Assembly (NCBI GenBank): GCA_039683615.1
Contig: JBDKRA010000029.1
Span: forward strand, 53,256-117,255
Direction of reading: 5' to 3'
Length of the DNA: 64,000 nucleotides
Source of the DNA: Phycisphaerae bacterium
GTDB lineage: Bacteria > Planctomycetota > Phycisphaerae > SM23-33
Shown: positions 1 through 64,000 of the stretch, in pieces
Numbering within the stretch: position 1 is the first letter of the stretch
Layout of the letters: every line of letters starts with the position of its first letter
The notes under the pieces: generated by a model
The model's database searches: none
Seen by the model: only the letters and a program-made list of their open reading frames with translations
Told to the model about the DNA's origin: nothing
Program-made: the position numbers and the translations under genes

Positions 1-138
1 ATCTCTTCATGGCAAACCTCTCCGGAAGTTCGGACGATGCCATTGCGCAGGCATGGTAACACGCCATGTCTGGCCCTGCCAGCAAGTGCGCAAAGGCCTT
101 TACAGCCCGCCGCAAACGGGGTATTATTCCGCTCCCTT

Positions 139-1377
139 ATGGCAATCATCGTCATGAAATTTGGCGGCACCAGCGTGGCCACGCCGGAAAAGATCCGGTC
201 GGCGGCCCAGCGCGCCATCGACGCGAAGAAGAAGGGCTACCAGGTCATCATGGTCGTCTCGGCGATGGGTCACGAGACCGACCGCCTGGAAGAACTCGCC
301 AAGGCCGTCTGCCGCGGCGACGAACCCTCCAAGCGCGAACGCGACCAGTTACTCGCCACCGGCGAGCAGGTCACCATCTCGCTGGTGGCCATGGCGCTGG
401 AGCACATGGGCACGCCGGCGATCAGCTTCACGGCCGGGCAGATCGGCATGATCACCGACGAGGCGCACACCAAGGCCCGCATTCACCGCATCGACGCCAA
501 GCGCATTCACGACCAGCTCAACGCCGGCAAGATCGTCATCATCGCCGGCTTCCAGGGCGTAACGGCCGCCGGGCACGTCACCACGCTCGGTCGCGGCGGC
601 AGCAATGTCACGCTGGTGGCGGTGGCCGCGGCGGTCAAGGCGGAAGTATGCGAGAACTACACCGACGTCGACGGCGTGTACACCGCCGACCCGCGGATCG
701 TGCCCAACGCCCGCAAGATCGAGCGGATCAGCTACGACGAAATGCTCGAGCTGTCCAGCCAGGGCTTTAACGTGCTGCACAACCGGGCCGTCGAGTTCGC
801 CAAGAAGTACGACGTGCCCATCCACGTCCGCAGCAGTCTCAACACCAACAAAGGAACGATGATCGTGGCTGAAACACAATCCATGGAACGCATCGTCGTC
901 AGCGGAGTGGCGCTGAAAGAAAACATCGCCCGCGTCTCGCTCAAGGACGTGCCGGACCGGCCCGGCAGCGCCGCCCAGATCTTCCACTCGCTGGCCGTGG
1001 GCAAGGTCGTCGTCGACGACATCATCCAGACCGAGAACGAGTCCGGCACCGCGGACATCTCCTTCACCGTCGACCTGGGCGAACTCAGCGACGCCGAAAA
1101 AGTCGTCTCCGCGCTGGCCAAGAGCCTCAAATGCCGCTACCGCGTCGAAAAGGACCTGGCCAAAGTCTCGGCCGTCGGCGTCGGCATGCGAGTGCACACC
1201 GGCGTGGCCGAACGCATGTTCGCCGCCCTGGCCAAGGCCAAGGTCAACATCGACAACATCACCACCAGCGAAATCAAGATCTCGGTCATCGTAAACCAAA
1301 AGCAAGGCCGCGACGCCCTCCGGGCCGTCCACGACGCCTTCGACCTGGGCAAGCCCGCCAGGAAGGCCAAGAAGTAA
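139..1377 (+). CDS. lysC: Aspartate kinase (aspartokinase)
   Basis: MKFGGTSVATPEKI amino-acid kinase N-terminus and C-terminal ACT-domain region. Start moved to the internal ATG at 139 (MAIIVMKFGG); the upstream 34 codons have no homology signal. Confidence 0.9.
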   Translation: MAIIVMKFGGTSVATPEKIRSAAQRAIDAKKKGYQVIMVVSAMGHETDRLEELAKAVCRGDEPSKRERDQLLATGEQVTISLVAMALEHMGTPAISFTAGQIGMITDEAHTKARIHRIDAKRIHDQLNAGKIVIIAGFQGVTAAGHVTTLGRGGSNVTLVAVAAAVKAEVCENYTDVDGVYTADPRIVPNARKIERISYDEMLELSSQGFNVLHNRAVEFAKKYDVPIHVRSSLNTNKGTMIVAETQSMERIVVSGVALKENIARVSLKDVPDRPGSAAQIFHSLAVGKVVVDDIIQTENESGTADISFTVDLGELSDAEKVVSALAKSLKCRYRVEKDLAKVSAVGVGMRVHTGVAERMFAALAKAKVNIDNITTSEIKISVIVNQKQGRDALRAVHDAFDLGKPARKAKK

Positions 1378-1390
1378 CCATCGCCAACTC

Positions 1391-1407
1391 ATGGGCGTCT
1401 CGCCCAT
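1391..1407 (+). terminator. Hairpin ATGGGCG-TCT-CGCCCAT directly after the lysC stop, followed by a T-rich stretch
   Basis: 7-bp perfect stem and 3-nt loop seen in the sequence 14 nt after the stop, followed by aatctttgatttc. Confidence 0.4.
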
Positions 1408-1427
1408 AATCTTTGATTTCACAACAG

Positions 1428-1464
1428 TCAGGGACGCGCACAACGGAGTTGTGCGTGGCACCCG
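1428..1464. repeat. Palindromic repeat element (CGCACAACGGAGTTGTGCGTGGCACCCG family), copy 1
   Basis: Near-identical 36-nt copy at 30372-30407. Contains the internal hairpin CGCACAAC-GGAG-TTGTGCG. Confidence 0.6.
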
Positions 1465-1482
1465 GTTGTGTAAACTGGCGGC

Positions 1483-2121
1483 GTGAAACGATTCCCAAAC
1501 CCGATGGTTCCCGTCTCCGTGCGATGGCGCCGGCGGCGCATCATGCGTCTCAGTGCCGCGTCGTTGATAGCCTTGGCGATTGCGGCCGCGCTGGCGGTTG
1601 CGGACCGCAGTGGATTCTTCGGCCGCGCGCCTGAGGGCGAGTTTGCCCGCTACGACGGCAAAAACTTCCGCGTGACAAAGGTCGTAGACGGCGACACGAT
1701 CGACATCGACATGCCGGATCTGAAAACTTCGCACCCGCACACGCGAATCCGGTTCTGGGGCGTGGACACGCCGGAAGTTCCCCACGGTGAAAAGCCCGGA
1801 ACCTACTTTGGTCCCGAGGCCGCCGCTTATACTCGCAAGCTCATCCAGGGGCAGTACGTGCGGCTGGAACTCGAGCCGGCCAAGAAGCCCCGCGACAAGT
1901 ACGACCGCCTGCTGGCGTGGATCTATCTGAGCGACGGGCGGCTGCTCAACCGCCTGCTGGTCGAGGAAGGCTGCGCCTACGCCGACCCGCGATTCGATCA
2001 TCATCTTAAAGGCGAGTTCGCGCGGCTGCAGAAGAAGGCCCGCACGGCCGGGCGGGGGCTTTGGAAGTCCGTCAAGCCCGAAGACCTGCCCTACTATATG
2101 CAGCAAGACAGCAATCGGTAG
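1483..2121 (+). CDS. Thermonuclease (SNase/micrococcal nuclease) family protein, membrane-anchored or secreted
   Basis: VDGDTIDI...RIRFWGVDTPE...GEKPG...DKYDRLLAWIY is the staphylococcal-nuclease fold signature. N-terminal hydrophobic segment LIALAIAAALAV. The true start may be the internal M at 1543. Confidence 0.8.
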   Translation: MKRFPNPMVPVSVRWRRRRIMRLSAASLIALAIAAALAVADRSGFFGRAPEGEFARYDGKNFRVTKVVDGDTIDIDMPDLKTSHPHTRIRFWGVDTPEVPHGEKPGTYFGPEAAAYTRKLIQGQYVRLELEPAKKPRDKYDRLLAWIYLSDGRLLNRLLVEEGCAYADPRFDHHLKGEFARLQKKARTAGRGLWKSVKPEDLPYYMQQDSNR

Positions 2122-2226
2122 CCCAAAGAGGTAGCCAGTAGCCCGTAGCCGGTAGCCAGTGGGGAAGGACGCCGATTGGCAACGCATGGTTTTCCCTGGC
2201 TACGGGCTATCGGATACCGGCTACTT
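2113..2226. repeat. Long imperfect palindromic GTAGCC-rich repeat element, copy 1
   Basis: AATCGGTAGCCC...GTAGCCAGTGG ... CCCTGGCTACGGGC arms. Related copy at 19798-19905. Its left end overlaps the last codons and stop of the nuclease gene. Confidence 0.6.
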
Positions 2227-2300
2227 CTTTGCGAGGCTTTTTGGGCTTGTTATCGGCGCGTGTTTGTGCAAAATAACCGCTCAGGAAAAGGAGTTCAGCC

Positions 2301-2933
2301 GTGGCTTTGATTTTTGGCGACAACGACCGTGTTTTGTTCCAGGGCGACAGCATCACCGACTGGGGGCGCAGCCGCACCGACGACAATAATCTCGGCGGCG
2401 GATACGCGGCCGCGTGCGCGGCGTGGATCTCGGCGGCCTATCCGGCCAAGAAGATCACGTTCCTCAACCGCGGGATCAGCGGTAATCGCGCGTGCGACCT
2501 CAAGGCCCGCTGGCAGGCGGACTGCATCGACCTCAAGCCCAACTGGGTTTCGATCCTGATCGGCATCAACGATACGTGGCGGGCGTTTGACAGCAACAGC
2601 CCCACCACGGCAGAGGCGTACGAGGTCGACTACCGCGCGATCCTGACCGACGCGCGTGCCAAGCTGAATGCCAAGTTCATCCTGTGCGAACCGTTCGTGC
2701 TTCCCTGCCCTCCCGACCGTGAGAAATGGCGGCTCGATCTCGATGCCAAGATCAATGCCGCCAGAAAGCTCGCCCGCGAGTTTGGCGCGATCTTCGTGCC
2801 CTTTGACGGCATCTTCGCTGCTGCGGCAACGCAGCGCGAACCAGCCTTCTGGGCCGGCGACGGTGTACACCCAAGCCCGGCTGGCAACGCCCTGATGACC
2901 CAGGCATGGCTGCGGGCGGTGGGAGCTCTGTAG
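2301..2933 (+). CDS. SGNH/GDSL-family hydrolase (lipase/acylhydrolase)
   Basis: N-terminal FGDSITD block (GDS(L) motif) and C-terminal DGVHP (catalytic D-x-x-H). GTG start preceded by the RBS aggaaaaggag. Confidence 0.85.
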   Translation: MALIFGDNDRVLFQGDSITDWGRSRTDDNNLGGGYAAACAAWISAAYPAKKITFLNRGISGNRACDLKARWQADCIDLKPNWVSILIGINDTWRAFDSNSPTTAEAYEVDYRAILTDARAKLNAKFILCEPFVLPCPPDREKWRLDLDAKINAARKLAREFGAIFVPFDGIFAAAATQREPAFWAGDGVHPSPAGNALMTQAWLRAVGAL

Positions 2934-2978
2934 AAAACTGCGATACCTGTGAATGGCTAAGGGCCTTTGAAATCGTGA

Positions 2979-4310
<1,332 letters not shown>

Positions 4311-4347
4311 CCCCCCAGCGCGGCGGGCGCTCAATGCGGCCGGACGC

Positions 4348-4881
4348 ATGGTCGGCTTTCTCGTGCTGACCGTGCCGGCGATGACAGTGTTCGGCTCGGC
4401 CGTACTGCTGCCGCATATCGTCAATCAACAGCACAATCAGTACCTGCTGGAGAGCAAGCAGGCCCAGGTGGCCGATTGGGAAGTGCTCGTCGCCGCCAAC
4501 GACAAGCTCATCGCGCACCTGCCCGTCGACGAGGTGCTGACCAAGCGGCTGGCCGAAAACCAGTTAGCGGTCATACCCGACGGCGAGGAAGTGATGCCGC
4601 CCGTGGGGGCGGCCAACCCGCCGGATCTGCTGCATCCCCAGCCCCACAAGCGCCCCAGCCCCCCGCCGGCGTGGCTGCTGCGCCTCAGTCGGCGATTGAG
4701 CAATCCCCCCACCCGCCGCGGCCTGGTGGTCCTGTCGCTGGGAACGATCATCACCGCGTACTTCCTGTTCTCGCCGCCGTCGGCCGCGCGGCGCAGGAAG
4801 GAAGATGGGCAATCTCCTGAAGGCTCCGCGCCGCTTGAAGAAGCTCAGGAAGAGAATCCCCAACCGGCGACAACGCCGTGA
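4348..4881 (+). CDS. Hypothetical membrane protein (Pro-rich C-terminus)
   Basis: ORF directly downstream of eno. Hydrophobic N-terminal segment FLVLTVPAMTVFGSAVLL. No recognisable family. Start chosen downstream of the eno stop. Confidence 0.35.
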   Translation: MVGFLVLTVPAMTVFGSAVLLPHIVNQQHNQYLLESKQAQVADWEVLVAANDKLIAHLPVDEVLTKRLAENQLAVIPDGEEVMPPVGAANPPDLLHPQPHKRPSPPPAWLLRLSRRLSNPPTRRGLVVLSLGTIITAYFLFSPPSAARRRKEDGQSPEGSAPLEEAQEENPQPATTP

Positions 4882-4890
4882 TTCCGTTTT

Positions 4891-4917
4891 GAGTTGTGAA
4901 CTCACCACACACAACTC
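4891..4917. terminator. Hairpin GAGTTGTG-N11-CACAACTC between convergent genes
   Basis: 8-bp stem between the + gene ending at 4881 and the sigma factor gene ending at 4936. Shares the GTTGTGAG/CACAACTC word with the hairpin at 50141-50198. Confidence 0.4.
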
Positions 4918-4935
4918 ACCACTCACCACTGCTTA

Positions 4936-6609
4936 TTACGCCATCAAGTCCGACTGCTCGGGCTGCATCAAGCCTCGCAGTTTCTTCATGGCCTGAAGTT
5001 CGATCTGGCGGACGCGCTCTTTGGAGATGCCCAACTGGCGGCCGAGCTCTTCGAGAGTCTTGCTCTTGCCCGAGGGGTCGAGGCCGTAATGGTCGATGAG
5101 GATGGCCCGCTCCTGCGGGTTGAGCCGGGTCAGAACCGCGTCGATGCTCTCGCGAAGCTCTCGCAGATTCAGTTCGTTGGGATCGTACGTGCGAAGACTG
5201 GCGGCGATATCGAGCACTTCCTCGTTGCCGGTGGCGAAGCGGTCAAGCTGGTACAACTCCTTGGGCACGCTGCGGGCGAAGTTGCGGATGATGGCCCAGG
5301 AGGCATACGTGCTGAAACGGTTGCCTCGCGTGTAGTCGAACTTCTCCACCGCTCGCATGAGCGAGACGTTGCCGTCACTGATAAGCTCGAAAAGCGTCTG
5401 GGCCTTGCCCACGTGTTTCTTGGCGATGGACACCACCAGGCGCAGGTTCGCGCGGATGATCTGGTTCTTGACGACGTTGGACTGCAACAGGAGGTCTTCG
5501 ATTTCCCGCAGCTTACGCGTGCGGACGCGATTGAGGTCGATCCCCTTGCGCTGCTTGTCGGCCTTGTACTTGAGGTAGTTGTACCGGCGGAAGAGATCCT
5601 TCTCGCCCTCGCTGGTCAGCAGGGGCACGTCGTAGAGAGCCCGCAGGTACGGGGGCAGATCGGACGGCGGCCGCGGGGCAGGCTTGGATGAGTCCCCGTC
5701 CAACGGCACTGCCGCCATGATGATTTCATCGGCGTTGGGCAGGTCGAACTGCGAGCTGTACACGTAATTGACTGACCGCTTGAGCAGTTGCTGCGCCCGC
5801 ACTTCGTTAACAACGCGATAGATCGTGCCTCGCGTGCGGTGGTGGCGCTGGGCCAGGGCGGGCACGGCCAGGCCCCGCAGATATCCGCGGTAGATGGCGA
5901 TCTTCTCCTGGTCGTTCAGCGGGGCGAAGAGATAGGGAAAGATGGGATCTTCGGGATGTTCGATGTCGTGGTTTCGCAGCGTGTAGCGGATGGTCTCCAT
6001 GGCCCGGCCGCTGCGTGCCGCCAGCCGCTTGGCCACGTCGCTGAGCGAGCAGTGCGTGAACAAGGCCATTCGCTTGGCACGGCGGAAGATGTCGCGGCGT
6101 TCCTGCTCGCTGAGCTGGGTGAATCGCACCGAGCGGCTGACCTCGCCTTCCTGGCGGCTGATGAACCGCTGCAGGGAGCTTTCGAGGAACGCAATTCGTT
6201 TGCGTCCGTCGGGGAAGATCATCCGCCGCGTGGGCAGCCCGCGAAGGCGCCATCGCTGGACGGTCTTGGTCGAGACGTTGTACCGATTGGCGACAGCCTG
6301 GGTATCGACGGCGGGTTCTTCGTATTCGCCGGTGCGCAGGTCGAAGCTGTCGCAGATCTTGATCATCATTTCCAGCAGATCGCGGCGGAGCCTGGACCCG
6401 AGCATGGGCCTCGGCGTGGACTTGTCGATGCTTCGCGGGCGATAGCCCGTCAGGCGGAAGACCACGAAGTCGTAGGGATACTCTTGGTCGTCGTCGAGGA
6501 TCATCGCCAGCGATTCGGCGGAATCGACGTACCCTTTCCGCAGGCGCGCAAGCCCCGCGGCCAGTTCCGCCGCCATTTCCTCCATCGCCTTGTACGCGTA
6601 TTTGCCCAC
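4936..6609 (-). CDS. RNA polymerase sigma-70 family factor with long N-terminal extension
   Basis: C-terminal half carries regions 2-4 (IRANLRLVVSIAKK, DLISDGNVSLMRAVEKFD, RFSTYASWAIIRNF, LEELGRQLGISKERVRQIELQAMKKLR). The ~280-aa N-terminal extension has extra HTH-like segments. GTG start with a GGAGAGGG RBS. Confidence 0.85.
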   Translation of the reverse strand: MGKYAYKAMEEMAAELAAGLARLRKGYVDSAESLAMILDDDQEYPYDFVVFRLTGYRPRSIDKSTPRPMLGSRLRRDLLEMMIKICDSFDLRTGEYEEPAVDTQAVANRYNVSTKTVQRWRLRGLPTRRMIFPDGRKRIAFLESSLQRFISRQEGEVSRSVRFTQLSEQERRDIFRRAKRMALFTHCSLSDVAKRLAARSGRAMETIRYTLRNHDIEHPEDPIFPYLFAPLNDQEKIAIYRGYLRGLAVPALAQRHHRTRGTIYRVVNEVRAQQLLKRSVNYVYSSQFDLPNADEIIMAAVPLDGDSSKPAPRPPSDLPPYLRALYDVPLLTSEGEKDLFRRYNYLKYKADKQRKGIDLNRVRTRKLREIEDLLLQSNVVKNQIIRANLRLVVSIAKKHVGKAQTLFELISDGNVSLMRAVEKFDYTRGNRFSTYASWAIIRNFARSVPKELYQLDRFATGNEEVLDIAASLRTYDPNELNLRELRESIDAVLTRLNPQERAILIDHYGLDPSGKSKTLEELGRQLGISKERVRQIELQAMKKLRGLMQPEQSDLMA

Positions 6610-6644
6610 AATTCCCTCTCCCTGCGGCGGGGCGGGGATTCTGC

Positions 6645-8408
6645 TTACGGTTGAGGCGCCGCCGGCGGGGGCGTCTGCGGCGGGGTGACCGCGGGCGCCT
6701 CGGGTGAGGCCGGAGGGGCGGCAGGCTCGGACGCCGCCGGCTGCGTCGCGGCAATGCCCGCCAGCCGGTCGCGCAGGTGCAATACCGGGCGCAAATACGG
6801 CGAGGCCTCACGGCTCTTCATCGCGTCGGCGATGATCTCGTTGGCTTTGCGCAGTTTCTCGGCGTCGTTCTTGAGACGATAGTGCCCCAGGTATGCCGCC
6901 GCCAACTCGCCCTGGTAGATCCAGCGATAGACCTTTTCATTCTCTTTGAGGCCTTGAATGGCCAGTTCGTAATCGCGGATCGTCTCTTCGTAGTTCTTCA
7001 ACGATTCGCCAGCCGTCACGTCGGGATTGCTCAGGTACGCCGCCAGTTCCTGGGCCTCTTTGGGCGCTGTGGCATTGGCAGCGGCCTTGGGCCAGACGTC
7101 GTTGATCGGGGCCTGCAACGCCAGCAGCCGGCGGGCGAAGATAGCCTGTTCGCTCTGGAGACCGGCGATGCGTGCGAGCACGTCGCCCTTTTCGGCCAGT
7201 CCCTCAGCGGTATTGGCGTCGGGGCCGACTAGCGCGTGGCCCAGTTCCGCCTGGCAGTTGCTGTATTCTTTCATCGCCTGGGCCTCATCGGCCTTGGCGC
7301 CCAGGGCCGCCGCGTTGACGGCGGCTACATCTTTGAGGATGGCGTCCTGCGACTCCTTGATGAGCTTGAGGCAGTCTTCTCGCTGCTGGCCGCGGCGGCC
7401 CATCTGTTCTTTGCGGTGTTCGAGCATGCTCTTGGCCATTTCGATCTTGCTGCGGCCGGCGTTGATTCGCACGCCGAGCATGCGGCGCTGTTCGAGCAGT
7501 TGCTGCACCTGGTTCTGGTTGGTGGAGATCTTGCCCTCGATCTGCCGGATCTGGGCTTCGTCTTTGAGCACGTCCTCGATCATGGCCAGGCTCTTGGCCC
7601 CGGTGATCAGACGGCTTTCGGCGCGATTCTGCCGCGCTTTCTGGGACAGGGTTGCGATCTGGTCGCGCAGCGCCGCCACCTCGTTGCCCAGGTAGATGAT
7701 CTGCTTCGAGGCCGCCTCGTGCTCTTTCTCGATGTCAGCCAATTCGGTCGTGGTCTGGTCGACGATCTTCTGCACGTCGTCATCGGGCAGGCTCAGCAGT
7801 TTGTCGTACTGGGCGAGGAACCCCAGTTGCGCCTGCACGACGCCCAGGGTGCGATCGACGCGGTTGGCATCGCGCTGCGCGTTCCAACGCTGGTTGAGCG
7901 CTTTCTGGTCGAAGCAGTAACCGCGCAGCGACATCACGCGAGCGGCCATGTGATGCGCCAAGGCCTTGATGTCCGCAGGGGCCAGGCTGTTATCGGCCAG
8001 GGCCGCTTGCAGGATCGTCTTGGCCTGCGTCAGCGCCGTCTCGGCTTGGGGGTTGACGGCGTTGGGCGCCCTGAGCCTGATGGTCTCACGGGTCACAACG
8101 GGGTCGCCGTCCTTGACAAAGGGTCCGACCCTTCCCGAGACGGAGTCTTCGTGGACAGGGGTGGACAACAGCCCCAGCGCACGCTGATAGAGGGCGTCGG
8201 CGTCGTCGACGGCCGCCACGATGCCGGCGCGGGCCTTATTGACCCCTTCCTCGTTGCGCGTCACGAAGTAGGTGAACCACACCGCCAGCACCACCAGGGC
8301 GATGATGCCGCCCACGGTCAGCAGGACGCTCTGACGGTCCGGAAACAGTTTGCCCGCCGGAGAGGCAGAGCCCGTACGGCGCCCGGATTCCTTGCGGGAT
8401 TCGGTCAT
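6645..8408 (-). CDS. Hypothetical single-pass membrane protein with long coiled-coil periplasmic region and Pro-rich tail
   Basis: Short basic N-terminus, TM segment VLLTVGGIIALVVLAVWFTYFV, heptad-rich Q/E/A/L region, C-terminal PAASEPAAPPASPEAPAVTPPQTPPPAAP. Ends 35 nt upstream of the sigma gene. Confidence 0.6.
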   Translation of the reverse strand: MTESRKESGRRTGSASPAGKLFPDRQSVLLTVGGIIALVVLAVWFTYFVTRNEEGVNKARAGIVAAVDDADALYQRALGLLSTPVHEDSVSGRVGPFVKDGDPVVTRETIRLRAPNAVNPQAETALTQAKTILQAALADNSLAPADIKALAHHMAARVMSLRGYCFDQKALNQRWNAQRDANRVDRTLGVVQAQLGFLAQYDKLLSLPDDDVQKIVDQTTTELADIEKEHEAASKQIIYLGNEVAALRDQIATLSQKARQNRAESRLITGAKSLAMIEDVLKDEAQIRQIEGKISTNQNQVQQLLEQRRMLGVRINAGRSKIEMAKSMLEHRKEQMGRRGQQREDCLKLIKESQDAILKDVAAVNAAALGAKADEAQAMKEYSNCQAELGHALVGPDANTAEGLAEKGDVLARIAGLQSEQAIFARRLLALQAPINDVWPKAAANATAPKEAQELAAYLSNPDVTAGESLKNYEETIRDYELAIQGLKENEKVYRWIYQGELAAAYLGHYRLKNDAEKLRKANEIIADAMKSREASPYLRPVLHLRDRLAGIAATQPAASEPAAPPASPEAPAVTPPQTPPPAAPQP

Positions 8409-8477
8409 GATGAAACCTTTCCAAAAGATACCTTGGCCTTATTCTACTACAGGGACACTTCGGCTGGCGAAGAATCC

Positions 8478-9140
8478 TCACGTTACGGAATCTTCCCCTT
8501 GCCCTGCGGCCGACAGATCGCACACGGCGCGGATCGCCAGGTCGCTGACCCGCGCCAGGTCGATAAACTGCCGGGCGTAGGCCTTGGGCCGGCCTTGCAC
8601 CGCCTGCCAGACCAGCACCGCGCCGCCCTGCGTCTCGATGCTCATCGGCGCCAGCGTGTCGCCGACGACGGCGCCCAATGCCTTGGCCATAGTCCGGTCG
8701 CCGCGGCAGAGCCAACTCTCCTGCCGCCAGTGATGCCGCTGCAGCGCCAGCGGCGCTGCGGGGACATCCTGCTCGTGCCACATCAGCGCCGCCGTCAGAG
8801 GCCGGTCCATCTCGACGACGACCACGCTGTAATGGCGGGCCAAACGGCTGATCCCGTGCCCGCACTCATAGCGAAAGTCGAACGCCCGAACGCTCCGGCC
8901 GTTGACGCGCCCATAGGTCACGTTGTGCGCGCGGGGGCTGTGGCCGCTGGCGATCAGCGCGAACCGTCCGTACAGGCCAGGCAGATCGAACGGGTCGTCG
9001 CGCGAAAACCGCATGTTCAACTGGCGGGCCTGGGCGGCCATGGCCCTGCTGCGCCGCCGCTGGCGGCGGGCCATGACCATGAACGAAACCACAGACCCCC
9101 CCAGCGCGGCCACCAGCAGCACGATCAACAAGTCCTGCAC
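8478..9140 (-). CDS. Hypothetical membrane-anchored protein
   Basis: N-terminal TM segment LLIVLLVAALGGSVVSFMVMA followed by RRQRRRSR. No family recognised. Tightly spaced in the same minus-strand unit. Confidence 0.5.
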   Translation of the reverse strand: MQDLLIVLLVAALGGSVVSFMVMARRQRRRSRAMAAQARQLNMRFSRDDPFDLPGLYGRFALIASGHSPRAHNVTYGRVNGRSVRAFDFRYECGHGISRLARHYSVVVVEMDRPLTAALMWHEQDVPAAPLALQRHHWRQESWLCRGDRTMAKALGAVVGDTLAPMSIETQGGAVLVWQAVQGRPKAYARQFIDLARVSDLAIRAVCDLSAAGQGEDSVT

Positions 9141-9171
9141 ATCGCATCTCGTTTAGGAGGCGGCGGTATTG

Positions 9172-10371
9172 TTATTCCGTCGCGGGGGCGCCTCGCAGGG
9201 CGGGGTCCGCCGGCGGAGCCGCCTTGCCGGCCGGCAGCGTCACCGTCACGCCGTACTGACCGCCCTCGGGCGGACCCTTGAGCGACGAAATCCAGTCCAG
9301 CATCTGCCTGTACGCAGCCGCCTTGACGTCCAGGTACAGCGGCGTCAACTCGCGGCCGGGGTGCACCTGCGTGGGGCGAACAGCTTCCTTGCGCTGCAGG
9401 TAAGTCAGCAGCAGCGAGTCCTCGCGCTGCTGGCGGTCGATCAGCGACCACTGACCGTGGCGGGTCGAGCTAAGGATCAGGAAGTTCGTGTAGTCGACGC
9501 GATCGTTGCGCGCCGGGGTGCCAAGCAATCTGAAATTGCCCTGCCCCCTGGGCCCGCCATGGCACTGGACGGTGGCGCACTGCGTCGCAATGCCCGCCCA
9601 GATGCGGCCTCGGAATTCCTTCAGCGGTTGCGGGTCGCCCAGGAGAAGAACGTCGTTGCGAAGCGGGTCGTTCCACTCGGTGTTCTCGACGATGTACTTG
9701 GCCTTGTCGCCGCTGGACAGGGCGTTGAAGCGGTTCTCGTCGAAGGCGGCGCCGCGGATGTCGTTGCGTCCGCGCATCGCCTTGATGAACTTTTCGAGGA
9801 CATTGTTGCGAAACCGCACCGGCAGGGAATCGCGCTTGGGGCTGAACTCGCCCATGCGGATTTTGTAGATGCCTTCCTGCGTCACCAGCCAGTTCTGGGG
9901 CACCTCCGACGGCAACCCCGCTTCAGGCGGCGCGACCGACACGCCGCCCTGGCCGCCGGCGACAGGGGCATTGAGTTTCTCGTTCACGTGCGCCAGAAGC
10001 GCCTTGGCCATCTCGATATTGGGATCGATCTCGATGGCCTTCTGATATTCGTCGCGGGCGGCGTCGAGCAGGCCTTTCTGCTGGGCCCACTGGCCAAGTT
10101 GCAGATGGGCCCGGGCATCCTTGGCGTCAATCTTGGCGGCCCGCTGGTTGTATTCGTCGATGGGATTGACCTGCTCGATGACTTTCTCGACCTGATCATT
10201 GGTGAACGTCAGCACGGCCATGCGGGTGTCGATTCGATATCCCTCGGGCGTTTTGGTGACTTCGCCCTTGAACGTGCGTCCATCCTTGAGCACCAGAACC
10301 TGGGTGGCGCCTGCCGCCATCGCCGCCAGGATTCCCACCACCGCCAATCCGGCCATCACGTGTCTTAGCAT
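9172..10371 (-). CDS. Hypothetical secreted protein with TPR-like N-terminal region
   Basis: Signal-like segment MLRHVMAGLAVVGILAAMAAGA. Helical-repeat region (AHLQLGQWAQQKGLLDAARDEYQKAIEIDPN). Track ORF extends to 10485 but would overlap the tRNA-Cys, so the start is placed at the internal M. Confidence 0.55.
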   Translation of the reverse strand: MLRHVMAGLAVVGILAAMAAGATQVLVLKDGRTFKGEVTKTPEGYRIDTRMAVLTFTNDQVEKVIEQVNPIDEYNQRAAKIDAKDARAHLQLGQWAQQKGLLDAARDEYQKAIEIDPNIEMAKALLAHVNEKLNAPVAGGQGGVSVAPPEAGLPSEVPQNWLVTQEGIYKIRMGEFSPKRDSLPVRFRNNVLEKFIKAMRGRNDIRGAAFDENRFNALSSGDKAKYIVENTEWNDPLRNDVLLLGDPQPLKEFRGRIWAGIATQCATVQCHGGPRGQGNFRLLGTPARNDRVDYTNFLILSSTRHGQWSLIDRQQREDSLLLTYLQRKEAVRPTQVHPGRELTPLYLDVKAAAYRQMLDWISSLKGPPEGGQYGVTVTLPAGKAAPPADPALRGAPATE

Positions 10372-10460
10372 GCCGCACCTCGTTGATGCGTCCGGGGACC
10401 GAGCCCCAAGCCCGCCCGCCGGCGCCGCAACACCGGGCCTCATCCTGAGGCCCTTGTCAC

Positions 10461-10534
10461 AGGCGGCAGTGGGATTCGAACCCACGAATAACGGATTTGC
10501 AATCCGTCGCCTTGGTCCGCTTGGCTATGCCGCC
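10461..10534 (-). tRNA. tRNA-Cys (GCA)
   Basis: Cloverleaf read by eye: acceptor GGCGGCA/TGCCGCC, T-arm GTGGGTTCGAATCCCAC, anticodon loop TTGCAAA. 74 nt. Confidence 0.85.
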
Positions 10535-10588
10535 GCTTGCGTCACTTGAGAATACTAGCCGCCGCCCTCGATATCAAGCGCGGTCCTG

Positions 10589-13500
10589 TTAACGGTTTAG
10601 AATCTGGCGGAGGTCGGCCTTGATCGCGTTGAACCCGGCGTATATGCCGCCGAAGGTCTTGTCGGCGGCCTCGAGGTTGCTGACATACACGCTCAGGTTT
10701 TCGATCTTGCCGCGATAGTCTGCCAGTTTCTTCTCGCGATCGGCGTTGCTCAGCGATGCCAGATCCGCCCTGCCGGGATCGGGGCGGAACGTCTCCAGCC
10801 AGCAGCGGCAGTAGGCCAGTTCCGATTCCCAGTACTGCCCGGCCTGGCGGGCCTTGTCGAATCCCTGGGTCAGGCGCTGGTAGATGGTCAGGGCCTTGTC
10901 GAACATCTTAAGCCCTTCATAGCTGCGCCCCATGCCCCAGAATGTCTTGGCGTCGAAGGCGATGCCCTCTTTCTCTTCGTCGGCCAGCCGGGCCATCAAC
11001 TGCTGATGCCCCCGCAGGCACATGTCGACCAGGCGGGCGACGTTCTGGGTGTCAGGCCTGGACTGCGAGGTCGAGTTTACTTTGCCCAGGGCCTTGCCCA
11101 ATTCGCCGGTGACATTCTTGAGATCTCGCGCGACGAACGAAGAACGTACGAACTCCGGCGGCAATTCATCCACGGTCTTCTTGAGCAGGTCGTATACTTG
11201 CGCCGGATTCTCGCGAACCTGGACCAGGCCCTGCTGGCGCGCATCGAACTTGGCGGCGATAGCGGCTTCCTTGGCCTTGCGATCGGCGTTCTGCGCAGCC
11301 GACACTTCTTCAAAGATCGTGCGCGCGTCGGCGAACCTGGCGGCCTGGATCAGCGCGTCGCCGTAGAGTTGCTTGCGATCCAGCAGCGTCTGCGCATCGG
11401 CATTGTCCTTGGTTTCGTACAACATCTTGGCGAACTTGGCATAGCCCTCGCGGTAGGCCTTCAGTCGCGCCTCGGTGGTAGGCCCGCGAGCGCCCTGGTC
11501 GAGCTGCTTGATTGTCTTCTGGATATTCGTGATGAGCAGGTCGATCAGCGGACCGCCGCGGTCGGGGTATGCTTTCAGGAACTCGTTGAGGGCTTCCAGC
11601 GCCGCCTCGATCTGGGCCGTCTCGATCAGCTTGCGGATGCGGAACTCCATGCTGGCTTCGATGATCGTCGTGCCAGGCCACTTCGTCGGCAACTTCTTGT
11701 CATCCTCAAGTGCCTTGGTCGTGTTGCCTAGATGATTGTATGTCAGCGTGATGACCAGATAATCCGCCCGCGCTCCCCACTCTCGCAGCATCTTCGCCAG
11801 AGTCCCGGCCGAGGGCTTGGACGCTTCCGCCGCAGCCTTCTCGCTGTACTGGCCCGCCTGGAAGACCAGGTCGCGCACTTGCTTGTCCGTCGGCGGAGTC
11901 GTGCTTTCCTTGAGCGCGTCGATATTTTCCGCTTCCAGATCCAATGCCCAGTACTGGGCCTCCATGTAGGCCGCGTGATCGGCTGGGGGAACTTTGCGGA
12001 ACGCCGCAGCCGCCCGAGCGCGAAGGGCAATCTTCTCGTTGAGCATTTCCGCCGTGTCCGGGGTGGCCTCGACCAGGCGCTGCAGTTCCACGCCCAACTC
12101 GAGGTAATGGGTCAGGACAATATTGGGATCCTGACCGCCGGCCGCAGCCGCCTTCTGGGCCGCCTGCACCCACTCGGGTTTTTCCAGCAGCGTCTCCAGC
12201 GCCTTGACATATTCGCGACGCAGGTCCGGACTGATGGAACGCTTCTTCTCCTGCAATTCCCCCACCAGTCCCGAATAGCAGATCACGCCGTTGAAGGCCG
12301 CCGACGGCGCCAAGCCATGGGCGGCGTTCTGTACGGCGATCTCGACATACGACCGCGCCGCCGCCAGCGTCTCATGCTTGACCAGGTCGATCTTCGCCAG
12401 ATACCACAGCGCCTGCGGACGCATCTGTTTGGCGGCCGCGTCGTCCTTGCGCGTCAACAGTTCCTTGAGAGCCTTTTCCGGACCGGCCAGCAGTTGCAGG
12501 CGGTGCGCCTCGGGAAGCTTGTCGTCGCCCCAGGAACGGTAGTTGCCCATGGCCAGCGCCATCAGCACGACGGGGTTGGCTTTCTTGAGCGTCTCGGGAT
12601 CGTCCAGCTTGATGTTGGAGGCATACTTGCGGACGATGACTTCGTACAGCACTTCCTGCACGTCGGTGCGGCCGCTGTACTTGTTGATGAATTGGACCAG
12701 GACGTCCAGCGCCTGGCGCCGGTACTCGGCGGACTTGGCCGCGTCGCCGCCCTTGGCCGCCGCGGCATCCCAGATGTAGCTGCGCAGGATCACGGCGCTG
12801 ACATCCTGCTGCACCTCGATCGCCGCGGCATCTTCGACCCTGGCATTTTGCCGAGCCAGAATGACGGACTTCTTGAAGAAGTCGTCGACGGCCGTCATCG
12901 CATCAGTGTACTTGCCGCCTTGAGCCAGCACGCGCGGGATTTCAAACAACGCCTGGATGCGCGGGGCGGCCGGCGCATCGTTGTCGTCCACCTGCCGCAG
13001 GAGCTTGATCGCCCGGTCGGTCTGGCCCAGGGCGCCGGCGGCCGTGCCTTCCACCAGCAGACCCCGGTACATGTCGATGCCGCTCTTGGCGCACTGGCTG
13101 CCGGCCGCCTGGGCCTTGGTGAGGTAGAGGGCCCGCTCGGGGCTGTTCTCGGGCAGGGCCAGGCCCCGGTAGAGCAATATCCACATCCCCATGCGCAGCA
13201 CTTCGTTGCGGAGTTCCTCGATCTTGCCTTTTTCCAGGTTGTCTTCAAGAGTGGTGCAGTTGTTGATCATGTCCCGCAGTTGATCCTGCAGGTCGACGAT
13301 CAGGGGGGCGGCATTGCGCGTCAGGACCACGATCATGCGGCGGTCTTCATCGGTGCCCCGCAGGAAGATCATGTTCAGGCCGTAGGGCGTCTGCACGCGG
13401 TTCAACCCGCTGATCATGGCTAACTTGAACTGCTCCGAACAGTAGGTCATCTGCGACTTGAGATTGTTGGGCTTGGCGGCGGTCTTGGCGGCCTCGACCA

Positions 13501-13867
13501 CCCGAAGCTGCCGCACGACCGCGTCATTGAGCCACGCCAGCCGCTGGTCCTGGCTGAAGGGCTGGTCCATGTCGGTGGCCTTGGCGACCAGCGAACTGAT
13601 GGCGATGACGTCCTGGGCGACGCCGCCCTGCTTGGCCAGCAGCGACTGCTGGTATTCGACGATTTCCCACATCCCCATGTCCTGCATCAGGCGGTGCAGG
13701 CCAACGAGGTCGATGCCCTGCATCGCGCCGGCTTCGGGCGCCGCCGACGAGTTGCCGCCGGCGCCTTCGTCCTGGGCCAAGGCCCCCCCCGTCGCCAGCG
13801 CTGCGGCCAGCACACTCACTGCCACGCGTGATTTCCAACCGCCCTTAGGCATGGTCGATATCCTCAT
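10589..13867 (-). CDS. Large secreted TPR/helical-repeat protein (1092 aa)
   Basis: Signal peptide AVSVLAAALATGGALAQ. Long helical repeat-rich sequence. No catalytic motif. Ends 15 nt after the first ExbD gene. Confidence 0.7.
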   Translation of the reverse strand: MRISTMPKGGWKSRVAVSVLAAALATGGALAQDEGAGGNSSAAPEAGAMQGIDLVGLHRLMQDMGMWEIVEYQQSLLAKQGGVAQDVIAISSLVAKATDMDQPFSQDQRLAWLNDAVVRQLRVVEAAKTAAKPNNLKSQMTYCSEQFKLAMISGLNRVQTPYGLNMIFLRGTDEDRRMIVVLTRNAAPLIVDLQDQLRDMINNCTTLEDNLEKGKIEELRNEVLRMGMWILLYRGLALPENSPERALYLTKAQAAGSQCAKSGIDMYRGLLVEGTAAGALGQTDRAIKLLRQVDDNDAPAAPRIQALFEIPRVLAQGGKYTDAMTAVDDFFKKSVILARQNARVEDAAAIEVQQDVSAVILRSYIWDAAAAKGGDAAKSAEYRRQALDVLVQFINKYSGRTDVQEVLYEVIVRKYASNIKLDDPETLKKANPVVLMALAMGNYRSWGDDKLPEAHRLQLLAGPEKALKELLTRKDDAAAKQMRPQALWYLAKIDLVKHETLAAARSYVEIAVQNAAHGLAPSAAFNGVICYSGLVGELQEKKRSISPDLRREYVKALETLLEKPEWVQAAQKAAAAGGQDPNIVLTHYLELGVELQRLVEATPDTAEMLNEKIALRARAAAAFRKVPPADHAAYMEAQYWALDLEAENIDALKESTTPPTDKQVRDLVFQAGQYSEKAAAEASKPSAGTLAKMLREWGARADYLVITLTYNHLGNTTKALEDDKKLPTKWPGTTIIEASMEFRIRKLIETAQIEAALEALNEFLKAYPDRGGPLIDLLITNIQKTIKQLDQGARGPTTEARLKAYREGYAKFAKMLYETKDNADAQTLLDRKQLYGDALIQAARFADARTIFEEVSAAQNADRKAKEAAIAAKFDARQQGLVQVRENPAQVYDLLKKTVDELPPEFVRSSFVARDLKNVTGELGKALGKVNSTSQSRPDTQNVARLVDMCLRGHQQLMARLADEEKEGIAFDAKTFWGMGRSYEGLKMFDKALTIYQRLTQGFDKARQAGQYWESELAYCRCWLETFRPDPGRADLASLSNADREKKLADYRGKIENLSVYVSNLEAADKTFGGIYAGFNAIKADLRQILNR

Positions 13868-13882
13868 CGTGAAATAACTCCA

Positions 13883-14284
13883 TCAAACGCCCGCAAGCAA
13901 AATCACGTCCGGCACCTTGGCTCGATGGACGGCGTTGACGGCCTCAACGACGTGATCCCACGCCACGTCGCCGTCGGTGCGCACCCGGATTTCCAGCCGA
14001 AGGCCCGCAACCTTCTGTCGTACGATTTCCTGATAGAGGTCCTGGGCGTCGCTGGCCCAGAACGTGGTGCCGTCGATACGATATACCGCTGCATCACCCT
14101 GGGCCCCCACCCGCAGCGTCAACTGCCGCACCATATCCAAACCGCCGCCTCCGCCGGGCAGGGCGGCCGGAATCAGCCCTTCCGTGGGGCGCATCTGAAA
14201 CCCGATCAGGAAGAAGATCAGGAGCTGGAAGGTCACGTCGATCATCGGCGTCAGGCTCAAAGCGGATGTTCGCGGACTTTTCAT
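13883..14284 (-). CDS. exbD: Biopolymer transport protein ExbD/TolR family (paralog 1)
   Basis: LTPMIDVTFQLLIFFLIGFQ TM helix typical of ExbD/TolR. Start placed at MKSP. Confidence 0.8.
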   Translation of the reverse strand: MKSPRTSALSLTPMIDVTFQLLIFFLIGFQMRPTEGLIPAALPGGGGGLDMVRQLTLRVGAQGDAAVYRIDGTTFWASDAQDLYQEIVRQKVAGLRLEIRVRTDGDVAWDHVVEAVNAVHRAKVPDVILLAGV

Positions 14285-14306
14285 ATCCGTCTCCCCGAAA
14301 CGGCGG

Positions 14307-14810
14307 TCAACTGCTGCCGCTTGGCGCAAAGGCCACATTCTTGAGCCCCGCACGCACGGCGGCGTTGAAGGCCTCGACGACAAACTCCCATTGCACGTCC
14401 CCTTCGGCGCGGATCACGACGGGAACCTTATCGGAACCCTGGCTGCTTCTCTGCGCTTCCAGATGACGTTTCAATTCTTCAGAATCAGTGGTCTCGATCA
14501 GCGTCTGTTCGATCTGGTAGACGGCCTGATCTTTCTCCTCGCCCTGCGGGCGGACGCGGACGAAGACCGTCTTGAAGATATTCTGTTGGTCGACGCTGCC
14601 GATGCCTTCGGCAGGCAGCGAGGAGGGGATCAGCCCTTCCGTCTCGCGCATCTGAAAGCCGATCAGGAAGAAGATGATGAGCTGAAAGGTCACGTCGATC
14701 ATCGGCGTCATCGGCGGTTGCATGGCGCCGGAGGGCGGCTTGCGCTTCTTGCGGGGCGGAATATAATGGACGGCTTCTTCGCCCTGAATCTTTTTTACCG
14801 ATTTGGCCAT
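14307..14810 (-). CDS. exbD: Biopolymer transport protein ExbD/TolR family (paralog 2)
   Basis: MTPMIDVTFQLIIFFLIGFQ; basic cytoplasmic N-terminus. Confidence 0.85.
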   Translation of the reverse strand: MAKSVKKIQGEEAVHYIPPRKKRKPPSGAMQPPMTPMIDVTFQLIIFFLIGFQMRETEGLIPSSLPAEGIGSVDQQNIFKTVFVRVRPQGEEKDQAVYQIEQTLIETTDSEELKRHLEAQRSSQGSDKVPVVIRAEGDVQWEFVVEAFNAAVRAGLKNVAFAPSGSS

Positions 14811-14813
14811 GGG

Positions 14814-15368
14814 TTATTCGCTTCCCCTCTTAGGCAAGGCCGTGATGTTCATCTTGGGGATCCTGGCCCCCAGTCCGGCCATGATCACCGGCTCGACGTC
14901 GGACCATCGCGTGCGCTTATCGGCGCGGACAACCATGGTGAAGTCTTTTTCGGGCTTGTCGGCCGCCCGCGCGGCATTCTTGCGATCTTCCAGCATGGGC
15001 ACCATCATGGCGACGGCGTTGTCCGGCTTGATCTCTTGCTTGCGCAGGTTGCTCTGGCGTGAAGGCATGCGGATCATATAGTATTCCACGCGCCCTCGCA
15101 GATAGCTGGGGACCGCCTGTCCTTTGTACTTCATGGCCGAGTCTTCGGAGACCACGTTGACGATGACGTGGTTTCCGGCCTTGTTGACCGCCTGGTCATT
15201 CAGGGCTTGGCTGACCTTCGGGCGCGACAGGGCGATCCGCAAGTCCAGTTCGTCCGACGCGCTCTGGCCGGAGAGCATGAAGAAAATGATCAACTGGAAC
15301 GTGACGTCGATCATCGGCGTCATGTTCATGTCGGCCTTGCTGTCGGCAAATATGTTTTTCTTGGCCAT
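14814..15368 (-). CDS. exbD: Biopolymer transport protein ExbD/TolR family (paralog 3)
   Basis: MTPMIDVTFQLIIFFMLSG; 3-nt gap to paralog 2. Confidence 0.85.
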   Translation of the reverse strand: MAKKNIFADSKADMNMTPMIDVTFQLIIFFMLSGQSASDELDLRIALSRPKVSQALNDQAVNKAGNHVIVNVVSEDSAMKYKGQAVPSYLRGRVEYYMIRMPSRQSNLRKQEIKPDNAVAMMVPMLEDRKNAARAADKPEKDFTMVVRADKRTRWSDVEPVIMAGLGARIPKMNITALPKRGSE

Positions 15369-15396
15369 AGCAGTTTCTCCCCGGCCGCCGACCGCT

Positions 15397-16038
15397 CTAG
15401 CTGCGCCCGGCGGGACGGAACGTCGCGATCAATTCCTGGCACGTGGTCATCGCCTCGCTGGTCAGCGAGTCGATGCGGTTGCGCAGGAAGGTAAAGCACG
15501 ACAGCACGGGAATGGCGATCATCAGCCCTTCCAGCGTCGTCACCAGGGCCAGACCGATGGGCTTGGCGATGGCCGAAGCCTCGACGGTGCCCATGCGCAC
15601 GATATCAAAGAAGGCCATGATCATGCCTTGCACCGTCCCCAGCAGCCCCAGCATCGGACCGACGTTTCCGATCAGGTTGAGCCACTCGATGGTTCGCAGC
15701 AGCTTGGTGGTGCGCTCCTCGGCGGCCTCTTCCATGGCGCGCTCCATGGCGGGGTATCCGTGGGCGGCCTCGTTGAGCGCCGCATGCATGACGTAGCCCA
15801 TGAAGCTGGGCTCATTTTCCGTCAGGTCGATCACGGCGCGATACTGGCGCTCTTCAAACATCTGCTGGATCTGCTCGCGCAGGGCCGGGGGCATGATGTT
15901 CATGCGACGCACCATCATGATGTATTGCACCATCAGCGCCACGGCCAGGACGCTCAGAAGCCAGAGCACCCAGCCGACGAAACCGCAGTCGAGAAACAAA
16001 GCCGAAAACCATGTCATTTGCTGTTGTTGTGCGAGCAT
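15397..16038 (-). CDS. exbB: MotA/TolQ/ExbB proton-channel family protein
   Basis: Three TM helices and the PMLGLLGTVQGM...GLALVTTLEGLMIAIPVL signature of ExbB/TolQ. Confidence 0.88.
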   Translation of the reverse strand: MLAQQQQMTWFSALFLDCGFVGWVLWLLSVLAVALMVQYIMMVRRMNIMPPALREQIQQMFEERQYRAVIDLTENEPSFMGYVMHAALNEAAHGYPAMERAMEEAAEERTTKLLRTIEWLNLIGNVGPMLGLLGTVQGMIMAFFDIVRMGTVEASAIAKPIGLALVTTLEGLMIAIPVLSCFTFLRNRIDSLTSEAMTTCQELIATFRPAGRS

Positions 16039-16102
16039 GCGCCAATCTCCGTAAAAGTTCCTGCTGGGGACGCTACGGCTCGGCCGCGCGTCGCTGGGTG
16101 TC

Positions 16103-17173
16103 TTACTTAAGCCGGGTCAAAGCCTGGCGGGCCGCCGTGGACGTCACCGTCCGAGGGTAATCGTTGAGGATCTTCTGGTAACACTTCTTCGCCGCGGCGG
16201 TATTGGGGGTCTTGAACGATTCATTGGCCTGGCCGGCCAGGTACAGCGCGCGGGCCTTGTCATCCTCGCCGGCGCCGCCGAGCATCAGCACGCGCATGGC
16301 GTTGAGCCCCGCCTGGCAAAGCAGGGTCTGCTGCTGGGCGCCGGCCGCTGCCTGTCCCAGCGTCAACTGCGCCTGCCCCATCGCCAGCAGGGCCCGGACC
16401 AGTTCGGTCTGGTTGAACTGCTCCATCAGCGGCTGCAGCGCCGCGACCGCCTTGTCGGGCTGCTGGCTCTTGAGGAACTGCTCGGCGGCCTCGATCTTGC
16501 TGACAAACGCCACGCGCCCCCCGTCGGCGGTGTTGGTGTCGGGCTGAGCGGCGCGGCTGATTTTTTCGGCCAGCGTGGCGGCCTCGGCGTCGCGCCCCTG
16601 AATCTGCAGGAGTTTCATGCGATACGGATCGACCGCGCTGCGATACGCGGGGCTGGTCTGCGAGTCCTTGCCCGCCAGCAACTCGATGGCTCGATCGGCC
16701 GCGTCGCTCTTTTCCTTGGGAAGGGGCGGGCGCAGGGCAATGGTCTCCTTCGAGGCGCTGTTGGCGTCCATCAGCGACAGCCACGCCGCCACGGCCCGGT
16801 CGATCTGGCCCGCTCGCACGGCCGCAGAGAGCATGCGGTGGGAAATCAGCGGTTTCAGCCAGGCTTTATCTTCGGGGGCGGGCTTCTTGAGCAACTGCTC
16901 GTACGCGGACAGGGCCTGATCGTACTGCCGCTCTTTCACGAGCTTTTCGGCCGCATCCAGGTCAGGAACGCCGCTGATGGAGATTTCCTTCAGATCGGCG
17001 ATCGAGCCGATGATCTGCTTCATGGTCGGCAGGCGGAAGTAGATGATGCAGTCTTTGACGTCGGTGACGACGATGCCTTCGCCATAGGGCAGTTTGAGCG
17101 TGATCGAGTCGGCCCGCGCAGCGACGCCGCTCATCAAGATCGCGCCGGCAACAATGGCTGCTATGTGTTTCAT
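16103..17173 (-). CDS. Secreted TPR-repeat protein
   Basis: Signal peptide AIVAGAILMSGVAARA. TPR-like helical repeats. 3-nt gap to the upstream VWA gene. Confidence 0.7.
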   Translation of the reverse strand: MKHIAAIVAGAILMSGVAARADSITLKLPYGEGIVVTDVKDCIIYFRLPTMKQIIGSIADLKEISISGVPDLDAAEKLVKERQYDQALSAYEQLLKKPAPEDKAWLKPLISHRMLSAAVRAGQIDRAVAAWLSLMDANSASKETIALRPPLPKEKSDAADRAIELLAGKDSQTSPAYRSAVDPYRMKLLQIQGRDAEAATLAEKISRAAQPDTNTADGGRVAFVSKIEAAEQFLKSQQPDKAVAALQPLMEQFNQTELVRALLAMGQAQLTLGQAAAGAQQQTLLCQAGLNAMRVLMLGGAGEDDKARALYLAGQANESFKTPNTAAAKKCYQKILNDYPRTVTSTAARQALTRLK

Positions 17174-17176
17174 GGC

Positions 17177-18325
17177 TTACTCTTGGCCGGAAATAAACTT
17201 ATATTTGCCGCCATTTTCCTTGGCGATGGTCTGCAGCACTTCGACAGCCACGGGCGGCTTGTTGCCGTAGAGGAACGTGTTGACGTGCACGTCCCGGCGG
17301 ATGTTCAGCGCCCGGATGGTCGCCAAGGCCTTCTCGTTGTCTGGGAAGACGCCGTCGGTCAACAGAAACAACAACTTGCCTTCCAGCTTCGGATTGGCCG
17401 CGGCCAGCACCGCAAAGGCCCGCTTCAGCGCTGGGATCGGGTCGGTCTGGGCCTGGGCCTGCACTTCCTTGAGGAACTTGACGGCCTCGAGCTTGGACGC
17501 TTCGGTCGCCGAGACGAGTTTCTTGGAGGGCGGTTCCAGCGGCGCGCCTTCGGCGAAAAGGATGATGTGGAAGTCCTGGCTGGACTGGAGACGCCCCATC
17601 GATGCGGCGCACTCTCGCTTGACCAGGTCAAAGCTGTCGCTCATGGAGCCCGAGCGGTCGATGACGTACACGATATGGTGGGCATTGCCGCCGCTGCCGA
17701 ACAGCCCCGCGCCGGGCGCCCCGGCGCCGCCGGCCAGGCCCGCCACCGGGCTGCCGCTACCGGCGCTGCCGCCCTGGGCGTACACGGCAATCTGCTTGTT
17801 GGTGCGGCTGGCGTCGGTGATCAGGGCCGACTCTTTCTTGGAGTAGTTCGGCGAGGCGGCCTTGGGACGGTTGCTCATGGCCTTGGCGGTCTGCTCGCGA
17901 GTGCTGAAGCTGCCGCCGGGGTTTTCGCTCAGCGTGGCCGAGGGGACCAGCACCTTCTTGGGATCGATGGGCGGATTGATCACCATCACCACCAGGAAGA
18001 ACATGATCAGCGCCAGCGCCGCGTGCAGGAACAGGCTGACGACCCAGGGCATCGAGCGGGCCATGACGATCATCATGGCTTCATCGCGATGGCTGCCCTC
18101 TTCTTCCAGAGGCTCTTGGTCTTCCGGGGCCGGCGGAGGCGTCTGAGAAGACGTCGCCACGACGCCGCGTTCGGCGTTGGGCGGCACGTGCGGGCGAGGC
18201 AGAGCGGCCAGTCCCGCCGGAACCACCGTCATCTTTTGACAATGGGGACAGCGGGCCGACTTGCCGATCTCGCCTTCAAGCCGCACCATCTGTCCGCAAT
18301 GTTCGCACCGGAAGTCCGCAGCCAT
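17177..18325 (-). CDS. Zinc-ribbon / single-TM / Pro-rich linker / von Willebrand factor A domain protein
   Basis: N-terminal CxxC...CxxC (CEHCG...CPHCQ), TM helix VVSLFLHAALALIMFFLVVMV, then a VWA domain (VYVIDRSGSMSDSFD... LLFLLTDGVFPDNE). Confidence 0.8.
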   Translation of the reverse strand: MAADFRCEHCGQMVRLEGEIGKSARCPHCQKMTVVPAGLAALPRPHVPPNAERGVVATSSQTPPPAPEDQEPLEEEGSHRDEAMMIVMARSMPWVVSLFLHAALALIMFFLVVMVINPPIDPKKVLVPSATLSENPGGSFSTREQTAKAMSNRPKAASPNYSKKESALITDASRTNKQIAVYAQGGSAGSGSPVAGLAGGAGAPGAGLFGSGGNAHHIVYVIDRSGSMSDSFDLVKRECAASMGRLQSSQDFHIILFAEGAPLEPPSKKLVSATEASKLEAVKFLKEVQAQAQTDPIPALKRAFAVLAAANPKLEGKLLFLLTDGVFPDNEKALATIRALNIRRDVHVNTFLYGNKPPVAVEVLQTIAKENGGKYKFISGQE

Positions 18326-18393
18326 GTCAATCTCCCTGCAACAAACGACCCTATTCTAGCGGATGTTTCGCCGCTAATGCAACCGGCTTATTC

Positions 18394-19491
18394 TCATTCC
18401 GCTTTCACGTTAAAGAAGCCACCATGGTTTTCGGCCGCTATCGTCTTGAGCGTGCTTTCGGCCACGCCCGAGCGGCCGCCGTAGAGGTAAGTGTTGACCT
18501 GCACGAACCGCTGGGGATTCAACGCCCGCACGAGACCCAGGGCCTTGGCACTATCGGGAAACTCCCCGTCGGTGAGCAGGTGCACCAACTGCCGTCGCGT
18601 GGGACCGCGGGAGGCCTTGAGAACCGCAAAGGCCCGCTTCAGCGCCGGCTGCGGGTCGGTCTGGCCCGTGGGCTTAACCTGGAACAGGAACCGCGCCAAG
18701 GCCAGGCGGACCTCATCCGTCGGGGCCGCCAGGTTCGGGCGAAACTCGATAGGCACGCCGCTGTCAAACAACACCACCGCGAAGCGCTGACGGGGGCTCA
18801 GACGCGCGACCTCGCGATTGATCTGGTCGCAGAGATAGCTGAACGTGTCGGACATCGACCCGCTGCGGTCGATCACAAAAACGGTGTCGTCCGGAGGCAA
18901 CCCGTCAGGCACGCGAGGGCCGCCGCCGGGTTTGTCTGCCGTGCCTATGCGGAATATCGCGCCGTCGCCCGGTGTGGGCCGCCCGCTCTGGATCAGCCCC
19001 GGGGCAAGAATGCGGACATCGGGTTTGAGCTTGTCCGGCCGGCCCGGATCCACAAGCTCAGGCTTCTTCCAGACCCGGTCGGAGGGGGCGTCAAGCCGGG
19101 TCGATTCACGACCCGTGTCGGTCAGCTTCACCAGGTCACGGAAACGTATCGACGGTGCACTGTTGTAACCACTCTGCACCTGCGCCGGCGGCTCGGGCTT
19201 CTGCGTCACCATGACGACCACCAGCATCAGGACCAGGCCCAGCGACAGGTGCAGCAGTCCGCTCACCAGCCACGGGAACATCCGCGCAAGCAATCCGTCA
19301 GCCGCGGCGCAGCGCTGCAACTCGCGCTGCTCCTGCTCTTGCGGCGGGGCATCGGGAATCACAGTCACGGGCATGGCCGCGATGGCCTGGGGAACGTAAA
19401 CGTCGCGCCCGCATGCGCACCGCCCGCGCCGGGACCTCGAACCGATCAGCATCTTCCGCCCGCACCGGTCACACTGAACTGGAATCTTCAT
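18394..19491 (-). CDS. Zinc-ribbon / single-TM / VWA domain protein (paralog)
   Basis: CDRCG...CACG zinc ribbon, TM helix WLVSGLLHLSLGLVLMLVVVMV, VWA domain (VFVIDRSGSMSDTF... LVHLLTDGEFPDS). Start set at MKIP. Confidence 0.8.
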   Translation of the reverse strand: MKIPVQCDRCGRKMLIGSRSRRGRCACGRDVYVPQAIAAMPVTVIPDAPPQEQEQRELQRCAAADGLLARMFPWLVSGLLHLSLGLVLMLVVVMVTQKPEPPAQVQSGYNSAPSIRFRDLVKLTDTGRESTRLDAPSDRVWKKPELVDPGRPDKLKPDVRILAPGLIQSGRPTPGDGAIFRIGTADKPGGGPRVPDGLPPDDTVFVIDRSGSMSDTFSYLCDQINREVARLSPRQRFAVVLFDSGVPIEFRPNLAAPTDEVRLALARFLFQVKPTGQTDPQPALKRAFAVLKASRGPTRRQLVHLLTDGEFPDSAKALGLVRALNPQRFVQVNTYLYGGRSGVAESTLKTIAAENHGGFFNVKAE

Positions 19492-19708
19492 GGCAGTACT
19501 CCCCAACAGCAGGTTCTCTCCGATCCTCAAGGCCGGGCCACTGCCGCTTGCGGGTTGGCAGGTTCTCTGCTTGCCGAACAACTGCCAGGCCGCAAGCGGC
19601 AGAGGGAACAGCCGGATTCTTCAGGCATGTCGGCCCCGGGCATTTTTCGCTATGGCCCGGCGGCCGCGTGTTCGTATGATTAGACGCAGTAGTTGCAGAA
19701 AAGTTCCC

Positions 19709-19790
19709 GCGAGGGTGGCGGAATTGGCAGACGCGCCAGGTTTAGGTCCTGGTCCCGAAAGGGATGTGGGTTCGAGTCCCTCCCCTCGCA
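19709..19790 (+). tRNA. tRNA-Leu (TAG)
   Basis: Acceptor GCGAGGG/CCCTCGC, long variable arm, anticodon loop TTTAGGT, T-loop GGTTCGAGTCC. 82 nt. Confidence 0.85.
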
Positions 19791-19797
19791 ATGGCAG

Positions 19798-19905
19798 TAA
19801 TCGGTAGCCCGTAGCCAGTGGCGGGCAGAAACAAGACTCTGTCGAGAAGGTCTTTCCTGGCTACTGGCGACTGGCTACCGGCTCACTAGCTACGGTTCCT
19901 ACCGG
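19798..19905. repeat. Long imperfect palindromic GTAGCC-rich repeat element, copy 2
   Basis: AATCGGTAGCCCGTAGCCAGTGG ... CCTGGCTACTGGC...GGCTACCGG. Related to 2113-2226. Its right arm encodes the last ~15 codons of the GT2 gene (…VASEPVASRQ). Confidence 0.6.
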
Positions 19906-21387
19906 TTCACGGCGGGCCTGGAAGCTCAGCACCGACACGTAGAAAAACCCGAAGGCGAAGATGACCAGGAACGGGCTGCCCAGCAGGCCCCACACGCTGG
20001 CCATCGACAGCAGGGCGCACGCGCCGAGGTAGATGCCAAACCCCATCTCGACGTATGGCAGCCAATGGTTCTTGCGCTTGGGTCGAACGCCGCCCGTCGT
20101 AACGCCCCCGCCGTTGGCGGAGCTGCAGCCGTACTTGGGGGTGCGAACAAACTCGCTGCGCTTGCCCAGCACCGCTTCAAAAATAGCCTTGGTGTTGGAG
20201 ATGCACATTCCCACGCCCAGGGCCATCAGCATCGGCATGAACTTGAACGCCGTGCGCCAGTCGCGGAAAAGCTGGAACTGGCTGGCGGCGTAGAACACCG
20301 TCGCCGACAGCGTCGCCAGCGTGAACACCGTCATGTCAAACAGCGTGAGCCAGACGTTGACTTCGCCATGGGCCGACGCCCGCACGCACGCGGCCGGAAA
20401 CAACAGCAACACCAGCAGGGCCATGTAGAAATGCAGCGTGAAACCCGTCAGGTGGAAGAACCCCTCGATCTTGACCTTCAGCGGGGCCTTGGACAGCAGC
20501 AATCGCGGGAGCATTTTCAACGCCGTCTGCGCGCCGCCCTTGGTCCAGCGGAACTGCTGGGCCTTGAAGGCGTCCATCTCCGGCGGCAGTTCGGCCGGAC
20601 TGGCCAGCTCGGGCAGGAAGACGAACTTCCAGCCCTTGAGCTGAGCACGGTAGGACAGGTCGAGGTCTTCGGTCAGCGTGTCGTTGCGCCAGCCGCCGGC
20701 GTCTTCGATGGCCTTGCGCCGCCACGTGCCGGCCGTGCCGTTGAAGCTCATGAACCGGTCGCTGCGGTTGCGAGCGACGTGCTCGATCATGAAATGCCCG
20801 TCGAGGAACATCGCCTGGCTGCGGGTGAGCAGGCTGTCGTTGCGGTTGAGATGCTCCCAGCGCGTCTGCACGACGCAGACTTTCGGGTCGGTGAAGTAAT
20901 GCACGCTGCGCTGGAGGATGTCCGGCGGGGGAATGAAATCGGCGTCGAAGATCGTGACGAACTCGCCGGTAGCGCTCTTGAGCCCGTTCTCCAGCGCGCC
21001 GGCCTTGTAGCCCTGGCGGTTGGTGCGATGAACGAAGCTGACATCGAACCCGCGGGCGCGGCAGCTTTCGACCGTCCGACGGCAGATCTCGGTCGTCTCG
21101 TCGGTGCTGTCGTCGAGGACCTGGATTTCCATGCGGTCGCGCGGGTAGTCGATCAGGCACGTCTGCTCGATGATCCGCTGGGCGACCAGACTCTCGTTGA
21201 ACATCGGCAACTGCACCGTCACGCGCGGCAGCGGGTCGAACGTCGACGGCGGCGTGGGCACGTTCTTGCGATGGCGGAAGTACAGAATCACCAGCACCCA
21301 GCGGTGCAGGCCGTACATCGAGACCACCACCAACGCCAGGGTGTAGACGGTAACGAGAAACGATTGTCCCAGTTCCAGCAAGTTCAT
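19861..21387 (-). CDS. Family 2 processive glycosyltransferase (cellulose/hyaluronan/glucomannan-synthase-like), multi-TM
   Basis: DxD-type motifs (LDDSTDET, FDADF), TED, and the QQFRWTKG (QxxRW) processivity motif. N- and C-terminal TM helices. Confidence 0.85.
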   Translation of the reverse strand: MNLLELGQSFLVTVYTLALVVVSMYGLHRWVLVILYFRHRKNVPTPPSTFDPLPRVTVQLPMFNESLVAQRIIEQTCLIDYPRDRMEIQVLDDSTDETTEICRRTVESCRARGFDVSFVHRTNRQGYKAGALENGLKSATGEFVTIFDADFIPPPDILQRSVHYFTDPKVCVVQTRWEHLNRNDSLLTRSQAMFLDGHFMIEHVARNRSDRFMSFNGTAGTWRRKAIEDAGGWRNDTLTEDLDLSYRAQLKGWKFVFLPELASPAELPPEMDAFKAQQFRWTKGGAQTALKMLPRLLLSKAPLKVKIEGFFHLTGFTLHFYMALLVLLLFPAACVRASAHGEVNVWLTLFDMTVFTLATLSATVFYAASQFQLFRDWRTAFKFMPMLMALGVGMCISNTKAIFEAVLGKRSEFVRTPKYGCSSANGGGVTTGGVRPKRKNHWLPYVEMGFGIYLGACALLSMASVWGLLGSPFLVIFAFGFFYVSVLSFQARREPVGTVASEPVASRQ

Positions 21388-21488
21388 GTGAGGCCTCAAG
21401 GGCACCGTGCCCCGCTGCATCGGCGGATAATACTAGTCACACCCGCCCCCGCCGTCAATAGGTTGGTCGTAATTGCCCTGTGGGCGTT

Positions 21489-21902
21489 CTATGGCAGATT
21501 GGCCTTGATCGCGTCGGCGAGTTGCCCGGCGCGGCCTTGGGGATACTGTCCGGCGGGCCAGTTGAAATGGAAGGCGTCGCCGATGTTGCGCGGGATGATG
21601 TGCACGTGCACGTGCATGACTTCCTGATGCGCGGCAGGGCCGTTGTTCTGCAGCACGTTGACCCCGGCGCACCCCGTGGCCGCCTTGACGGCTGAAACCA
21701 GCGCGGGCAGATGTTTGAGCATTGCCCCGGCCCCGGCAGCTTCCATGTCGTCGAGCTGCTCGGCGTGGGCCTTGGGGATCAGCAAGACGTGCCCCTCGGC
21801 CAGCGGGCCGATATCCATGAACGCCAGGCACGCCTCGTCCTCGAGCACCTTGGCACAGGGAATCTTCCCGGCGGCAATTTTGCAGAAGATGCAGTCGCTC
21901 AT
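21489..21902 (-). CDS. HIT-family (histidine triad) hydrolase
   Basis: CIFCKI... and the HVHVHIIPR histidine-triad motif. Confidence 0.85.
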   Translation of the reverse strand: MSDCIFCKIAAGKIPCAKVLEDEACLAFMDIGPLAEGHVLLIPKAHAEQLDDMEAAGAGAMLKHLPALVSAVKAATGCAGVNVLQNNGPAAHQEVMHVHVHIIPRNIGDAFHFNWPAGQYPQGRAGQLADAIKANLP

Positions 21903-22023
21903 GCGTGTTCTCCGGCTGAACGCTCAACCCTGAATCATGAGCCGCACACAATCGACCCTTGCGGTCGTGAGGCGCCGAAAACTCGGCGCCTCACGCGCAA
22001 GCGGCTGCACTCACTCAATTTTC

Positions 22024-22818
22024 TTAAGCTGGCTGCAACTCTTTTCTTCGTTTGTCCAGTTGGCTCTTGAGGCGTTCCAGGACGGCTGAGTGCATCTGGC
22101 TGACGCGGCTTTCGGAGAGGTCGAGCGTCTGGCCGATCTCTTTCATCGTCATCTCTTCGTAGTAGTACAGGACGATGATGAGCCGTTCGGCGCGGCTGAG
22201 GCCGCGCGTCAGGAGGTCCTTGATGTCCTTGCCCTGGGCGACATGCAGCGGGTCGTCGCTGCGCTTGTCTTCGAGCACGTCGATCTCGCGCACGTCCTTG
22301 CTCGAGTCGGTCTCGAACCACTTGCGGCTCAGCGAGACCTGCCCCACCGTCGCGGCGTCGCGCTTGACCTTCTCGAACTCGCTCATCGACAGCTTCATGC
22401 GCTTGGCCAATTCTGAATTGGTCGGGCTGCGTCCGAGTTGCGCCTCGAGCTCGCGCGAGGCGAGATTGAGCTTGTGAGCGCGGCTGCGGACGAGGCGCGG
22501 CACCCAGTCCATCGATCGCAATTCGTCGAGGATGGCCCCGCGGATGCGCGGACTGCAATACGTCTCGAACTTGACGCCGCGGCCTTCGTCGAACGCCGTC
22601 AGCGCGTCCATCAGCCCGAAGATGCCGGCCGAAATCAGATCGTCGACGTCAACCTCTTCCGGCAGCTTGGTGTACACCCGCTCGGCCGTGTACTTCACAA
22701 GCGGCAGGTAGTACTCCAACAGTTGGTTGCGCGACTCTTCGTCGGCAGTTTTTCTGAACTGTTTCCACCAATGTTCGAGTTGCTCTGGAGACAACTTCTT
22801 CCGTGCTACTGGCGGCAT
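22024..22818 (-). CDS. fliA: Flagellar sigma factor FliA (sigma-28)
   Basis: Sigma-70 regions 2, 3 and 4 in a ~260-aa protein (LISAGIFGLMDALTAFD, FETYCSPRIRGAILDELR, MKEIGQTLDLSESRVSQMHSAVLERLK). Lies beside the flagellar operon. Confidence 0.85.
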   Translation of the reverse strand: MPPVARKKLSPEQLEHWWKQFRKTADEESRNQLLEYYLPLVKYTAERVYTKLPEEVDVDDLISAGIFGLMDALTAFDEGRGVKFETYCSPRIRGAILDELRSMDWVPRLVRSRAHKLNLASRELEAQLGRSPTNSELAKRMKLSMSEFEKVKRDAATVGQVSLSRKWFETDSSKDVREIDVLEDKRSDDPLHVAQGKDIKDLLTRGLSRAERLIIVLYYYEEMTMKEIGQTLDLSESRVSQMHSAVLERLKSQLDKRRKELQPA

Positions 22819-22859
22819 GATAGGCTCCTTCCATCAATGCCCAGGCCATCCTTGGCCAT

Positions 22860-23031
22860 GTGCCTGATGATATTAACAATGCGATAAGTGCTCATCAAGT
22901 TCCTTTGTGACATTATCTTAGGAAATTGGAAATTTTTTTTCGTTACGCGGATCATATTACCCATGTTCTACATGTTATGTATATTCTATACACTACCTAT
23001 ATTCTGTCAAGCCACTTTATGAAATATTCTT
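22860..23031. promoter_or_regulatory. AT-rich island between flhG and fliA (candidate fliA promoter/regulatory region)
   Basis: ~170 bp of <40% GC in a ~65% GC background (…ttatgtatattctatacactacctatattctgtcaag…). Confidence 0.4.
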
Positions 23032-23880
23032 TCACTTCAGCCATCCGGCGACTCGTTTGAAGAATCCCTCGCGTCCGACATCGTCCAGGCGGCTGCTGCA
23101 GAGCATGCGGGCTATGTCAGCCAGGCAGCGGCTGGCGGGGCATTGTGGATACGCCAGCACGAGCGGCTGGCGCTGCCGCACAGCCAAGGACATTTTCGGA
23201 TCGCTGATGACGTACCCGCCCTGGGCCACCTGCACGTCCAGGAACTGCTTAGCGACGTTGGCGATTCGCGAACAGGTCGCGCGGCCTTCGGCGGCATTTC
23301 GGGCCTGGTTGGTCACCACGGTCATCGCACAGGACGCGTTGGCGCGGGTGAGGACTTTGATCAGCGCGTAGGCGTCGGTGACGGCTGTGGGCTCGGGCGT
23401 AGTGACGATGACGGCGGTGTCTGCCGCGGCGGCGAAACTCAGCACCTCCGGACCGATGCCGGCGCCACAGTCAATGACAACGACGTCGTTGTCGGCCTCG
23501 AGGGCCGAGAGTTCCTCCAGCAGCCTCGCGCGATCGAAGGCACTCAGGTCGGCCAGGCGCGGCAGGCCGCTGGCGCCGGGGACGAACTGCAGGCCGCAGG
23601 GCAGGTTCATGACGATGTCGCTGACATGGCCGGCGCCCTCGATGACGCGCGACAGGTCCGATGCGGCATCGACGTCAAGCATGATGTCGAGGTTCGCCAA
23701 CGCCAGATCGGCGTCGACCAGCGCGACGCGGTGCCCGGCAGCCGAGATCAGAATCGCCAGGTTCGCGGCGACGCAGCTCTTGCCCACGCCGCCCTTGCCG
23801 CTGGCGACGGCGATGGTGTGCGTGCGGCGCTGCTGCATCAGCGAGCGCAGGCGCTGGGCTTGATCGACGTGCTCGCTCAT
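23032..23880 (-). CDS. flhG: Flagellar number regulator FlhG (MinD/ParA-like ATPase)
   Basis: Deviant Walker A AVASGKGGVGKS; MinD-like. Sits between flhF and fliA. Confidence 0.8.
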   Translation of the reverse strand: MSEHVDQAQRLRSLMQQRRTHTIAVASGKGGVGKSCVAANLAILISAAGHRVALVDADLALANLDIMLDVDAASDLSRVIEGAGHVSDIVMNLPCGLQFVPGASGLPRLADLSAFDRARLLEELSALEADNDVVVIDCGAGIGPEVLSFAAAADTAVIVTTPEPTAVTDAYALIKVLTRANASCAMTVVTNQARNAAEGRATCSRIANVAKQFLDVQVAQGGYVISDPKMSLAVRQRQPLVLAYPQCPASRCLADIARMLCSSRLDDVGREGFFKRVAGWLK

Positions 23881-24971
23881 GAGACCACCTCGCCCAGGAT
23901 CATCTGCGCCAGGCGGTCGGCCTTGGCTGGGGCGATGTCGTCGGGCACTTCCTGGCCGAACGTCGTGTAACTCAGCGGGGCCTTGCTGGCCTCGATCATG
24001 TTCAGCACCAGGCCGTACGTGACGGCCTCGTCGAGCTTGGTCAGCGTGAGGCGGTTGGCGCCGATGCCGGCGAACTTCTCCACCGCCCGCCGCGTGGCTG
24101 CCTGGTTGCCCGTGGCCGATGCCACCAGGTGAACCTCGTCAGCCTCGGCGGCGTCCAGAAAGCTGCGCAGCTGGCCCAGGCGGAGCTGGTCGCCGGGGCT
24201 GCGCCCGGTGGTATCTATAAGGATGACGTCGGCGGCCGTGGCGGCCTTGATCGTTCGGCGCATCTCGGTCGGGCTCAGCACCGCCTGGATAGGCACCTCG
24301 ATGATGTCGGCGTAGGTCTTGAGTTGGTCGACCGCCGCGATGCGGTAAGTGTCGATGGTGATCAGCGAGACGCTCTTGTGCTGGGCGATTTTGAAGTTGG
24401 CGGCGAGCTTGGCGATGGTGGTGGTCTTGCCCACGCCGGTGGGCCCGACGAAGGCGATGACTCTGGGGCCGGCGGCACTCTCGGCCAGCGGAGCAGTACG
24501 GATGCGCGCGGCGATGCGCTTCCGCAGTTCCGTGCGGACGGCGGATTCATCCTGCATCTGCTGCCCGGTCAGGTCGCGGGCGGTCTGGTCGATGAGTTCG
24601 GCCGCCAGCGCCGCCTCGACATCCTGCGCCAGCAGGTGGTCGTGCAGCTTCTGCAGCACCATCGGTCTCTGGACCGCCGCCGACGCAGGCCGGCGGGCCA
24701 ACTGCTCGACGAGGATCTTGATCTCGGCGATCTGCCCATCGAGCCGCCCGGCCGGGGCGGGCGCATCGCTGGCATAGACGCCGGTCAGGGGCGGCAGGAG
24801 GCCGCTGTGCGGGGCGGCGGTGATCTCCCACGCCCGCCGCGAGCCAATGCCCATCCACCCGCCGATGCGGCAGCGGCGCGTGCGCAGGATCACCGCGTCG
24901 CGTCCCAGGTCGCCCTTGACCGCCGCCAGAGCCTCGGCCATCGTCGCTGCTTTATAGTTCTTCGCGTTCAT
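23877..24971 (-). CDS. flhF: Flagellar biosynthesis GTPase FlhF (SRP-type)
   Basis: GPTGVGKTTTIAKLA, DTYRIAA, LIDTTGR SRP-GTPase motifs. Overlaps flhG and flhA. Confidence 0.85.
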   Translation of the reverse strand: MNAKNYKAATMAEALAAVKGDLGRDAVILRTRRCRIGGWMGIGSRRAWEITAAPHSGLLPPLTGVYASDAPAPAGRLDGQIAEIKILVEQLARRPASAAVQRPMVLQKLHDHLLAQDVEAALAAELIDQTARDLTGQQMQDESAVRTELRKRIAARIRTAPLAESAAGPRVIAFVGPTGVGKTTTIAKLAANFKIAQHKSVSLITIDTYRIAAVDQLKTYADIIEVPIQAVLSPTEMRRTIKAATAADVILIDTTGRSPGDQLRLGQLRSFLDAAEADEVHLVASATGNQAATRRAVEKFAGIGANRLTLTKLDEAVTYGLVLNMIEASKAPLSYTTFGQEVPDDIAPAKADRLAQMILGEVVS

Positions 24972-27054
24972 AATGATCTTCCGTGATCGTCACCGGCTGC
25001 ACCTGCACGCCGGAGACTTCGTCGTATCCCAGAACCACCGCCGCCGGAACCGCCGTCGCCACCGCGCCGGCCAGGGCCCTGCGCAGCATGGGCCGGCAGA
25101 GCACCACCGGACGATGGCCCCCCACTCGTAGCCGGCTTGCTCCGGCCGAAACCGCCTGGGCGAGCGTCTCGGCCAAAGCTGGCGAGAGCACCCCGCCGCC
25201 GAGTCCGAGCTCCCGGGCTGCGGACTGTTCGGTCTTCTCGTCCAGGCACAGGCACCACAGGGCCCCGTCGGCGGCGCAGTACTGTTGCGACAGCGCCGGG
25301 CCGAGCTGGCGGCGGATGTAATCGCACGCTTCTTCGATCGGCTCCTCGACCGGTCGCTCGGCCAGTGCTTCGAGGATCGTCTCCAGGTCGCGCACCGATA
25401 CGCCCTGGCCCAGCAGATGCTGCAGGACCTTGTGGATGCGGGCCAGCGGCAGCTTGGCCAGCGTCTCTTTGACCAGCGCCTCCGCCCGGCCGCGGAGTGC
25501 CTCGACCGTGGCGGCCACCTGCTGGCGCGTCAGAAGCGAGGCGGCGTGGATGCGGATCATCTGCCCCAGGTGCGTCATGAGAACGTCGGCCGGCTCGATG
25601 ACCGTGTAGTTGAGCGACTCGGCCGTAGCGACCTGGTCGGCAGCGATCCACACCGCCGCCGTTCCGAATGCCGGCTCGATGGTCTGTCGCCCCAGAAGTT
25701 GACCGGTGGTCGCCCCTGCCGCGACGGCCAGAAGTTGCCCCGGGTACAGCATGCCGCCGCCGACGCGAGCGCCGCGAATCTTGACGACGTACTCGTGCGC
25801 CCGCAGACGCATATCGTCGCGAATGCGGATCGAGGGAACGATCAGACCCAGTTCCAGCGCCACGTCGCGCCGCAGGCCGGCCAGGCGGTCCAGCAGGTCG
25901 CCGTCGCGTGTCTTGTCGGCCAGCGACAGCAGCGCGAAACCCAGGTCCAGTTCCATCGCCTCGACAGCCAGCAGGCCTTTGAGTTCTTTGTCGTCGGCCG
26001 CGGGCTTAGAGACGGTCGAGATGCTCGACGCGTTTGCCGCGGGCAACACGCGCCGCCGTGACAACAGCAGCGCCAGTCCCGCGCATCCGGCCCCCATCAA
26101 CAGCAGCGGCACCTTGGGCAGGCGCGTCAGCATGAGAGCGGCCAAGAACCCCGCCGTCACGGCCAGTGCGATCGGGCGTGCGATCAACTGGCCGATCACC
26201 TGCTCGGCAAAGTTGGTGCGGTCCATGCTGCGCGAAACGATTAGCGCCGCGGCCACGCTGACCAGCAGCGCCGAAATCTGGGCTACCAGCCCGTCGCCGA
26301 TGGTCAGCCGCGTGAACAGGTCGAGCGTCTGCTCCCACCCCCAGGAGTACTGGACCATGCCCACGTACAGCCCGCCGCCGATGTTGACCAGCACGATGAC
26401 CACAGCCGCCACCGCGTCGCCGCGGACGAACTTGGACGCGCCGTCCATCGCGCCGTAGAAATCGGCCTCGCGGGCGATCTTGCGGCGGCGCTGGTGGGCC
26501 TGCGACTCATCAATGGTCCCGGCGTTGACGTCGGCGTCGATGCCCATCTGCTTTCCGGGCATTGCGTCGAGCACGAACCGCGCGGCCACCTCGCTGATAC
26601 GGGCGGCGCCTTTGGTGATCACCACGAACTGCACCACCGCGATGATCGCGAAGAGGATCACGCCCACGGCCAGGCTGCCGCTGGTGACGAACTGGCTGAA
26701 CGACCAGACCACGTGCCCGGCCGCCAGGCGCGCCGTCTCGACATCGGCCCCGCCTGCCCCAGCCGTCAGGATCAGCCGCGTCGTGGCGATGTTGAGCACC
26801 AGCCGCAGCAGCGTCGCTCCCAGCAGCACCGAGGGGAACACGCTGAACTCCAGCGGGCTGTGCACGGCGATGGCCGTCATCAAAATGATCGCCGAGAGGG
26901 CGATGTTGGCCGAGAGCAGCACGTCCATCAGCAGCGGCGGCAGCGGCACCAGCAGCACCAGCACCAGCAGGGCAGCCCCGCCGGGCAACAGCAGCCCGCG
27001 GTATCGCGCCAGCACCCGCGCGGCGCCGTTCATGGTGTCGTTCAGGTCAGCCAT
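24952..27054 (-). CDS. flhA: Flagellar export apparatus protein FlhA
   Basis: Full-length FlhA: FHIPG-like TM domain, conserved FVRGDAVAAVVIVLVNIGGG loop, large cytoplasmic domain. Confidence 0.92.
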   Translation of the reverse strand: MADLNDTMNGAARVLARYRGLLLPGGAALLVLVLLVPLPPLLMDVLLSANIALSAIILMTAIAVHSPLEFSVFPSVLLGATLLRLVLNIATTRLILTAGAGGADVETARLAAGHVVWSFSQFVTSGSLAVGVILFAIIAVVQFVVITKGAARISEVAARFVLDAMPGKQMGIDADVNAGTIDESQAHQRRRKIAREADFYGAMDGASKFVRGDAVAAVVIVLVNIGGGLYVGMVQYSWGWEQTLDLFTRLTIGDGLVAQISALLVSVAAALIVSRSMDRTNFAEQVIGQLIARPIALAVTAGFLAALMLTRLPKVPLLLMGAGCAGLALLLSRRRVLPAANASSISTVSKPAADDKELKGLLAVEAMELDLGFALLSLADKTRDGDLLDRLAGLRRDVALELGLIVPSIRIRDDMRLRAHEYVVKIRGARVGGGMLYPGQLLAVAAGATTGQLLGRQTIEPAFGTAAVWIAADQVATAESLNYTVIEPADVLMTHLGQMIRIHAASLLTRQQVAATVEALRGRAEALVKETLAKLPLARIHKVLQHLLGQGVSVRDLETILEALAERPVEEPIEEACDYIRRQLGPALSQQYCAADGALWCLCLDEKTEQSAARELGLGGGVLSPALAETLAQAVSAGASRLRVGGHRPVVLCRPMLRRALAGAVATAVPAAVVLGYDEVSGVQVQPVTITEDHYEREEL

Positions 27055-27838
27055 CGCTGCCCTCCGTCGGCTTGCGCAGCGATGCCCGCCCGCGCCGTTT
27101 GCTCATTTCCCGCCGCCGAGCCAGGCGGATCTGCGGGTCGCCTTCCATCTTTCGCATGTCGTCGAGGTACTCGCGCCGCGTCATCTTCAGGTCCTGGCGG
27201 AACTGCCATCGCTGGTAGAACAGGTCCACCACCGCCAGCGCCAGCAGCGCCGCCGACGCCCGGATTGCCACCTTCAGCACCGCCCCGCCGCCCCAGGCCG
27301 CTATCTCCTCGCTGCCCCCCGACGTCGGCAAGGCCGTCATGATCCCCAGCGGCGACAGCGCCGCCCATGCAATCGCCCCTGCGGCTGTCACTTTCGCCAG
27401 GCCCAACCCCACGCGCACCCACACGCGGCGGCCGAAGAGCCCTTTCAATCCTTTCATCAAGCCCACGCGCGACAGGTCGAACTTGACCGGCTCGCCTGTC
27501 ATCAGCGGGCCGACCTGTCCCAGCCCAGCGCCGATCGCCAGCAGCGCCGCGGCCAGGCACAGCGCCCCGCCCAGCCACAGCACGCTGCCCAGGCCGGCGA
27601 TCTCAAACGCCCCCGTCGCGCTGGGGGCGCTCTTGCCCGCGGCGTCCAGACTCGCTGAGAACATTTCCCTCATCGCGTTCGTGAGCGACCCGGCCAACGC
27701 CATCAACAGCATCAAGCTGCCAAAGACGACGATCGCGCCGGAGAAGTCCGCGCTGCGCGCAACCTCTCCGCGCCGCCTGGCCTCCTGCAACCGCAGGGGC
27801 GTCGGCATCTCGGTCCGGGATGTAGCGTCTTCACTCAT
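27047..27838 (-). CDS. flhB: Flagellar export protein FlhB, transmembrane domain only (C-terminal cytoplasmic NPTH domain absent)
   Basis: N-terminus PTPLRLQEARRRGEVARS and four TM helices; linker KMTRREYLDDMRKMEGDPQIRLARRRE. The ORF stops 8 nt inside flhA, before any NPTH autocleavage region. Confidence 0.75.
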   Translation of the reverse strand: MSEDATSRTEMPTPLRLQEARRRGEVARSADFSGAIVVFGSLMLLMALAGSLTNAMREMFSASLDAAGKSAPSATGAFEIAGLGSVLWLGGALCLAAALLAIGAGLGQVGPLMTGEPVKFDLSRVGLMKGLKGLFGRRVWVRVGLGLAKVTAAGAIAWAALSPLGIMTALPTSGGSEEIAAWGGGAVLKVAIRASAALLALAVVDLFYQRWQFRQDLKMTRREYLDDMRKMEGDPQIRLARRREMSKRRGRASLRKPTEGSDG

Positions 27839-27850
27839 TCAAACAACTCA

Positions 27851-28008
27851 CCACAGAGGCACAGAGGGCGCAGAGGTAAGAAACAAAACAAGAACCGGGT
27901 GGCATGGCGACATGCGTTGCTGTTCCTTGCGGGTCACCATGCCACCCGTCGCTCGCATCCATCCTGTTGTTGCTTTTTCATTCACTCGTTCTTCTCTGTG
28001 CCTCTGTG
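27851..28008. repeat. Nested palindromic element in the fliR-flhB intergenic region
   Basis: Outer 16-bp inverted repeat CCACAGAGGCACAGAG / CTCTGTGCCTCTGTGG. Inner inverted repeat CGGGTGGCATGGCGAC / GTCACCATGCCACCCG. Shares the GAAACAAAA..GTCGCCATGCCACCCG word with 30331-30362. Confidence 0.6.
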
Positions 28009-28020
28009 GTCAGTCTTTCT

Positions 28021-28803
28021 TCACCCGCCGGCGGCGAGCTGCGCGGCCTTGGCGCCGAGCATATCGGCGCCGCGTTCGATCATCGGCAGCATCAGCGCCA
28101 GGCCGCCGGCCAGGGCGATCAGGCCCACCAGCGCCTGGGCCGGCAGGCCGACGGTCAGGATGTTCAGTTGGGGCATCGTGCGTCCGACCACCGCCAGCAC
28201 CACGCCGATCACCAGCAGCGTCACCACCACCGGGGCGGCGATCTTGATGGCCATCACGAACGAGGCCGCCAGCACCGACATGGCGATGTTCAGCATGCCC
28301 TGCCCGCTACCGATGGCGCCCGGCGCAACGGCAGTGAACGTGCCCATCAGCCCGCTCAGCAGACCGCGGTGCCCGCCGACAGCCAGGAACACCACGATGC
28401 CCAGCAGGTACATCAGCCGCGTCAGCGGATCGTCGCCGCCTTCGCCGTCGGCGGCGTCTGCGTAATACACCTGCCCCAGCGTCAGGCCCATCTGCTGACC
28501 GATCAGGGCAGCCGCCACTTCGATACCTGACAGCAGTGCCCGCGCGGCCAGGCCGATCACCGACCCGATCAGCGCCTCGACGGCCAGCGCGACCAGCCCC
28601 GCACCCGTCGAGACGGGCATGGCCAGCGGCGTGGCGATCTGCGCAGCTGCACCCAGCGCCAAGGCCACGCACAGCAGATATCGCAGGCGGGCGGGCAGCA
28701 CCGAGCTGCTGAAGACCGGCGCGATAACGAACAGCCCGCCGATGCGGGCCATCAGCAGCGCCAGAGTCCAGCCCCAGGTTGTGTACTGCGACAAATCCAT
28801 CAT
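28021..28803 (-). CDS. fliR: Flagellar export apparatus protein FliR
   Basis: ~260-aa polytopic membrane protein directly downstream of fliQ, with a FliR-like N-terminus. Confidence 0.8.
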   Translation of the reverse strand: MMDLSQYTTWGWTLALLMARIGGLFVIAPVFSSSVLPARLRYLLCVALALGAAAQIATPLAMPVSTGAGLVALAVEALIGSVIGLAARALLSGIEVAAALIGQQMGLTLGQVYYADAADGEGGDDPLTRLMYLLGIVVFLAVGGHRGLLSGLMGTFTAVAPGAIGSGQGMLNIAMSVLAASFVMAIKIAAPVVVTLLVIGVVLAVVGRTMPQLNILTVGLPAQALVGLIALAGGLALMLPMIERGADMLGAKAAQLAAGG

Positions 28804-29054
28804 CCTGTCCCGAACATCGCTCGCGCGAACTCCACCAGCCGCGTCAGCATCCAGTGCCCCGCCAGCGAGGCCGTCACCGCCACGGCGATCAGCTTGGGCA
28901 CGAAGGTCAACGCCTGGTCCTGGATCTGCGTGGCCGCCTGCAGCAGGCTGACGATCAGTGCGATCACCAGCGCCGCCACGAGCATCGGCGCGCCAACGAC
29001 CAGCGTCACCTTCAGGGCCTCGCGGGCCAGATCCATTGCGTGTGCGGCGTCCAT
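28800..29054 (-). CDS. fliQ: Flagellar export apparatus protein FliQ
   Basis: 84-aa two-TM protein with LQAATQIQDQALTFVPKLIAV, matching the FliQ consensus. Start placed at MDAAHA. Confidence 0.8.
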   Translation of the reverse strand: MDAAHAMDLAREALKVTLVVGAPMLVAALVIALIVSLLQAATQIQDQALTFVPKLIAVAVTASLAGHWMLTRLVEFARAMFGTG

Positions 29055-29056
29055 CG

Positions 29057-29863
29057 TTATCCTTGTGCGAAACTTTGCATCAGCGTGCCGACGACCAGGT
29101 GCCACCCGTCAGCCAGCACGAACAGCAGCAGTTTGAACGGAATCGAGACCATCACCGGCGGCATCATCAGCATGCCCATCGACGTCAACACCGACGCCAC
29201 CAGCAGGTCCACCACCAGGAACGGCAGGTACACGCGGAAGCCGATCCAGAAGGCGGTCTTGAGCTCGCTGACGACGAACGCCGCGATCACGGCCGGCGTG
29301 GGCACATCCTTCCACGTCAGCTTGCCCGCGCGCGAGGCCTCGCTCTGCTTGGCGTCCAGGAACAGCACCACGTCGTTCTGGCTGTTGGAGGCCTCGATCT
29401 GGCGGATCATGAACGTCCGCACCGGCGCGGCGCCGGCGGCCAGCGCCGCCTCGCCCTGCGCACGGCCGGCGAGATACGGCTCGATTCCGTCGCGATACAC
29501 CGCCGAATAGACCGGCGACATCACGACCACCGTCATCAGCAGCGCCAAGCCGAAGAGCACCTGGTTGGGCGGCAACTGATTGGTCGCCATCGCCTGGCGC
29601 AGCAGCCCCAGCACGACGACGATCCGCGTGAAGCACGTCATCAAAATCGCCACCGCCGGCGCGACGGAAAGCACCGTCACCAGGGCGACCCACTTGAGGG
29701 CGTTGCCCGCATCCTGCGGACTCGACAGGCTCGGCAGCGATATCCCAGTCGCCGCAGCGGCGGCGGGCGCTGTCGCCGCTTGCGGCGCGGCAGGCGCCGA
29801 CTGCGGCGCGAACACCGCAGCCGCCAGCACCACCGCAGCAAGGATGTTTTTCTTTGAACTCAT
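29057..29863 (-). CDS. fliP: Flagellar export apparatus protein FliP
   Basis: Signal peptide, then FTRIVVVLGLLRQAMATNQLPPNQVL and a C-terminal FliP signature. Confidence 0.88.
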   Translation of the reverse strand: MSSKKNILAAVVLAAAVFAPQSAPAAPQAATAPAAAAATGISLPSLSSPQDAGNALKWVALVTVLSVAPAVAILMTCFTRIVVVLGLLRQAMATNQLPPNQVLFGLALLMTVVVMSPVYSAVYRDGIEPYLAGRAQGEAALAAGAAPVRTFMIRQIEASNSQNDVVLFLDAKQSEASRAGKLTWKDVPTPAVIAAFVVSELKTAFWIGFRVYLPFLVVDLLVASVLTSMGMLMMPPVMVSIPFKLLLFVLADGWHLVVGTLMQSFAQG

Positions 29864-30318
29864 TTCGGTTCGATAGACTCTTTCGCGGGCGTCTGCGCCG
29901 CCGGCGTGCCCAGCAGCGCCGCCACTTCATCCGCGTCCGTCACTTCCGACAGCGTCGTCATCTGCTCGGGGCCCACGCCCACCAGCACCAGGCGGCGGCC
30001 CATGCGGACCAGGATCACCTGGTGCCGGTACGTCACGCTGCGGCGGGCGACGATCTCGATGGCTGCGCCGCCCCGCACGCCGACTCGCTGGCCGCCCATG
30101 CGCTTCATCGCCGAGCGGACAAGCAGGATCAGGGCGATTACCACCGCCAGAGCCCCCGCCGTGCGCAGCAGGTCCCACTCGGCGCCTGGGGCAGTCCCCT
30201 TGCCGATGGGCCGCTCCTCGACCGACTGCAGCGGCCGCGTGGAGACGTCCGTCGTTGCCGGGGCGCTCTGGGCCATGATGGTTGTGGCTGTCAGAAGAAT
30301 CGCCGCTGCGACGATCAT
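29860..30318 (-). CDS. fliO: Flagellar protein FliO
   Basis: Single TM helix MIVAAAILLTATTIMA. ~150-aa protein immediately upstream of fliP. The track N-terminal extension was rejected because it runs through the repeat elements. Confidence 0.6.
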   Translation of the reverse strand: MIVAAAILLTATTIMAQSAPATTDVSTRPLQSVEERPIGKGTAPGAEWDLLRTAGALAVVIALILLVRSAMKRMGGQRVGVRGGAAIEIVARRSVTYRHQVILVRMGRRLVLVGVGPEQMTTLSEVTDADEVAALLGTPAAQTPAKESIEPK

Positions 30319-30330
30319 GGCGACCCGCTT

Positions 30331-30407
30331 GAAACAAAAACGCGTGTCGCCATGCCACCCGACTGGGAGTTCAGGGACACGCACAACGGAGTTGTGCGTG
30401 GCACCCG
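30331..30407. repeat. Two adjacent repeat elements inside the flagellar operon (fliN-fliO spacer)
   Basis: 30331-30362 GAAACAAAAACGCGTGTCGCCATGCCACCCG is related to 27879-27948 and 35645-35672. 30372-30407 is near-identical to 1428-1464. Confidence 0.6.
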
Positions 30408-30458
30408 TCGCGCATGTCGCGGACGTCTCGCCCGCGTCTTGTTGTTTCCCTGCACGTT

Positions 30459-30686
30459 TCATGTCGTTCTCGCGCCGTCTATCCGCACGCCCAGGCGGTC
30501 CTGCACGCTCACCAGCGTGCCCACTGCCGTCGCTGCGCCGTCGCGGCTTATTTCGACCGCCCCGGCCGCAGGCGTATCGAGCGTGACGATCGAGCCGGGC
30601 GCCAACTCCCGCAGCGCCGCCGCGTTCAGCCACGCCCTGCCCAGGTCGATGCGTACGGCAGTCTGTGTTTCCTGTTGCGTCGTCAT
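30459..30686 (-). CDS. fliN: Flagellar motor switch protein FliN (SpoA domain)
   Basis: RIDLGRAWLNAAALRELAPGSIVTLD...VQDRLGVRI is the FliN/SpoA C-terminal domain. Confidence 0.75.
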   Translation of the reverse strand: MTTQQETQTAVRIDLGRAWLNAAALRELAPGSIVTLDTPAAGAVEISRDGAATAVGTLVSVQDRLGVRIDGARTT

Positions 30687-31135
30687 TGCACGCCCTCGCC
30701 TGCGGATCGCGCGGCGTACGCTTCGTCGGCAGCCGCGGCGGCCAACGCCGTCTCACGCAGGCACTGCTGCCGGCGGCGGCGGTCGGCCAGCGCCCGGGCC
30801 ACCCGCACCAGCAGCACCGCGTCGAGCAGGGCCTTGCGGCTGCGCACGAGCGATTGCTCGCCGTCGCGGGCCTGCTGCTTCAGACCGCCCATCGCGGCCC
30901 GAATGCCATCCACGCTCACGCGGTATCCGGCCGGAACGCCCTGGCCGGCTGGCGAGAGCAAACTGCGCCGTGCCGCCGCGTCGTGCTCATCGAGCGAGCC
31001 GTCCAGCGCCGCCAGCCGACTCCGCAGGGCTGTCAGGTCCTGGTACGTGCGCGCCAGGACCGCTGCAGCCTGGTCTTGCTGCCGGCGGCGAAACCGCACC
31101 AGCATGTCAGCGCATTGCGTGCGTCGGTCGGTCAT
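30683..31135 (-). CDS. fliJ: Flagellar export chaperone FliJ-like coiled-coil protein
   Basis: ~150-aa helical protein between fliI and fliN. Assigned by position and composition. Confidence 0.5.
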   Translation of the reverse strand: MTDRRTQCADMLVRFRRRQQDQAAAVLARTYQDLTALRSRLAALDGSLDEHDAAARRSLLSPAGQGVPAGYRVSVDGIRAAMGGLKQQARDGEQSLVRSRKALLDAVLLVRVARALADRRRRQQCLRETALAAAAADEAYAARSAGEGVQ

Positions 31136-32468
31136 GGAGGTACGTTCCTGTTTCTTGCGGTTCGTCGGCGACCGCAAGCTTTTGCAGTGACGCGATGGTC
31201 TGGTCGAAGTCGCACGGCTCGGCCACGTCCTGCGTCAAGAAGGCGTCGATGGCGTCGCGGGCGGCGATGGCTTCGTCATATTGCGGATTGGCCCCGGCCT
31301 GATAGACGCCCAGGTTGAGCAACTCTTCGACCTCGCGATAGAGCCCGACCAGTCGCCGCACGCGAGCGGCCGCCGCCTGATGTTCCGGCGCGGCGACCTC
31401 GTCCATCACGCGCGATACGCTGGTGACAATGTCGATGGCCGGCCAGTGCCCGCGGTTGGCCAGCGTGCGCGTCAGGTGGATGTGCCCGTCGGCCACCGCC
31501 CGCACGGCGTCGGCCAGCGGGTCGCCCGCGTCGCCTTCCTCGGCCAGCACCGTGTAGAAACCGGTGATCGATCCCGCCGCCGTGCGGCCGCAGCGCTCCA
31601 TCAACTGCGGCAGCAGGTTGAAGACGCTAGGTGTGTACCCTCGCACGGTCGCCGGCTCGCCCGCGGCCAGGCCGATCTGGCGCTGGGCCGACGCCAGGCG
31701 CGTCAGCGAGTCCATCACCAGCAGCACGTTGGCGCCGCGGTCGCGGAAGTATTCAGCCACAGCCGTAGCGACCGCGCCGGCCTGCACGCGCAGCAGCGGC
31801 GGCTCGTCGCTCGTCGAGGCTATCACGACGCAGTGCTTGAGGGCGTCACTGCCAAGTTCCTTGTCGACGAAGTCGCGTACCTCGCGGCCGCGCTCGCCGA
31901 TCAGCGCCACCACCGTCACGTCGGCGATGGCGCGGCGGGCGATCATGCCCAGCAGCACGCTCTTGCCCACGCCGCTGCCGGAGACAATGCCCATGCGCTG
32001 CCCCTGGCCGACGGTGAGCATCGCGTCGATGGCCCGCACGCCGGAGGGCAGCGGCGTGTCGATGCGCCGCCGCGACAGCGGGGCGATGGGCTGCGGCCAC
32101 AGGCTCTGCGGCATCGGCGCGGCCGGCGCCGGCAGGCCGTCGATGCAGCGCCCCAGGCCGTCGAGCACGCGCCCCAGCAGTCCTTCGCACACTCCGACGG
32201 TCTGCTCGGCGAAGGTGCAGTGCACCAGGTCGCCGCGGCGGATGCCCGTCATGGCCCCGGCCGGCATCACCAGCGTGCTGCGCCCGTCGAAGCCGATCAC
32301 GCGGGCGTCCAGCCCGCCGCCGGCGCACGCCAGGCGGCAGCCCGCCCCCAGCGGCACGGCGAAGTCGGCCACGCTGACCGTCAACCCGCGCACCGCCTCC
32401 ACGCGGCCGGTGATGTCCACCGGCTCGATGCGGTCCAGCGCCTCGGATTGTCGCTCAAATATCTGCAT
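31107..32468 (-). CDS. fliI: Flagellum-specific ATPase FliI
   Basis: Walker A GSGVGKS, Walker B LLVMDSLTR, FliI/T3SS-ATPase N-terminal beta-barrel. Confidence 0.92.
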   Translation of the reverse strand: MQIFERQSEALDRIEPVDITGRVEAVRGLTVSVADFAVPLGAGCRLACAGGGLDARVIGFDGRSTLVMPAGAMTGIRRGDLVHCTFAEQTVGVCEGLLGRVLDGLGRCIDGLPAPAAPMPQSLWPQPIAPLSRRRIDTPLPSGVRAIDAMLTVGQGQRMGIVSGSGVGKSVLLGMIARRAIADVTVVALIGERGREVRDFVDKELGSDALKHCVVIASTSDEPPLLRVQAGAVATAVAEYFRDRGANVLLVMDSLTRLASAQRQIGLAAGEPATVRGYTPSVFNLLPQLMERCGRTAAGSITGFYTVLAEEGDAGDPLADAVRAVADGHIHLTRTLANRGHWPAIDIVTSVSRVMDEVAAPEHQAAAARVRRLVGLYREVEELLNLGVYQAGANPQYDEAIAARDAIDAFLTQDVAEPCDFDQTIASLQKLAVADEPQETGTYLHDRPTHAMR

Positions 32469-33222
32469 GCACGCTCGTATCCGCGGCCGGGATGTACCGG
32501 CCGGTCGTATTTTGCTGTGGCTCGCTGGGCCGACCGAGCAGCGCCTGGGCGACCCGCCGCAGTTGCGTTTCGATGGTCGCGTCGACCGCCCCGCAGCGCG
32601 TCAGCACTCGCGCGCCGCCGGCGGCAATGCTGCTGTCGGCCTCGAACCGCACGCGGCCGGCGCGGGCGAGCTGCCGCCAGAGGCGCTGGCCTTCCTGCTC
32701 CAGCGCCGGAAGCTGCCCAGGATTGACGCACACGATGATCTCGTCGGCGTCGCTGGCCAGCTCCATCGCCCGGCGCAGGTTCACCAGCGCCGCGCGAGTG
32801 TCCACGGCCGCCACTTCGCCCACGATCCGCCGCGCCAGCTCGATGCCGAATCGCAGCAACTGCTCCTGGCGGTCCTGCTGGACCTGCCCGGCGGCCGCGG
32901 CCAGTTCGTCCACGATCTTGCCTGCCGCCTGCGCCAGGGCGGACATTCGCAACTGGCTCTTCTGGGCCGCCTGCCGCAGGCCGTGAGCGTAGCCTTCGGT
33001 CTGGCCGCGCTGGAATCCTTGCTCGTAGGCGCTGCGGTTGTAGTTGGTCTGGGCCGACTCGAGCTGCGCCTGTGCGGCGGCGACGATCTGCTGAGCCTGC
33101 AAGCGGGCCTGGTCGAGAATTTCTTTGCCCGCGGCCTCGAAGTCCGGCAGGGCCAACTCGGGCGCGCCGGCGTCGCCGCACGCGGCGGCTTGGATGATCC
33201 AGGCTGTCTTGGAGGCGTTCAT
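32455..33222 (-). CDS. fliH: Flagellar assembly protein FliH
   Basis: Coiled-coil N-terminal half and a FliH/YscL-like C-terminal domain. Start set at MNASK. The upstream in-frame extension is arginine-rich high-GC noise. Confidence 0.65.
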   Translation of the reverse strand: MNASKTAWIIQAAACGDAGAPELALPDFEAAGKEILDQARLQAQQIVAAAQAQLESAQTNYNRSAYEQGFQRGQTEGYAHGLRQAAQKSQLRMSALAQAAGKIVDELAAAAGQVQQDRQEQLLRFGIELARRIVGEVAAVDTRAALVNLRRAMELASDADEIIVCVNPGQLPALEQEGQRLWRQLARAGRVRFEADSSIAAGGARVLTRCGAVDATIETQLRRVAQALLGRPSEPQQNTTGRYIPAADTSVHADI

Positions 33223-35123
33223 GTGGCGGCGGCCTCCCGTGCTTCGTCGAGCGTGCTGCCGCAGCGGCGAACCATGCGGGCGACGTGGTCCTGGGCGGCT
33301 TCCACTTCGCTCAGCCGCACCGGCGGCAGCGTGTCCATCTGGCGGCGCAGGTCTCGCGTCGCGCGGCCGCCGATGCAGTGGAAGATTTTCGTGCGGATGG
33401 CCTGGCCCGCTGTGCGCATCGCCACGGCCAGCACCTGCGGATCGAGTGCGGCCAGTGCGGCGCGGAGTTCGTCGTCGTCGACAAGTTCGAGGTCTTCGAA
33501 CCCCAGCATGTCGCGGCGGATGTTGCGGGCCAGTTGCGGCTGACTCGAGGCCACCAGGTCCATCACGGTCCCGCCGGCGGCACCGCCGGCGTGCGTGAGG
33601 ATGTCGCGAATGACGGCCTCGCCCTGGCCCTGCGGAGTGTGGAGGGCGTTGAGGCGGTCGATGAGCGTATCCAGCACGTCCTGCACCGTTCGCTCGTCGA
33701 CCGTTAGCGGGTGCGCCAGGTGCATCACCACCTGCCGAGCGATCGGGGCATCGAGCGCGGCCAGCATCGCCGCCGACCGCCGCGGGTTCATCCGCGAAAG
33801 CACGATGGCGATCGTCTGCGTCTGCTCGGCCGCCAGCACCCACAGCAAATCGTCGTCGGCCAGGAGCTCCAGCCGGCGAATCTTGCTCTCCTCGGCCGTA
33901 ATCTCGCACGGCGGCTGCGCCACCTGCTCGGCCGCGGTGCGAGCCCTGGCACGACGGCGGCGACGCACGGCCGCGATGATGCAGAAGACCCCCGCCGCAA
34001 CCAGCACACCCGAGCCGGCGACAGCCCAGCCGCTACGGCCCTGCTGCGGCGGGCCCACAAATGCTGCCGCGAGGGCTTTGCCCGATAGCGCGTCGGTGTA
34101 GCAGTCGACGCTGACGGCCTTGGCGTCGGCCCCGATGATTCGCGCCGCGGCGGCGGCGATCCGTGCCGACTCATCGCGCGTGACTTGCTGAATGTCGAGA
34201 TTACGGCTGGCGGCGATGGCCTCGAAATAGCTCCGCGGCGCCAGCAGTGACGCGGCGGTGCAAGACTCGCCCTGCACCGCTGCGGTGACAGTCAGGCCCG
34301 GCACGTACGTCAGGGCCCCGGCGATGCGCTGCTGCCAGTAGTCGGCCACGCGGGCGCGGTTGGCCAGCCGGTCTTCCTGCGCCAGCGTCTCGTCGCCTGG
34401 CCGGTAGCTGCGCCCGCGCTGGTCGATCACGCACACGGCAGTGCGCTCCAGTCCGGCGTTGCTGCCGGCCAGCAGGTCGGCGATGGCGTTGACGAGTTGG
34501 GCGCTCATGCGCGCCTGGGCCCGCATGCGGAGGTTGACCGCAGCGGTGGCCGCGACTGCGGGCTGGCCGATCTTGCCGGCGCGGCCGCCCTCGAAGATGA
34601 CCTCGGCGTACTCGACGTCGGGGAACTGGCCGATCAGGCGCGAGAGCCGCTCGGCCTTGGCGGCCGCGGCGCGCTGTGAACGCTGCGATTCCGACAGCCA
34701 GATGTCTTCCTGAGACGAAGCCGCCTGCGCCGCGAGATCCTGCGGCGTCAGTGAGGCGTCGGTGAGGATCTTACGCGCCGCCGGCAGCGCGTCGGGCTGC
34801 ACGAGCAATCGCCCGCCGACGATCTGGCACTCGATGCCCCCGCCGGAGAGCATGGCGGCGGCGTTCTTGACGTGCTCGGCCGGCAGAGGCTGGTTAAAGA
34901 CGGCCTTGCGCTGCGGGGCAGCGTCGCTGGCCATCAGCCAGATGCCCCCCGCCACCGCCAGCACGGCCAGCGCAGCAAGGGCCGCCTGCCAGATGCGGCC
35001 GGTGACCGTCGCCTGGGCCTTGAGCCTCAGCCAAAGTTTGTACAGCACCTTCACCACGCGGTCCTCCGTGACCGCAAGTTGAGTGGCACGGCAAGAACGC
35101 GTGCCACCCGCTCGATCATCCAT
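33219..35123 (-). CDS. fliF-fliG: Fused FliF (MS-ring) and FliG (rotor/switch) protein
   Basis: N-terminal ~410 aa has TM1, an RBM1-like block (VFNQPLPAEHVKNAAAMLSGGGIECQIVG) and TM2. C-terminal ~215 aa has the FliG middle motif EQTQTIAIVLSRMNPRRSAAMLAALDAPIARQVVMHLA and the torque-helix region RLSEVEAAQDHVARMVRR. Single uninterrupted 634-codon ORF. Confidence 0.8.
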   Translation of the reverse strand: MDDRAGGTRSCRATQLAVTEDRVVKVLYKLWLRLKAQATVTGRIWQAALAALAVLAVAGGIWLMASDAAPQRKAVFNQPLPAEHVKNAAAMLSGGGIECQIVGGRLLVQPDALPAARKILTDASLTPQDLAAQAASSQEDIWLSESQRSQRAAAAKAERLSRLIGQFPDVEYAEVIFEGGRAGKIGQPAVAATAAVNLRMRAQARMSAQLVNAIADLLAGSNAGLERTAVCVIDQRGRSYRPGDETLAQEDRLANRARVADYWQQRIAGALTYVPGLTVTAAVQGESCTAASLLAPRSYFEAIAASRNLDIQQVTRDESARIAAAAARIIGADAKAVSVDCYTDALSGKALAAAFVGPPQQGRSGWAVAGSGVLVAAGVFCIIAAVRRRRRARARTAAEQVAQPPCEITAEESKIRRLELLADDDLLWVLAAEQTQTIAIVLSRMNPRRSAAMLAALDAPIARQVVMHLAHPLTVDERTVQDVLDTLIDRLNALHTPQGQGEAVIRDILTHAGGAAGGTVMDLVASSQPQLARNIRRDMLGFEDLELVDDDELRAALAALDPQVLAVAMRTAGQAIRTKIFHCIGGRATRDLRRQMDTLPPVRLSEVEAAQDHVARMVRRCGSTLDEAREAAAT

Positions 35124-35132
35124 GACAGAGCA

Positions 35133-35474
35133 CTACGTCGCCGGCGCGCCCGAAAGCCGCAGGCGAATCTGCCCGAGCTTCATGCCCGAGGCCTTCAACT
35201 CTTCAATCGAATCCAATCGCTCGAACGCCGACTCGTCATAGAGCCGGTGCCCGCCGCGGGTCCAGCCGCATTCCTGCAGCAGCCCCATGGCCGTGTAGTT
35301 GTGGATCGTCTGGCGGCTGGCGCCGAGATAGTCGGCCAGTTCGCTGATGCGATAGACCTTAGGCGGCCGTCGCCGACCGCCGCGACTCGCCGCAGGCGTT
35401 ATGCCGCCACCAGACCCCACGCCGTCCGAGGAGCTGCCGGCAGGTGTCTGCGGATTTGTGTCTATCGCATCCAT
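35133..35474 (-). CDS. MerR-family transcriptional regulator
   Basis: HTH YRISELADYLGASRQTIHNYTAMGLL and a dimerisation helix. Start set at MDAID. Confidence 0.7.
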   Translation of the reverse strand: MDAIDTNPQTPAGSSSDGVGSGGGITPAASRGGRRRPPKVYRISELADYLGASRQTIHNYTAMGLLQECGWTRGGHRLYDESAFERLDSIEELKASGMKLGQIRLRLSGAPAT

Positions 35475-35611
35475 AAAGGTCTCAAGTGCTGCGCTCACGG
35501 TCGACCGGCTACTACTCTTTACGCTTTGCAAAATGTATAGCACCTGCGGCAAAGCAGCAACGGAAAAATCTTTAGAAAATCTGAAAAAAGTTACCGCCAC
35601 GACGATATGGG

Positions 35612-35657
35612 CGTCCTCAGCGACCTCAGCGGCTAACTAATCCCCCGGAAACAAAAA
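35612..35657. repeat. Partial copy of the 43370-43547 inverted-repeat element
   Basis: 25 nt (CGTCCTCAGCGACCTCAGCGGCTAA) identical to 43493-43517, then a similar tail (CTAATCCCCCGGAAACAAAAACG vs TTTAACCCCCAGAAATTGGTCGCAAAAACG). Confidence 0.6.
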
Positions 35658-35691
35658 CGTGTATCGCCATCCCGGCCGGTTCGCCGGTACA

Positions 35692-36819
35692 ATGTGGGCC
35701 ATGCGATTTATGGATTTGACCATCCTGGTTGCCATCGGCGTGGCCGCGATTCTTGGCGGGTGCAGGAAGGGGACATCCCCCACTTCGGCACCTGCCTCTG
35801 CGCCACTGCCGGCCAAGGCCGCTCAAGCCGGGCGGGAACAGAAAGACGGGCGAAAATCACCGGTGGCCGGATTGCAGCCCGGGGATCGGATCGTTTCGAT
35901 CGGAAGCCGAAGGGTCTCGGCCACTCGGCCGTCGCAGACTATGCAGGCCGTCGAGGCGGCGCGGGTTTCGGTAGCCGCGCAGGAATTTCTGCCGCCGCAA
36001 CGGCTGGCGGCATCGCGATCCGCGTCCGGTCCGCTGGACGCCGACCTTGTCGAGGGCGACGCCGCCTTGGCGGCAGGCAATCTGAGTGGGGCCGAGGCAG
36101 CGTTCCGGCGGCTGCTCGAACGCCGCCCCAAAGACTACGATGCCTTGTGCGGGCTGGCCACCACGCTGACGGCCGGCGGGCACAATCTGCCGGCCATGCT
36201 GGCCTATCAGCGCATCCTGGCGCTGCGGAAAGACGACCACACCGCGCGGTTCAACCTGGCGGTGGCGATGTCGCGGCTGGGGCGGTTCGACGAGGCCGAG
36301 CAGGAGTTCATCACCCTGCTCAAGCAGAACGCCGATGACGTGCGGGCCCGCTACAATCTGGCGATGGTGCTGGCCGCACATGGCAAGCTCGACGACGCCC
36401 GCTATCATCTTAAAGGCGTCGTGAGCCGCACCGACTCGCTGCCCTCAGCCTACGCCATTCTCGGCCAGGTGCTCATCGATCTGGGCGACGACGAAGGCGC
36501 GATGGAAGCCTACGGCAAGGCCGCCGCGCTCCAGGGCGACAACGTCGACAACTGGAAGAACTATGCCGCCGCCGCGCAGGCTGCCGGCAGCTACGGCCGG
36601 GCGATCTTGGCCGCGACGCGCGTGACGAAGCTCAACTCCTCCGACCCCGCCGCGTGGGCCTATCTGGGCGACTTGCACATGGCCGTGTACGAATCGACGC
36701 AGAAGGAGCACTTCCTGCGTCAGGCCCGCGAGGCCTGGATGCGGTCGCTGTCGCTTAATCCCGAACAGGAACCTCTTCGCGCCAAGCTGCGGGCCGCTCC
36801 GCGCCCGAAGGAGCCGTGA
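35692..36819 (+). CDS. TPR-repeat lipoprotein
   Basis: Lipobox LVAIGVAAILGGC. Multiple TPR motifs (AEAAFRRLLERRPKDYDALCGLA, ARFNLAVAMSRLGRFDEAEQEF, ARYNLAMVLAAHGKLDDA). The track ORF starts at GTG 35659; an internal ATG was chosen. Confidence 0.75.
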   Translation: MWAMRFMDLTILVAIGVAAILGGCRKGTSPTSAPASAPLPAKAAQAGREQKDGRKSPVAGLQPGDRIVSIGSRRVSATRPSQTMQAVEAARVSVAAQEFLPPQRLAASRSASGPLDADLVEGDAALAAGNLSGAEAAFRRLLERRPKDYDALCGLATTLTAGGHNLPAMLAYQRILALRKDDHTARFNLAVAMSRLGRFDEAEQEFITLLKQNADDVRARYNLAMVLAAHGKLDDARYHLKGVVSRTDSLPSAYAILGQVLIDLGDDEGAMEAYGKAAALQGDNVDNWKNYAAAAQAAGSYGRAILAATRVTKLNSSDPAAWAYLGDLHMAVYESTQKEHFLRQAREAWMRSLSLNPEQEPLRAKLRAAPRPKEP

Positions 36820-36823
36820 GATC

Positions 36824-37693
36824 ATGCTCGACCTGAAGACCTTCGCCAAAACCATCCGCGTCAGCGACGGCGCCTGGGGCACTGAACTGCAAACCGCCGG
36901 CCTTGTCGCCGGGGCTTCGCCGGAACTGCTCAACGTGGAGAATCCCGCCGCCGTGGCGGCCGTCGCCCGTTCCTACGTGCAGGCCGGCTCCGACGTCATC
37001 CTCACCAACACCTTCGGCGCCAACCGCTTCATCCTGGGCTCGCACCACCTTGCCGACCGCACGGCCGAACTCGCCCGCGCCGGGGCGGCCATCAGCCGCC
37101 GCGAGGCCGGCGACGCCGTCAAGGTCTTCGGCTCGATGGGACCCACCGGCAAGATCATGATGATGCAGGAGGCGCCCGAGGCCGAGATCGCAGCGGCTTT
37201 CGCGGAAGCGGCCGTCGCCCTGGCTGAAGGCGGCGTCGACGCGATCCTGCTGGAAAGCTTCGCGCAGCTCGACGAGATCTCGCTGGCACTTCGCGCGGTG
37301 CGTGAAGCAGTGGACCTGCCGGTAGTGGTCTCGATGACTTTCGCATCGGGTCCCGACGGCACGGCTACCATGATGGGCAACACCCCGGGCGACATGGCTG
37401 CCGTGGCGAAAGAGCACGGCGCCGCGGCTATCGGCGCCAACTGTGGCGCAGGCCCGGCGGGGTTCGTGAAAGTCGCCCGGCTCTTCCGAGCGGCCAGCGC
37501 CCTGCCGATCTGGATCAAGCCCAATGCCGGACTGCCCCAGCGCGGACCCGACGGCAAGACCTTCTTCCCCATGAGCCCCCAGGACTTCGCCGCCGCCGGC
37601 AAGTCGCTGATCGAAGCCGGCGCCAATTTCCTGGGCGGCTGCTGCGGCACCACGCCCAAACACATCGCCGCCGTGCGGCGAGTTGTGAGTTAG
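36824..37693 (+). CDS. Homocysteine S-methyltransferase (Hcy-binding domain) protein
   Basis: Pfam S-methyl_trans-like: DGAWGTELQ, ILTNTFGAN, zinc-ligand motif GGCCGTTP near the C-terminus. Confidence 0.8.
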   Translation: MLDLKTFAKTIRVSDGAWGTELQTAGLVAGASPELLNVENPAAVAAVARSYVQAGSDVILTNTFGANRFILGSHHLADRTAELARAGAAISRREAGDAVKVFGSMGPTGKIMMMQEAPEAEIAAAFAEAAVALAEGGVDAILLESFAQLDEISLALRAVREAVDLPVVVSMTFASGPDGTATMMGNTPGDMAAVAKEHGAAAIGANCGAGPAGFVKVARLFRAASALPIWIKPNAGLPQRGPDGKTFFPMSPQDFAAAGKSLIEAGANFLGGCCGTTPKHIAAVRRVVS

Positions 37694-37717
37694 CACTGCC
37701 TGCTAAAGGGGCTTCAC

Positions 37718-38152
37718 ATGATGGAAATGAGCATCACAGAACGGAAAGCACTTGAACGAATTGAAAAGGGTAGCAGGCGAACTGTGTTTTACTGGGCCAT
37801 TGATGGCTTTATCCTTTTTGTTCTGCTTTCAGTGTGCGTAGGGGCCTGCGGGCTCATGCTGGCAGCGATCGAGACCTATCATTTCTCCTCGTGGAAGGAG
37901 TTGGTGACACTGAGTATGCCAACACAATTGCAGCAGTCGGAAAGTCTCAGTGCATCAACCCGCCATATTGGGGCGATGTTTGTCTTGTTCCACGGCTGCG
38001 TGGCGTTCTTTTCTCTGCTGTTGTCGCTTCAACAACTCAATAACATCCTCATCTTGATACGTCAGGTAAGTGCTCACAAGGTAGCCGCACGACTCATCGC
38101 CCATCTCAAGGAACTGGGCGAGATTCCGTCGGGTCTGCCCAAGACTCGATAG
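37718..38152 (+). CDS. Hypothetical small membrane protein (low-GC gene)
   Basis: Two hydrophobic helices. Gene GC is noticeably below the surroundings. No family recognised. Confidence 0.4.
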   Translation: MMEMSITERKALERIEKGSRRTVFYWAIDGFILFVLLSVCVGACGLMLAAIETYHFSSWKELVTLSMPTQLQQSESLSASTRHIGAMFVLFHGCVAFFSLLLSLQQLNNILILIRQVSAHKVAARLIAHLKELGEIPSGLPKTR

Positions 38153-38157
38153 CAAAC

Positions 38158-38694
38158 TCACTGCGCCGGTGCGTTCTTCTGCTTTGCCAGGCGGGTGTCG
38201 AGATCCTGACGCGAGGGCAGCACGATCAAGTCGCCGCCGACAGTCAGGGCCACGTATCGGCTGCTGATGGACACCGGGTCGTAAACCAGGATGTTGTCGT
38301 GCCGGGAGTCTGTCTGCTGCCCGGGAAGATATACCAGGGCGACTTCTCGATCGCTGACGCTGACGAGAATGTTCGCCGGCAGGTCGCGCAAGTCGGCGAG
38401 TTTGGGCGGAAAGAGGCCTCGGTGGTCGTGGGCGTAGCTGAGCATCTGTCCGTAGATGTTGCGCAGGTTCGTCTGGGCGGCCACCATCGGCAGGTCGGGG
38501 CCGACGATGTTGATCGGCAGACCGCCCGCACCCGATCGCGGGCGCGCCTCGACGGCGCTGTCGGGCCCGGCGGGCGTCGAATCCATGCGCCGCACGACCA
38601 GCCATATCGTCGCGCCCAAGGCGGCAAATATCGCGATGATCCCCACGATCTGAATCTTCTTGCCGCCGCCGGATGGAGTTGGTGTTGGAGCCAT
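38158..38694 (-). CDS. Hypothetical membrane-anchored protein
   Basis: N-terminal TM helix IVGIIAIFAALGATIWLVV. Weak, unverified resemblance of NLRNIYGQMLSYAHDHRGLFPP to the planctomycete DUF1559 H-X9-DG region. Start set at MAPTP to avoid overlapping the HAD gene. Confidence 0.45.
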   Translation of the reverse strand: MAPTPTPSGGGKKIQIVGIIAIFAALGATIWLVVRRMDSTPAGPDSAVEARPRSGAGGLPINIVGPDLPMVAAQTNLRNIYGQMLSYAHDHRGLFPPKLADLRDLPANILVSVSDREVALVYLPGQQTDSRHDNILVYDPVSISSRYVALTVGGDLIVLPSRQDLDTRLAKQKNAPAQ

Positions 38695-38728
38695 TGAACT
38701 AATGATACTCCAGGAGTTCAAAGGATCA

Positions 38729-39379
38729 TCACAGCAGCTTGAGCAGATCCATCGGGTGGGCGAGCAGCGTTTGTGCGCCGGCGGCGGTGAGCTCCGCCCC
38801 CTGGCGGAAACCCCACAGCACGCCCACCGCGTACATGCCCGCAGCCACGGCCGTCTGCATGTCGGTGTTGGTGTCGCCGAGGTAGAGGATGCGATCGCAC
38901 GGCACATTGAGCCGCGCCGCGATGGCCACCGCCGCGGCCGGGTCGGGCTTGCGAGGCACGCCGTCCTGGGCGCCCTCGACCGCCGCAAAACGCCACGCCT
39001 TCAGCAGTTTGTGCACGCACTTGAGCGTGAAAGGGTGGGGCTTGTTGCTCAGGACCGACATTGGCAGCGCCCTGGCGGTCAACGCATCGAGCAGGTCGGC
39101 GATGCCCGGATACGGCCGCGTCCGATCGGCCCAGCACCGGGCGTAACGGTCGCGCTGCAGTTCGATGGTTCGTCGCACGAGTTCGTCGTCAGTGCCGCGC
39201 TGGCCCAGCGAACGGCGGGTGAACATCTCCAGCCCGTCGCCGACAAAGACCTTGTACGACTCCAGCGGATGCGTGGGCAGGGCCTGCGCCGCCAGGGCCG
39301 TGTTCATCGAATCGGCCAGGTCTTCCAGCGTATCCAGCAGCGTCCCATCGAGGTCGAAAATTACCGCGGAATATTCCAT
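38729..39379 (-). CDS. HAD-superfamily hydrolase (phosphoglycolate-phosphatase-like)
   Basis: Motif I VIFDLDGTLLD, motif II SVLSNK, motif IV GDTNTDMQTAVAAG. Only the C-terminal 216 codons of the 857-codon track ORF are coding. Confidence 0.85.
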   Translation of the reverse strand: MEYSAVIFDLDGTLLDTLEDLADSMNTALAAQALPTHPLESYKVFVGDGLEMFTRRSLGQRGTDDELVRRTIELQRDRYARCWADRTRPYPGIADLLDALTARALPMSVLSNKPHPFTLKCVHKLLKAWRFAAVEGAQDGVPRKPDPAAAVAIAARLNVPCDRILYLGDTNTDMQTAVAAGMYAVGVLWGFRQGAELTAAGAQTLLAHPMDLLKLL

Positions 39380-39436
39380 ACGGGCACATGATAGCGGAAC
39401 CACCGCAAGGATGAAGCCATTTTCCTTGACCGCAAG

Positions 39437-41566
39437 ATGAAAACCCCCGATAGAATGCTCTTTTGCCCAAAGGAGAGGACGTTGACCGCCACACAGACCA
39501 CACCGCAGACGCAGGACCCAGCGGAGAAACGCATCGAGGACGCCCGAACCATCGCCGACCATTTCGAGCAGTCCATCGCCATCACACCGCCGGAGATTCG
39601 CCCCGTCGGCGTCATTGCCGGCCCTCTGCACCGCAATACCGTGCCCAAAACCAACTGGGGCGGCGATAATCTGCACTACCCGATGGACGTCCGCACACTG
39701 ATGCGGTTGGGCGCGCCCGGCATCGCCGCTACCGCACGCACCAACGCCGCACGCCTCGCGCACGAGCAGGCCGACTACCTGCGCAACATCGCCCGCGCGT
39801 TCGACGCCGTCACGGCGTTCATCGCCGCGCACGCCAAGGCCGCCCAGGATCAAATGCCCGGCGCGACCACGGCCGAGCGCCGTCGCCTCAAGACCATCGC
39901 CGATAACTGCACCGCCCTGGCCGCCGGGCCGCCGCAGACCTTCGCCCAGGCCGTGCAGCTCTTCTGGTTCGTGCATTCGCTGCGCGGAATGGCCGACGTC
40001 TCCAGCACCATCGGCCGACTCGACCAGCACCTCGATCCGTTCTACAAAGCCGACATCGCCGCCGGCCGAATCACGCGCGACGAGGCCCTTGAGCTGACGT
40101 GCGAGTTGTGGCGGCTGCTGAACGTCGTGGTCTCGCACCCGGCGCAGGGGCTGATGAACCTGATGGTCGGCGGGCAGGACGCCGCCGGCAACGACGCCAC
40201 CAACGACATGTCGTACCTGCTGATCGACACGGCCATCGCCGTCAACGACACCAACCCGTTCCTCAGCGCCCGTATCCACGCCGGCAGCCCGGCAGCGTTT
40301 GTAGACAAAGTCGTCGAGCTGCAACTCGTCGGCCACGGGCAGGGCACGATATATAATGATGAGCTGATCATCCCCTCGCTGGTGCGTTACGGGGTGCCGA
40401 TCGAGTTGGCCCGCAACTACGCCAACGACGGCTGCAACGAGGTCACCATCGACGGGCAGTCGACCATCGACCTCAACCTCGTCGATTCGCTCAAGGCACT
40501 GGAGTACGTGATCTTCGACGGGGCCGACAACCCCTCCTGCCGCCAGCAGCCCAAGGCCACCTGCCGCAACTACGATACGCCCGGCCACCACACGGGCATG
40601 GCCGAGCCGGGCATCAAGACCGGCGACTTCGCCGCGATGACCAGCTTCGACCAGGTCTTCCAGGCCTTCTGCAAGCAGTTCTATCACCAGATCGACACGC
40701 GCCTGGAGCACTCCCGCCAGGGACGCATCTGGGCGGGCGACCACGCCGTCAGCGCCCCGGTGATGGCCGGGACGTTCGCCTCGGTGCTCGATAGCGGCCG
40801 GGACCCCTACCGCGGCGGCGTCGAGGTGCCGATCCTGTGCATGTTCCTGGGCTCGATGGGCACCGCCGGCGACGCCCTGGCGGCGATCAAGAAAGTCATC
40901 TTCGACGACAAGGCCGCCACGCCCGCCCAGCTTCGCGACGCCCTGGCCTCCGACTGGAAAGGCTTCGACGCGCTGCGCCGCCAGTGCCTCTCTGCACCCA
41001 AGTACGGCAACGATGACGACTACGTCGACAGCATTCTCGCAGCGGCCGTGCGCGGCGCCGTCGACCGCGTCAAAGCCGCCCCCGCAGCCCCTGGGCAGAC
41101 CGTTCTGCCGGCGCTGTTCAACCATGTGTTCCTCGCCACCGCCCAGAACTGCGGCGCCACGCCCGACGGGCGAAAGTGGATGGAACCGGTGGGCGAGCAT
41201 TTCTCGCCAGTCCCCGGCCGCGCCGTCAGCGGCCCCACCGCCGTCATCCGTTCGGCCACCAAGAGCCCGCTGGCCGACGCCGCCGGCGTGGCGATCTTCC
41301 ACGTGGGCCTCTCACGCGACATGGCCCCCAACAATGCCAGCGGCGCTGCCCTGGTTAAGAGCCTGCTCAAAGCCAGCCTCAAGATGGGCGCCACCGTGAT
41401 GAACACGGCGATCTACGACATCGAAACCCTCAAGGCCGCCAAGGCCCACCCCGAAAACTACGCCGACCTGATCGTGCGAGTGTGGGGCTACTCCGCAAGA
41501 TTCGTGGGCCTGTCCGCAGAAATGCAGGACCATATCATCGCCCGCGCGGTCAGGGACAAAAACTGA
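39437..41566 (+). CDS. Glycyl radical enzyme, pyruvate formate-lyase-like family
   Basis: KYGNDDDYVD block, Cys-loop-like NDGCNEV, C-terminal glycine-radical motif LIVRVWGYSARFVGLS (the canonical motif is RVSGY). Confidence 0.8.
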   Translation: MKTPDRMLFCPKERTLTATQTTPQTQDPAEKRIEDARTIADHFEQSIAITPPEIRPVGVIAGPLHRNTVPKTNWGGDNLHYPMDVRTLMRLGAPGIAATARTNAARLAHEQADYLRNIARAFDAVTAFIAAHAKAAQDQMPGATTAERRRLKTIADNCTALAAGPPQTFAQAVQLFWFVHSLRGMADVSSTIGRLDQHLDPFYKADIAAGRITRDEALELTCELWRLLNVVVSHPAQGLMNLMVGGQDAAGNDATNDMSYLLIDTAIAVNDTNPFLSARIHAGSPAAFVDKVVELQLVGHGQGTIYNDELIIPSLVRYGVPIELARNYANDGCNEVTIDGQSTIDLNLVDSLKALEYVIFDGADNPSCRQQPKATCRNYDTPGHHTGMAEPGIKTGDFAAMTSFDQVFQAFCKQFYHQIDTRLEHSRQGRIWAGDHAVSAPVMAGTFASVLDSGRDPYRGGVEVPILCMFLGSMGTAGDALAAIKKVIFDDKAATPAQLRDALASDWKGFDALRRQCLSAPKYGNDDDYVDSILAAAVRGAVDRVKAAPAAPGQTVLPALFNHVFLATAQNCGATPDGRKWMEPVGEHFSPVPGRAVSGPTAVIRSATKSPLADAAGVAIFHVGLSRDMAPNNASGAALVKSLLKASLKMGATVMNTAIYDIETLKAAKAHPENYADLIVRVWGYSARFVGLSAEMQDHIIARAVRDKN

Positions 41567-41601
41567 CCACAGAGACACGGAGGGGGATGAGGTAAAAACA
41601 G

Positions 41602-41714
41602 AGACTTTGCCACAAAGAGCACAAAGACCACGAAGAAGAAGACGAAGAGATTTGGTCCCCGTCACTCTCTGTGTTCTTTGTGACCTTTGTGGCAAAGCTT
41701 CTTCTTTCTTTTTG
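41602..41714. repeat. Long imperfect inverted repeat (CTTTGCCACAAAG...CACAAAG family) between the GRE gene and the next gene
   Basis: Left arm CTTTGCCACAAAGAGCACAAAGACCACGAAGAAGAAG and right arm CTCTGTGTTCTTTGTGACCTTTGTGGCAAAGCTTCTTC are reverse complements with a few mismatches. Confidence 0.5.
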
Positions 41715-41724
41715 CGAGAGCAAA

Positions 41725-43367
41725 CGATGAACATGCGAAATGGTCTGGTGGCATTGTCGGTGATCGTTCTTCTGGCCGCTTGCGGCTTCGCGGATGTGCC
41801 CAAGGTCCCCCCGCCGGTCGGGGCGCCGCTGGCGGCGAAGTGGGAGTATAGTCGCGACGGCGGCAAGACGTTCTCCCCTGAGGCGCCGGCGGTGACGGTC
41901 ACCAGCGGACCCGACGCCAAGAACGCCCTCGTCGCGCGGGCGACGTTCAGCATCGACGACATGGCGAAGATCGGCGCCGTAAAGATCGTGACGGCGTCTG
42001 GCACCGGGGCCTTCGCCCTGACCGACGCCGACAGCGTCCAGCGGCGGTACGTCGGGGCGTACCCCACGCTCGTCAACGCCAGGCTGGCCGTCAACGGCAA
42101 GGAGACCGACGCCGGGCATTTCCCCTCGCGTCTATACAACTATCTCACCATCGACCCGGACCTGCTGCACAAGGGCGCCAATACGCTGACAGTCGCCGCC
42201 GTGCTGTGGGCGCCGCCGACTGTTAAGACCGACGCTCCGGCCGGGCTGAGCCTGGAGACGCTCGGGACGGACATGGTCTCGCTCGACCGCGGGCCGACGC
42301 TGGGGGCCATCGGCGAGGACTACTTCACCTTCACCGCCCGCGCCGTCACGGCCTGCGATTTCAGCGTGAGCGTCAAGCCCATCGAGCCGGCCGGCGCGGA
42401 GACGCAGCAGGCCTTGCCCAAGGCGCGGCTGCTGCGGGCGAAGGTAGCGCTTGCCAAAGGAACGAAGAAGTTCGCCTACACGCTGACGGCCAAGTCGGCC
42501 GGCGGGGCGACCAAGGCGTACGGGCCTTACGAAGTGGTCGTGCCGGTCTTCGGCGAGGGGTTCAAGTTCGTCGCCGCGGCCAACACCTACATCTACGGGC
42601 ACCATCCCGAGGAGCTCAAGGCGTTCTTCGCCAAGCTGCCCTCGTCGGGCGGGCAGATCTTCGTGCATGGGGGCGTGATGCAGAACGTGGCCACCCACGA
42701 CCAGATGTGGACGAACGACTTCTTCTACTACAGCCGCGAGGCCCTGGCCCGCATGCCGATGTACGCTGTGCCGGGCTACCCCGACACGTACTCGATGGAA
42801 GCCTGGGGCAGCGAGTTCTACTTCCCCACCCCCGACGGGACATGGAATTACTGGACGCAGGCTTTCGGCAAGGTGCGGCTGATCGGGATCGAGGCGATGT
42901 CGATGATGGAGGACAAAGGCGCGGGCAAGGCCTGGCTCGAGGACGTGCTCAAGAACGCCAAGGAAGATTACGTCATCGTCTTCAACTCGCAGGCGCCAAA
43001 CTGCTCGGGCCAGAACGCCAAGTACTACTCAAAGCCGGCGGTGGAGTACATCGCCAAGGAGATCAGCCCGCTGCTGGTGAAGTACAAGGTGACGGCCACC
43101 ATCGGCAGCTACCACTACAGCTACCAGCGCAACGAGCCGCCGGCCGACGAGAGCGTCACGACGATCATGACCAGCAAGGCCGGCGGGCTGGGCTGGCCGC
43201 TGCGCACGGATTTCGTGGCCGCCAACAAAGAATCGAAAGTCGCCGTCGGATACAAGAACCACTACTGCCTCTTCGAAGTGACCAAAGACGCCCTGCAGAT
43301 GCAGGCGATAGCGTACGAGACCGGAGAGGTCATCGACAAGGTGACGTTCAAACCGCGGGCCAAGTAA
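41725..43367 (+). CDS. Hypothetical secreted lipoprotein
   Basis: Signal/lipobox LVALSVIVLLAACGF. ~545 aa. No confident family. Start placed at MNMRNG. Confidence 0.6.
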
Positions 43368-43369
43368 TT

Positions 43370-43547
43370 AGCCGCTGAGGTCGCTGAGGACGCTGAGGGG
43401 GAGGGATGGAATAGTGGAATAACGGAATAATGGACTTGGTCCTTTGACCGGTATTCCACCATTCCATCATTCCCTTGTTCGTTCTTCCTCAGCGTCCTCA
43501 GCGACCTCAGCGGCTAATTTAACCCCCAGAAATTGGTCGCAAAAACG
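43370..43547. repeat. MITE-like element with perfect 31-bp terminal inverted repeats
   Basis: TTAGCCGCTGAGGTCGCTGAGGACGCTGAGG (43370-43400) is the exact reverse complement of 43487-43517. The interior is also palindromic (GGAATAGTGGAATAACGGAATAATGG / CCACCATTCCATCATTCC). Partial second copy at 35612-35657. Overlaps the stop codon of the upstream gene. Confidence 0.6.
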
Positions 43548-45368
43548 TTACTTCGTCCTTCGATTTCCAAACCTCGAACTTCCCCGCCGCCCTTCGAACT
43601 TCACGCCTTCTCTCTTCTTGCTCTGCGATCTCTGCGTTCTCCGCGGTGAATCCTCCCCCGCCGGGGCGAGCAGGTAGTGCATCCGCAGGCGCTCGGCGTC
43701 GGTGCGGGCGACGGGGATGGCGTGGCCTTGCGGGTCGATTCCGGCGTAGAACATCGCCGCCGCGACCGTGCCCGGCAGCGGGATGAAGCACTGCACCTGC
43801 TGGGGCTTCCAGCCGCGCTGCTTGAGCCAGGCCGCGAGCTGCCGCATGTCGGCCTCGGTGCATCCGGGAAACGCGCTGATCAGATACGGCACGACGAACT
43901 GCTCCTTGCCCGCGCGCTGGCAGAGCCGCTCGAAGAGTTCGAGGAACTTCTCGAACGCCTCGGCGGGCGGCTTGCGCATCAGGCGCAGGACGCGGTCGGC
44001 GATGTGCTCGGGTGCGATCTTGAGCTGGCCGCCGACGAACTGGCCGATCAGCGTCTCGAGATACGCGCTGGAGCGCATCGCCAGGTCGTACCGCACGCCG
44101 CTGGCGACGCGGACGTTTTTGACGCCGCTGGTGGTCCGCACTTTCTCAAGCAGGGCCGCATTGGCGCCCTGGGCGTCGACGAAGTTGCGGCAGATCGCCG
44201 GCGTCAGGCAGCTCGCCCGCGTGCAGGTGGACGCGTCGCCGCTGCAGCGGGCGCCCCACATGTTGGCCGTGGGCCCGCCGACGTCGCTGATCGAGCCACG
44301 CCACTGCGCGTGGCGCGTCATCGCCTGGGCCTCGGCTTCAATCGAGCCGGCGCTGCGAGACGCGATGCGCCGCCCCTGGTGCGCCGCCAACCCGCAGAAC
44401 GAGCATCCGCCCGCGCAGCCGCGGTGGCTGGTGATGCTGAAGCGGATCATGTCGGCGGCCGGCACCGCCTCGCGGTACGACGGGTGCGGCTCGCGCGTGA
44501 ACGGCATGGCGTAGATCGCGTCGAGCTCCTCGCCCGTCACCGGCGACGGCGGCGTGAGGATGAGGCTGCGGCCCTCGACGCTCTGCACCGCCCACGCGCC
44601 CTGGTGCACCTGGCGCTCCTGGGATAGCGTGGCTTCCATCAAGGCCGCGGGATCGGCCAGCATCTCCTCGTGCGAGGGCAGGCGGATGACCGCCGCCCCT
44701 TCCGGGATGTCGCTCTCGTTGCCGATGAACGCCGCGCCGCCAATGGCCGCAAACGCACGGCTGCGCGCGGCGCGGTCGACGTCGCCGGCGAGCGTTTCAA
44801 ACGCCGCCGCGGCCGCCAGGATCGACCGCTCGGCCATCCCGTACAGCAGCAGGTCGGCCTTGGCGTCGAGCAGGATCGCCCGGCGGAGCTTGTCGGTCCA
44901 GAAGTCGTAATGCGTGATGCGCCGCAGCGAGGCCTCAATGCCCCCCAGCACGATCGGCAGGCCGGGCATGGCCTGTTTGACCAGCCCCGCGTAGACCAGC
45001 GCCGCGCGGTTGGGCCGCCGCCCCGCCGCCCCGCCGGGCGTGTACGCGTCGTCGCTGCGCTTCTTGCGAAACGCCGTGTAGTGCGCCAGCATCGAATCCA
45101 GCGCCCCGGCCGTCACGCCGGCGAACAGCCGCGGCCGCCCCATCGCGACGATGTCGTCAGGCCGGTCCCACCGCGGCTGCGCGACGATGCCCATGCGGTA
45201 CCCGTGCGTCGCCAGCCACCGCCCCAGCACGGCCACGCCGAAGGACGGATGGTCCACGTACGCGTCGCCGCTGACAAGCAGGACATCGAGCTCGCGCCAG
45301 CCCAGGCGGTCCATCTCGGCCCGCGTCATCGGCAGCACGCCGCTGTAGGATTTACTGTGCTCACTCAT
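43548..45368 (-). CDS. YgiQ-family (UPF0313) radical SAM protein
   Basis: N-terminal YgiQ-type domain ([17 protein letters not shown]), radical SAM cluster motif CAGGCSFC, C-terminal extension. Confidence 0.8.
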
Positions 45369-45482
45369 TGTCCAGGCAGCTCTCAGCTCTCAGTTGTCAG
45401 CCGGCACCTATGCTAATGTTTGTACGTTGGAGAAAGCCGCCCGTGGTCAGCCATTCGCACTGCTTACTGACTAGTGAATTAC

Positions 45483-47945
45483 TTACTTTTTCCTATGCTT
45501 CCCCGCATGCTTGTGGGGTCGTGCGGCGCCGTCCATGGCGGCCCTTAACACGTCGTCGACGGTCTTGGCGAAGATGAATTTCAGGTCCTTCTGGGCGTCG
45601 GGGGGCACGTCGACAAGATCCTTGCGGTTACGTTCGGGCAGGATGATGGTGTTGATGCCCGCGCGTTTGGCGGCTAACACTTTTTCTTTCACTCCGCCGA
45701 TGGGCAACACGAGCCCGCGCAGGGTAATCTCGCCGGTCATGGCCACATCGTGGCGGACGGGTTTGGCCATCAGCAGGCTGGCCAGCGCGGTGAACATCGC
45801 CACGCCGGCGGAGGGGCCGTCCTTGGGCACGGCGCCAGCGGGCACGTGCACGTGGATATCGGTATCGGAAAGGCTCGTCGGCAGCAGGTGCAGGTCGGCG
45901 GCGCGGCTCTTGATGAGACTCATCGCCGCCTGGGCCGACTCCTTCATCACGTCGCCGATCTGTCCGGTGAGGGTGAGATTGCCCTTGCCGGGGTATCCGG
46001 CGGCCTCGATGAAGATGATCTCGCCGCCGGTGGGCGTGTACGCCAGGCCGGTGGCCACGCCCGGCACGCTGGTGCGCTGGGCGAGTTCGTTTTCATATCG
46101 CGGCGGCCCGAGCGTCTCGGCGATGAGCTTGCTGTCGATGGTGCGCTGGTGCTCCTTGCCCTCGGCCACCAGGGCCGCCACCGCGCGGCAGACGGCCCCG
46201 ATCTGTCGTTCCAGTTCGCGCACGCCGGCCTCGCGGGTGTAGCTGTCGATGATCTCGAGCAGCGCCTTGTCGGGCCAGTTCACCTGGGCGGTCTTGAGAC
46301 CGTTGTCGGCAAGCTGTCGCCTGACGAGGTACCGCCGGGCGATCTCGAGCTTTTCGCTGCGCGTGTAGCCGGGCAGCTCTATGACCTCCATGCGGTCGCG
46401 CAGGGCCGGAGGCACCGGAGCCATGTAGTTGGCCGTACCGATGAACAGCGTCTTGGACAGGTCGAAGGGCACGTTGAGGTAGTGGTCCTGGAACGAGTTG
46501 TTCTGTGCCGGGTCGAGCACCTCCAGCAGGGCGCTGGTGGGGTCGCCGCGGAAGTCGGCGCCGACCTTGTCCAGCTCGTCGAGCATGAAGACCGGGTTGT
46601 TCGTGCCGGCCTTGCGGATCTCCTGCACCACGCGCCCGGGCATGGCGCCGATATACGTGCGCCGGTGGCCGCGCAATTCCGCTTCGTCGTGCATGCCGCC
46701 CAGGGACATGCGGATGAACTTGCGCCCCATGGCCCGCGCGATGGACTGGCCCAGCGAGGTCTTGCCCACGCCGGGCGGGCCGACGAAGCACAGGATCGGC
46801 CCGTGGCTCTCCGGCGCGAGCTTGCGCACGGCCAGGAACTCGAGGATGCGCCGCTTGATCTTCTCCAGGCCGTAATGGTCCTCGTCGAGGATGCGGCGCG
46901 ACGTGCCAATCTCGAGCTTGTCGGTGCTGCTGACCGACCATGGCAGCTCGATCATCCAGTCCAGGTACGTGCGGATGACGTGGTATTCCGGCGAGGCGCT
47001 GGGGATCTTCTCCATGCGCTCCAGCTCGCGGACAGCTTCCTTGAGCACCAGCTCGGGCATGCCGGAGGCGTCGATCTTCTTGTGCAGATCCTCCAGCTCG
47101 ACGGTGCGATCGTCACCCTGGCCCAGCTCGTTCTGGATGGCTTTAAGCTGCTCCTGCAGGTACATTTCGCGCTGGCTCTTGGTGATCTTGGCCTTGACGT
47201 CGTCCTGGATCTTCTGCGACAGCTGTAACACTTCGATATAGTGCTGCAGTTCGTTGACGATGCGCCGCAGGCGCCGCCCCACCGAAAGCTCCTCGAGCAT
47301 CTCCTGCTTCACGGCGACATCCAGTTGCAGGTTCGTGGCCAGGAAGTCGCTCAGGGCCCCGGCGGTGTCGATGTTGTTGAGCACGACGGCGGCCTCGTCG
47401 GGAATATTCGGCGACAACTCGATGATGCGCCGCGCCAGGTCGCGCGCGTTAATCATCAGGGCCTCGATCTCGTTGGATTGCTCGGCCTGATCGTTCATCA
47501 CCGCAATGCGGGCCTTGAAGAACGGCTGCGTCTGCATCCACTGTTCGATCCGCACGCGCGACAGCCCCTGGACGATGATGCTCTGCGTGTTCTCCTCCAG
47601 GCGCAGCAGCTTGAGGACCATGACGGCCGTGCCGAACTGGTAGAGCTCCTCCGGCGAGGGGTCTTCGGTGTTGGCGTCTCTCTGGCAGACGGTGATAATG
47701 ATTTTCTGGTCGGGCAGGACGCTCTCGATCAGGTGCCGCGACTTGTCGCGCCCGATCGACAGCGGGACGACCGTTCCCGGAAAGAGCACCAGGTTCCGCA
47801 CCGCCAGCACCGGCGCCTCGCTGGGGATGGAGACGGCGGTTTCTTCGCCCTCGCCCGGCGCGCCAGGCCGGCGAGCGGCGGGAATGACGGCCACGCCCGA
47901 ATCATCGTCGCCGACAATCGGTGTTTTGTTTTTTTCGCGTGCCAC
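45483..47945 (-). CDS. lon: ATP-dependent Lon protease
   Basis: LON N-domain, AAA+ Walker A GPPGVGKTS, Walker B FMLDELDK, proteolytic-domain serine motif PKDGPSAG. Confidence 0.95.
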   Translation of the reverse strand: MAREKNKTPIVGDDDSGVAVIPAARRPGAPGEGEETAVSIPSEAPVLAVRNLVLFPGTVVPLSIGRDKSRHLIESVLPDQKIIITVCQRDANTEDPSPEELYQFGTAVMVLKLLRLEENTQSIIVQGLSRVRIEQWMQTQPFFKARIAVMNDQAEQSNEIEALMINARDLARRIIELSPNIPDEAAVVLNNIDTAGALSDFLATNLQLDVAVKQEMLEELSVGRRLRRIVNELQHYIEVLQLSQKIQDDVKAKITKSQREMYLQEQLKAIQNELGQGDDRTVELEDLHKKIDASGMPELVLKEAVRELERMEKIPSASPEYHVIRTYLDWMIELPWSVSSTDKLEIGTSRRILDEDHYGLEKIKRRILEFLAVRKLAPESHGPILCFVGPPGVGKTSLGQSIARAMGRKFIRMSLGGMHDEAELRGHRRTYIGAMPGRVVQEIRKAGTNNPVFMLDELDKVGADFRGDPTSALLEVLDPAQNNSFQDHYLNVPFDLSKTLFIGTANYMAPVPPALRDRMEVIELPGYTRSEKLEIARRYLVRRQLADNGLKTAQVNWPDKALLEIIDSYTREAGVRELERQIGAVCRAVAALVAEGKEHQRTIDSKLIAETLGPPRYENELAQRTSVPGVATGLAYTPTGGEIIFIEAAGYPGKGNLTLTGQIGDVMKESAQAAMSLIKSRAADLHLLPTSLSDTDIHVHVPAGAVPKDGPSAGVAMFTALASLLMAKPVRHDVAMTGEITLRGLVLPIGGVKEKVLAAKRAGINTIILPERNRKDLVDVPPDAQKDLKFIFAKTVDDVLRAAMDGAARPHKHAGKHRKK

Positions 47946-47948
47946 AAC

Positions 47949-48365
47949 TCACCCCTTTTTGGGAAGGCGGATGGTCAAGAAGCCCAGGCGATAACCGGCG
48001 GATATTTCCGCGGTGTTCACGTCGGGAGGCAGTTTCAGCGCCCGCTGGAAGTGCCCCTGGTCGATCTCCATCAGGTGCATGCGGAGACGCTTGTCCTTGC
48101 TGGGCGGGTTGGGCATGTCGCGCTCGCCCGAAAGCACCAGGCGGTCGGACTCGACGCTCAGGTCGATCGCCGCGATGTCCACGCCCGCCAGGTCCACCAG
48201 CACGAAATAGGCCACCGAATCCTCGTACAGGTTGACCGATGGCGCCCAGCTGCGATCGACGGCATACTTGTGAAACGTGGTCGTCAGAACATTGTCCACC
48301 CAGGAGTAGAGATCCTGATTGCGACGTGCCATCTTTCCTGCCGCATCGATATGTATCGTCGACAT
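47949..48365 (-). CDS. Hsp20/alpha-crystallin family small heat-shock protein
   Basis: Alpha-crystallin domain (VNLYEDSVAYFVLVDLAGVD...LSGERD...GFLTIRLPK). 3 nt upstream of lon. Confidence 0.8.
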   Translation of the reverse strand: MSTIHIDAAGKMARRNQDLYSWVDNVLTTTFHKYAVDRSWAPSVNLYEDSVAYFVLVDLAGVDIAAIDLSVESDRLVLSGERDMPNPPSKDKRLRMHLMEIDQGHFQRALKLPPDVNTAEISAGYRLGFLTIRLPKKG

Positions 48366-48543
48366 GCCGTTGTCCTTTCGCTGCCTGCGGTATGGGCATG
48401 GCCATTTCTGCCGCTCAATTTCCTGGCCCACATCCTGGAAGCTGCTGCAAATCTGTAGGTATTATACCCTCTCTTGTGCGTCGTTGCCCGCCCCTGATTC
48501 ACATAATGGCGAAACAGCGCCCACAGGGCGGGGTTTCATGTAG

Positions 48544-50124
48544 ATGCTGAAAGGATATTCAGTGAAAACTATTGGCATGATCGTAATCCTTGGGACTCTC
48601 TGTGCAACCTCCATCATGGCGGCCGACCCTGCGGCGCCGGGCCAGTTGGGCAATGTCGCACCGTGGAGCCAGAAGGACTTCGTCAACCCGCCGCTGAAAT
48701 GTATGGAGCGGTATCTGCGATTCGACGTGTTTCCGATCGTCGGCTGGTGCTTCCACGGCGACCGGCAGAGGGATCCCAAACGCCGCCAACCGTACGACGA
48801 GTCGTACTGCGAACAGGCCAAGGCCGCCGGGTTCACCGTGCTGGTCGACGACGACCGCATGCTCGAGCCCTGCCGCAAGACGAACATGCGGCTGATCATC
48901 CCGACGTTCCGCGTCACGCCCGACCATCTGGAGGACCGATTCTTCAAGAAGGCTGATGTCGGCGACCACCCGGCCCTGCTGGGCTTCGTGATGGACGACG
49001 ACTGCATGGGCGTGACCGGGCAGGTGATCCGCACGGCCGCATGGCTCAAGGGCACGCACCCGCACCTGGCGGCGTTCGTGTCGAAGTACCCCACGCGCGA
49101 CCCGCAGACCAACACCGAGTGCCGCATCCTGGCGACGATGAACTACCAGTTCATGAAGGGCAAGGGCGGCGCGTGGTCGCGCATTCGCTACTACGCCGAG
49201 ATGGAACACGAGCGGAACGTCTGTAACAAGGGCAACCTGGCCATGTGGCCCATCATCTTCGGCCACACGTACAGCGAGCACCGCTTCAGCATCACCGCGG
49301 GTCTGGCATACGGGGCGCAGGGCTTCATCTACTTCGCCTACCTGCCGCACAAACTGCAGTGGATGATCCCCGAGCGGCTGGACTTCCACAAGAACTCAGG
49401 CGACATCCAGACCTATGCGTGGAAAGTAATCGGCCGCCACCTCTGGGGCACGCGAAGCTTGGGCGTGTACCAGACCGATTATGAAGGCGACACGCACGGC
49501 AGCGCCCTCAAGTGCGGACCCGACCAGGTTGTGCGCGAGATGGACCAGGCGCTGCTGGCGGGCATGCTCGTCGTCGAGAGCCGCATGCCGGCCGCGGGGC
49601 AGAAGGTCACGCCCGACTACATCATGGTCGGCGACAAGCGCGCCGCTCGCAGGGGCGACGATCCGCCGCTGCGCAAGACCTGGATCGCCCTGGGTGGCGA
49701 GATCCCGGTCGTCGAGATCCTCGACCGCGACGCGATGGACCCCAAGGCCCCCCGCAAGTTCTGCCCCGGACGCTACGTCCCCATCGAGCTCAAAGGCGGC
49801 GATGGCGTCCTGCTGCGGGCCAATCCTGCGGACGTTGAAAAGGTCCTGGGCGCCGAGGCTGCCAAGGCCCTGACGGAGTTGGCGGCCGAGTTGAACAAGA
49901 TCTCAGCCGGCGACGCCAAAGCCTGCGACGCCGCCAAGGGCGCCGCCGACAAGCTCAAAGCCGCCCTCGACGCGGCTGTCAAAGACAAAAAGGTTTCCGC
50001 CGCCCAGGCCGACGCCGTGATGAAATGCGTTGCCGCCGCCATTGAAGGCCTGCGAACGCCCCCGCCTCCGCCGCCGGCGCCCCCGGCTGCTGCCCCGGCG
50101 CCGCAGCCCAAAAAGCAGGGATGA
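48544..50124 (+). CDS. Hypothetical secreted protein with Ala/Pro-rich C-terminus
   Basis: Signal peptide IVILGTLCATSIMAADP. ~525 aa. No family recognised. Confidence 0.55.
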   Translation: MLKGYSVKTIGMIVILGTLCATSIMAADPAAPGQLGNVAPWSQKDFVNPPLKCMERYLRFDVFPIVGWCFHGDRQRDPKRRQPYDESYCEQAKAAGFTVLVDDDRMLEPCRKTNMRLIIPTFRVTPDHLEDRFFKKADVGDHPALLGFVMDDDCMGVTGQVIRTAAWLKGTHPHLAAFVSKYPTRDPQTNTECRILATMNYQFMKGKGGAWSRIRYYAEMEHERNVCNKGNLAMWPIIFGHTYSEHRFSITAGLAYGAQGFIYFAYLPHKLQWMIPERLDFHKNSGDIQTYAWKVIGRHLWGTRSLGVYQTDYEGDTHGSALKCGPDQVVREMDQALLAGMLVVESRMPAAGQKVTPDYIMVGDKRAARRGDDPPLRKTWIALGGEIPVVEILDRDAMDPKAPRKFCPGRYVPIELKGGDGVLLRANPADVEKVLGAEAAKALTELAAELNKISAGDAKACDAAKGAADKLKAALDAAVKDKKVSAAQADAVMKCVAAAIEGLRTPPPPPPAPPAAAPAPQPKKQG

Positions 50125-50140
50125 ACACGGATGAAAGAAA

Positions 50141-50198
50141 GTTGTGAGTTGTGAGTTGTGAGTTGTGGATTCTTTCTCACCACGCACAACTCACAACT
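50141..50198. terminator. Strong bidirectional terminator hairpin (GTTGTGAGTTGTG repeats) between convergent genes
   Basis: (GTTGTGA)x3-GTTGTGG / CCACGCACAACTCACAACT stem of ~20 bp with an 11-nt loop. The right arm overlaps the stop codon of the M81 peptidase gene. Confidence 0.55.
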
Positions 50199-51612
50199 GA
50201 AGCGCAGCGTCTTCATCCAGCGGCCAGATCGGGCGCTTCAGGTGCTTGAAGGGCAGGCGGTCGAGGCGCAGGTCGGTGTAGCCGGGGCTCAGGGCCATCA
50301 GGCCCAGCGGGGCGTTGTCGCGGACGTCCGGCCAGAGGTAGCCCTGCTTGACGACGGCGATCTTCTTCTTGAAGACGTCCACGCCCATCTTCTCGAAATA
50401 CCAGACCATGACGAACGGCCAGCGGTCCGACTGCAGCACGACCTCGACGCCGCCGGTGGCCACCAGCGCCCGCGGACCGCCGGCGCCACTGTCGGTCACC
50501 AGGCGAATGATCTTCACGCGCGCGGCCAAAGGCTTGCAGAATGTGGAGTCGAGCTTGCCGCCGATGCTCAGGTCGATCTCGGTGCCTTCGCCGGCAGCGA
50601 AGCAGGCCTGCACCGCCGCAGGGTCGGTGATCCCGCCCACGATGGCGTCTTTGACCCCCAGGGCAATCAGGCGCTGAAGGATGATGGTGCTGTCGCCGCC
50701 GCCGCCGGCCGTCGGATTGTCGCCGCTGTCCGAGATGAACACCGGCGCCTCCGGCGCCGCCAGCGCAGCCGCGATCGTCGCGTCCGCTTCGGCCACCGGC
50801 ATGTCCGGACCGAACTCCTCCCGCCGCGACCAGATCTCCCTCGCCAGCGCCCGGGCCTGGCGTTTCACTGCCGCGGCGTCAGTGCCGCTGACGAGCACGC
50901 TCACGCCGGTGTGCGGGCTATCGGTCCAGGCGCAGCCGATGAGAATCGACGAGGTCAGAATCCCCGGCACGGCGTCGATTTCTTCCAGCCGCGCGTAGAG
51001 CGACTTGGCCGGCTCGACTTCCGTCACCGCCCACTCGCCCGTCAGCAACAGCGGCAGCTTGATCAGTTCCGTCACCGGCCGCACGTTCTGCTCCAGACAC
51101 TGCATCATCAGCTTCAATGCGCGCTGGGAGGTTTCGGCGCAATCGCGATGCGGGGCCGTGCGGTAGGCGGTCAGGAAGTCGCAGGCATGGACGAACTGCG
51201 GCGAGAGGTTGCCGTGCAGGTCCAGCGTGCCGCAGATGAAGACCCTATCGCCGGTGACAGCCCGGATGCGGCGCAGCAACTCGCCTTCGCCGTCGCCGAT
51301 CTCCTCCACTTCCATCGCCCCGTGCAGCCCCATGAACAGCGCGTCCAGCGGCATCGCCGCCGCGATCATCTCCACCATCTCGCCGGCAATGCGGTCGAAG
51401 GCGTCTTTGGTGATGCGCCCCGCCGGACCGGCCGAGGCGTATATCAGCCCCGCCACCTCGTGCCCGGCGGCCGCAAGCTCCTGCCAAAAACCGTCTTTGA
51501 CCAGGCCGCTGCCGCGTGCGATGCCGAAGTCTTCATACCGCGTGGGCATCGTCGAGAAGGTGTTGGTCTCATGCGACCAGCCGGCCGTGGCTATTCGCAT
51601 AACGATCTCCAT
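50191..51612 (-). CDS. M81-family metallopeptidase (MlrC-like, DUF1485/DUF1205)
   Basis: MRIATAGWSHETNTF N-terminus typical of MlrC-like proteins. ~470 aa. Confidence 0.65.
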   Translation of the reverse strand: MEIVMRIATAGWSHETNTFSTMPTRYEDFGIARGSGLVKDGFWQELAAAGHEVAGLIYASAGPAGRITKDAFDRIAGEMVEMIAAAMPLDALFMGLHGAMEVEEIGDGEGELLRRIRAVTGDRVFICGTLDLHGNLSPQFVHACDFLTAYRTAPHRDCAETSQRALKLMMQCLEQNVRPVTELIKLPLLLTGEWAVTEVEPAKSLYARLEEIDAVPGILTSSILIGCAWTDSPHTGVSVLVSGTDAAAVKRQARALAREIWSRREEFGPDMPVAEADATIAAALAAPEAPVFISDSGDNPTAGGGGDSTIILQRLIALGVKDAIVGGITDPAAVQACFAAGEGTEIDLSIGGKLDSTFCKPLAARVKIIRLVTDSGAGGPRALVATGGVEVVLQSDRWPFVMVWYFEKMGVDVFKKKIAVVKQGYLWPDVRDNAPLGLMALSPGYTDLRLDRLPFKHLKRPIWPLDEDAALQL

Positions 51613-51855
51613 GATGTCATCAACAGGTTCATGCTCGTTCCGATCGCGAAGAGCATTCTAGCGTCACCTGCGGCAGAATCAAAAGAGTTCAAAGCGTTTG
51701 GATATCTTCGCACACCAATACGTGAATTCCTGCGACCCTACCTCACTGCTGCGGTGTTAAATGTAACATGGACAGGAACGGACCGACCCGCTGGCGGGAC
51801 TGCTGCCGTTCCTGAGACGCCGGATAAACCTGTTTCGTTATTGGGAAAGATCACC

Positions 51856-52467
51856 ATGCAGAGAAATCGACACGGTTCGCTCATCGTTCTGACTCTTGCC
51901 GCGGCACTGCTCGTGGCCGCCGGCTGCGAGCAGCAGCCTGCCAAGGTTGACGCCGGGGAAGTGAAAGCCCCCGTCGTGAAGACCCCGCCGACCGCCAAGC
52001 CCGCCGCCGTGGCCAAGGGCGGCGCGGCCAGCAGGCCCGCTTCGCAGGCGGCCTTGCCCGAGGCCGTCGAAAAGGCCGTGCGCACGCTCTACGCCAAGGC
52101 GCCCTACCACAAGATCGAGACCGCCCAGTGCGAAGGCGTCGATGTCTATACCGTGCACGTGGCACGGATGGCCACCAAGGTCGTCGTCACGGCAGAGGGC
52201 GACATCCTCATGGTCGGCCGACAGCTCCCCCTCAAGGATCTGCCCAAGACCGTGGCCGAGACGATCACCAAGACCTACGGCGATTCGACCCTGAAGATCA
52301 CCAAGGATGATGTTCGCGCCGAGATCAAGAAGACCGGCGACACCGCCGGCGTCGTGAAGGTCGAGCCCCTTCGTACCTACTATGAAGTGCAGGTGCTCCG
52401 GGCCAACGATGCCAAGAACCACAAAGGCTACATGCGGGTCGACAGCACCGGCTCGATTATGAAGTAG
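51856..52467 (+). CDS. Lipoprotein, possible PepSY-like domain
   Basis: Lipobox LLVAAGC. C-terminal repeated beta-hairpin-like blocks (YTVHVA…, YEVQV…). Family call is tentative. Confidence 0.5.
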   Translation: MQRNRHGSLIVLTLAAALLVAAGCEQQPAKVDAGEVKAPVVKTPPTAKPAAVAKGGAASRPASQAALPEAVEKAVRTLYAKAPYHKIETAQCEGVDVYTVHVARMATKVVVTAEGDILMVGRQLPLKDLPKTVAETITKTYGDSTLKITKDDVRAEIKKTGDTAGVVKVEPLRTYYEVQVLRANDAKNHKGYMRVDSTGSIMK

Positions 52468-52619
52468 AGCCGGCGTTCTGCTGCCAACGTCGAGAATCGA
52501 GGAGGCGTCCTTCCGGATGCCTCCTCGTTTTTTTGCACTGCCCGGCAAAAACTTTTGGCCGTTGGCCCGCGCTCTGCCATAATTGGCCTGGATCGCTTTC
52601 TGTGAAACGGAGACCGCTC

Positions 52620-55600
52620 ATGCGCCGATACAGACTTGCTCTGCTCGCCTTGTTCCTGATGACCGCACCGGCCCTGGCGGCCGACTGGCCCACCTTTCGC
52701 AAGGACATCAGCCGCAGCGGGATCACAGATGAATCGCTCTCGCTGCCGCTGACGCAGGCATGGGTGTTCGTCTCGCCATTCAAGCCCGCGCCGGCCTTTG
52801 GGCCCGGGTACGCCTTGCACACCAACTTCGAGGGCGGCGTTGAGAAGCGCCGCATCGACTTCGACCGCTCCGACAGCACCGTCGCCGTCGGCGATAGCGT
52901 CTTCATGGGCTCGGTGGGCGACGGCAAGGTCTACTGCCTCGAAGCCGGCACCGGCAAGGTGAAGTGGACGTATCTCACCGGCGGGCCGGTGCGGCTGGCC
53001 CCGACCGTCGACGCCGGCAACGTGTACGTCGGCAGCGACGACGGATGGGTCTACTGCCTCTCGGCCGCCGACGGCAAAGAAGTCTGGAAGTTCCGCGCCG
53101 CCCCGGAAGACCGCCGCGTGATCGGACTGGGCAAGATGGTCTCGCTCTGGCCGGTGCGCAGCAGTGTGATGGTGGACTCGGGCATCGCGTACTTCACGGC
53201 CGGCATCTTCCCCAGCGAAGGCGTGTTCATCTACGCCGTCGACGCCAAGAGCGGCAAGCTGATCTGGAAGAACGACAGCACCGGCGAGCAGCGGCTGCTG
53301 CAGGTCTGCCCGCAGGGATACCTGCTGGCCAACAAGAACCAGCTTGTGATCCCCAACAGCCGCCTGTGCCCGTTCGTCTACGACCGCGCGACGGGCAAAG
53401 GCCCGCTGATGCGGCTTTCGATCTACTTCGGCGGCGGCTCGTTCGCGGCGCTGGACGGCGTGTGGCTGTACACCGGCTGGGAAGGCGCGCGTGCGTTCCG
53501 CATCAACACGACCAATCTCAAGAGCGAAGGCGGCAACACCGAGTGCGCCGGCAGCTTCCCCGGCGGACAACTCGTCGCCGGGCAGGGCATGGTGTACTCC
53601 GTCGGCCTGCCGCACGGCGAAGGCGCTTCCAAGGCCGTCAAGGCATACGCGTTTACCCCGCCGCCGGCAGACGGGCCGGCCGTCGATGAGAAAGAAGCCC
53701 GCCGCGGCAAAGGCACCCCCGCCGCCGCTCCGGCCGACAACGGCAAGGAAGTCTGGTCGGCCCCGATGGAAGGCGCCGAGTCGATCATCCTGGCCGGCAA
53801 GACCGTCTTCGTCGGAGCGCCGGGCAAAGTGGCCGCCCTCGACGCCGCAACCGGCAAGGAGACCTGGACCGCCAAGGTCGAAGGCTCGGCCCTGAGCCTG
53901 ACCGTCGCCAACGGCCGCCTGCTCGCCTCGACCGACACGGGCAAGATCTACTGCTTCGCCAGCGGCGTCGCCGCCGGCGGCGAAGTGCGCCCGATCGCTG
54001 ACGCCAATATCAAGATAAGCCAGAGGATGCAGGCCGCGGCCGATGCGGCGATGAAGATGGCTCCGGATATCCGCAAGGGCTTCGCGCTGGTCTACGGCGT
54101 CGAGACCGGGGAGCTTGCCCTGGAGATCGCCCGCAAGACCGACCTGTTCGTGGTGGCCGTCTCGGACGACGCCGCCAAAGTCGCGGCCGCTCGCAAGCTG
54201 ATCGAGTCAGCCGGCCTCTATGGCGGGCGCGTGATCGTGGAGCAGTGGCCCCTCGACCGAGTTCCGTACACGAAGTACTTCGCGGCCCTTGTGGTCTCCG
54301 AAACGGCCGAGTTGACGAGCAAGTGTCCCGGAACGTGGGCGGAGCTGTATCGCATGACGCAGCCGGTGCGCGGAACGATCGTGCTGCCCGAAGGGGCCCG
54401 AGAAGGGCAGAACGCCGCCAAGGCCCCGGCGGGCTGGCAGAAGATAGTCCGCGACCCCCTCAAGGACGCCCGCCCGTGGACGCACCAGTACGCCGTGCCG
54501 GGCAACACCGCCTCGAGCATGGATAAGGAAGTGCGCGGGCCGTTCCGCGTGCAGTGGTTCGGCAATCCCGGTCCGGCGGACTTTGTCGACCGCCATTACT
54601 GGGGCGCCTCGCCGCTGGCCCTGGACGGCCGCATGTTCGTCTGCTCGTACAGCGCGGTGACGGCCTACGACGCGTACACAGGCACGGAGCTGTGGAACTA
54701 TCCGCTCAAGAACGCCACGCGGGCACACATCGCTGACGTGCCGGGCAACGTCGCGGTCGGGCCGGAGGGGTACTTCATCGCCGTAGACGACACCTGCCGC
54801 CGCCTCGACCCTGTCACCGGAAAGCTTCTGGGCGAGTACAAAGTGCCTGGGGCGGCCGAGGGCAAGGGGCACATGTGGGGCTATGTCGCGCTGGTTGACG
54901 GCGTGCTGGTGGGCTCGCGCACGATCGGCAAGCTCGACATGAACAAGTGGAAGTCCTCGCGCGGCGAGCAAGTCGGCTGGTGGCTCTCGAGCGACCTGCT
55001 CTTCGCGATGGACGCCAAGACCGGCCAGGTGCTCTGGCAGCATCAGTCGCCGTGGTTCAGCCACAATTCCATCACGGCAGGCACAGCCGCCGACACCGGC
55101 GCCAAGGCCATGGTCTACATGCTCGATCCCAACGTGCCCGACAACCAGGTCGCGGCCGCCCTGGCAGAGAGCAAGCCTTTCATGGACAAGTTCCCCGGCG
55201 GCGGTAAGAGGGTCGACAAGAAGGGCAAGGCCATCGAGGCCGCAGTTTCCCTGCTGATGGCCTTCGACCTGCGCGAGGGGCTCAAATGGCAGAAGCCTGT
55301 CGACTGCTCGGCCACCGGCGGTGGGCGAGTCACGCTGGTCCTGACCAAGGGCCTGCTGCTGCAGATGTCCGACCAGGGCGGATGGAAGGCCTTCGGCGGC
55401 TATAGCGTCAACGAGGGCACCGGGCGCGGGATGGCCGCACGCAAAGCCGCCAACGGCGAACTGGTCTGGCTCAAGGACCTCTCCTACCGCAGCCGCGCCG
55501 TCATCGCCGGCGATACGATCTTCGCCGAACCCTGGGCGTACGATCTCGCCACCGGCGAGAAGAAGACCATCCCCAACCCGCTGACCGGGCAGACCGTGCC

Positions 55601-56414
55601 CTGGCGATTCGTGCGGCCATACAAGCACTGCGGCCCATTCAACGCCTCAGCCGACACGCTGTTCTTCCGCTGCGAGGGCTACGGCTACTACGACACCACG
55701 CGAGACACCGGCGTGAGCCTCTTCCCCAGCAACCGCCCCAACTGCTGGATGAGCTTCATCGCGGCCGAGGGCCTGGCGCTGTGGCCGGCCGGCGACACCG
55801 GCTGCCGCTGCGGCCTGCCGATCTCGTGCAGCGTGGCGCTGGTGCATGACGACGAAGACCGCGTCTACGGCGACTACTCGTTCTCGGGCGACCTGACGCC
55901 CGTGCGGACGCTGGCGCTGAACATCGCCGGCCCCGGCGATCGCCGCGACAGCAGCGGGCAGCTCTGGCTGGCATTCCCGCGCAACAAGTACGGCGGCGCG
56001 GTCGAACTGCCTTACACTGCCGCCTTCGATGGCAAGGAAACCTACGACCGCCGCAACTCCATCTGGAACGGCGTGAAGGACGGTGCCGCACCGTGGGTCT
56101 ACGCCTCGGCCGCCGTGGGCATCAAGCAGCTCAAGATCCCGCTGCGCAAGGCCGCCGACGGCCCGGGCAAGTACACCGTGAGGCTGCACTTTGCCGCCTG
56201 GCCCGGCGACACGGCCGGCAAGCGAGTCTTCGACATCAAGCTCCAGGACAAGCCCGTCAAGGAAGGCGTCGACCCGGCCGCCGCCGGCCCCGACCATCCG
56301 CTGGTGCTGACCTTCGAGAACATTGAAGTCAAAGAAGACCTGACCATCGACCTGATCGGCAAGACCGCCGACAAACCGCTCCTGTGCGGCCTGGAGGTCA
56401 AGCTGGCACAGTAG
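52620..56414 (+). CDS. Large secreted PQQ-like beta-propeller repeat protein with embedded class-I methyltransferase-like domain
   Basis: Signal peptide LALLALFLMTAPALA. Many PQQ/BamB-type blades (VYCLEAGTGKVKWTY, VYCLSAADGKEVWKF, IYAVDAKSGKLIWKN…). Central segment FALVYGVETGELALEIARKTDLFVVAVSDD…GGRVIVEQ resembles a SAM-MTase fold. Confidence 0.75.
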   Translation: MRRYRLALLALFLMTAPALAADWPTFRKDISRSGITDESLSLPLTQAWVFVSPFKPAPAFGPGYALHTNFEGGVEKRRIDFDRSDSTVAVGDSVFMGSVGDGKVYCLEAGTGKVKWTYLTGGPVRLAPTVDAGNVYVGSDDGWVYCLSAADGKEVWKFRAAPEDRRVIGLGKMVSLWPVRSSVMVDSGIAYFTAGIFPSEGVFIYAVDAKSGKLIWKNDSTGEQRLLQVCPQGYLLANKNQLVIPNSRLCPFVYDRATGKGPLMRLSIYFGGGSFAALDGVWLYTGWEGARAFRINTTNLKSEGGNTECAGSFPGGQLVAGQGMVYSVGLPHGEGASKAVKAYAFTPPPADGPAVDEKEARRGKGTPAAAPADNGKEVWSAPMEGAESIILAGKTVFVGAPGKVAALDAATGKETWTAKVEGSALSLTVANGRLLASTDTGKIYCFASGVAAGGEVRPIADANIKISQRMQAAADAAMKMAPDIRKGFALVYGVETGELALEIARKTDLFVVAVSDDAAKVAAARKLIESAGLYGGRVIVEQWPLDRVPYTKYFAALVVSETAELTSKCPGTWAELYRMTQPVRGTIVLPEGAREGQNAAKAPAGWQKIVRDPLKDARPWTHQYAVPGNTASSMDKEVRGPFRVQWFGNPGPADFVDRHYWGASPLALDGRMFVCSYSAVTAYDAYTGTELWNYPLKNATRAHIADVPGNVAVGPEGYFIAVDDTCRRLDPVTGKLLGEYKVPGAAEGKGHMWGYVALVDGVLVGSRTIGKLDMNKWKSSRGEQVGWWLSSDLLFAMDAKTGQVLWQHQSPWFSHNSITAGTAADTGAKAMVYMLDPNVPDNQVAAALAESKPFMDKFPGGGKRVDKKGKAIEAAVSLLMAFDLREGLKWQKPVDCSATGGGRVTLVLTKGLLLQMSDQGGWKAFGGYSVNEGTGRGMAARKAANGELVWLKDLSYRSRAVIAGDTIFAEPWAYDLATGEKKTIPNPLTGQTVPWRFVRPYKHCGPFNASADTLFFRCEGYGYYDTTRDTGVSLFPSNRPNCWMSFIAAEGLALWPAGDTGCRCGLPISCSVALVHDDEDRVYGDYSFSGDLTPVRTLALNIAGPGDRRDSSGQLWLAFPRNKYGGAVELPYTAAFDGKETYDRRNSIWNGVKDGAAPWVYASAAVGIKQLKIPLRKAADGPGKYTVRLHFAAWPGDTAGKRVFDIKLQDKPVKEGVDPAAAGPDHPLVLTFENIEVKEDLTIDLIGKTADKPLLCGLEVKLAQ

Positions 56415-56469
56415 CAGTAGCATCCCCTGGGGATGAATAGCACCGGCCTGCCGCCATGCTCTTGCGGTC

Positions 56470-56700
56470 TGGCATGGGCTCTCGTTCATCCGGATACCAG
56501 GTCAAGCGACAATTGTCTGTTGTTGCACTTTGTTGTACTTTTCACAGCGGTTTCGCGAGAGGGTGTGGCGTTAGGGAGGGCATTTTGAGATCGCAGTATT
56601 TTTATAACTCATTTCTAGTAAATCATTTCTATTGATACCGTCGTGTTTGACCTTCAACTAATATTACTTGACAAGCTCCTTCGCATTCCAGGCGACGGGG
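56470..56700. other. AT-rich non-coding island between convergent genes
   Basis: ~230 bp at roughly 40% GC with no ORF. Contains direct word repeats (catttctagtaaatcatttctattg). Confidence 0.4.
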
Positions 56701-56729
56701 CGGGGCGGGCCCCGCCGCTGAACAAACCG

Positions 56730-57143
56730 CTACGTATTTTGGGCGCAGACTTCAATAGCGAGTATCGAGACCGCCAAGGCTGCCAGATTCACAAGCACCC
56801 CTATGTGGCATGTGATCTTCTTCTTGCCTGCTGACCGGCATTCTCCAACAACGCCCGTCGCCAGCCCGATGATGGCACATGTGAAGCCCAGGAAGAACAA
56901 TACCTCATACGAGCTGAGGCCAAAATCGCCAATGAACCACAACATGTCACTGGCCGGCTGGTTCCTCTCAATGGCAAGTTCGACAAATCCCCAAGCAAGC
57001 GAGGCCCACGCAAGCGCGCCAATAAACACAGACGCAATTCCACTCTCCGAATGCTGCAGCGACGCTGGATATGATACGCGCACGGCCTCGGCCGACTCAT
57101 CCGACAGCAGCACGCTCAGCGGTTCGCGCACGCGGGTTGGCAT
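56730..57143 (-). CDS. Hypothetical small membrane protein
   Basis: 137-aa ORF with three hydrophobic helices. No homology recognised. Confidence 0.35.
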   Translation of the reverse strand: MPTRVREPLSVLLSDESAEAVRVSYPASLQHSESGIASVFIGALAWASLAWGFVELAIERNQPASDMLWFIGDFGLSSYEVLFFLGFTCAIIGLATGVVGECRSAGKKKITCHIGVLVNLAALAVSILAIEVCAQNT

Positions 57144-57322
57144 GGCCGTCCTCTCTGTTGATCTAATTGTCGCCAGGAGAAGCGATCAATTCAAGCCGCC
57201 TCCAACTCTTTGCCCGGTTTCCGGCCCCCCCTGCGAAGGAATTTGCCATCGGCGGTTGTTTTCGTCTAGAATGGCTCCCTGGCAGTCGCGGGCAGGCGAT
57301 TCCAACATAAGAGAGAGTTGAC

Positions 57323-59491
<2,169 letters not shown>

Positions 59492-59630
59492 CACAAAGAA
59501 GTTCCCGCCAACGGCGGGTAAACTGCGTTCAAAGTTTGGAGTGGTCGCCCCGCCGGGGGGCGACCACTTTTTTTCTGTTCGTTCGCTTGCTTTATTCCTG
59601 CTGCGTCTGTGAGCAGAAGAATAATGCCAT

Positions 59631-59667
59631 TGACTTATTGACATTTAATGACGACCCGTCAATAATT
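59631..59667. promoter_or_regulatory. Candidate operator/promoter upstream of the TetR gene
   Basis: TTGACTTATTGACATTTAATGACGACCCGTCAATA contains the inverted repeat TATTGAC-N15-GTCAATA, just upstream of an AAGAGG RBS. Confidence 0.35.
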
Positions 59668-59673
59668 AAGAGG

Positions 59674-60420
59674 ATGAGCACGGAAGAACGGAAATTGCGG
59701 CAGCGCGATGAGCGGGAGCATCTGATCCTGCGCGTAGGGCGCAAGATGCTCATCGAACGGGGATACCTGGGCCTGAACATGGATCGGATCGCCCAGGAGA
59801 TCGAGTACTCCAAGGGCATTGTCTACCAGCATTTTTCGTCCAAAGAGGACATGCTCTGCGCGATGACCATCGAGATGCTGGGGGACATGCTGGGACTGTT
59901 CCGCCGGGCGGTGGAATTTCGCGGCCGAACGCGAGAACGCATTGCCGCCGTCGCCACGGCAGCTCAACTCCAGTTCCGCCTCAATCCGGACCACCTGCAG
60001 GCGCAGCAGATTTTGTGGATTGCCTCTATCGCCCACAAGGCCTCCAATGAACGGCGGTTGGAACTGGACCGCCTCGACGCTCAGGCCATCGGTCTCTTCG
60101 AGCAGTTGATCGATGCGGCGGTCGCCGACGGCGACTTGACGGTGCCCAAGGGGATCGAGCCCCAGCAACTGGTCTACGGGATGTGGTCCATGATGATCGG
60201 CGCCGAGGTGCTCGGATATGACCCCTCGCACGAAATCGTGTTTGGAAAACTGAACTTCGGCCGCGCCGTCCGCAGGAACCTCCAGACGTTTCTGGACGGC
60301 TTGGGCTGGCAACCGCTGTCGAGCGACTGGGACTACGAAAAAACGGTCCGGCGCGTTCTGCAAACCGTCTTTCACGATGAATGGAGCGACCTCAAGCGAA
60401 AGGGTCTTGAACTGATGTAA
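59674..60420 (+). CDS. TetR/AcrR-family transcriptional regulator
   Basis: N-terminal TetR HTH (GYLGLNMDRIAQEIEYSKGIVYQHFSSKEDM). Start set at MSTEERK with its RBS. Confidence 0.8.
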   Translation: MSTEERKLRQRDEREHLILRVGRKMLIERGYLGLNMDRIAQEIEYSKGIVYQHFSSKEDMLCAMTIEMLGDMLGLFRRAVEFRGRTRERIAAVATAAQLQFRLNPDHLQAQQILWIASIAHKASNERRLELDRLDAQAIGLFEQLIDAAVADGDLTVPKGIEPQQLVYGMWSMMIGAEVLGYDPSHEIVFGKLNFGRAVRRNLQTFLDGLGWQPLSSDWDYEKTVRRVLQTVFHDEWSDLKRKGLELM

Positions 60421-60454
60421 CCTTCCTCCCGCCACACGGGAGGTGATATTTTGC

Positions 60455-60490
60455 CGGTATTTGACGATGTGTCATAATTTGACATATAGA
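60455..60490. promoter_or_regulatory. Candidate TetR operator upstream of the RND efflux operon
   Basis: TGTCA-TAATT-TGACA inverted repeat within TTTGACGATGTGTCATAATTTGACATATAG. Shares the TTTGACAT word with the site upstream of tetR. Confidence 0.35.
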
Positions 60491-60525
60491 AAGGCCGGCG
60501 TGCCTGATACACGGAGTGACTGGGA

Positions 60526-61743
60526 ATGTCAAAACAATGGATTCGAATCGCTGCCCCCGCCGGAATTGTCGCCCTGGTGCTGGCGGGATACGCCGCCTAC
60601 CGCTGTCTGGGCGGCACGGCGAACACCGCAGCGTCGACGCGGGCTGCAGGCCCCGCCACGGCGACACAGCCCGTGGCGGTCCCCATCGTCGTGACTGCCG
60701 CGTCCCGCCGCCAGTTCCGCCAAAGCCTGGTGGTGCAGGGCAACGTCGAGGCGCGGTATTTTGCGATGGTCTCCTCGCGGGTGGAGGGAACCATCGAGAA
60801 GTTGTATGTCGAAGAGGGCGACGCGGTGGTGGCGGGGCAGACTCGATTGTTTCAGGTCGATGCCCTGAAGCTCAACAAGGCCCTCGAGATCGCCCAGCAG
60901 GACGAGGCCGTCGCCCGATGCAATCTGACGGAGCGCCAGGCGTATGTCGAACAGATCGAGGCCGAACACCGCAAGATCATGCTCGACCGCCGCCGCGTGG
61001 ACCAGATGTCCAAGAAGGGCGTGGCCACCGAGAACGAGGTGGACGCCTCGCAATCGGCCCTGGAGCAGAGCCAGGCGATGGTCAAACACGCCAAGGCCCT
61101 GATGGACCTGGCCGCGCAGAAACTCCAACAGGCCCGAGCCGCGGTCATGATGGCCCAGAAGAATCTCAGCGACTCGCTGGTGCTGGCGCCGTTGAACGGG
61201 AGAATATGCAAGCGCTTGGCCGAGCCGGGCGAGATGACCAAGCCCGGCCAGACTATCCTGCGCATCGAGGACCCCAGCGAGGTGGAAGTCTCGGCCTGGT
61301 TGCCCGGCAAACACCATCCCCAGATCACCCACGGCGTCACTCCCATGCGGATCCGCATCGGCGGACGCGACCTGGGCGAGTTCCTCGTCTGCTATCGAAG
61401 CCCGACGATTGATCCATGCTTGCGCACATTCGAGGCCAAGTGCCGCATGCGGGACACTTCCGGACTGGCCGTGCCCGGCGCGATGGCGGACATCGAGATC
61501 ATCCTCCAGCAGCGCGAAGGCCTGGGCGTTCCGACGGCCGCGATCATCGAGCGCGCCGGGCGCACGGCGGTGTTTACGGCCAATTCCGGCGCGGCGAGCA
61601 TGATAGCCGTCGTTGCCGGTTTAGAGACTGACGGCTGGACCGAGATCGTCTCAGGCGATCTGCACGAAGGCGACGCCGTTGTCTGCCAGGGGCAGTTCCT
61701 CCTTGATGAGGCGTCGAACGTGGTCGTGCGAGAGGAGAAGTAA
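60526..61743 (+). CDS. Efflux RND transporter periplasmic adaptor subunit (MFP/HlyD family)
   Basis: Signal anchor, coiled-coil hairpin, beta-barrel and MP domains. Stop 2 nt before the permease start. Confidence 0.85.
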   Translation: MSKQWIRIAAPAGIVALVLAGYAAYRCLGGTANTAASTRAAGPATATQPVAVPIVVTAASRRQFRQSLVVQGNVEARYFAMVSSRVEGTIEKLYVEEGDAVVAGQTRLFQVDALKLNKALEIAQQDEAVARCNLTERQAYVEQIEAEHRKIMLDRRRVDQMSKKGVATENEVDASQSALEQSQAMVKHAKALMDLAAQKLQQARAAVMMAQKNLSDSLVLAPLNGRICKRLAEPGEMTKPGQTILRIEDPSEVEVSAWLPGKHHPQITHGVTPMRIRIGGRDLGEFLVCYRSPTIDPCLRTFEAKCRMRDTSGLAVPGAMADIEIILQQREGLGVPTAAIIERAGRTAVFTANSGAASMIAVVAGLETDGWTEIVSGDLHEGDAVVCQGQFLLDEASNVVVREEK

Positions 61744-61745
61744 GC

Positions 61746-64000
61746 ATGTTCCTTGCCAATGTCTCCGTTCGCCGCCCGATTGCCGTCGGCTGCCTGATCA
61801 TCGCACTGGTGGCGCTGGGGCTCAACGCATACCGCAAGTTGGCCCTGGAGAATCTGCCCAAGATCGACGTTCCGTACGTGACCATTCAGACCGTCTGGCC
61901 CGGCGCCAGCCCGGGCGACATCGAGAAAGACGTCGCCAAACGCATTGAAGACGCCGTCAGCCGCGTCGACGGGCTCAAGCACGTCACCTCCTCCTGCATG
62001 GAAAATGCCTGTCTGACCCAATTGGAGTTCCAGTTGGGCGTAAACGTGGACGTGGCGGCCACCGACGTGCGCGAGCGGCTGGACACCATCCTCGGCGAAC
62101 TGCCTGCCGACGTGGAACGCCCGGTGGTGCTCAAGCTGGATATCAACGCCAAGCCGATCGTCACGCTGGCCCTGACGGGCAATGCGGGAGTCGACGCGAT
62201 GTACGACTTCGCCGACAACCGCCTGCGCGACCGCATTTCGGTCATCCGCGGCGTGGCCAACGTCGAACTCGTCGGCGGCAGCAAACGCGAGGTACACGTC
62301 CTGCTCGATCGCGCGGCGGTGGCGGCCGCGGGCATGACCAGTCTGAACGTCGTCGAGGCCACCCGGAACGGCGTGATGTCGATTCCATCGGGGCGGATAC
62401 GCGAGGGCGGGGCTGAGTACGCCGTCCGCTTCGACGCCGACTACGATGCGGTCGCCGCGATCGACTCGCTGGAAGTGGCCAATAACAACGGCTCGCGCCG
62501 CTATATTCGCGACATGGGCACGGTGCAGATGGCCTCCCAGGAGCGGCGGCAACTGGCGTTTATCGACGGCCAGGAGTGCATCAGCATCCGCGTCGTCAAG
62601 AAGGCCGAAGCCAACACCGTGCAGGTCGTCAGCGACATCCGCCAAGCCATGGCCAAAATTGCCGCGACGTTGCCCGGCGGCATGAAACTGATCTGGATCA
62701 GCGACGACGGACAATTCGTTCAGGCATCCGTCGACAGCACCCTCAGCGACATCGTCATGGGCATCGCCCTGACGGCTGCGGTTCTGCTGGTGTTCCTGGC
62801 CAACCTGCGCACCACCGTGGTCGTCTCGATCACCATGCCCTTGACGATCCTGATCAGCCTGTGGTTCATGCAGTTGTTGGATTTCACGCTGAACCTGTCG
62901 ACGCTGCTGGCCATAGGACTGTCCACGGGCATTCTGGTGTCGAATTCCATCGTGGTCCTGGAGAATGTCGTGCAACGATTCGCCGACACGCACGACCGGT
63001 GGGAAGCCGCACGCAAAGGCACCAGCGAAGTGGCCGTGGCCGTTTTGGCCAGTGCCGGAACCAACGTGGTAGTCATGCTGCCCATCGGCATGATGGGCAG
63101 CATGGTGGGTCTTTTCTTCCGCCCCTTTGCGGTCACCACCTTGATCGTCAACACTATGTCGCTGCTGGTGTCATTCACGCTGACGCCCATCCTGTGCGCG
63201 CTGCTGCTCAAACCAGCCTCGCAGGTCACGCACAATCCGCTGACGCGACTGGCCCAGCGATGGGACGCCGCGCTGTCGGCGATGGCCCACGGATACGCCC
63301 GCCTGCTGCATCTGGTCGCCCGGCGCCGGTGGCTGGCGGGGTTGCTCATCCTGGGCGTGGTCGCCTTGCTGTGGCAGGCGATGGCGCTGGCGCCGCGGCT
63401 GGGCTTCTCGTTCGTGGACAACCCCGACCGCGGGCAGATCTTCATCAAATTGGAGTACCCCACACGATACGACTTGGCCGCGGCCACGATCCGCGCGCAT
63501 CAGGCCTGCACTGCTCTGCGCGACCTGCCGGACCTGCGCCACATCCTGATGACGGTGGGAAAAGTCGAGGGCTCGGCCGGCATGTCTTCCGAGGGCGTGT
63601 ACCTGGCACAGACATTCCTGGTTTTTGCCGACAAGACCGAGCGTTCATGGAACATCATGGACGTTCTGCAGCAGGTGCGCAGCCGCCTGGCCAACCACAC
63701 CGACTGCATCGTCACCGCCAGCGTCCCCAGCGTCGTTGGCGGGCAGTCGCTGCCGATGGAGATGGAGATCTCCGGCGAGGAGTTGCCCGTGCTCGACCGC
63801 GTGGCCATGGACGTCCAGCGCCTGGCGCGCGGCACTGCCGGCGTGGTCAACCCCGACACGACCGTTCGCCAGGGCAAACTCGAGCTGCGCGTTCATCCCC
63901 GCCGCGCCATCCTGGCCGACCAGCACATTTCTGCCCAGACCCTGGCCATGACGCTGCGCGCCAACCTGGAAGGCATCAAGGCCGGCAGTTTCAAACGAGG
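61746..64000 (+). CDS. Efflux RND transporter permease (AcrB/CzcA family), 3' end outside window
   Basis: Begins MFLANVSVRRPIAVGCLIIALVALG…YVTIQTVWPGASP and stays open to the window end (~751 codons visible). Confidence 0.85.
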   Translation, partial: MFLANVSVRRPIAVGCLIIALVALGLNAYRKLALENLPKIDVPYVTIQTVWPGASPGDIEKDVAKRIEDAVSRVDGLKHVTSSCMENACLTQLEFQLGVNVDVAATDVRERLDTILGELPADVERPVVLKLDINAKPIVTLALTGNAGVDAMYDFADNRLRDRISVIRGVANVELVGGSKREVHVLLDRAAVAAAGMTSLNVVEATRNGVMSIPSGRIREGGAEYAVRFDADYDAVAAIDSLEVANNNGSRRYIRDMGTVQMASQERRQLAFIDGQECISIRVVKKAEANTVQVVSDIRQAMAKIAATLPGGMKLIWISDDGQFVQASVDSTLSDIVMGIALTAAVLLVFLANLRTTVVVSITMPLTILISLWFMQLLDFTLNLSTLLAIGLSTGILVSNSIVVLENVVQRFADTHDRWEAARKGTSEVAVAVLASAGTNVVVMLPIGMMGSMVGLFFRPFAVTTLIVNTMSLLVSFTLTPILCALLLKPASQVTHNPLTRLAQRWDAALSAMAHGYARLLHLVARRRWLAGLLILGVVALLWQAMALAPRLGFSFVDNPDRGQIFIKLEYPTRYDLAAATIRAHQACTALRDLPDLRHILMTVGKVEGSAGMSSEGVYLAQTFLVFADKTERSWNIMDVLQQVRSRLANHTDCIVTASVPSVVGGQSLPMEMEISGEELPVLDRVAMDVQRLARGTAGVVNPDTTVRQGKLELRVHPRRAILADQHISAQTLAMTLRANLEGIKAGSFKR

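Follow-up and report, generated by a model that had tools for sequence, protein, structure and literature searches.

Nested REP and tandem-repeat palindromes, probably selfish insertions, in the flagellar operon of a Phycisphaerae bacterium

ERIC/IRU elements and the Correia elements (NEMIS) of Neisseria are imperfect palindromes of about 120-170 bp that are co-transcribed, and their long mRNA hairpins alter mRNA stability or processing. The nested palindromes described here, found in a flagellar operon of a Phycisphaerae bacterium, are like them in size and in insertion between co-transcribed genes, but have no sequence similarity to them, no TA duplication and no such terminal inverted-repeat signature, and their layered build is different. 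Another described system is REP/REPIN–RAYT of E. coli and Pseudomonas (PMC3733652, PMC6006769), where a REP is defined by a GT[AG]G tetranucleotide located 0-2 nt 5' of a stem of 7-20 bp (PMC6006769; also PMC3733652). The elements reported here share with this system (i) an unpaired GTGG directly 5' of a hairpin of at least 9 bp, (ii) dispersed, mostly extragenic copies that are apparently many, (iii) in relatives, inverted doublets with the tags pointing outward, (iv) a RAYT gene that is flanked by units in relatives, and (v) a preference for the 3' ends of genes with occasional sites inside operons. They differ from it in the extended tag GGGTGS, in the CAYG at the stem base, in the host, in loops of 21 nt in this genome versus 2-5 nt in canonical short REPs, and in that the copies of the analyzed DNA are single or double-tagged (apparently collapsed doublets), with RAYT known from relatives.

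Two further systems resemble the outer layers of these palindromes. Cyanobacterial STRR sequences (the STRR1-3 heptamers of heterocystous species; PMC2670836) are likewise intergenic tandem arrays of ~7 bp that form a hairpin with an inverted array between genes of one operon. Their sequences, however, are unrelated and come from another phylum, so that we point to a resemblance and claim no membership; moreover, here each locus has its own unit of 7-9 nt, and several arm types are multi-copy and enclose REPs. A REP at the centre of a longer palindrome is known from the nested doublets GTAG-15 of Anabaena variabilis and CGTC-1 of Halothiobacillus (PMC3733652), whereas the outer palindromes here belong to several families with tandem-repeat arms. 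Both kinds of element, REP/REPIN–RAYT and STRR-like hairpins, are already known, and what is new here is their members in an under-studied phylum. Such repeats are barely described in this phylum; a search of the literature on planctomycete repeat families returned general REP papers alone. A GGGTGS-tagged REP–RAYT family is now documented in Phycisphaerae. The wider interest is limited to where the tandem-repeat arms come from and how they came to be nested with REPs.

The window, that is, the whole stretch of 64 kb that was analyzed, has a G+C content of 65% and is matched by the Phycisphaerae-like planctomycete MAG GCA_021371965.1; a second assembly of the source species, contig JAJFVE010000180, was compared with it over 10.1 kb. 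The operon is located on the minus strand and includes fliN, fliO, fliP, fliQ, fliR, flhB, flhA, and flhF, which mostly overlap each other. The initial annotation had described an outer and an inner inverted repeat in the spacer between fliR and flhB and related words in the fliN–fliO spacer. All of the sequences it quoted were recovered in place, the two inverted repeats were confirmed, and the lengths that it gave for the spacers were correct. Coordinates of the features are collected in Table 1; contigs other than the window are designated by L numbers.

Table 1. Genes, spacers and palindromic elements of the window. Coordinates are window positions unless a contig is named; TRF, array found by TRF.
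Feature	Coordinates	Strand	Remarks
fliN	30459-30686	-	Gene call
fliO	29860-30318	-	Gene call
fliR	28021-28794	-	Gene call
flhB	27047-27838	-	Gene call
fliR–flhB intergenic spacer	27839-28020	-	182 nt; fliR stop codon 28021-28023, flhB start codon 27836-27838
Element A, whole nested palindrome	27846-28014		169 nt of the 182-nt spacer
Outer left arm of element A	27846-27866		Periodic array (CACAGAGG)3 at 27852-27876 (TRF)
Middle-layer arm of element A, GAAACAAAACAAGAAC	27880-27895		Imperfect pairing with ~27961-27979 (CTGTTGTTGCTTTTTC), from fold and direct reading
REP core of element A	27896-27948		CGGGTGG / CATGGCGAC / 21-nt loop / GTCACCATG / CCACCCG
Outer right arm of element A (CTCTGTGCCTCTGTGGTCAGT)	27994-28014		Inverted repeat
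fliN–fliO spacer	30319-30458	-	140 nt
REP type-1 unit	30316-30361	-	CGGGTGG-CATGGCGAC-ACGCGTTTTTGTTTCAAGCGG-GTCGCCATG; called fliO start codon (30318-30316) inside its 3' arm
REP type-2 unit	30378-30407	-	GGGTGC tag and CACGCACAAC-TCC-GTTGTGCGTG
Small hairpin GCGGGCGAGACGTCCGC	30419-30435	-	Recurs almost unchanged in L121 and between genes at L247 18033-18245
REP type-2 unit	1435-1464	-	58 nt downstream of lysC (aspartate kinase)
Short REP hairpin, tags on both sides (GTGGCACG…CGTGCCACCCG)	35083-35110		Between merR and fliF
Degenerate REP type-1 fragment (GAAACAAAAACGTGTATCGCCAT)	35648-35670	+	L121 ortholog reads GAAAGAAAAACGCGATGTCGCCATGG
Second palindrome, left end homologous to the outer arm of element A (ACTGACCACAGAGACACGGAGG…)	41560-41707		Immediately downstream of the stop codon of a PFL-like gene
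Layered palindrome	43366-43519		Perfect 33-nt arms (GCTGAGGNC)3, inner arms (GGAATNNT)n; half copy 35611-35636

The palindrome that nearly fills the fliR–flhB spacer, element A, begins 6 nt from the fliR stop codon and ends 7 nt from the flhB start codon. The folding energies proposed as a check in the initial annotation support structure in both spacers (z = -7.5 for fliR–flhB and -3.8 for fliN–fliO versus shuffles). For the former, the minimum free energy of the spacer RNA is -85.2 kcal/mol, compared with -54.0 ± 4.2 for shuffled sequences (z = -7.46), and 0 of 200 shuffles were as stable. The outer arms of element A are 21 nt each and 95% complementary, and their 16-nt core CCACAGAGGCACAGAG is exact at 27851-27866 (+) and 27994-28009 (-). 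The REP core bears tags on both sides and folds at -33.5 kcal/mol (z = -6.05); its inner inverted repeat pairs 27896-27911 with 27933-27948 over 16 nt with one mismatch. The stem of element A is followed by the tail UGUUUGAAUG, which is only moderately U-rich, and the whole falls short of an intrinsic terminator. A terminator scan gave nothing at the outer hairpin and a single match to a 5-pair stem within the REP core (27902-27915, +); canonical terminators are present elsewhere in the window (~52498-52535 and 59540-59575). With regard to a possible MITE, no direct duplication was found at the flanks of element A (AGAAAG vs TGTTTGA); the terminal inverted repeats are common to several loci and species.

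The fliN–fliO spacer carries two REP units and a small hairpin. The 16-mer GTCGCCATGCCACCCG, exact at 30346-30361 (+), is the reverse complement of 27896-27911, in agreement with the opposite orientation reported for this word. The presence of an element known from downstream of lysC also holds: the segments 1428-1464 and 30371-30407 are 97% identical over 37 nt, and their 28-mer core is exact at both sites and occurs in none of 100 shuffles. A further degenerate copy, supposed to overlap the start of a TPR gene, does exist (+), but the overlap probably does not stand, since the start of this gene by codon usage is at 35941 (the L121 ortholog has 290 aa) and the fragment is probably intergenic. 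Between the window and JAJFVE010000180 just three differences were observed over 10.1 kb (30428, 30442, and 30458), all of them crowded into a 31-nt segment of the fliN–fliO spacer, a clustering that points to local hypervariability or population heterogeneity.

The trait common to the inner units is a GGGTGS tag abutting a hairpin that begins with CAYG, rather than the sequence of the stem. The motif GGGTGSCAYG was observed six times in the window versus 1.09 expected, and all six sites are intergenic and adjoin a hairpin (1435-1464, 27896-27948 with both sides tagged, 30316-30361, 30378-30407, and 35083-35110). A seventh copy, also intergenic, is located outside the window in the next 7.7 kb of the same genome (L247 ~18059). 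In 6/6 window copies GTGG lies directly against CATGGCGAC or CACGCACAAC, as the REP definition has it for the tetranucleotide, and the stems, 9-10 bp or, with the tags paired in element A, 16 bp, agree with the definition as well. The loops of the type-1 units, 21 nt, are above the canonical length; those in relatives have 4-16 nt.

Reference genomes were scanned with the 16-mer GTCRCCATGCCACCCG; the matches listed are mostly due to chance, and five contigs of one Phycisphaerae MAG (SMBSF08), rich in units, stood out among them. The full-unit pattern GGTGGCATGGCGAC-N4-30-GTCGCCATG, with 24 fixed bases, is matched by at least 120 metagenome contigs. Among the contigs thus recruited, several share ~72% nucleotide identity with window genes and therefore come from relatives. 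The matched contigs listed, which were recruited by the unit and hence are a biased sample, contain 197 units in 585 kb. Neighbouring units in these contigs are inverted with the tags outward in 59 of 65 pairs and have the tags inward in none, with a typical spacing of 16-22 nt. Tags of the GGGTGS type are carried by at least 22 different stems, and 0 of 163 tag motifs in unrelated genomes have a hairpin.

The transposase expected for a REP family was found in the relatives. A protein of 192 aa encoded at L158 1739-2317, with inverted units on the flanks of its gene, scores 88.9 bits against the NCBIfam model NF047646, 'REP-associated tyrosine transposase' (cutoff 80). RAYT homologs also adjoin units in L149, and RAYT-like matches were obtained for the unit-bearing loci L128, L225, and L045. 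Altogether, 870 RAYT homologs were found, and those with source names are from Phycisphaerae, Pirellulales or other planctomycetes, mainly from the first two. The window has no RAYT gene by tblastn, and the association is demonstrated in relatives only, because there is none in the ~72 kb of the source genome covered. We identify the inner palindrome as a REP element. Its family is associated with RAYT, builds inverted doublets (REPINs), and is presumably mobilised by this transposase via single-stranded DNA hairpins. Copies adjoin genes for aspartate kinase, a nuclease, a PFL-like enzyme, a radical SAM protein and others, in either orientation. The window copies take the form of single or double-tagged hairpins. 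Two doublets are present in L121, and to judge from the merR–fliF alignment the double-tagged window hairpins are collapsed doublets. Classical GTAG-tagged REPs (CTGTAGGGTGGGTG…CACCCACCCTACAG) were observed beside the GTGG-tagged family in related Phycisphaerae (L115 6080-6155 and L145 ~214-243).

The outer and middle arms represent a second dispersed class, which is distinct from the REP layer and STRR-like by resemblance. Arms homologous to the (CACAGAGG)3 array of element A are found at 41560-41590 in the window, at ~14830-14868 of L247 from the same genome, and at 1052-1079 of L152 from a bog relative. Long hairpins with tandem-repeat arms of 7-9 nt abound in this Phycisphaerae lineage, the arm units being GTAGCCN, GAGTTGT, GCTGAGGNC, GGAATNNT, GATCCTN, and GTCCTC/GTCGTC. 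TRF detected arrays with periods of 7-9 in ~9 intergenic regions, almost every one of them at the 3' end of a gene, and further tandem-repeat hairpins are present in L247 and in the Ga0181520 relative. Those of the window almost always lie a few bases from a stop codon, and the genes on either side of them are tandem or convergent. The (GCTGAGGNC)3 arms of the palindrome at 43366-43519 are identical in the sister species L121, where the three-layer plan surrounds an inverted REP doublet. Hairpins with tandem-repeat arms come and go between sister species. Nesting as a general trait of the REP family was considered and rejected, as only 3 of 116 clusters in the listed metagenome contigs are nested versus ~1% in controls; REP nesting is specific to the lineage of the window. 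Arrays of CsrA-type GGA motifs were likewise rejected as an account of the arms, since they fit only some arm types.

A speculative joint reading, to which we give a rather small chance, is that the tandem-repeat hairpins are an undescribed class of self-renewing 3'-end elements in Phycisphaerae. Under this reading, the arms may grow by slippage and arm-to-arm copying, or have some unknown route of mobilisation; the hairpins may serve as the main transcript ends and decay barriers of the lineage; their single-stranded apical loops may be favoured landing sites for RAYT-mobilised REPs; by looping out of the mRNA they may keep stop and start codons adjacent, which would let them enter coupled operons, as at fliR–flhB; and they may later be co-opted to tune the ratios of the flagellar export gate subunits. 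A third dispersed hairpin family (…GCCGCTTGCGGCTTGGCAG…CTGCCAGGCCGCAAGCGGC…) was observed at non-syntenic sites of three genomes (window 19538-19605, L121 18827-18880, and L152 925-1010).

Comparison of orthologous loci reveals the history of the insertions. Among the four relatives whose FlhB identity is 43-47% (L123, L244, L245, and L246), the fliR–flhB spacer measures 0 nt in two, 10 nt in one, and 11 nt in one. The sister species L121/L122, with 77% FlhB identity, has a spacer of 84 nt with a different hairpin, (GGATGAAT)n; this spacer has the same sequence in an NCBI MAG as in a Logan assembly that is independent of it. In the fliN–fliO spacer of both close species, the 5' parts align and the middle hairpins differ. 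Both spacers are missing in the more distant relatives compared. The REP unit at the start of fliO is orthologous in L121, with one paired change from A-T to G-C. At the merR–fliF site orthologous to 35083-35110, L121 carries a complete inverted doublet, which differs by a 28-nt central indel from the single double-tagged hairpin of the window. By the same alignment, a central deletion of the 28-nt type is a plausible origin of the double-tagged core of element A. Orthologous regions downstream of fliA differ by the indel of a whole hairpin. The insertions are lineage-specific, and the elements are not conserved, as the initial annotation had them, being missing or different in relatives. Another foreign insertion in the operon was observed in L245, where a gene for a 23S-rRNA-intervening-sequence protein (PF05635; 2799-3182) is located between fliQ and fliR.

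The structures in the flagellar operon are, probably, layered insertions of selfish palindromic repeats, with no flagellum-specific element among them. Because the REP copies are nested in tandem-repeat hairpins of a type widespread in the lineage, the fliR–flhB hairpins do not appear to be flagellum-specific control. The suggestion of a mobile palindromic repeat family, one of several put forward in the initial annotation, is thereby borne out with two components, the inner unit being a RAYT-family REP and the outer arms a second dispersed family. The same annotation had considered that the copies might be parts of a larger dispersed repeat without positional bias; they do belong to dispersed repeats, but favour gene 3' ends.

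Selfish insertions of this kind may still affect the mRNA. Element A is predicted to fold back on itself in the polycistronic message. The stop codon of fliR and the start codon of flhB would then be only ~13 unpaired nt (6 + 7) apart, close to the ancestral 0-11 nt, which probably accounts for the insertion being tolerated in the coupled operon. To judge from REP and STRR hairpins elsewhere, likely by-products would be partial attenuation of transcription after fliR and shielding of the upstream fliNOPQR message from 3' exonucleases. Initiation at both flhB and fliO is likely dampened, as the base of the hairpin would pair the -3 to -20 region of the former and the AUG of the latter would lie within a REP stem. 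From these analogies we infer attenuation, protection of the upstream message and occlusion of start sites as putative effects on the operon; RNA processing or attenuation by the REP/STRR hairpins is thus plausible here as a side-effect. REP325 doubles as a terminator and a stabiliser (bioRxiv 10.64898/2026.03.23.713779), protective 3' structures are known inside operons (PMC5927463), and a STRR hairpin between hupS and hupL has been proposed to play a role in transcript stability or translational coupling (PMC2670836).

These precedents also speak for an exapted attenuator or stabiliser, a hairpin after fliR that, whatever its origin, would be kept by selection and set unequal expression of fliNOPQR and flhBAF by partial termination and protection from 3' exonucleases. 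We regard this explanation, taken as a whole, as possible though doubtful. Both sister species have a stable hairpin at exactly the fliR–flhB junction, with different sequences, and share an orthologous REP with one compensatory pair at the fliO start, two observations that could reflect selection for structure; UGUUUGAAUG comes after the stem; and the periodic-arm hairpins of the genome lie nearly always just past stop codons. However, the four more distant relatives have just 0-11 nt at the junction, the terminator scan gave no match at the outer hairpin, and an insertion hotspot would yield the same pattern. A cis-regulatory RNA specific to the two spacers, such as a riboswitch-like element, sRNA target or RNase site, might be suspected from very stable, non-random folds and from words common to two spacers of one operon. 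This flagellum-specific reading is largely refuted and highly improbable: the units occur in either orientation beside unrelated housekeeping genes, are missing in relatives and belong to a RAYT-associated family, and Rfam 15 at the gathering threshold gave two tRNAs alone in the whole window. An internal promoter for flhB or fliO within the palindrome, another suggestion of the initial annotation, has to be dropped as very improbable too. The spacer would otherwise be too short for a promoter, and by direct reading the TGGCAT words are like the -24 box of sigma-54, but no sigma-70-like site was found in 27600-28250, and the motif appears on either strand and follows unrelated genes. In our own reading of the sequence, TGGCAT/TGGCAC was rejected as a sigma-54 site, the spacing from GG to GC being one base longer than the consensus, the orientation inconsistent and the -12 box missing.

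The two remaining alternatives concern gene and assembly boundaries. FliO might be translated from an ATG overlapping the fliN stop codon (30462), with the REPs in frame in an N-terminal extension. An uninterrupted frame runs from 30462 to fliO in the window as well as in L121, for which the gene caller gave a FliO of 209 aa (7448-8077); the gaps in the alignment, 15, 12, and 6 nt long, are all divisible by three; and intragenic REPs are known (PMC3733652). We nevertheless consider a coding spacer unlikely: GC3 is 0.65 versus 0.86 in the fliO core, the three differences between assemblies would all be non-synonymous, in the source assembly Prodigal places the start of fliO at 30318, and at 65% GC an open frame of ~48 codons is nothing unusual. 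Most likely, the fliN–fliO spacer is non-coding. Finally, the source is a MAG, in which palindromes might result from mis-joins, but such an artefact is hardly credible here, since the window and JAJFVE010000180 agree fully in element A, the flanking genes are intact, and two independent assemblies, from NCBI and Logan, agree on the spacer of the sister species.

Reading the palindromes as selfish insertions has several implications. REPs and STRR-like hairpins nest and turn over fast between sister species, even within a tightly overlapping operon. A false lead is removed, as the fliR–flhB structure is no flagellar riboswitch or promoter. If the hairpins alter mRNA fate, they would be natural cases of selfish palindromes re-tuning gene ratios within an operon. 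The repeats also mislead gene callers, FliO having been stretched through them in one assembly (L121), and REP and tandem-repeat palindromes may break metagenome assemblies as well. REP-encoded peptides such as GWHGD were observed in spurious open reading frames of L158.

Several observations concern the genes of the window. FlhB (27047-27838, -) has 263 aa, spans positions 2-240 of 335 of the Pfam family Bac_export_2, and ends just ahead of where the NPTH autocleavage site and the C-terminal switch domain would be; this domain is not encoded anywhere in the 64-kb window. Close homologs are all short (253-272 aa), and more distant planctomycete FlhB proteins retain NPTH. Pfam matches to FliF (YscJ_FliF) and FliG (N, M, and C domains) were found in a single protein of ~612-633 aa in L121 (2847-4691) and L123 (1534-3435). 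These matches in the orthologs suggest a natural FliF–FliG fusion in the clade; the window ortholog is located at 33219-35057 (-). An A+T-rich intergenic region of 312 nt (22720-23031; 42% G+C) is located upstream of a fliA-like sigma factor gene, and the orthologous region of L121 is similar. An 82-nt direct repeat with 91% identity (14172-14253, 14629-14710, and 15279-15323) occurs in three adjacent small genes on the minus strand, which are probably tandem paralogs.

Follow-up and report, generated by a model that had tools for sequence, protein, structure and literature searches.

Here we describe a natural fusion of the flagellar proteins FliF and FliG that characterises a large clade within the Phycisphaerae (Planctomycetota), as yet uncultured. 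Its product combines, in a single polypeptide, the inner-membrane ring protein with the FliG ring protein of a type III export apparatus of the flagellar type. FliF–FliG fusions as such are not new, because chlamydial and laboratory examples are known; no report of a natural fusion from the Phycisphaerae or other planctomycetes was found in the literature searched. All coordinates below refer to the 64-kb stretch of DNA that was analysed (the window), and all features lie on the minus strand unless stated otherwise.

The fusion gene and its distribution

The fusion gene is a single unbroken ORF. Read from an upstream ATG at 35123, it spans 33219–35123 and encodes 634 aa, the length and span that a first-pass annotation had given without a strand; the strand is minus. 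The start is more likely a GTG at 35057, which has GGAGG 5 nt upstream and yields a product of 612 aa (33219–35057). The N-terminus predicted from this start agrees with the NCBI call and with homologs, and the 612-aa form is identical to NCBI protein P0001. From N- to C-terminus, the 612-aa protein comprises TM1, FliF RBM1–3, TM2, a linker of ∼20 aa, the FliG middle domain and the FliG C-terminal domain (residue numbers refer to this form except where noted). A Pfam/HMM scan, suggested as a check by the first-pass annotation, matched YscJ_FliF, FliG_M and FliG_C at residues 80–239, 426–496 and 525–621 of the 634-aa form, all above their gathering cut-offs (for YscJ_FliF, PF01514, 57.4 bits versus 24.4). 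No curated equivalog cut-off was reached, for either FliF (TIGR00206, 20.9 bits versus 129.75) or FliG (TIGR00207, 95 bits versus 226.7), and current annotation misses the fused family. The NCBI labels for fused proteins are 'hypothetical protein' or 'FliG C-terminal domain-containing protein'.

Several lines of evidence make it very likely that this is a real gene encoding a FliF–FliG fusion. An ortholog, 80% identical and with the same layout and synteny, is found in GCA_021372275.1, and the layout was also seen in an independent Logan read assembly. In a search of 1.84 billion sequences, the fusion architecture was present, collinear and over the full length, in at least 80 cluster representatives (50% identity). 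Exhaustive search of the representatives was needed to see this, word-indexed searches having returned 2 matches with the protein and 5 with an 80-sequence profile. Between the fusion gene and its ortholog, dN/dS is 0.23 overall, with values of 0.16 for the FliF part, 0.13 for FliG_M, 0.28 for FliG_C and 0.67 for the linker. Hence the core claim of the first-pass annotation, a natural in-frame fusion, held, as did its statement that no separate fliG lies between this gene and fliH. A frameshift or assembly join, which it had asked to exclude, is all but ruled out by the intact fusion in both the ortholog and the independent assembly.

The named carriers are all uncultured Phycisphaerae/Planctomycetota MAGs, and the fusion-bearing genomes include GCA_021371965.1, GCA_021372275.1 and GCA_964401835.1. 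We found no cultured carrier, and the top 120 FlhA homologs were all MAG or metagenome proteins. In a FliI tree, the fused loci are monophyletic and nested within planctomycete FliI, with branches of ordinary length; by this tree, the fused clade has a single origin.

Losses in the FliF and FliG halves

In the FliF half, TM1 (34929–34997, aa 21–43; hydrophobic window 25–43, AlphaFold2 (AF2) helix 21–43) is followed by RBM1 and RBM2 (34425–34910, aa 50–211), which were assigned from Pfam YscJ_FliF, the AF2 secondary structure and alignment of the family profile to Salmonella FliF. Next come an RBM3-like α-β-β-α-β domain without a β-collar (34098–34391, aa 223–320; AF2 model) and TM2 (33942–34022, aa 346–372; hydrophobic window 346–364), which contains GVLVAAGVFCIIAAV. 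The AF2 model has a pLDDT of 87.6. It resolves TM1, RBM1, RBM2, the RBM3-like domain and TM2, followed by a disordered linker of ∼15–20 aa and then all-helical FliG_M and FliG_C, and a Foldseek search of the PDB with this model matched FliF and FliG structures.

The β-collar insertion of RBM3 has been deleted in the fused family, while the RBM3-like core stays. In Salmonella FliF, the collar corresponds to residues 271–381 (PMC8270960). When aligned to this protein, as the first-pass annotation had proposed, the family profile (A1) covers residues 18–268 and extends no further. Separate planctomycete FliFs have ∼75–85 extra residues after the position equivalent to aa 262 of the fusion, where the fusion instead has a tight hairpin (aa 262–265, nt ∼34263–34274) at the expected point of collar insertion. 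Pfam YscJ_FliF_C (PF08345) has no match in the fusion protein; it is found in L062, a full-length fusion of another lineage. Separate FliFs also have a C-terminal block of ∼45–50 residues seen only in them. The FliF C-tail, which co-folds with FliG_N, is missing from the fusion, and FliG_M begins ∼20 aa after TM2. In place of the C-tail and FliG_N lies an Arg-rich disordered linker (33897–33941, aa 373–387; pLDDT <50 at 372–384 in the AF2 model). Most of what the first-pass annotation had said of this half was borne out: TM1, an RBM1 block and TM2 (the quoted hydrophobic segments are present, and Pfam and AF2 agree), a reduced periplasmic region of the MS-ring (specifically, the ∼75–85-residue collar of RBM3 is missing), and the lack of both the FliF C-tail and FliG_N (from profile alignment and comparison with separate FliFs). 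The exception is the size of the periplasmic region, put at ∼330 aa and measured here as ∼300 aa.

The FliG half consists of the middle domain (33633–33896, aa 388–475; Pfam FliG_M, PDB alignments and motif table) and the C-terminal domain (33258–33560, aa 500–600; Pfam FliG_C, E = 2e-23, and alignment to T. maritima FliG structures). TIGR00207 aligns residues 415–621 of the 634-aa form to profile positions 112–320 of 338. Because the alignment starts only at position 112, we conclude that FliG_N is absent. A weak Pfam FliG_N match at 434–515 was rejected, as it overlaps FliG_M and reflects cross-talk between homologous ARM repeats. The FliM-binding motif is degenerate in this protein, with EHPQ reading EQTQ and R160 replaced by H, and the same is true of the ortholog. 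Across the fused family, the EHPQ/R160 residues are retained in 61–76 of 80 members.

Alignment to T. maritima FliG places the torque helix, GGRATRDLRRQMDTL, at 33327–33371 (aa 563–577). The segment that the first-pass annotation had quoted as the torque-helix region, beginning RLSEVEAAQ, is actually the helix that follows; the torque helix itself is GRATRDLRRQMDTL. In E. coli numbering, the charged positions of this protein read K264=R, R281=R, D288=R, D289=Q and R297=R. The stator-contact residues R281, D288 and D289 are not conserved across the fused family, unlike in separate FliGs. Position 281 is R in 66/66 separate FliGs versus 11/80 fused proteins, position 288 is acidic in 66/66 versus 21/80, and position 289 is acidic in 65/66 versus 38/80. 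Positions 281 and 288 show scatter in the fused family, with no new fixed residue. By comparison, 79/80 fused members have R at position 297, and 67/80 have a basic residue at 264. In 55/80, a new basic residue is seen three positions beyond R281, and basic residues at this +3 position and at 287 are fairly well conserved. The +3 residue could mean that the contact was not lost but co-evolved with a divergent stator. One caveat here is that the separate FliGs (n = 66) were found via a motif adjoining the torque helix, so their conservation may look modestly higher than it is. A like-for-like comparison, using 14 fused loci from the same motif scan, gave the same pattern.

Gene content of the fused loci

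Directly upstream of the fusion gene is a MerR-family regulator gene (35133–35600; Pfam MerR_1), a position kept in essentially all fused loci. Its true start in the window is probably internal, since its orthologs are 113–146 aa long. Downstream, the start of fliH (32455–33222; Pfam FliH) overlaps the fusion stop codon (ATGA). Another ORF, 32381–33181, was considered as fliH and rejected as a shadow ORF, being in the wrong frame and matching no family; it had strongly matched the ortholog locus because the DNA there is conserved. Then follow fliI, encoding the export ATPase (31107–32468; Pfam ATP-synt_ab and T3SS_ATPase_C), a probable fliJ (30683–31138; TIGR02473 E = 8e-5, under the cut-off, although orthologous genes have Pfam FliJ), a minimal fliN (30459–30686; 75 aa, SpoA domain only, Pfam FliMN_C), fliO (29860–30462; Pfam FliO), fliP (29057–29863; Pfam FliP), fliQ (28800–29054; Pfam Bac_export_3) and fliR (28021–28803; Pfam Bac_export_1). 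A truncated flhB (27047–27838; 263 aa, transmembrane domain only), whose stop overlaps the start of flhA (24952–27054; Pfam FHIPEP, E = 2e-211), comes next, and the series ends with flhF (23877–24971; TIGR03499 FlhF, above cut-off), flhG (23032–23880; ParA/MinD-type ATPase) and fliA, encoding sigma-28 (22024–22818; TIGR02479 FliA_WhiG, above cut-off). Export apparatus components FliH, FliI, FliJ, FliN, FliO, FliP, FliQ, FliR, FlhB and FlhA are encoded together, the FliJ of the window being weakly supported, and the order merR-fliFG-(fliHIJ)-fliN-fliOPQR-flhB-flhA-flhF-flhG-fliA is shared by ∼45 fused loci. Operon components (FliO, FlhF, FliA) score as flagellar. No Pfam match to injectisome proteins (secretin SctC, SctD, needle/translocon) was seen among the window ORFs scanned, although no dedicated search was made.

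The FlhB of the window aligns to TIGR00328 at profile positions 2–246 of 348 and lacks the NPTH autocleavage/switch domain. In 10/13 fused loci, FlhB is similarly short (∼260 aa) and lacks the C domain, and the three full-length FlhBs have NPHG, DPHG or AGDG in place of the ancestral NPTH.

Genes for the rod (FliE, FlgB/C/F/G), hook (FlgD/E), filament, FliM and MotAB were found neither in the 64-kb window nor in ∼45 fused loci with flanks of up to 10 kb. HMMs for FlgB, FlgC, FliE, FlgD, FlgE and MotB had no match in the ∼45 fused loci (flanks up to 10 kb); the same HMMs match ∼50–60 canonical loci. In the canonical loci flgB-flgC-fliE adjoin fliF, and in related ones flgB-flgC-fliE and flgD-flgE flank fliF-fliG. 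For MotA, there was one marginal match among the fused loci (E = 8e-4), to the window's ExbB/TolQ-type gene. This gene belongs to an ExbB/ExbD-like pair at 14814–16116, which we rejected as MotAB since it scores as TolQ/ExbB and TolR/ExbD (MotA E = 6.5e-4 versus TolQ 9e-17). Two loci, L152 and L156, initially seemed to be fused loci adjoining flgD/flgE or motA/motB, and were rejected because they encode ordinary FliGs of 345–354 aa with spurious short N-terminal alignments. We examined only ∼±10 kb around most fused loci and ∼30 kb on each side in the window, rather than whole genomes, and flagellar genes are often dispersed; hence genes for the rod, the hook, FliM and the Mot proteins could be located outside the regions examined. 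The export-only operon, the truncated FlhB, the lost stator-contact charges and the degenerate EHPQR of this protein had all been missed by the first-pass annotation.

Function and relation to known fusions

Missing from the fusion are the elements that ordinarily hold the rod and make contact with the stator, suggesting that the machine may not be an ordinary rotating flagellum. Considered jointly, the losses of the β-collar, the FlhB C-terminal switch domain, the conservation of stator-contact charges and the adjoining rod/hook genes point to a machine that likely works without a canonical rod or torque. The reading we put forward, for which the case is finely balanced, is that the fusion scaffolds a flagellum-derived type III export machine and not a canonical rotor. 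This is a functional inference, and gene content beyond the flanks is unseen. In this model, the TM1-RBM1-RBM2-RBM3-TM2 half, with its collar-less RBM3, would oligomerise, the resulting MS-like ring would enclose the FliPQR-FlhB-FlhA gate, and each subunit would hang FliG_M-FliG_C on a ∼20-residue tether under TM2. With FliG_M-FliG_C tethered on every subunit, the FliG ring would be in obligate 1:1 register without the FliF-tail/FliG_N joint. This cytoplasmic ring may recruit FliN and then, via FliN/FliM, FliH-FliI-FliJ; with the EHPQR motif largely retained, most members probably recruit FliM as well. The machine would still be positioned by FlhF/FlhG and coupled to sigma-28. Weighing against the export-machine reading, FlhF, FlhG, FliA (sigma-28) and FliO, which are typical of true flagella, are all retained, and the FliG_C fold is strongly conserved. 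A bolder version, which we rate just short of even, sees in a widespread, uncultured clade of free-living Phycisphaerae an offshoot of the flagellum not recognised before: an export machine with no rod socket, no stator interface, and its membrane and cytoplasmic rings in one polypeptide, FlhF/FlhG still setting its position and sigma-28 still linked to it.

The main rival, which we consider less likely than not, is that the fusion is the rotor of a working but remodelled flagellum, with rod, hook, filament, FliM and MotAB genes elsewhere and a stator co-evolved with the torque helix. The fusion would then be the natural counterpart of a Salmonella deletion-fusion mutant. In its favour, the operon keeps FlhF, FlhG, FliA and FliO, FliG_C is conserved and under purifying selection, the basic residues at +3 and 287 are fairly well conserved, and FliI branch lengths are ordinary. 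The EHPQR motif is mostly conserved, which on this view means that FliM is present. Laboratory FliF–FliG deletion fusions are motile (PMC7355467); the Salmonella one, lacking most of FliG_N, still is, so fusion alone permits rotation (PMC7355467). Cultured Phycisphaerae are flagellated, with ordinary fliF and fliG (PMC13514998). However, a working flagellum needs three separate special explanations, for collar loss, for the loss or decay of FlhB_C/NPTH and for charge non-conservation. The missing β-collar is the part that surrounds the rod, and R281, D288 and D289 are non-conserved in the fused family, 281 and 288 with scatter.

Another possibility, unlikely in our view and a sub-case of the export-machine reading, is a second, paralogous flagellar-type system with a non-motility role beside a canonical fliF/fliG cluster. 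The compact, export-only operon without structural genes and the relaxed constraint at FliG contacts are in line with this. Against it, the scan that gave 13 fusion-bearing GTDB species genomes returned no canonical locus from any of them, a weak argument given that no more than the best 80 of its 559 matches were retained. The fused FliI clade is sister to a canonical planctomycete clade with similar branch lengths, a topology equally compatible with orthologous replacement and with duplication. Artefact, in the form of a frameshift, assembly join or decaying pseudogene merging fliF and fliG, might be suspected because long spurious ORFs often occur in high-GC organisms, and the window derives from one of these, represented by a single MAG. 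It is all but excluded by the 80%-identical ortholog, the independent assembly and the 80 or more diverged representatives drawn from many samples, by purifying selection on both halves, by the clean absence (without frameshift) of ∼130 residues comprising the FliF tail and FliG_N, and by an AF2 model that is confident over both halves.

The fusion represents a natural experiment on the MS-ring/C-ring joint, in which the co-folded FliF-tail/FliG_N has been swapped for a short tether across a diversified clade. The linked losses (collar, FlhB_C, stator charges, rod/hook genes of the operon) yield specific predictions as to which basal-body parts are there for the rod and torque and which for export. 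If these genomes truly lack axial and stator genes, environmental Planctomycetota would harbour a new secretion lineage derived from the flagellum, one that would bear on the origin of non-flagellar type III systems from flagella and on the chlamydial flagellar genes in the same superphylum. Were the bolder reading true, the system would stand as an independent counterpart of both the injectisome and the chlamydial flagellar remnant, and would show, caught in nature, how a flagellar basal body can become a secretion device. The 1:1 FliF:FliG stoichiometry stressed by the first-pass annotation is not new in itself, because MS-ring and C-ring symmetries are known to match at 33–34-fold and the FliF-tail:FliG_N complex is 1:1 (PMC7355467, Khan 2020 review). 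The fusion does offer a naturally 1:1, self-anchoring FliF–FliG ring for structural work.

Both halves are clear homologs, by sequence and predicted fold, of canonical FliF (TIGR00206; PF01514 and PF08345) and FliG (TIGR00207), and the canonical gene order fliF-fliG-fliH-fliI is kept in the fused locus. Relative to these proteins, the fusion is without the β-collar (PF08345), FliF C-tail and FliG_N, and its stator-contact triad is not conserved. The FliF–FliG fusion of the Chlamydiaceae (CT719-type; Bergeron 2016, PMC4768692; NF004606/PRK05934) is also a natural single polypeptide from the PVC superphylum. It too joins a reduced FliF, with two TM helices, fewer periplasmic elements and no SpoIIIAG-like collar, at its cytoplasmic end to FliG-like sequence, and both belong to a partial flagellar gene set. 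It differs in being ∼330 aa long, with RBM2, one further RBM and only a FliG_M-like segment, in a non-flagellated organism with few flagellar genes, whereas the Phycisphaerae fusion has 612 aa, RBM1–3 and FliG_M plus FliG_C, and heads a full export operon with flhF, flhG and fliA. NF004606 scores 27.6 bits on the fusion (cut-off 297), over the RBM2 region only; in an NCBIfam scan of 45 fused members, it matched 31/45 compared to 42/45 for flagellar fliF. A shared origin with the chlamydial fusion was rejected as unsupported, given this weak RBM2-only match and a family nearer to flagellar FliF and FliG.

Among laboratory fusions, the Salmonella deletion fusion likewise joins FliF to FliG without most of the N domain (PMC7355467). 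C rings still form with it and the cells are motile, though with a changed bias, so a covalent link can replace the FliF-tail/FliG_N joint (PMC7355467). Yet the Salmonella full-frame and deletion fusions and the engineered Vibrio FliFG (PDB 8z4d) are mutants or constructs with collar, torque-helix charges and FlhB intact, whereas the Phycisphaerae fusions form an ancient family that arose naturally, has diversified and shows further losses. In 8z4d, only the FliG_MC part (717–931) and the N-terminal part of FliF (55–300) align to the family profile. Full-length natural fusions with FliF and FliG in one ORF exist elsewhere, namely L062 (865 aa) and P0136 (838 aa). Both keep FliG_N, and L062 also keeps YscJ_FliF_C, for which P0136 has no match; they hence look as if two otherwise complete proteins had been joined end to end. 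In the FliI tree, L062 falls outside the planctomycete group and clusters with Bdellovibrio/Oligoflexia-type loci.

One reading frame for FliF and FliG

The fused gene, fliFG, occupies 33219–35123 on the minus strand, where ORF analysis gives a product of 634 aa. Three Pfam domains score above their gathering cut-offs in this protein: YscJ_FliF (residues 80–239), FliG_M (426–496) and FliG_C (525–621; 634-aa numbering). In the same numbering, the NCBIfam fliG model aligns positions 112–320 of 338 with residues 415–621, and hence the first ~110 profile positions, corresponding to FliG_N, have no counterpart in the fusion. A weak Pfam FliG_N match at 434–515 was rejected, as it overlaps FliG_M and reflects cross-talk between homologous ARM repeats. 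The C-terminal 200 residues match the middle and C-terminal domains of FliG end to end in PDB entries from T. maritima, Aquifex, Helicobacter and Salmonella. Translation probably begins at the GTG at 35057, which has GGAGG 5 nt upstream and yields the 612-aa protein called by NCBI; the N-termini of homologs agree with this start. At the other end, the stop codon shares an ATGA with the start of fliH (32455–33222, minus strand, confirmed by Pfam), with no separate fliG between the two genes. The Pfam, NCBIfam and PDB alignments confirm the core observation of the first-pass annotation, that one ORF encodes FliF and FliG, and place it on the minus strand. Its interpretation as a natural fusion lacking the FliF tail and FliG_N, with no fliG ahead of fliH, is likewise supported. 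GC content in the window is high (~62–72%), and long ORFs in this high-GC source genome are unreliable without a family match. One 266-aa ORF at 32381–33181 (minus strand) is a wrong-frame shadow overlapping fliH, and it matches the ortholog locus (E = 1e-100) purely because the underlying DNA is conserved.

Neither an artefact nor a pseudogene, fliFG is genuine, ancient and under selection. An ortholog of 614 aa (P0002), 80% identical and with the same domain layout, lies in the same operon of a different MAG (GCA_021372275.1), and an independent Logan assembly (run SRR15035646) encodes a protein identical to it. Between the window gene and this ortholog, dN/dS (Nei-Gojobori) is 0.23 overall, with regional values of 0.16 for the periplasmic FliF part, 0.13 for FliG_M, 0.28 for FliG_C and 0.67 for TM2 plus linker. 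Searched exhaustively with HMMER, 1.84 billion cluster representatives (50% identity) yielded 120 proteins at E ≤ 1e-30. Of these, no fewer than 80 are 590–690 aa long and align collinearly over both halves in a single alignment, with TM1 at ~24–42 and TM2 at ~345–385. In the same search, the fused proteins rank far above both ordinary FliF (~530 aa, TM2 at ~440) and ordinary FliG (~335 aa). NCBI names the fused proteins 'hypothetical protein' or 'FliG C-terminal domain-containing protein'.

From an 80-sequence alignment, AlphaFold2 gave a model (mean pLDDT 87.6) that shows, in 612-aa numbering, TM1 (21–43), an RBM1-type domain (50–100), RBM2 (148–211), a third domain of alpha-beta-beta-alpha-beta topology (223–320), TM2 (350–372), a low-confidence linker (372–387) and helical FliG_M plus FliG_C (388–611). 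Foldseek searches with the model retrieve FliF, SctJ-type and FliG structures. The fused-family profile aligns to residues 18–268 of Salmonella FliF and ends there; in that protein RBM3 comprises 228–270 and 382–438, interrupted by the beta-collar at 271–381 (PMC8270960). When 30 fused proteins were aligned with 30 separate planctomycete FliFs, two blocks proved exclusive to the latter. One, of ~75–85 residues, falls after fused-protein residue 262, within the tight beta-hairpin of the third domain, and is the beta-collar; the other, of ~45–50 C-terminal residues, is the FliG-binding tail. Pfam YscJ_FliF_C finds no match in the window protein. With collar, tail and FliG_N missing, the protein is thus a collar-less, tail-less FliF joined through ~20 residues to a FliG without its N domain. 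Three proteins of 764–791 aa (P0124, P0135 and P0148) carry YscJ_FliF, FliG_M and FliG_C without FliG_N or YscJ_FliF_C, and are long-insert variants of the same architecture with ~150 extra residues between the halves.

Distribution and operon context

Scanning a single genome for each GTDB species recovered 13 fused loci, and every one lies in a MAG that bears the label Phycisphaerae, Phycisphaerales, Planctomycetota or 'Planctomycetaceae'. A further 26 came from a scan of JGI metagenomes; two other candidates (L152 and L156), considered as fused loci with a differing context, were rejected as ordinary FliGs. Separate fliF (550–580 aa) and fliG (340–360 aa) genes occur in many other Planctomycetota, other Phycisphaerae among them. 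In a neighbour-joining tree of FliI, the fused loci form one clade of ordinary branch lengths, nested in planctomycete sequences and sister to a canonical group, which points to a single origin. MAGs or metagenomes account for all of the 120 closest FlhA homologs and, to our knowledge, no cultured organism carries the fused gene.

The fused operon is conserved, with the rigid order merR-fliFG-fliH-fliI-fliJ-fliN-fliO-fliP-fliQ-fliR-flhB-flhA-flhF-flhG-fliA. A few loci (e.g. L014, L086, L090 and L095) lack fliH-fliI-fliJ at the operon site and have fliN-fliO directly after the fused gene. At canonical planctomycete loci, the order is sensor kinase, sigma-54 activator, flgB, flgC, fliE, fliF, fliG, fliH, fliI, fliJ, ..., flgD, flgE, ..., fliN, fliO, fliP. 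At essentially all fused loci, the gene for the MerR-family regulator (35133–35600, minus strand, in the window) is the immediate upstream neighbour of the fused gene. Several canonical loci (L037, L039, L045 and L058) have a MerR-like gene ~7 kb upstream of fliF, where it precedes the kinase, sigma-54 activator and flgB-flgC-fliE block. The fused operon thus looks like the canonical one minus that block. HMMs for FlgB, FlgC, FliE, FlgD, FlgE, MotA and MotB, built from canonical planctomycete loci, match ~50–60 of those loci. On the fused contigs, the 64-kb window included, none of these HMMs except that for MotA gave a match, and the only match of the MotA model, a marginal one (E = 8e-4), was the ExbB/TolQ-type gene of the window (15397–16116). 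FliN is short: the window gene (30459–30686, minus strand) encodes only a 75-aa SpoA domain, and other fused loci encode 74–100 aa, compared to 166 aa in a canonical planctomycete locus (L044).

Altered FliG sites and a short FlhB

FliG sites were mapped through alignment to T. maritima FliG (E. coli / T. maritima numbering) in 66 separate FliGs and 80 fused proteins. The FliM-binding EHPQ motif and R160 are invariant in separate FliGs bar one H126L (65–66 of 66) and are kept in 61–76 of the 80 fused proteins; the window protein has EQTQ and H. R281, D288 and D289 are, from mutational work, the main FliG contacts with MotA. Separate FliGs have R281 in 66/66 and an acidic residue in 66/66 and 65/66 at positions 288 and 289, respectively. 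The corresponding counts for fused proteins are 11/80, 21/80 and 38/80, with R, R and Q in the window protein, and a basic residue occupies the third position past R281 in 55 of 80. R297 is retained (66/66 separate, 79/80 fused, R in the window), and position 264, K or R in all 66 separate FliGs, is R in 67/80 fused proteins and in the window. The same pattern was seen in 14 fused loci recovered by the motif scan that gave the separate FliGs, and this like-for-like agreement removes most of the concern about ascertainment.

The window flhB (27047–27838, minus strand), whose stop overlaps the flhA start, encodes 263 aa, and of the 348 positions in the flhB model only 2–246 are matched. Similarly short FlhBs (~260 aa), consisting of the transmembrane domain alone without the C-terminal autocleavage/switch domain, occur in 10 of 13 fused GTDB loci (L001, L004, L005, L007–L009, L011 and L013–L015). 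The full-length FlhBs of the other three have AGDG (L006), DPHG (L012) and NPHG (L040) at the position where the NPTH autocleavage motif belongs by comparison with the Salmonella sequence. The sequence available around fused loci contains no separate FlhB_C-like ORF. One caveat is that canonical planctomycete loci are left out of the FlhB comparison, as their flanks stop short of flhB. The fused loci differ from their canonical relatives in four linked respects: the collar, the stator-contact triad, FlhB_C, and the rod and hook genes at the locus.

Rotor or export scaffold, and other fusions

The collar surrounds the proximal rod; flgB, flgC, fliE, flgD and flgE specify rod, hook cap and hook; and the R281/D288/D289 triad is the stator contact. 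FlhB_C docks and switches rod- and hook-type substrates. Every lost part therefore serves either the axial rod and hook or torque, while the FliM-binding motif and export components remain constrained. Given this, the system is most economically read as an export machine that derives from the flagellum and has ceased to be a canonical rotor, although with whole-genome gene content not inspected the question could well go either way. The N-terminal half is inferred to form a membrane ring around the FliPQR-FlhB-FlhA gate, and the tethered FliG_MC units to form a cytoplasmic ring in obligate 1:1 register, predicted to recruit FliN, probably FliM, and via these FliH-FliI-FliJ.

The main rival is a working but remodelled flagellum, its remaining genes elsewhere in the genome. 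Several observations favor it: FlhF, FlhG, sigma-28 and FliO are kept, FliG_C is conserved, new and partly conserved basic residues lie on the torque helix, and motility persists in Salmonella deletion-fusion mutants without most of FliG_N (PMC7355467). Set against the losses described here, we find this alternative the weaker of the two, and favor the export machine by a small margin. The fused family turns rotor versus secretion scaffold into a concrete, testable question, and its collar-less, FliG_N-less ring protein, unconserved stator contacts and truncated FlhB should surprise specialists.

A natural FliF-FliG fusion has been reported in Chlamydiaceae (Bergeron 2016, PMC4768692). That protein differs in several ways: it is ~330 aa long, has RBM2 and a single additional RBM, retains no more of FliG than a FliG_M-like tail, and occurs in organisms with very few flagellar genes. 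The Phycisphaerae family matches the chlamydial model weakly and over RBM2 only, and matches flagellar FliF and FliG better; although both groups belong to the PVC superphylum, we found no evidence of a shared fusion event. The closest functional analogues are laboratory FliF-FliG fusions in Salmonella and Vibrio. Natural end-to-end fusions of another type keep FliG_N. One, from 'uncultured bacterium O_MB67' (L062:8036–10633, plus strand), is complete, its 865-aa ORF containing YscJ_FliF, the collar-containing YscJ_FliF_C, FliG_N, FliG_M and FliG_C; the other (P0136, 838 aa) has no YscJ_FliF_C match. The Phycisphaerae fusion is a third type with a structure of its own, linked to a remodelled, export-only operon in a large uncultured clade, and no planctomycete or Phycisphaerae FliF-FliG fusion is described in the full-text literature searched. 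From sequence alone, a 996-aa protein (P0146) appears to be a natural FliM-FliG fusion, in which a FliM domain and five DUF4116 repeats are joined to FliG_M and FliG_C.

The remainder of the window holds housekeeping genes. Downstream of fliA, past a HIT gene and a family-2 glycosyltransferase gene, a cluster at 14814–19620 (minus strand) encodes two von Willebrand-A proteins, a TPR protein and an ExbB/TolQ-like plus ExbD/TolR-like pair; the pair was considered as Mot and rejected, as it scores as Tol/Exb. A pyruvate-formate-lyase-like glycyl-radical enzyme (39437–41566, plus strand) is followed by a 586-aa ORF without a Pfam match (41607–43367, plus strand) and, on the strand opposite to the enzyme gene, by a radical-SAM protein with a Radical_SAM_N domain (43548–45389). 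A 623-aa ORF at 4936–6807 (minus strand) encodes an unusually long sigma-factor-like protein: sigma-70 regions 2 and 4 are C-terminal, and the ~450 residues before them contain HTH_23/HTH_38-like segments.

Follow-up and report, generated by a model that had tools for sequence, protein, structure and literature searches.

The locus analyzed here raises the question of how a glycyl radical enzyme (GRE) with the radical motif RVWGY, encoded with no activase (AE) gene beside it, might be activated, and whether a nearby gene for a YgiQ-family radical SAM protein takes part. A first-pass annotation of the window (the whole 64-kb stretch of DNA that was analyzed) had left two alternatives: either the activase is encoded elsewhere or the pairing of the GRE with YgiQ is functional. 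The first of these is borne out by the present analysis and the second is not. The reading preferred here, to which we attach a probability of about 0.8, is that the GRE belongs to a clade marked by RVWG, is intact and predicted to be functional with eliminase- or isomerase-like chemistry, that its unlinked activase is the protein P0241, and that YgiQ is unrelated to it. The features concerned are as follows.

38729–39379, minus strand: HAD-family phosphatase (phosphoglycolate-phosphatase-like), divergent from the GRE gene; Pfam HAD_2, 99.7 bits
39482–41566, plus strand: RVWG-clade GRE gene, encoding 694 aa when read from the more likely start, TTG at 39482; Pfam PFL-like and Gly_radical
40430–40444, plus strand: Cys loop G332-C333-N334-E335-V336 (GCNEV) with the CxE motif, from the translation
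41000–41029, plus strand: KYGNDDDYVD block, residues 522–531, from the translation; aligns with the same block of CutC
41477–41491, plus strand: glycyl radical motif R681-V682-W683-G684-Y685 (RVWGY), from the translation
41595–41707, no strand: imperfect palindrome in the GRE–lipoprotein spacer, an inverted repeat with 42-nt arms that are 79% complementary
41724–43367, plus strand: predicted lipoprotein, 547 aa, on the same strand downstream of the GRE; signal MNMRNGLVALSVIVLLAAC, lipobox LAAC
43368–43518, no strand: near-perfect hairpin of ∼150 nt between the convergent lipoprotein and ygiQ genes, from the sequence; fold −109.4 kcal/mol, z = −15
43548–45368, minus strand: YgiQ-family radical SAM protein, 606 aa; TIGR03904, 716.8 bits against a cutoff of 462.35; Radical_SAM_N (PF08497), 368 bits

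The GRE and its RVWG motif

The longest ORF of the GRE gene extends on the plus strand from an ATG at 39437 to 41566 and encodes 709 aa; residues are numbered in this frame throughout. The TTG at 39482 is favored as the start because a Shine–Dalgarno sequence (AAGGAG) lies upstream of it and because it agrees with the N-termini of relatives and with the NCBI annotation of P0001, a protein from a Planctomycetaceae MAG that is 100% identical to the GRE. Translation and Pfam confirm the earlier description of a 709-aa PFL-like GRE with GCNEV, KYGNDDDYVD and RVWGY: the PFL-like domain (PF02901) scores 321.5 bits and Gly_radical (PF01228) 57.7 bits, which places the protein in the superfamily by its domains (PFL-like division, IPR004184). 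The gene contains no frameshifts. In the AF2 model (pLDDT 93, pTM 0.92) RVWGY forms the tip of a β-hairpin, and the predicted structure has the GRE fold, a ten-stranded β/α barrel with the Gly loop on the hairpin tip. Furthermore, C333 aligns with the Cys of the CutC sequence GCVE, the position of the finger-loop Cys in the middle of the protein.

The motif RVWGY had been regarded as atypical on the premise that nearly all GREs carry RVSGY. This premise is inaccurate, as the accepted fingerprint is RVxG[FWY] (PMC13450708; PMC11528403), or RVxG[FWY]x6-8[FL]x4Qx2[IV]x2R in full (PMC13450708), and RVAGY is found in most eliminase-type GREs. The Gly loop of the window GRE, RVWGY-SARFVG-L-SAEM-Q-DH-I-IA-R, conforms to the full fingerprint. 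Although Trp is unusual among characterized GREs, the RVWG motif is a clade-defining trait. Of 55 full-length clade members (∼690 aa), 52 have RVWG[FY], compared with none of the 63 next-best canonical GREs. A profile search run exhaustively against 1.84 billion representatives gave 19 full-length proteins in its top 22, and 17 of these have the motif. Only these two counts are free of pattern bias; the loci discussed below were collected by a scan in which DL[IVM]VRVWG[FY] was one of three patterns, and carriers of the motif are therefore overrepresented among them.

No substitution occurs at R681, V682 or G684 in 53 clade members from several phyla (33–87% identity), and W683 is conserved to at least 90%; C333 and E335, as well as K522, G524, N525 and D531 of the KYGNDDDYVD block, are also invariant. 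The clade is defined by RVWG[FY], by a Cys loop of the form C[T/N/S]E and by proteins of ∼690 aa, which lack ∼100 residues present at the N-terminus of canonical PFL2-type GREs. Its members are distributed over Planctomycetota, Lentisphaerota, Latescibacterota, Clostridia, Spirochaetes and Desulfobacterota. Sugar-catabolic operons containing an RVWG GRE recur in gut and rumen Firmicutes.

A probable unlinked activase

The lack of an activase beside the GRE, which had been reported at first reading, extends over the entire window: no AE-like sequence was found across the 64 kb (covering 39 kb on the upstream side of the GRE and 22 kb on its downstream side), the only CxxxCxxC motif in a credible ORF is that of YgiQ, and a tblastn search of the window with the genome's own activase gave a best E value of 0.05. 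This activase, P0241 (321 aa; accessions MCE5327339.1 and MEN6662798.1), is a canonical GRE activase (TIGR02494, 340 bits against a cutoff of 174). It is encoded in a trio of HAD, GH20b-domain and AE genes on contig JAJFVE010000134.1 of assembly GCA_021371965.1, the GRE (MCE5326368.1 and MEN6664493.1) being located on a separate contig, JAJFVE010000094.1, of the same assembly. The source genome is a metagenome bin, and the assignment of the GRE and P0241 to one genome rests on binning; their co-binning is seen in each of two assemblies and again in a sister species. The latter shows the same split between the GRE (P0003) and the AEs (P0242 and P0239), again with the HAD/GH20b/AE context.

Such a separation of the GRE and AE genes is the rule in the subclade of the window, which comprises Planctomycetota, Victivallales and Latescibacterota and in which 14 of 15 loci have no AE in the available flanks. 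Among the 63 RVWG loci outside this subclade, the AE is situated within 350 bp of the GRE in 47 cases and within 10 kb in nine more.

We infer that P0241 is the cognate activase of the GRE. Its best matches among the activases of the collected loci are those of L017 (61%) and L070 (57%), of which the latter is immediately next to an RVWGF GRE and the former 2.9 kb away from an RVWG GRE. It is unlikely that P0241 serves another GRE and that the RVWG enzyme relies on a different AE or on cross-reaction. Two points fit such an assignment: AE specificity is set by the sequence of the Gly loop (PMC13450708), and P0241 is no more similar to most RVWG-linked activases (40–47%) than to the L065 activase (47%), which accompanies an RVAGY GRE. 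However, both of its best matches adjoin or lie close to RVWG GREs in related phyla, the sister species contains the same pair of one RVWG GRE and one orthologous AE, and no second GRE of this MAG occurred among the GRE homologs found.

It is very unlikely that the GRE is a decayed or non-radical relic, in which the bulky Trp would block activation and thereby account for the missing nearby activase. The Trp, which no characterized GRE has, an N-terminus ∼100 aa shorter than in canonical GREs and the position of the gene apart from obvious pathway genes could be taken in this sense. However, G684, C333 and E335 are invariant across phyla, an adjacent AE is routine for RVWG GREs, and the confident AF2 model and the uninterrupted reading frame do not suggest decay. 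Moreover, in the AAREs, which come mostly from MAGs, Ala, Ser or Thr replaces the radical Gly, and even these residues are activated (PMC11528403). The AAREs and the window GRE are both non-canonical Gly-loop variants, but in the RVWG clade the radical Gly is invariant and the change affects the preceding 'x', which the fingerprint already allows.

YgiQ and the other neighbors

The YgiQ radical SAM gene is situated two genes downstream of the GRE on the opposite strand, as described at first reading. Its CxxxCxxC motif is encoded at ∼44417, near residue 318, after an N-terminal domain of ∼300 aa, and the gene is co-directional with lon (45483–47945) and hsp20 (47949–48431), both identified by Pfam. 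That YgiQ replaces a PFL-AE-type enzyme, either as activase of the GRE or as a maturase that the GRE requires, is hardly credible, although YgiQ is the sole radical SAM gene in the window, is only two genes from the GRE, has no known function and is found in the same order (GRE–lipoprotein–YgiQ) in the sister species, L001. Among the ∼80 RVWG-GRE loci of the motif-enriched set, YgiQ adjoins the GRE in two, namely this window and the 77%-identical sister species, which represent one event; the adjacency is therefore local synteny and not a partnership, and a functional GRE–YgiQ pairing is not supported. Furthermore, a canonical AE is present next door in most clade members, the genome has its own canonical AE in P0241, and ygiQ is on the opposite strand in a convergent orientation, with a strong hairpin between it and the GRE side. 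The protein is an orthodox YgiQ/UPF0313 (TIGR03904) member with a different architecture, in which the long N-terminal domain precedes the CxxxCxxC motif, and no tie to a GRE was found at the RVWG loci. E. coli has YgiQ as well as dedicated GRE activases, which also argues against this role. YgiQ looks to be outside the GRE system, its adjacency being a coincidence of local gene order.

That the motif results from an error in sequencing or assembly, the true reading being RVSGY, as the first-pass annotation had allowed, or RVAGY, can be dismissed. The Trp is kept in different phyla and recurs in dozens of independent metagenomes and isolates, among them Clostridium sp. KNHs205 and Anthropogastromicrobium aceti, and two assemblies encode the identical protein; the only point in favor of an error is how rarely the motif is seen in textbook GREs.

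The presence of a predicted lipoprotein gene and two palindromes, noticed earlier between the GRE and YgiQ, was confirmed. The lipoprotein has no match in Pfam, NCBIfam or the PDB, and among the RVWG loci only L001, that of the sister species, has a homolog of it downstream of the GRE. The GRE–lipoprotein spacer is 91% identical to positions 12086–12252 of L001, and an Rfam search of the palindrome within it (41595–41707) gave no family above threshold. The hairpin at 43368–43518 has no second copy in the window and no counterpart at the corresponding position in L001; a bidirectional terminator or a repeat element is the probable interpretation. On the other side of the GRE, the HAD phosphatase scores 136.6 bits against NCBIfam PGP_bact, under the cutoff of 180, and it is not the upstream neighbor of the GRE at L001.

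Relationship to known GREs and proposed chemistry

The best sequence matches of the GRE are CutC (263 bits), HypD (240 bits), GD (226 bits) and PD (224 bits), with 26–30% identity, and a Foldseek comparison of the AF2 model with the same four enzymes gave TMq values of 0.79–0.81. In common with these 1,2-eliminases, the GRE has the CxE loop, the KYGNDD block, the Gly-loop fingerprint and a putative activase of the ferredoxin-domain type. Unlike them, its clade has Trp in place of Ala before the radical Gly, C[T/N/S]E instead of CVE and ∼100 fewer N-terminal residues. Bacterial-microcompartment genes were not found among the recurrent neighbor families of the RVWG loci. The GRE scores below the NCBIfam cutoffs for TIGR01774 (the PFL2-3 subfamily, which covers GD and PD; 319 versus 678), HypD (281 versus 1100), CutC (279 versus 1050), HpsG (279 versus 1000) and HpfG (273 versus 1000), the shortfall being by a factor of 3–4 for every equivalog model.

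The fold and radical relay predicted for the GRE are those of PFL (PflB and TdcE), the founding member of the superfamily. An assignment as pyruvate formate-lyase was rejected: the TIGR01255 score is 67 bits versus a cutoff of 994, the motif is RVWGY versus the RVSGY of PFL, and GCNE contains a single Cys. PFL itself has a Cys–Cys pair.

The GRE most likely works in the manner of the GRE 1,2-eliminases and isomerases. The CxE motif is retained by all GRE 1,2-eliminases (PMC13450708) and is present here as C333-N-E335, with both the Cys and the Glu invariant. In the proposed mechanism, a dedicated radical SAM activase would take a hydrogen from G684 to give a stable glycyl radical, a role that P0241 would fulfill from its different contig. 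The radical would then move from G684 to C333, the presumed site of the thiyl radical, which would take a hydrogen from a substrate C–H neighboring a hydroxyl. E335, as the presumed general base, would deprotonate or hydrogen bond to the substrate hydroxyl, leading to C–O (or C–X) cleavage or to rearrangement.

The operons of relatives, rather than the neighborhood of the GRE in the window, suggest that the substrate may be a carbohydrate-derived molecule. Two arrangements recur: GntR-DeoC-FGGY-FeADH-GRE-AE and LacI-ABC-SBP-GRE-AE-DUF2961-PfkB. YbiW and PflD are GRE sugar isomerases, acting on 1,5-anhydroglucitol-6-P and 1,5-anhydromannitol-6-P, in pathways with kinases and aldolases (PMC13450708), and the relatives of the window GRE are situated in a similar setting with DeoC-type aldolases and FGGY and PfkB kinases. 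The GRE itself is no closer to YbiW (221 bits, TMq 0.78) than to the eliminases; its PRK09983 score is 211 bits versus a cutoff of 1109, and its Gly-loop residue and length differ from those of YbiW/PflD.

A bolder proposal, which we advance tentatively and with the odds against it, is that the RVWG clade forms a new GRE functional class that carries out an undescribed radical reaction on a carbohydrate-derived substrate, for example dehydration or isomerization of a polyol or anhydro-sugar feeding DeoC-type aldolases. A distant branch would function in polysaccharide biosynthesis, the Trp would have a mechanistic role (in radical stability, oxygen sensitivity or activase recognition) and the activase would be unlinked in PVC/FCB members.

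For the preferred reading, in which P0241 activates an intact GRE, no new activation mechanism is needed, because the motif characterizes the clade, the activase gene is simply unlinked and YgiQ is a bystander. In PVC-type genomes, a missing adjacent activase is no evidence against a working GRE. The remaining value of the finding is a phylogenetically broad GRE clade with a diagnostic RVWG / C[TNS]E signature, none of whose members matches a characterized GRE, and the cultured carriers Clostridium sp. KNHs205 and A. aceti make this clade experimentally tractable.

Gene content and start of the glycyl radical enzyme

The window, with a G+C content of ~65%, is part of a Planctomycetaceae metagenome-assembled genome. 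Its glycyl radical enzyme (GRE) is 100% identical to the NCBI entry P0001, 'MAG: hypothetical protein LLG01_08110 [Planctomycetaceae bacterium]'. Genes were called from length and third-position GC and were annotated using Pfam and NCBIfam, giving the following features.

24952-35123, minus strand: flagellar export genes
35659-36819, plus strand: TPR protein
36824-37693, plus strand: homocysteine S-methyltransferase
37718-38152, plus strand: small ORF, no family match
38158-38694, minus strand: small ORF, no family match
38729-39379, minus strand: HAD phosphatase
39437/39482-41566, plus strand: GRE
41724-43367, plus strand: 547-aa predicted lipoprotein
43548-45368, minus strand: YgiQ, a radical SAM protein
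45483-47945, minus strand: Lon
47949-48431, minus strand: Hsp20
50191-51612 and beyond, mixed strands: MlrC-type peptidase, PQQ/malectin protein, glutamine synthetase III and others

The GRE probably starts at the TTG codon at 39482, since this codon is preceded by AAGGAG and the equivalent MTATQT begins its relatives. In this high-GC DNA a spurious 857-aa antisense ORF (38729-41302, minus strand) covers most of the GRE gene, and naive longest-ORF picking at this position masks both the GRE and the real HAD gene (38729-39379). The flagellar export cluster includes a FliF-FliG fusion-like ORF of 634 aa (33219-35123, minus strand) with YscJ/FliF and FliG N, M and C domains.

Two palindromes had been described between the GRE and YgiQ, and both intergenic elements exist. 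Between the GRE and lipoprotein genes, the spacer at 41567-41723 folds as a long imperfect hairpin with arms at 41595-41636 and 41666-41707, and is 91% identical to its counterpart in a sister species (12086-12252 of the sister GRE locus, L001), compared with only 77% identity for the flanking GRE proteins. This identity and the hairpin fold suggest that a non-coding element with a regulatory or terminator function is conserved here. The lipoprotein gene and ygiQ converge on the second palindrome, a near-perfect hairpin of ~150 nt (43368-43518; −109 kcal/mol, z = −15) made up of short repeats of the GCTGAGG and GGAAT types. No other copy occurs in the window, and the sister species lacks it at the corresponding position. 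Rfam searches with both palindromes gave only sub-threshold miRNA-like noise.

The tryptophan preceding the radical glycine

The window protein belongs to the GRE superfamily: it has the expected domains, fingerprint, Cys loop and predicted fold, and an activase is present in the genome. The GCNEV, KYGNDDDYVD and RVWGY motifs reported by the first-pass annotation all translate in place. That annotation set RVWGY against an RVSGY motif said to occur in nearly all GREs, which is overstated, as eliminase-type GREs mostly have RVAGY.

A search of 5.8 billion proteins returned ~57 homologs (33-100% identity, median 691 aa) that are sharply set apart from the next matches, which are canonical GREs of ~800 aa with at most 32% identity. 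In 53 aligned homologs Arg681, Val682, Gly684, Cys333 and Glu335 are invariant (709-aa numbering), and Trp683 is conserved at 90% or more, the exceptions being three 823-aa proteins with RVRGF. Motif counts were taken from this homolog list, in the selection of which the motif played no part.

Gly-loop and Cys-loop motifs in the clade and in the next GREs
Gly loop, 57 clade members: 52 RVWG[FY], 3 RVRGF, 2 truncated, no motif found
Gly loop, next 63 GREs: Trp in 0 of 63; mostly RVAGY
Cys loop, 57 clade members: C[T/N/S]E
Cys loop, next 63 GREs: mostly CVE

An HMM run exhaustively against 1.84 billion representatives (50% identity) gave a consistent picture: the best 22 matches comprised 17 RVWG[FY], one RVRGF, one RVFGY and three truncated sequences. 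Among more distant GREs from the same representatives (P0262-P0389) the residue before the radical glycine is A, S, T, G, W, H, R, V or F; it is far more variable in these uncharacterised proteins than textbook motifs suggest, and many of them have a CWE Cys loop.

The fingerprint used in the field is RVxG[FWY]x6-8[FL]x4Qx2[IV]x2R (PMC13450708; PMC11528403), and the window GRE matches it in full. Because of this match and the clade-wide occurrence of the tryptophan, the residue is not an error and does not violate the signature, although it is unusual compared with characterised GREs; the Ser-to-Trp sequencing error considered as a refutation thus gives way to a clade trait that lies within the RVxG[FWY] family pattern. 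No mention of an RVWG Gly loop was found among the searchable papers on glycyl radicals.

Location of the probable activase and the YgiQ neighbor

The first-pass annotation found no radical SAM activating enzyme (activase) near the GRE, and this holds: the only CxxxCxxC motif in a credible ORF of the 64-kb window is that of YgiQ. A tblastn search of the window with P0241, the candidate activase from the same assembly, gave no match better than E = 0.05. The interval at 37.7-39.4 kb was considered as the site of a hidden or frameshifted activase or of a GRE N-terminus; it contains the HAD hydrolase and two small ORFs without a family match, and the lack of an activase tblastn match also argues against a hidden activase there.

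Two explanations had been offered, namely an activase elsewhere in the genome or a functionally meaningful pairing with YgiQ. To survey related loci, the clade alignment was scanned against one genome per GTDB species and jackhmmer was run over the ORFs of 84 loci, a set enriched in RVWG because this motif was built into one of three scan patterns. Outside the subclade of the window GRE, 47 of 63 RVWG loci have a canonical activase no more than 350 bp from the GRE, and a further nine have one within 10 kb. Ordinary activases therefore serve the RVWG clade. In a neighbor-joining tree the subclade of the window GRE comprises Planctomycetota, Victivallales, Latescibacterota, Sumerlaeia and unclassified environmental bacteria. 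The activase is absent from the available flanks in 14 of its 15 loci (for eight of the 14, flanks of 4 kb or more were available on each side); in the one exception it lies at 2.9 kb.

None of the 120 matches to the activase of locus L017 carried the LLG01 tag, and the activase of this organism was identified through cluster-member accessions. P0241 has 321 aa and bears the annotation of a glycyl-radical enzyme activating protein; its accessions, MCE5327339.1 and MEN6662798.1, belong to the same two series as those of the GRE (MCE5326368.1 and MEN6664493.1). Direct look-up confirmed that assembly GCA_021371965.1 holds both, the GRE on JAJFVE010000094.1 and P0241 on JAJFVE010000134.1. P0241 scores 340 bits against TIGR02494 (cutoff 174) and has an N-terminal CxxxCxxC motif with two ferredoxin-like Cys clusters; judged from its sequence, it is a bona fide GRE activase. 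Its best matches among the locus activases are those of L017 (61%), which lies 2.9 kb from an RVWGF GRE, and L070 (57%), which directly abuts one.

The sister species, with a 77% identical GRE (P0003), shows the same split between GRE and activase; the sister MAGs are GCA_021372275.1 and GCA_039680605.1. Its orthologous activase lies in the same trio, surrounded by housekeeping genes, and the two Planctomycetaceae species share this conserved arrangement: a 237-aa HAD hydrolase, a 326-aa protein for which GH20 domain 2 is the sole match, and finally the unlinked activase, all co-directional (L084, 8194-10966; L083, 8200-10987). The HAD proteins on the GRE and activase sides are only 25% identical and hence not orthologous, so they are not remnants of a split operon. 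The missing activase is thus most probably P0241, unlinked and in the same assembly as the GRE, the same-genome assignment resting on binned genomes.

The alternative of a partnership with YgiQ fares less well. The protein is an orthodox member of TIGR03904 (717 bits, cutoff 462), as had been proposed, and no functional characterisation of its family was found in the searchable literature. Only the window and L001 combine the GRE with YgiQ and the 547-aa lipoprotein; no other RVWG locus has YgiQ within 10 kb. Furthermore, ygiQ and the GRE side converge, with the −109 kcal/mol hairpin between them, and ygiQ is co-directional with hsp20 and lon. Being limited to these two loci, the adjacency is shallow synteny from one evolutionary event and a coincidental gene order, and with a canonical activase present no partnership with YgiQ is needed. 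The observation as originally framed dissolves into ordinary explanations: a motif that is a clade trait, an unlinked activase and a coincidental position of YgiQ.

The intervening protein is a lipoprotein as described, with a lipobox. It directly follows the GRE in the two sister species (41724-43367 in the window; 12250-13893 in L001), is absent from other RVWG loci and has no match in Pfam, NCBIfam or the PDB.

Likely chemistry and substrate

By sequence, the nearest solved protein is CutC (263 bits), followed by HypD (240 bits), GD (226 bits), PD (224 bits) and YbiW (221 bits). The AF2 model of the GRE is confident (pLDDT 93, pTM 0.92) and resembles these five to a similar degree (TMq ~0.78-0.81, 26-30% identity), with no clear favorite. 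For each NCBIfam equivalog the score is three to four times lower than the cutoff, and the score against PFL is 67 bits compared with a cutoff of 994. Since all cutoffs failed, the window GRE lies outside every characterised GRE family.

A CxE motif, in which the Glu is hydrogen-bonded to the substrate hydroxyl, is common to all GRE 1,2-eliminases (PMC13450708). The window GRE keeps this motif in its Cys loop and in this respect resembles the eliminase/isomerase class. From the retained motif, the conserved residues and the predicted fold, we infer chemistry of the eliminase or isomerase type. In such a reaction, the activase would generate a radical on Gly684, which would be passed to Cys333 as a thiyl radical; this would abstract the hydrogen next to the substrate hydroxyl, Glu335 would assist elimination or rearrangement, and the hydrogen would be returned to the product.

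The window's own neighbors give no pointer to the substrate. Within the PVC/FCB subclade no conserved neighbors were found beyond the sister species, in a survey whose greedy ORF picker miscalled some high-GC loci. RVWG GREs of gut and rumen Firmicutes occur in two recurrent types of operon, which are good leads toward the substrate: type A (L015, L053, L054 and L058) contains GntR, a DeoC/LacD aldolase, an FGGY kinase, Fe-ADH, the GRE and its activase, and type B (L028, L031, L039, L042 and L076) contains LacI, ABC permeases, a solute-binding protein, the GRE and its activase, DUF2961 and a PfkB kinase. The L031 operon comes from Clostridium sp. KNHs205. Other RVWG loci carry GH32, GFO/IDH/MocA oxidoreductase, enolase-superfamily or SIS genes. 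By analogy with these relatives, their operons and neighbors point to a carbohydrate-derived substrate, and substrates probably differ between subclades. Literature searches on GREs with DeoC, polyols or PVC phyla returned nothing relevant.

A subgroup of distant RVWGF GREs (22-28% identity) occurs with an activase inside polysaccharide-biosynthesis loci (L066 and L072-L081), where a Polysacc_synt flippase and UDP-galactopyranose mutase are neighbors; the characterised GREs compiled in a 2026 review (PMC13450708) include none with such a biosynthetic role.

According to the latest GRE review, whole clades are still without validation. What is of interest here is a widespread, sugar-linked, uncharacterised GRE clade with a diagnostic tryptophan beside the radical glycine.

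Follow-up and report, generated by a model that had tools for sequence, protein, structure and literature searches.

The DNA examined here, a 64,000-nt stretch of contig JBDKRA010000029.1 that we call the window, comes from a metagenome-assembled genome (MAG) of a Phycisphaerae bacterium, and the best named relatives of the organism are Tepidisphaerales/Phycisphaerae. The content of the window is that of an ordinary chromosome, including enolase, sigma factors, ExbBD, a flagellar export operon, Lon, Hsp20, and glutamine synthetase. Toward its right-hand part, a gene for a 546-aa secreted protein whose family is not known (41727–43367, with a TAA stop at 43365–43367) converges on a YgiQ-type radical-SAM gene (43548–45368), and the spacer between the two holds a 154-bp element (43366–43519). 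The gene coordinates bear out the original prediction on this point: the element lies between two convergent genes and overlaps the TAA stop of the first, while the stop of the second, at 43548, falls 28 nt past the end of the right arm. Another assembly from this population (GCA_021371965.1), more fragmented than the first, is identical to the window across 35284–53367, element included, so the element is no contig-end artefact. At its own contig end, in the 3′ region of a MerR gene, that assembly diverges: comparison of positions 1–210 of the segment (L008) with window 35073–35283 gives 15 mismatches in 130 nt and then no alignment, a divergence confined to the contig end that may represent a strain variant or an assembly chimera. 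Close by, a single ORF of 637 aa on the minus strand (33219–35132) combines YscJ/FliF with FliG (N, M, and C) domains and looks like a FliF-FliG fusion.

The element is bounded by two outer arms, recovered by an inverted-repeat search at 43366–43398 and 43487–43519, that are complementary at 33 of 33 positions and separated by 88 nt; the 31-mer first described as a perfect terminal inverted repeat is therefore correct and extends by a further AA/TT on each side. Read 5′ to 3′, the left arm (module A), which includes the final 2 nt of the TAA of the 546-aa gene, is composed of AA, a TTAGCC tag, and three 9-nt units in which GCTGAGG recurs with TC and then AC in between (TRF, period 9, 2.9 copies). 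The right arm is its reverse complement and ends in GGCTAA plus TT. The interior, also predicted to be palindromic, is an imperfect palindrome of 88 nt, evident both from the fold and from its 8-nt tandem units (ATGGAATA, 3.6 copies, and ATTCCACC, 2.6 copies, by TRF). Its inner 5′ arm (module E, 43399–43434) consists of a G-rich linker and GGAATnnn units, gggatGGAATagtGGAATaacGGAATaatGGA (period 8, 3.6 copies), and pairs in the minimum free energy (MFE) fold with the inner 3′ arm, ggtATTCCaccATTCCatcATTCCc (43450–43474; period 8, 2.6 copies). Between these, the apical region (43435–43449) forms a small GGAC/GUCC hairpin in both MFE and centroid structures. A T-rich bulge, ttgttcgttctt (43475–43486), lies 5′ of the right arm and is unpaired in the folds of both strands, and an outer tail, TAACCCCCAGAAA...CAAAAACG (43520–43547), recognised by alignment with sequence beside a solo copy of the arm, reaches the YgiQ stop. 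The element's own ORFs are short and spurious only.

Folded as RNA, the 191-nt stretch 43350–43540 attains −116.3 kcal/mol on the plus strand and −124.5 kcal/mol on the minus strand (z = −12 and −14, respectively), with none of 200 shuffled sequences equally stable. A single arm, by comparison, shows no self-folding (−1.0 or −0.4 kcal/mol), with 195–196 of 200 shuffles at least as stable. The arm motif occurs five times in the window, against 0.23 occurrences expected. One of these sites is the partial second copy included in the original prediction, a solo module-A arm of two units plus GGCTAA (35611–35636, plus strand) that matches the right arm at 26 of 26 positions and is followed by a similar flank, CTAATCCCCCGGAAACAAAAACG (35637–35660, plus strand; similar to 43518–43547), with the partner arm absent as predicted. 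Over a 41-nt stretch the solo copy and the right-arm region are 90% identical, the likeness running ~25 nt past the arm's outer end, and a search around 35611–35636 found neither partner arm nor structure. The claim that this copy lies between a MerR gene (35124–35474, minus strand) and a TPR gene (from 35701, plus strand) also stands, with one correction: these genes are divergent, and the solo copy thus occupies a promoter/5′ region, not gene 3′ ends.

Judged by sequence comparison, the repeated and conserved unit is the arm, of ~31–35 nt, and not the 154-bp element. In consensus, TAGCC as a tag precedes three units of 9 nt (GCTGAGG plus 2 nt), usually with AAGAA as well; the GCTGAGG core hardly varies, TC and AC are mostly retained as the 2-nt spacers, and the inner units are variable. 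All 17 matches to GCNGAGGNNGCNGAGG in the loci that we fetched, among them the arms of L016, which was chosen independently of that pattern, are preceded by TAGCC, with the tag reading TTAGCC or ATAGCC. We scanned one representative genome per species, JGI metagenomes, and IMG/VR, collections from which the source genome is absent, with the exact pattern CCTCAGCGNCCTCAGCGGCTAA. Seven loci were recovered from the representative genomes, against 0.27 expected under a uniform-composition model, and three further loci from the JGI metagenomes, with no match in IMG/VR. The scan yielded solo arms in spacers of Planctomycetota MAGs (L004 and L006) and an inverted arm pair in a spacer of a Planctomycetota MAG (L007); a solo arm also stands 25 nt upstream of a tRNA gene in L010. 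One match (L003) was set aside as a coincidence within a coding region. Arm pairs in L016 and L025 and a solo arm in L026 were instead found via protein neighbours, independently of the pattern.

Arms of identical sequence (up to 31/31 or 35/35) turn up at loci without homology to one another, both in this genome and in no fewer than five further Planctomycetota MAGs, and identical 31-mers occur in the window (twice), in L007, and in L026. Arms are found solo or as inverted pairs, the latter with 80–290 nt between them, and their contexts include spacers, divergent promoter regions, and the inside of operons. Three arms were counted in ~93 kb of this genome and three in 43 kb of a relative, which would extrapolate to roughly one arm locus per 20–45 kb. 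A blastn search of the element against plasmids and phages gave no match. Rfam 15, applied at the gathering score to the window and nine loci, returned tRNAs only, and at E ≤ 10 the element drew miRNA-precursor matches below threshold that merely reflect its long hairpin. The idea of a Chi-like or otherwise over-represented oligomer was rejected, with 8 of the 11 CCTCAGCG sites of the window sitting in three arms. Outside the Planctomycetota, an identical 22-mer (TTAGCC, GCTGAGG, NC, GCTGAGG) appears in four Acidobacteriaceae contigs from MAGs and a peat metagenome (L001 3549–3570, L002 2634–2655, L005 7753–7774, and L011 3429–3450). There it sits in nested REP-like palindromes of its own and continues as GGCTAAAGCC, with a GGCT-AA-AGCC mini-hairpin; the sharing may stem from common origin, transfer, or convergence.

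What lies between paired arms is highly variable. The interior described above, 88 nt of GGAAT units, has no further copy in ~93 kb of the same genome or in any fetched locus. Its counterpart in L025 is 114 nt of TGGAT units with a T-rich bulge, identical to the window interior at 44 of 88 positions, and those of L007 and L016 (the latter 80 nt) are unrelated. The L007 interior contains an 84-aa ORF (2100–2354, minus strand) with coding-like GC1 and GC2, a GC3 of 0.60 against 0.82–0.85 in the flanking genes, and no Pfam match; this ORF might be cargo, or it might have been inserted into the loop of the hairpin. Module E, for its part, is found again in this genome 3.8 kb past the window end (L024 14747–14826), where it forms an inverted pair of its own, so the 154-bp element is a nested combination of two independent modules.

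The arm pairs of L007 and L016 offer a comparison at a shared position, the HlyD/ABC-ATPase junction of operons whose ATPases share 84% identity. The numbers of units are not the same in the two pairs (3+3 versus 2+3), and differences between the paired arms are uncompensated; selection therefore seems to act on arm sequence and not on pairing, which hints, as far as sequence can tell, at a sequence-specific binding partner. In more distant relatives, the same HlyD/ABC and ABC/ABC junctions are occupied by long hairpins that are unrelated in sequence, a GTAG-tagged REP dimer among them (L017 2822–2965 and 3945–4225; L016 1650–1765), and structured elements seem to be kept at those operon junctions while their sequence is replaced.

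The closest comparison for the 154-bp element itself is L025, the locus of a member (P0256, MAG ABFD92) of the 546-aa protein cluster, which is identical to the window at 84.7% of nucleotides over the PFL and 546-aa genes and at 89.5% over YgiQ. Gene order and the hairpin of the PFL/546 spacer are retained in L025, yet the orthologous 546/YgiQ spacer there is of unrelated sequence, with the A arm absent. The alternative of a conserved terminator, which would predict the same sequence at the orthologous site and no copies elsewhere, is unsupported on both counts. An A-armed hairpin does exist in L025 (7433–7615, −109 kcal/mol, z = −10.7), 2.3 kb from the orthologous spacer and just upstream of PFL in a divergent promoter region, where the window lacks one; its bulge (7557–7581) is longer than the T-rich bulge of the window and of the same kind. 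Synteny with the window ends at this hairpin, a rearrangement breakpoint seen in one case. The window right arm together with AAGAA (43482–43516) matches the left arm of the L025 hairpin (7435–7469) at 35 of 35 positions in reverse complement. Such a match by descent at 87% background identity has a probability below 1% (0.87^35), and the family is thus strongly sequence-constrained or homogenised. An unselected 21.6-kb sample of the relative (L026) contributed one more solo arm, identical at 31 of 31 positions. Given that the locus was gained or lost since the split from a relative of 85–89% identity, the family turns over quickly. The element is absent as well in relatives at ~70% identity (546-aa orthologues at 67–69%, YgiQ at ~70%), which were rejected as a source of an empty site because synteny is broken and the distance too great.

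The repeats also appear to rewrite the 3′ ends of genes. Stop codons occur within the arm in two of three frames (T-TAG; TT-AGC-CGC-TGA), and the arm supplies the stop codon of the upstream gene in L007, L004, and L016, while in the window it abuts and overlaps that stop. The final codons of the 546-aa gene (43358–43367) and those of YgiQ differ from the 85–89% identical relative, and the C-terminal tail of the window YgiQ (~30 aa, within 43548–43652) has no counterpart in any homologue compared. Within this tail lies an arm-like module, CTCTGCGAT-CTCTGCGTT-CTCCGCGG-TGAA (43618–43652, minus strand; TRF period 9), which takes the form of three CTCTGCGnn units plus GGTGAA and has a copy in L025 at ~466–500.

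Repeat hairpins of this general construction are frequent in the lineage. In the window we found at least five further long hairpins with arms of 7–9-nt tandem units, distributed between genes in a variety of settings: a GTAGCCN ×4 hairpin between two plus-strand genes (2123–2233; genes 1474–2121 and 2277–2933), whose GTAGCC repeats within the arm (2131–2160) form a different arm family; a GTAGCC-type hairpin downstream of a tRNA (19792–19892); a CACAGAGG hairpin between fliR and flhB, within the flagellar export operon (27846–28014); a CCACAAAGA hairpin in the PFL/546 spacer (41580–41710); an AGTTGTG ×4 hairpin (AGTTGTG/ACTCACC) between convergent genes (50141–50208; genes 48562–50124, plus strand, and 50191–51600, minus strand); and an additional spacer hairpin (4890–4935). 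Further modules in the same genome and the relative include GGATTnnnn, CGTCCTCGTCG, and GGATCGAGGATCTA, and the GTAGCCA family is found in L016 and L026 as well. It is not a general rule that the purine-rich arm leads: a CGTCCTCG-type hairpin (L024 13204–13291) has the opposite polarity. The genome also has canonical intrinsic terminators, each a GC-rich stem plus U7 (~52497–52535 and ~59540–59578), and the organism thus employs ordinary terminators alongside the long repeat hairpins.

Several shorter or dispersed repeats accompany these hairpins. REP-like short palindromes (...GCACAAC-nnn-GTTGTGC..., with flanks GGGTGCC/GTCCCTGA) are present in four copies in ~93 kb of this genome (window ~1425–1465 and ~30368–30410; L015 ~9824–9868; L024 ~18050–18090). 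A 46-nt repeat beginning GGGTGGCATGGCGACAcgcg surrounds the flagellar genes as an 85% identical inverted pair with members 2.4 kb apart (window 27896–27941 and 30316–30361), and occurs also in the related MAG (L025 ~20177 and L026 ~14021). Finally, a ~50-nt repeat of GGGAGTGCG followed by four GGATTnnnn units is present six times within 21.6 kb of this genome, and a CGTCCTCGTCGTCGTCCTCGTCCTCGTCGTCGGTTTTT repeat lies upstream of several of its genes; sites of these two modules are L015 1456, 2066, 2129, 8202, 9887, and 21268, L015 8258 and 9940, L024 13204, and L025 7655.

We lean, with modest confidence, toward reading the element as one member of an interspersed-repeat family that is specific to its lineage and found in Planctomycetota MAGs, a mosaic resembling BIMEs, REPINs, and “TIR repeats” that forms hairpins at the RNA level. 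The two possibilities raised in the original prediction, a REP/BIME-like family and a recently mobilised MITE, thus part ways: the former is the better fit, and the latter falters on the interiors, which are not shared among copies. From its distribution, the dispersed family is probably mobile, and it could spread by transposition with a trans-acting enzyme or by recombination and template switching. As for function at the RNA level, we infer that transcripts from either convergent gene would fold into a very stable hairpin, with a perfect basal duplex of 33 bp and without a U-tract. At the 3′ ends of mRNAs such a hairpin would probably act as a barrier or be a target of processing. Its duplex is of sufficient length for cleavage by RNase III and for strong protection against 3′–5′ exonucleases, and the hairpin might also insulate the two convergent genes from each other. 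A pure 3′-end function leaves the arms in promoter regions (window 35611; L025 7433–7615) unexplained.

If the element were instead a classical MITE, it would be a non-autonomous derivative of a DDE transposon, for example a TA-duplicating one, recently inserted at the TA-rich stop region and mobilised in trans via its terminal inverted repeats. We regard this as unlikely, even though it accounts well for the perfect terminal repeats, the small size, and the lack of coding capacity, and for the presence/absence polymorphism at orthologous sites of close relatives. TA is found just outside GCCGC...GCGGC in every paired copy, bar the right end of L025, but the flanking TA/AATT is self-complementary and therefore unreadable as a target-site duplication, being indistinguishable from an extension of the repeat; moreover, the relative offers no clean empty site, as its spacer differs throughout and so do the tails of both genes. 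Similarly, although the L007 arms bracket a low-GC3, foreign-looking ORF in cargo-like fashion, interiors in general go unshared (50% identity, compared with 100% for the arms), and the interior of the window element is itself a repeat module that occurs separately. Solo arms are common, the solo copy still resembles the right-arm region for ~25 nt past the supposed terminus, and an arm pair has been kept at an orthologous junction over 16% protein divergence with its unit number changed, all of which speak against a classical MITE. No transposase, RAYT and TIRYT included, was detected by Pfam in the window or beside arms (~45 proteins), and hence none with these terminal repeats; the perfect 33/33 arms would at the same time fit the very recent insertion of a true transposon. 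An integron attC site, which would have R″ (RYYYAAC) before R′ (GTTRRRY) in an imperfect palindrome behind a cassette ORF, was rejected: the ends TTAGCC...GGCTAA each have a mismatch to the core sites and stand in reversed order, and in L007 arms lie on both sides of the ORF.

A bolder proposal, which we consider distinctly unlikely, is that the arm is the recognition array of a trans-acting enzyme and that the elements constitute a novel, modular class of mobile DNA in Planctomycetota, able to form hairpins. The shared 22-mer would then point to a related form in Acidobacteriota, and the elements would carry cargo ORFs (as in L007), rewrite stops and C-terminal tails, and punctuate operons. 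They would also be part of a repertoire of modules (GTAGCCN, CACAGAGG, GGAATnnn, GGATTnnnn, and AGTTGTG) that fills the intergenic space of these genomes.

A related explanation, improbable in our estimate yet compatible with the one we favour, holds that the arm is an array of binding sites, with a 7-nt core every 9 nt, three times over, for a sequence-specific DNA- or RNA-binding protein, the hairpin being secondary. Such a protein might, for example, belong to the nucleoid, take part in recombination, or regulate by binding RNA, and the inner module, rich in GGA, could act by titrating a CsrA-like protein. The near-invariance of GCTGAGG while the 2-nt spacers vary is what such an array would produce, as are the differences that go uncompensated between the paired arms of L007 and L016, the single arms kept partnerless at many loci, and the GGA or GAGG motifs spaced at 8–9 nt in many modules. 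On the contrary, the motifs are buried in duplex wherever arms are paired, several other arm families lack GGA or GAGG altogether (GTAGCCN and AGTTGTG), and a candidate protein was not identified.

That the element is no repeat-family member but a locus-specific, bidirectional intrinsic terminator conserved for these two convergent genes is very improbable, and the comparison with L025 largely refutes this reading as far as sequence conservation goes. Its exact position between the genes and the very strong hairpin on both strands are what would commend it. Set against them, a downstream T run is absent on both strands (AAUUUAACCCCC and AAUUACUUGG), so that canonical intrinsic termination is unlikely, and a terminator scan did not report the element in a genome that uses canonical stem-plus-U7 terminators elsewhere. 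The element is missing, besides, from the orthologous spacer of the 85–89% relative and from the ~70% relatives, and promoter regions and operon interiors carry these arms too. Finally, chimeric reads can yield perfect palindromes and the source is a MAG, but a fold-back chimera is highly improbable for an element that lies mid-contig with unique genes on either side, is carried identically by the second assembly, and shares its architecture with independent MAGs from other projects.

Read as members of an interspersed-repeat family, these elements matter in several respects, although current understanding is not overturned by their discovery. Interspersed palindromic repeats affect mRNA stability, operon polarity, and genome rearrangement, and to our knowledge they have been characterised almost exclusively in Proteobacteria and a few pathogens, whereas here an uncultured lineage of Planctomycetota appears to own a rich set of them. 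The building principle is unusual—arms of 7–9-nt tandem units that do not fold on themselves and pair only with an inverted partner—and the arm is better conserved than adjacent coding DNA, yet shifts between spacers over short times. For the annotation of MAGs, this implies that C-terminal tails may be spurious or remodelled and that contigs may break at repeats. The arm also provides a defined sequence with which to seek the responsible enzyme or binding protein.

Compared with known systems, the element shares with intrinsic terminators a stable hairpin directly downstream of two convergent genes, but its stem is several times longer, it is without a U-tract, the orthologous site is unconserved, and arms are also found upstream of genes. 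Among bacterial repeats, the Correia elements of Neisseria (CREE/NEMIS) and other bacterial MITEs (ERIC, RUP) are ~100–155 bp long, have terminal inverted repeats of ~26 bp, insert beside genes, and are transcribed as hairpins that are cut by RNase III, affecting mRNA stability or termination. These families have a conserved interior and clear TA duplications, whereas here the interior is unconserved and sequence similarity to them is nil. Pneumococcal BOX elements are modular, with boxA, a variable number of boxB, and boxC, and their partly complementary terminal modules give a stable fold; their modules are, however, of 45–59 bp and unrelated sequence, belong to a different phylum, and are not made of 7–9-nt tandem units.

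In the literature searched, we found no description of this family, the nearest being an account of REP and TIR repeats (PMC3733652). The “TIR repeats” or TIRtrons described there, non-REP inverted repeats associated with TIRYT tyrosine transposases, occur as singles, dimers, and groups in moderate abundance, with reports from Acidobacteria and from a planctomycete, R. baltica (Di Nocera et al. 2013, PMC3733652). Membership requires a TIRYT gene flanked by arms, and our elements are likened to them by description only. Elements of the REP/BIME/REPIN type, known with RAYT from Proteobacteria, comprise extragenic singlets and inverted dimers, form mosaics of motifs, and carry a conserved tag at one end; their dimer hairpins are located at gene 3′ ends and inside operons, and both REP dimers and TIR repeats have variable spacers of 20–100 bp (PMC3733652). 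A REP unit is itself a stem-loop of 20–40 nt, whereas the arm described here is three tandem 9-mers without self-structure and thus falls outside the strict definition of a REP; its tag is (T/A)TAGCC in place of GTAG or CGTC, and no RAYT like that of REP/REPIN systems was found in the 64 kb. The kind of feature, an interspersed palindromic repeat, is ordinary, and its construction and lineage are new within the literature searched. The likeness to REP/BIME/REPIN families nonetheless runs through the whole organisation: solo arms and inverted pairs, variable spacers, a mosaic of modules A and E, and an extragenic location, with the other copies placed in operons, after stops, and upstream of genes, as are REP/BIME, ERIC, and Correia elements and not as dedicated terminators would be.
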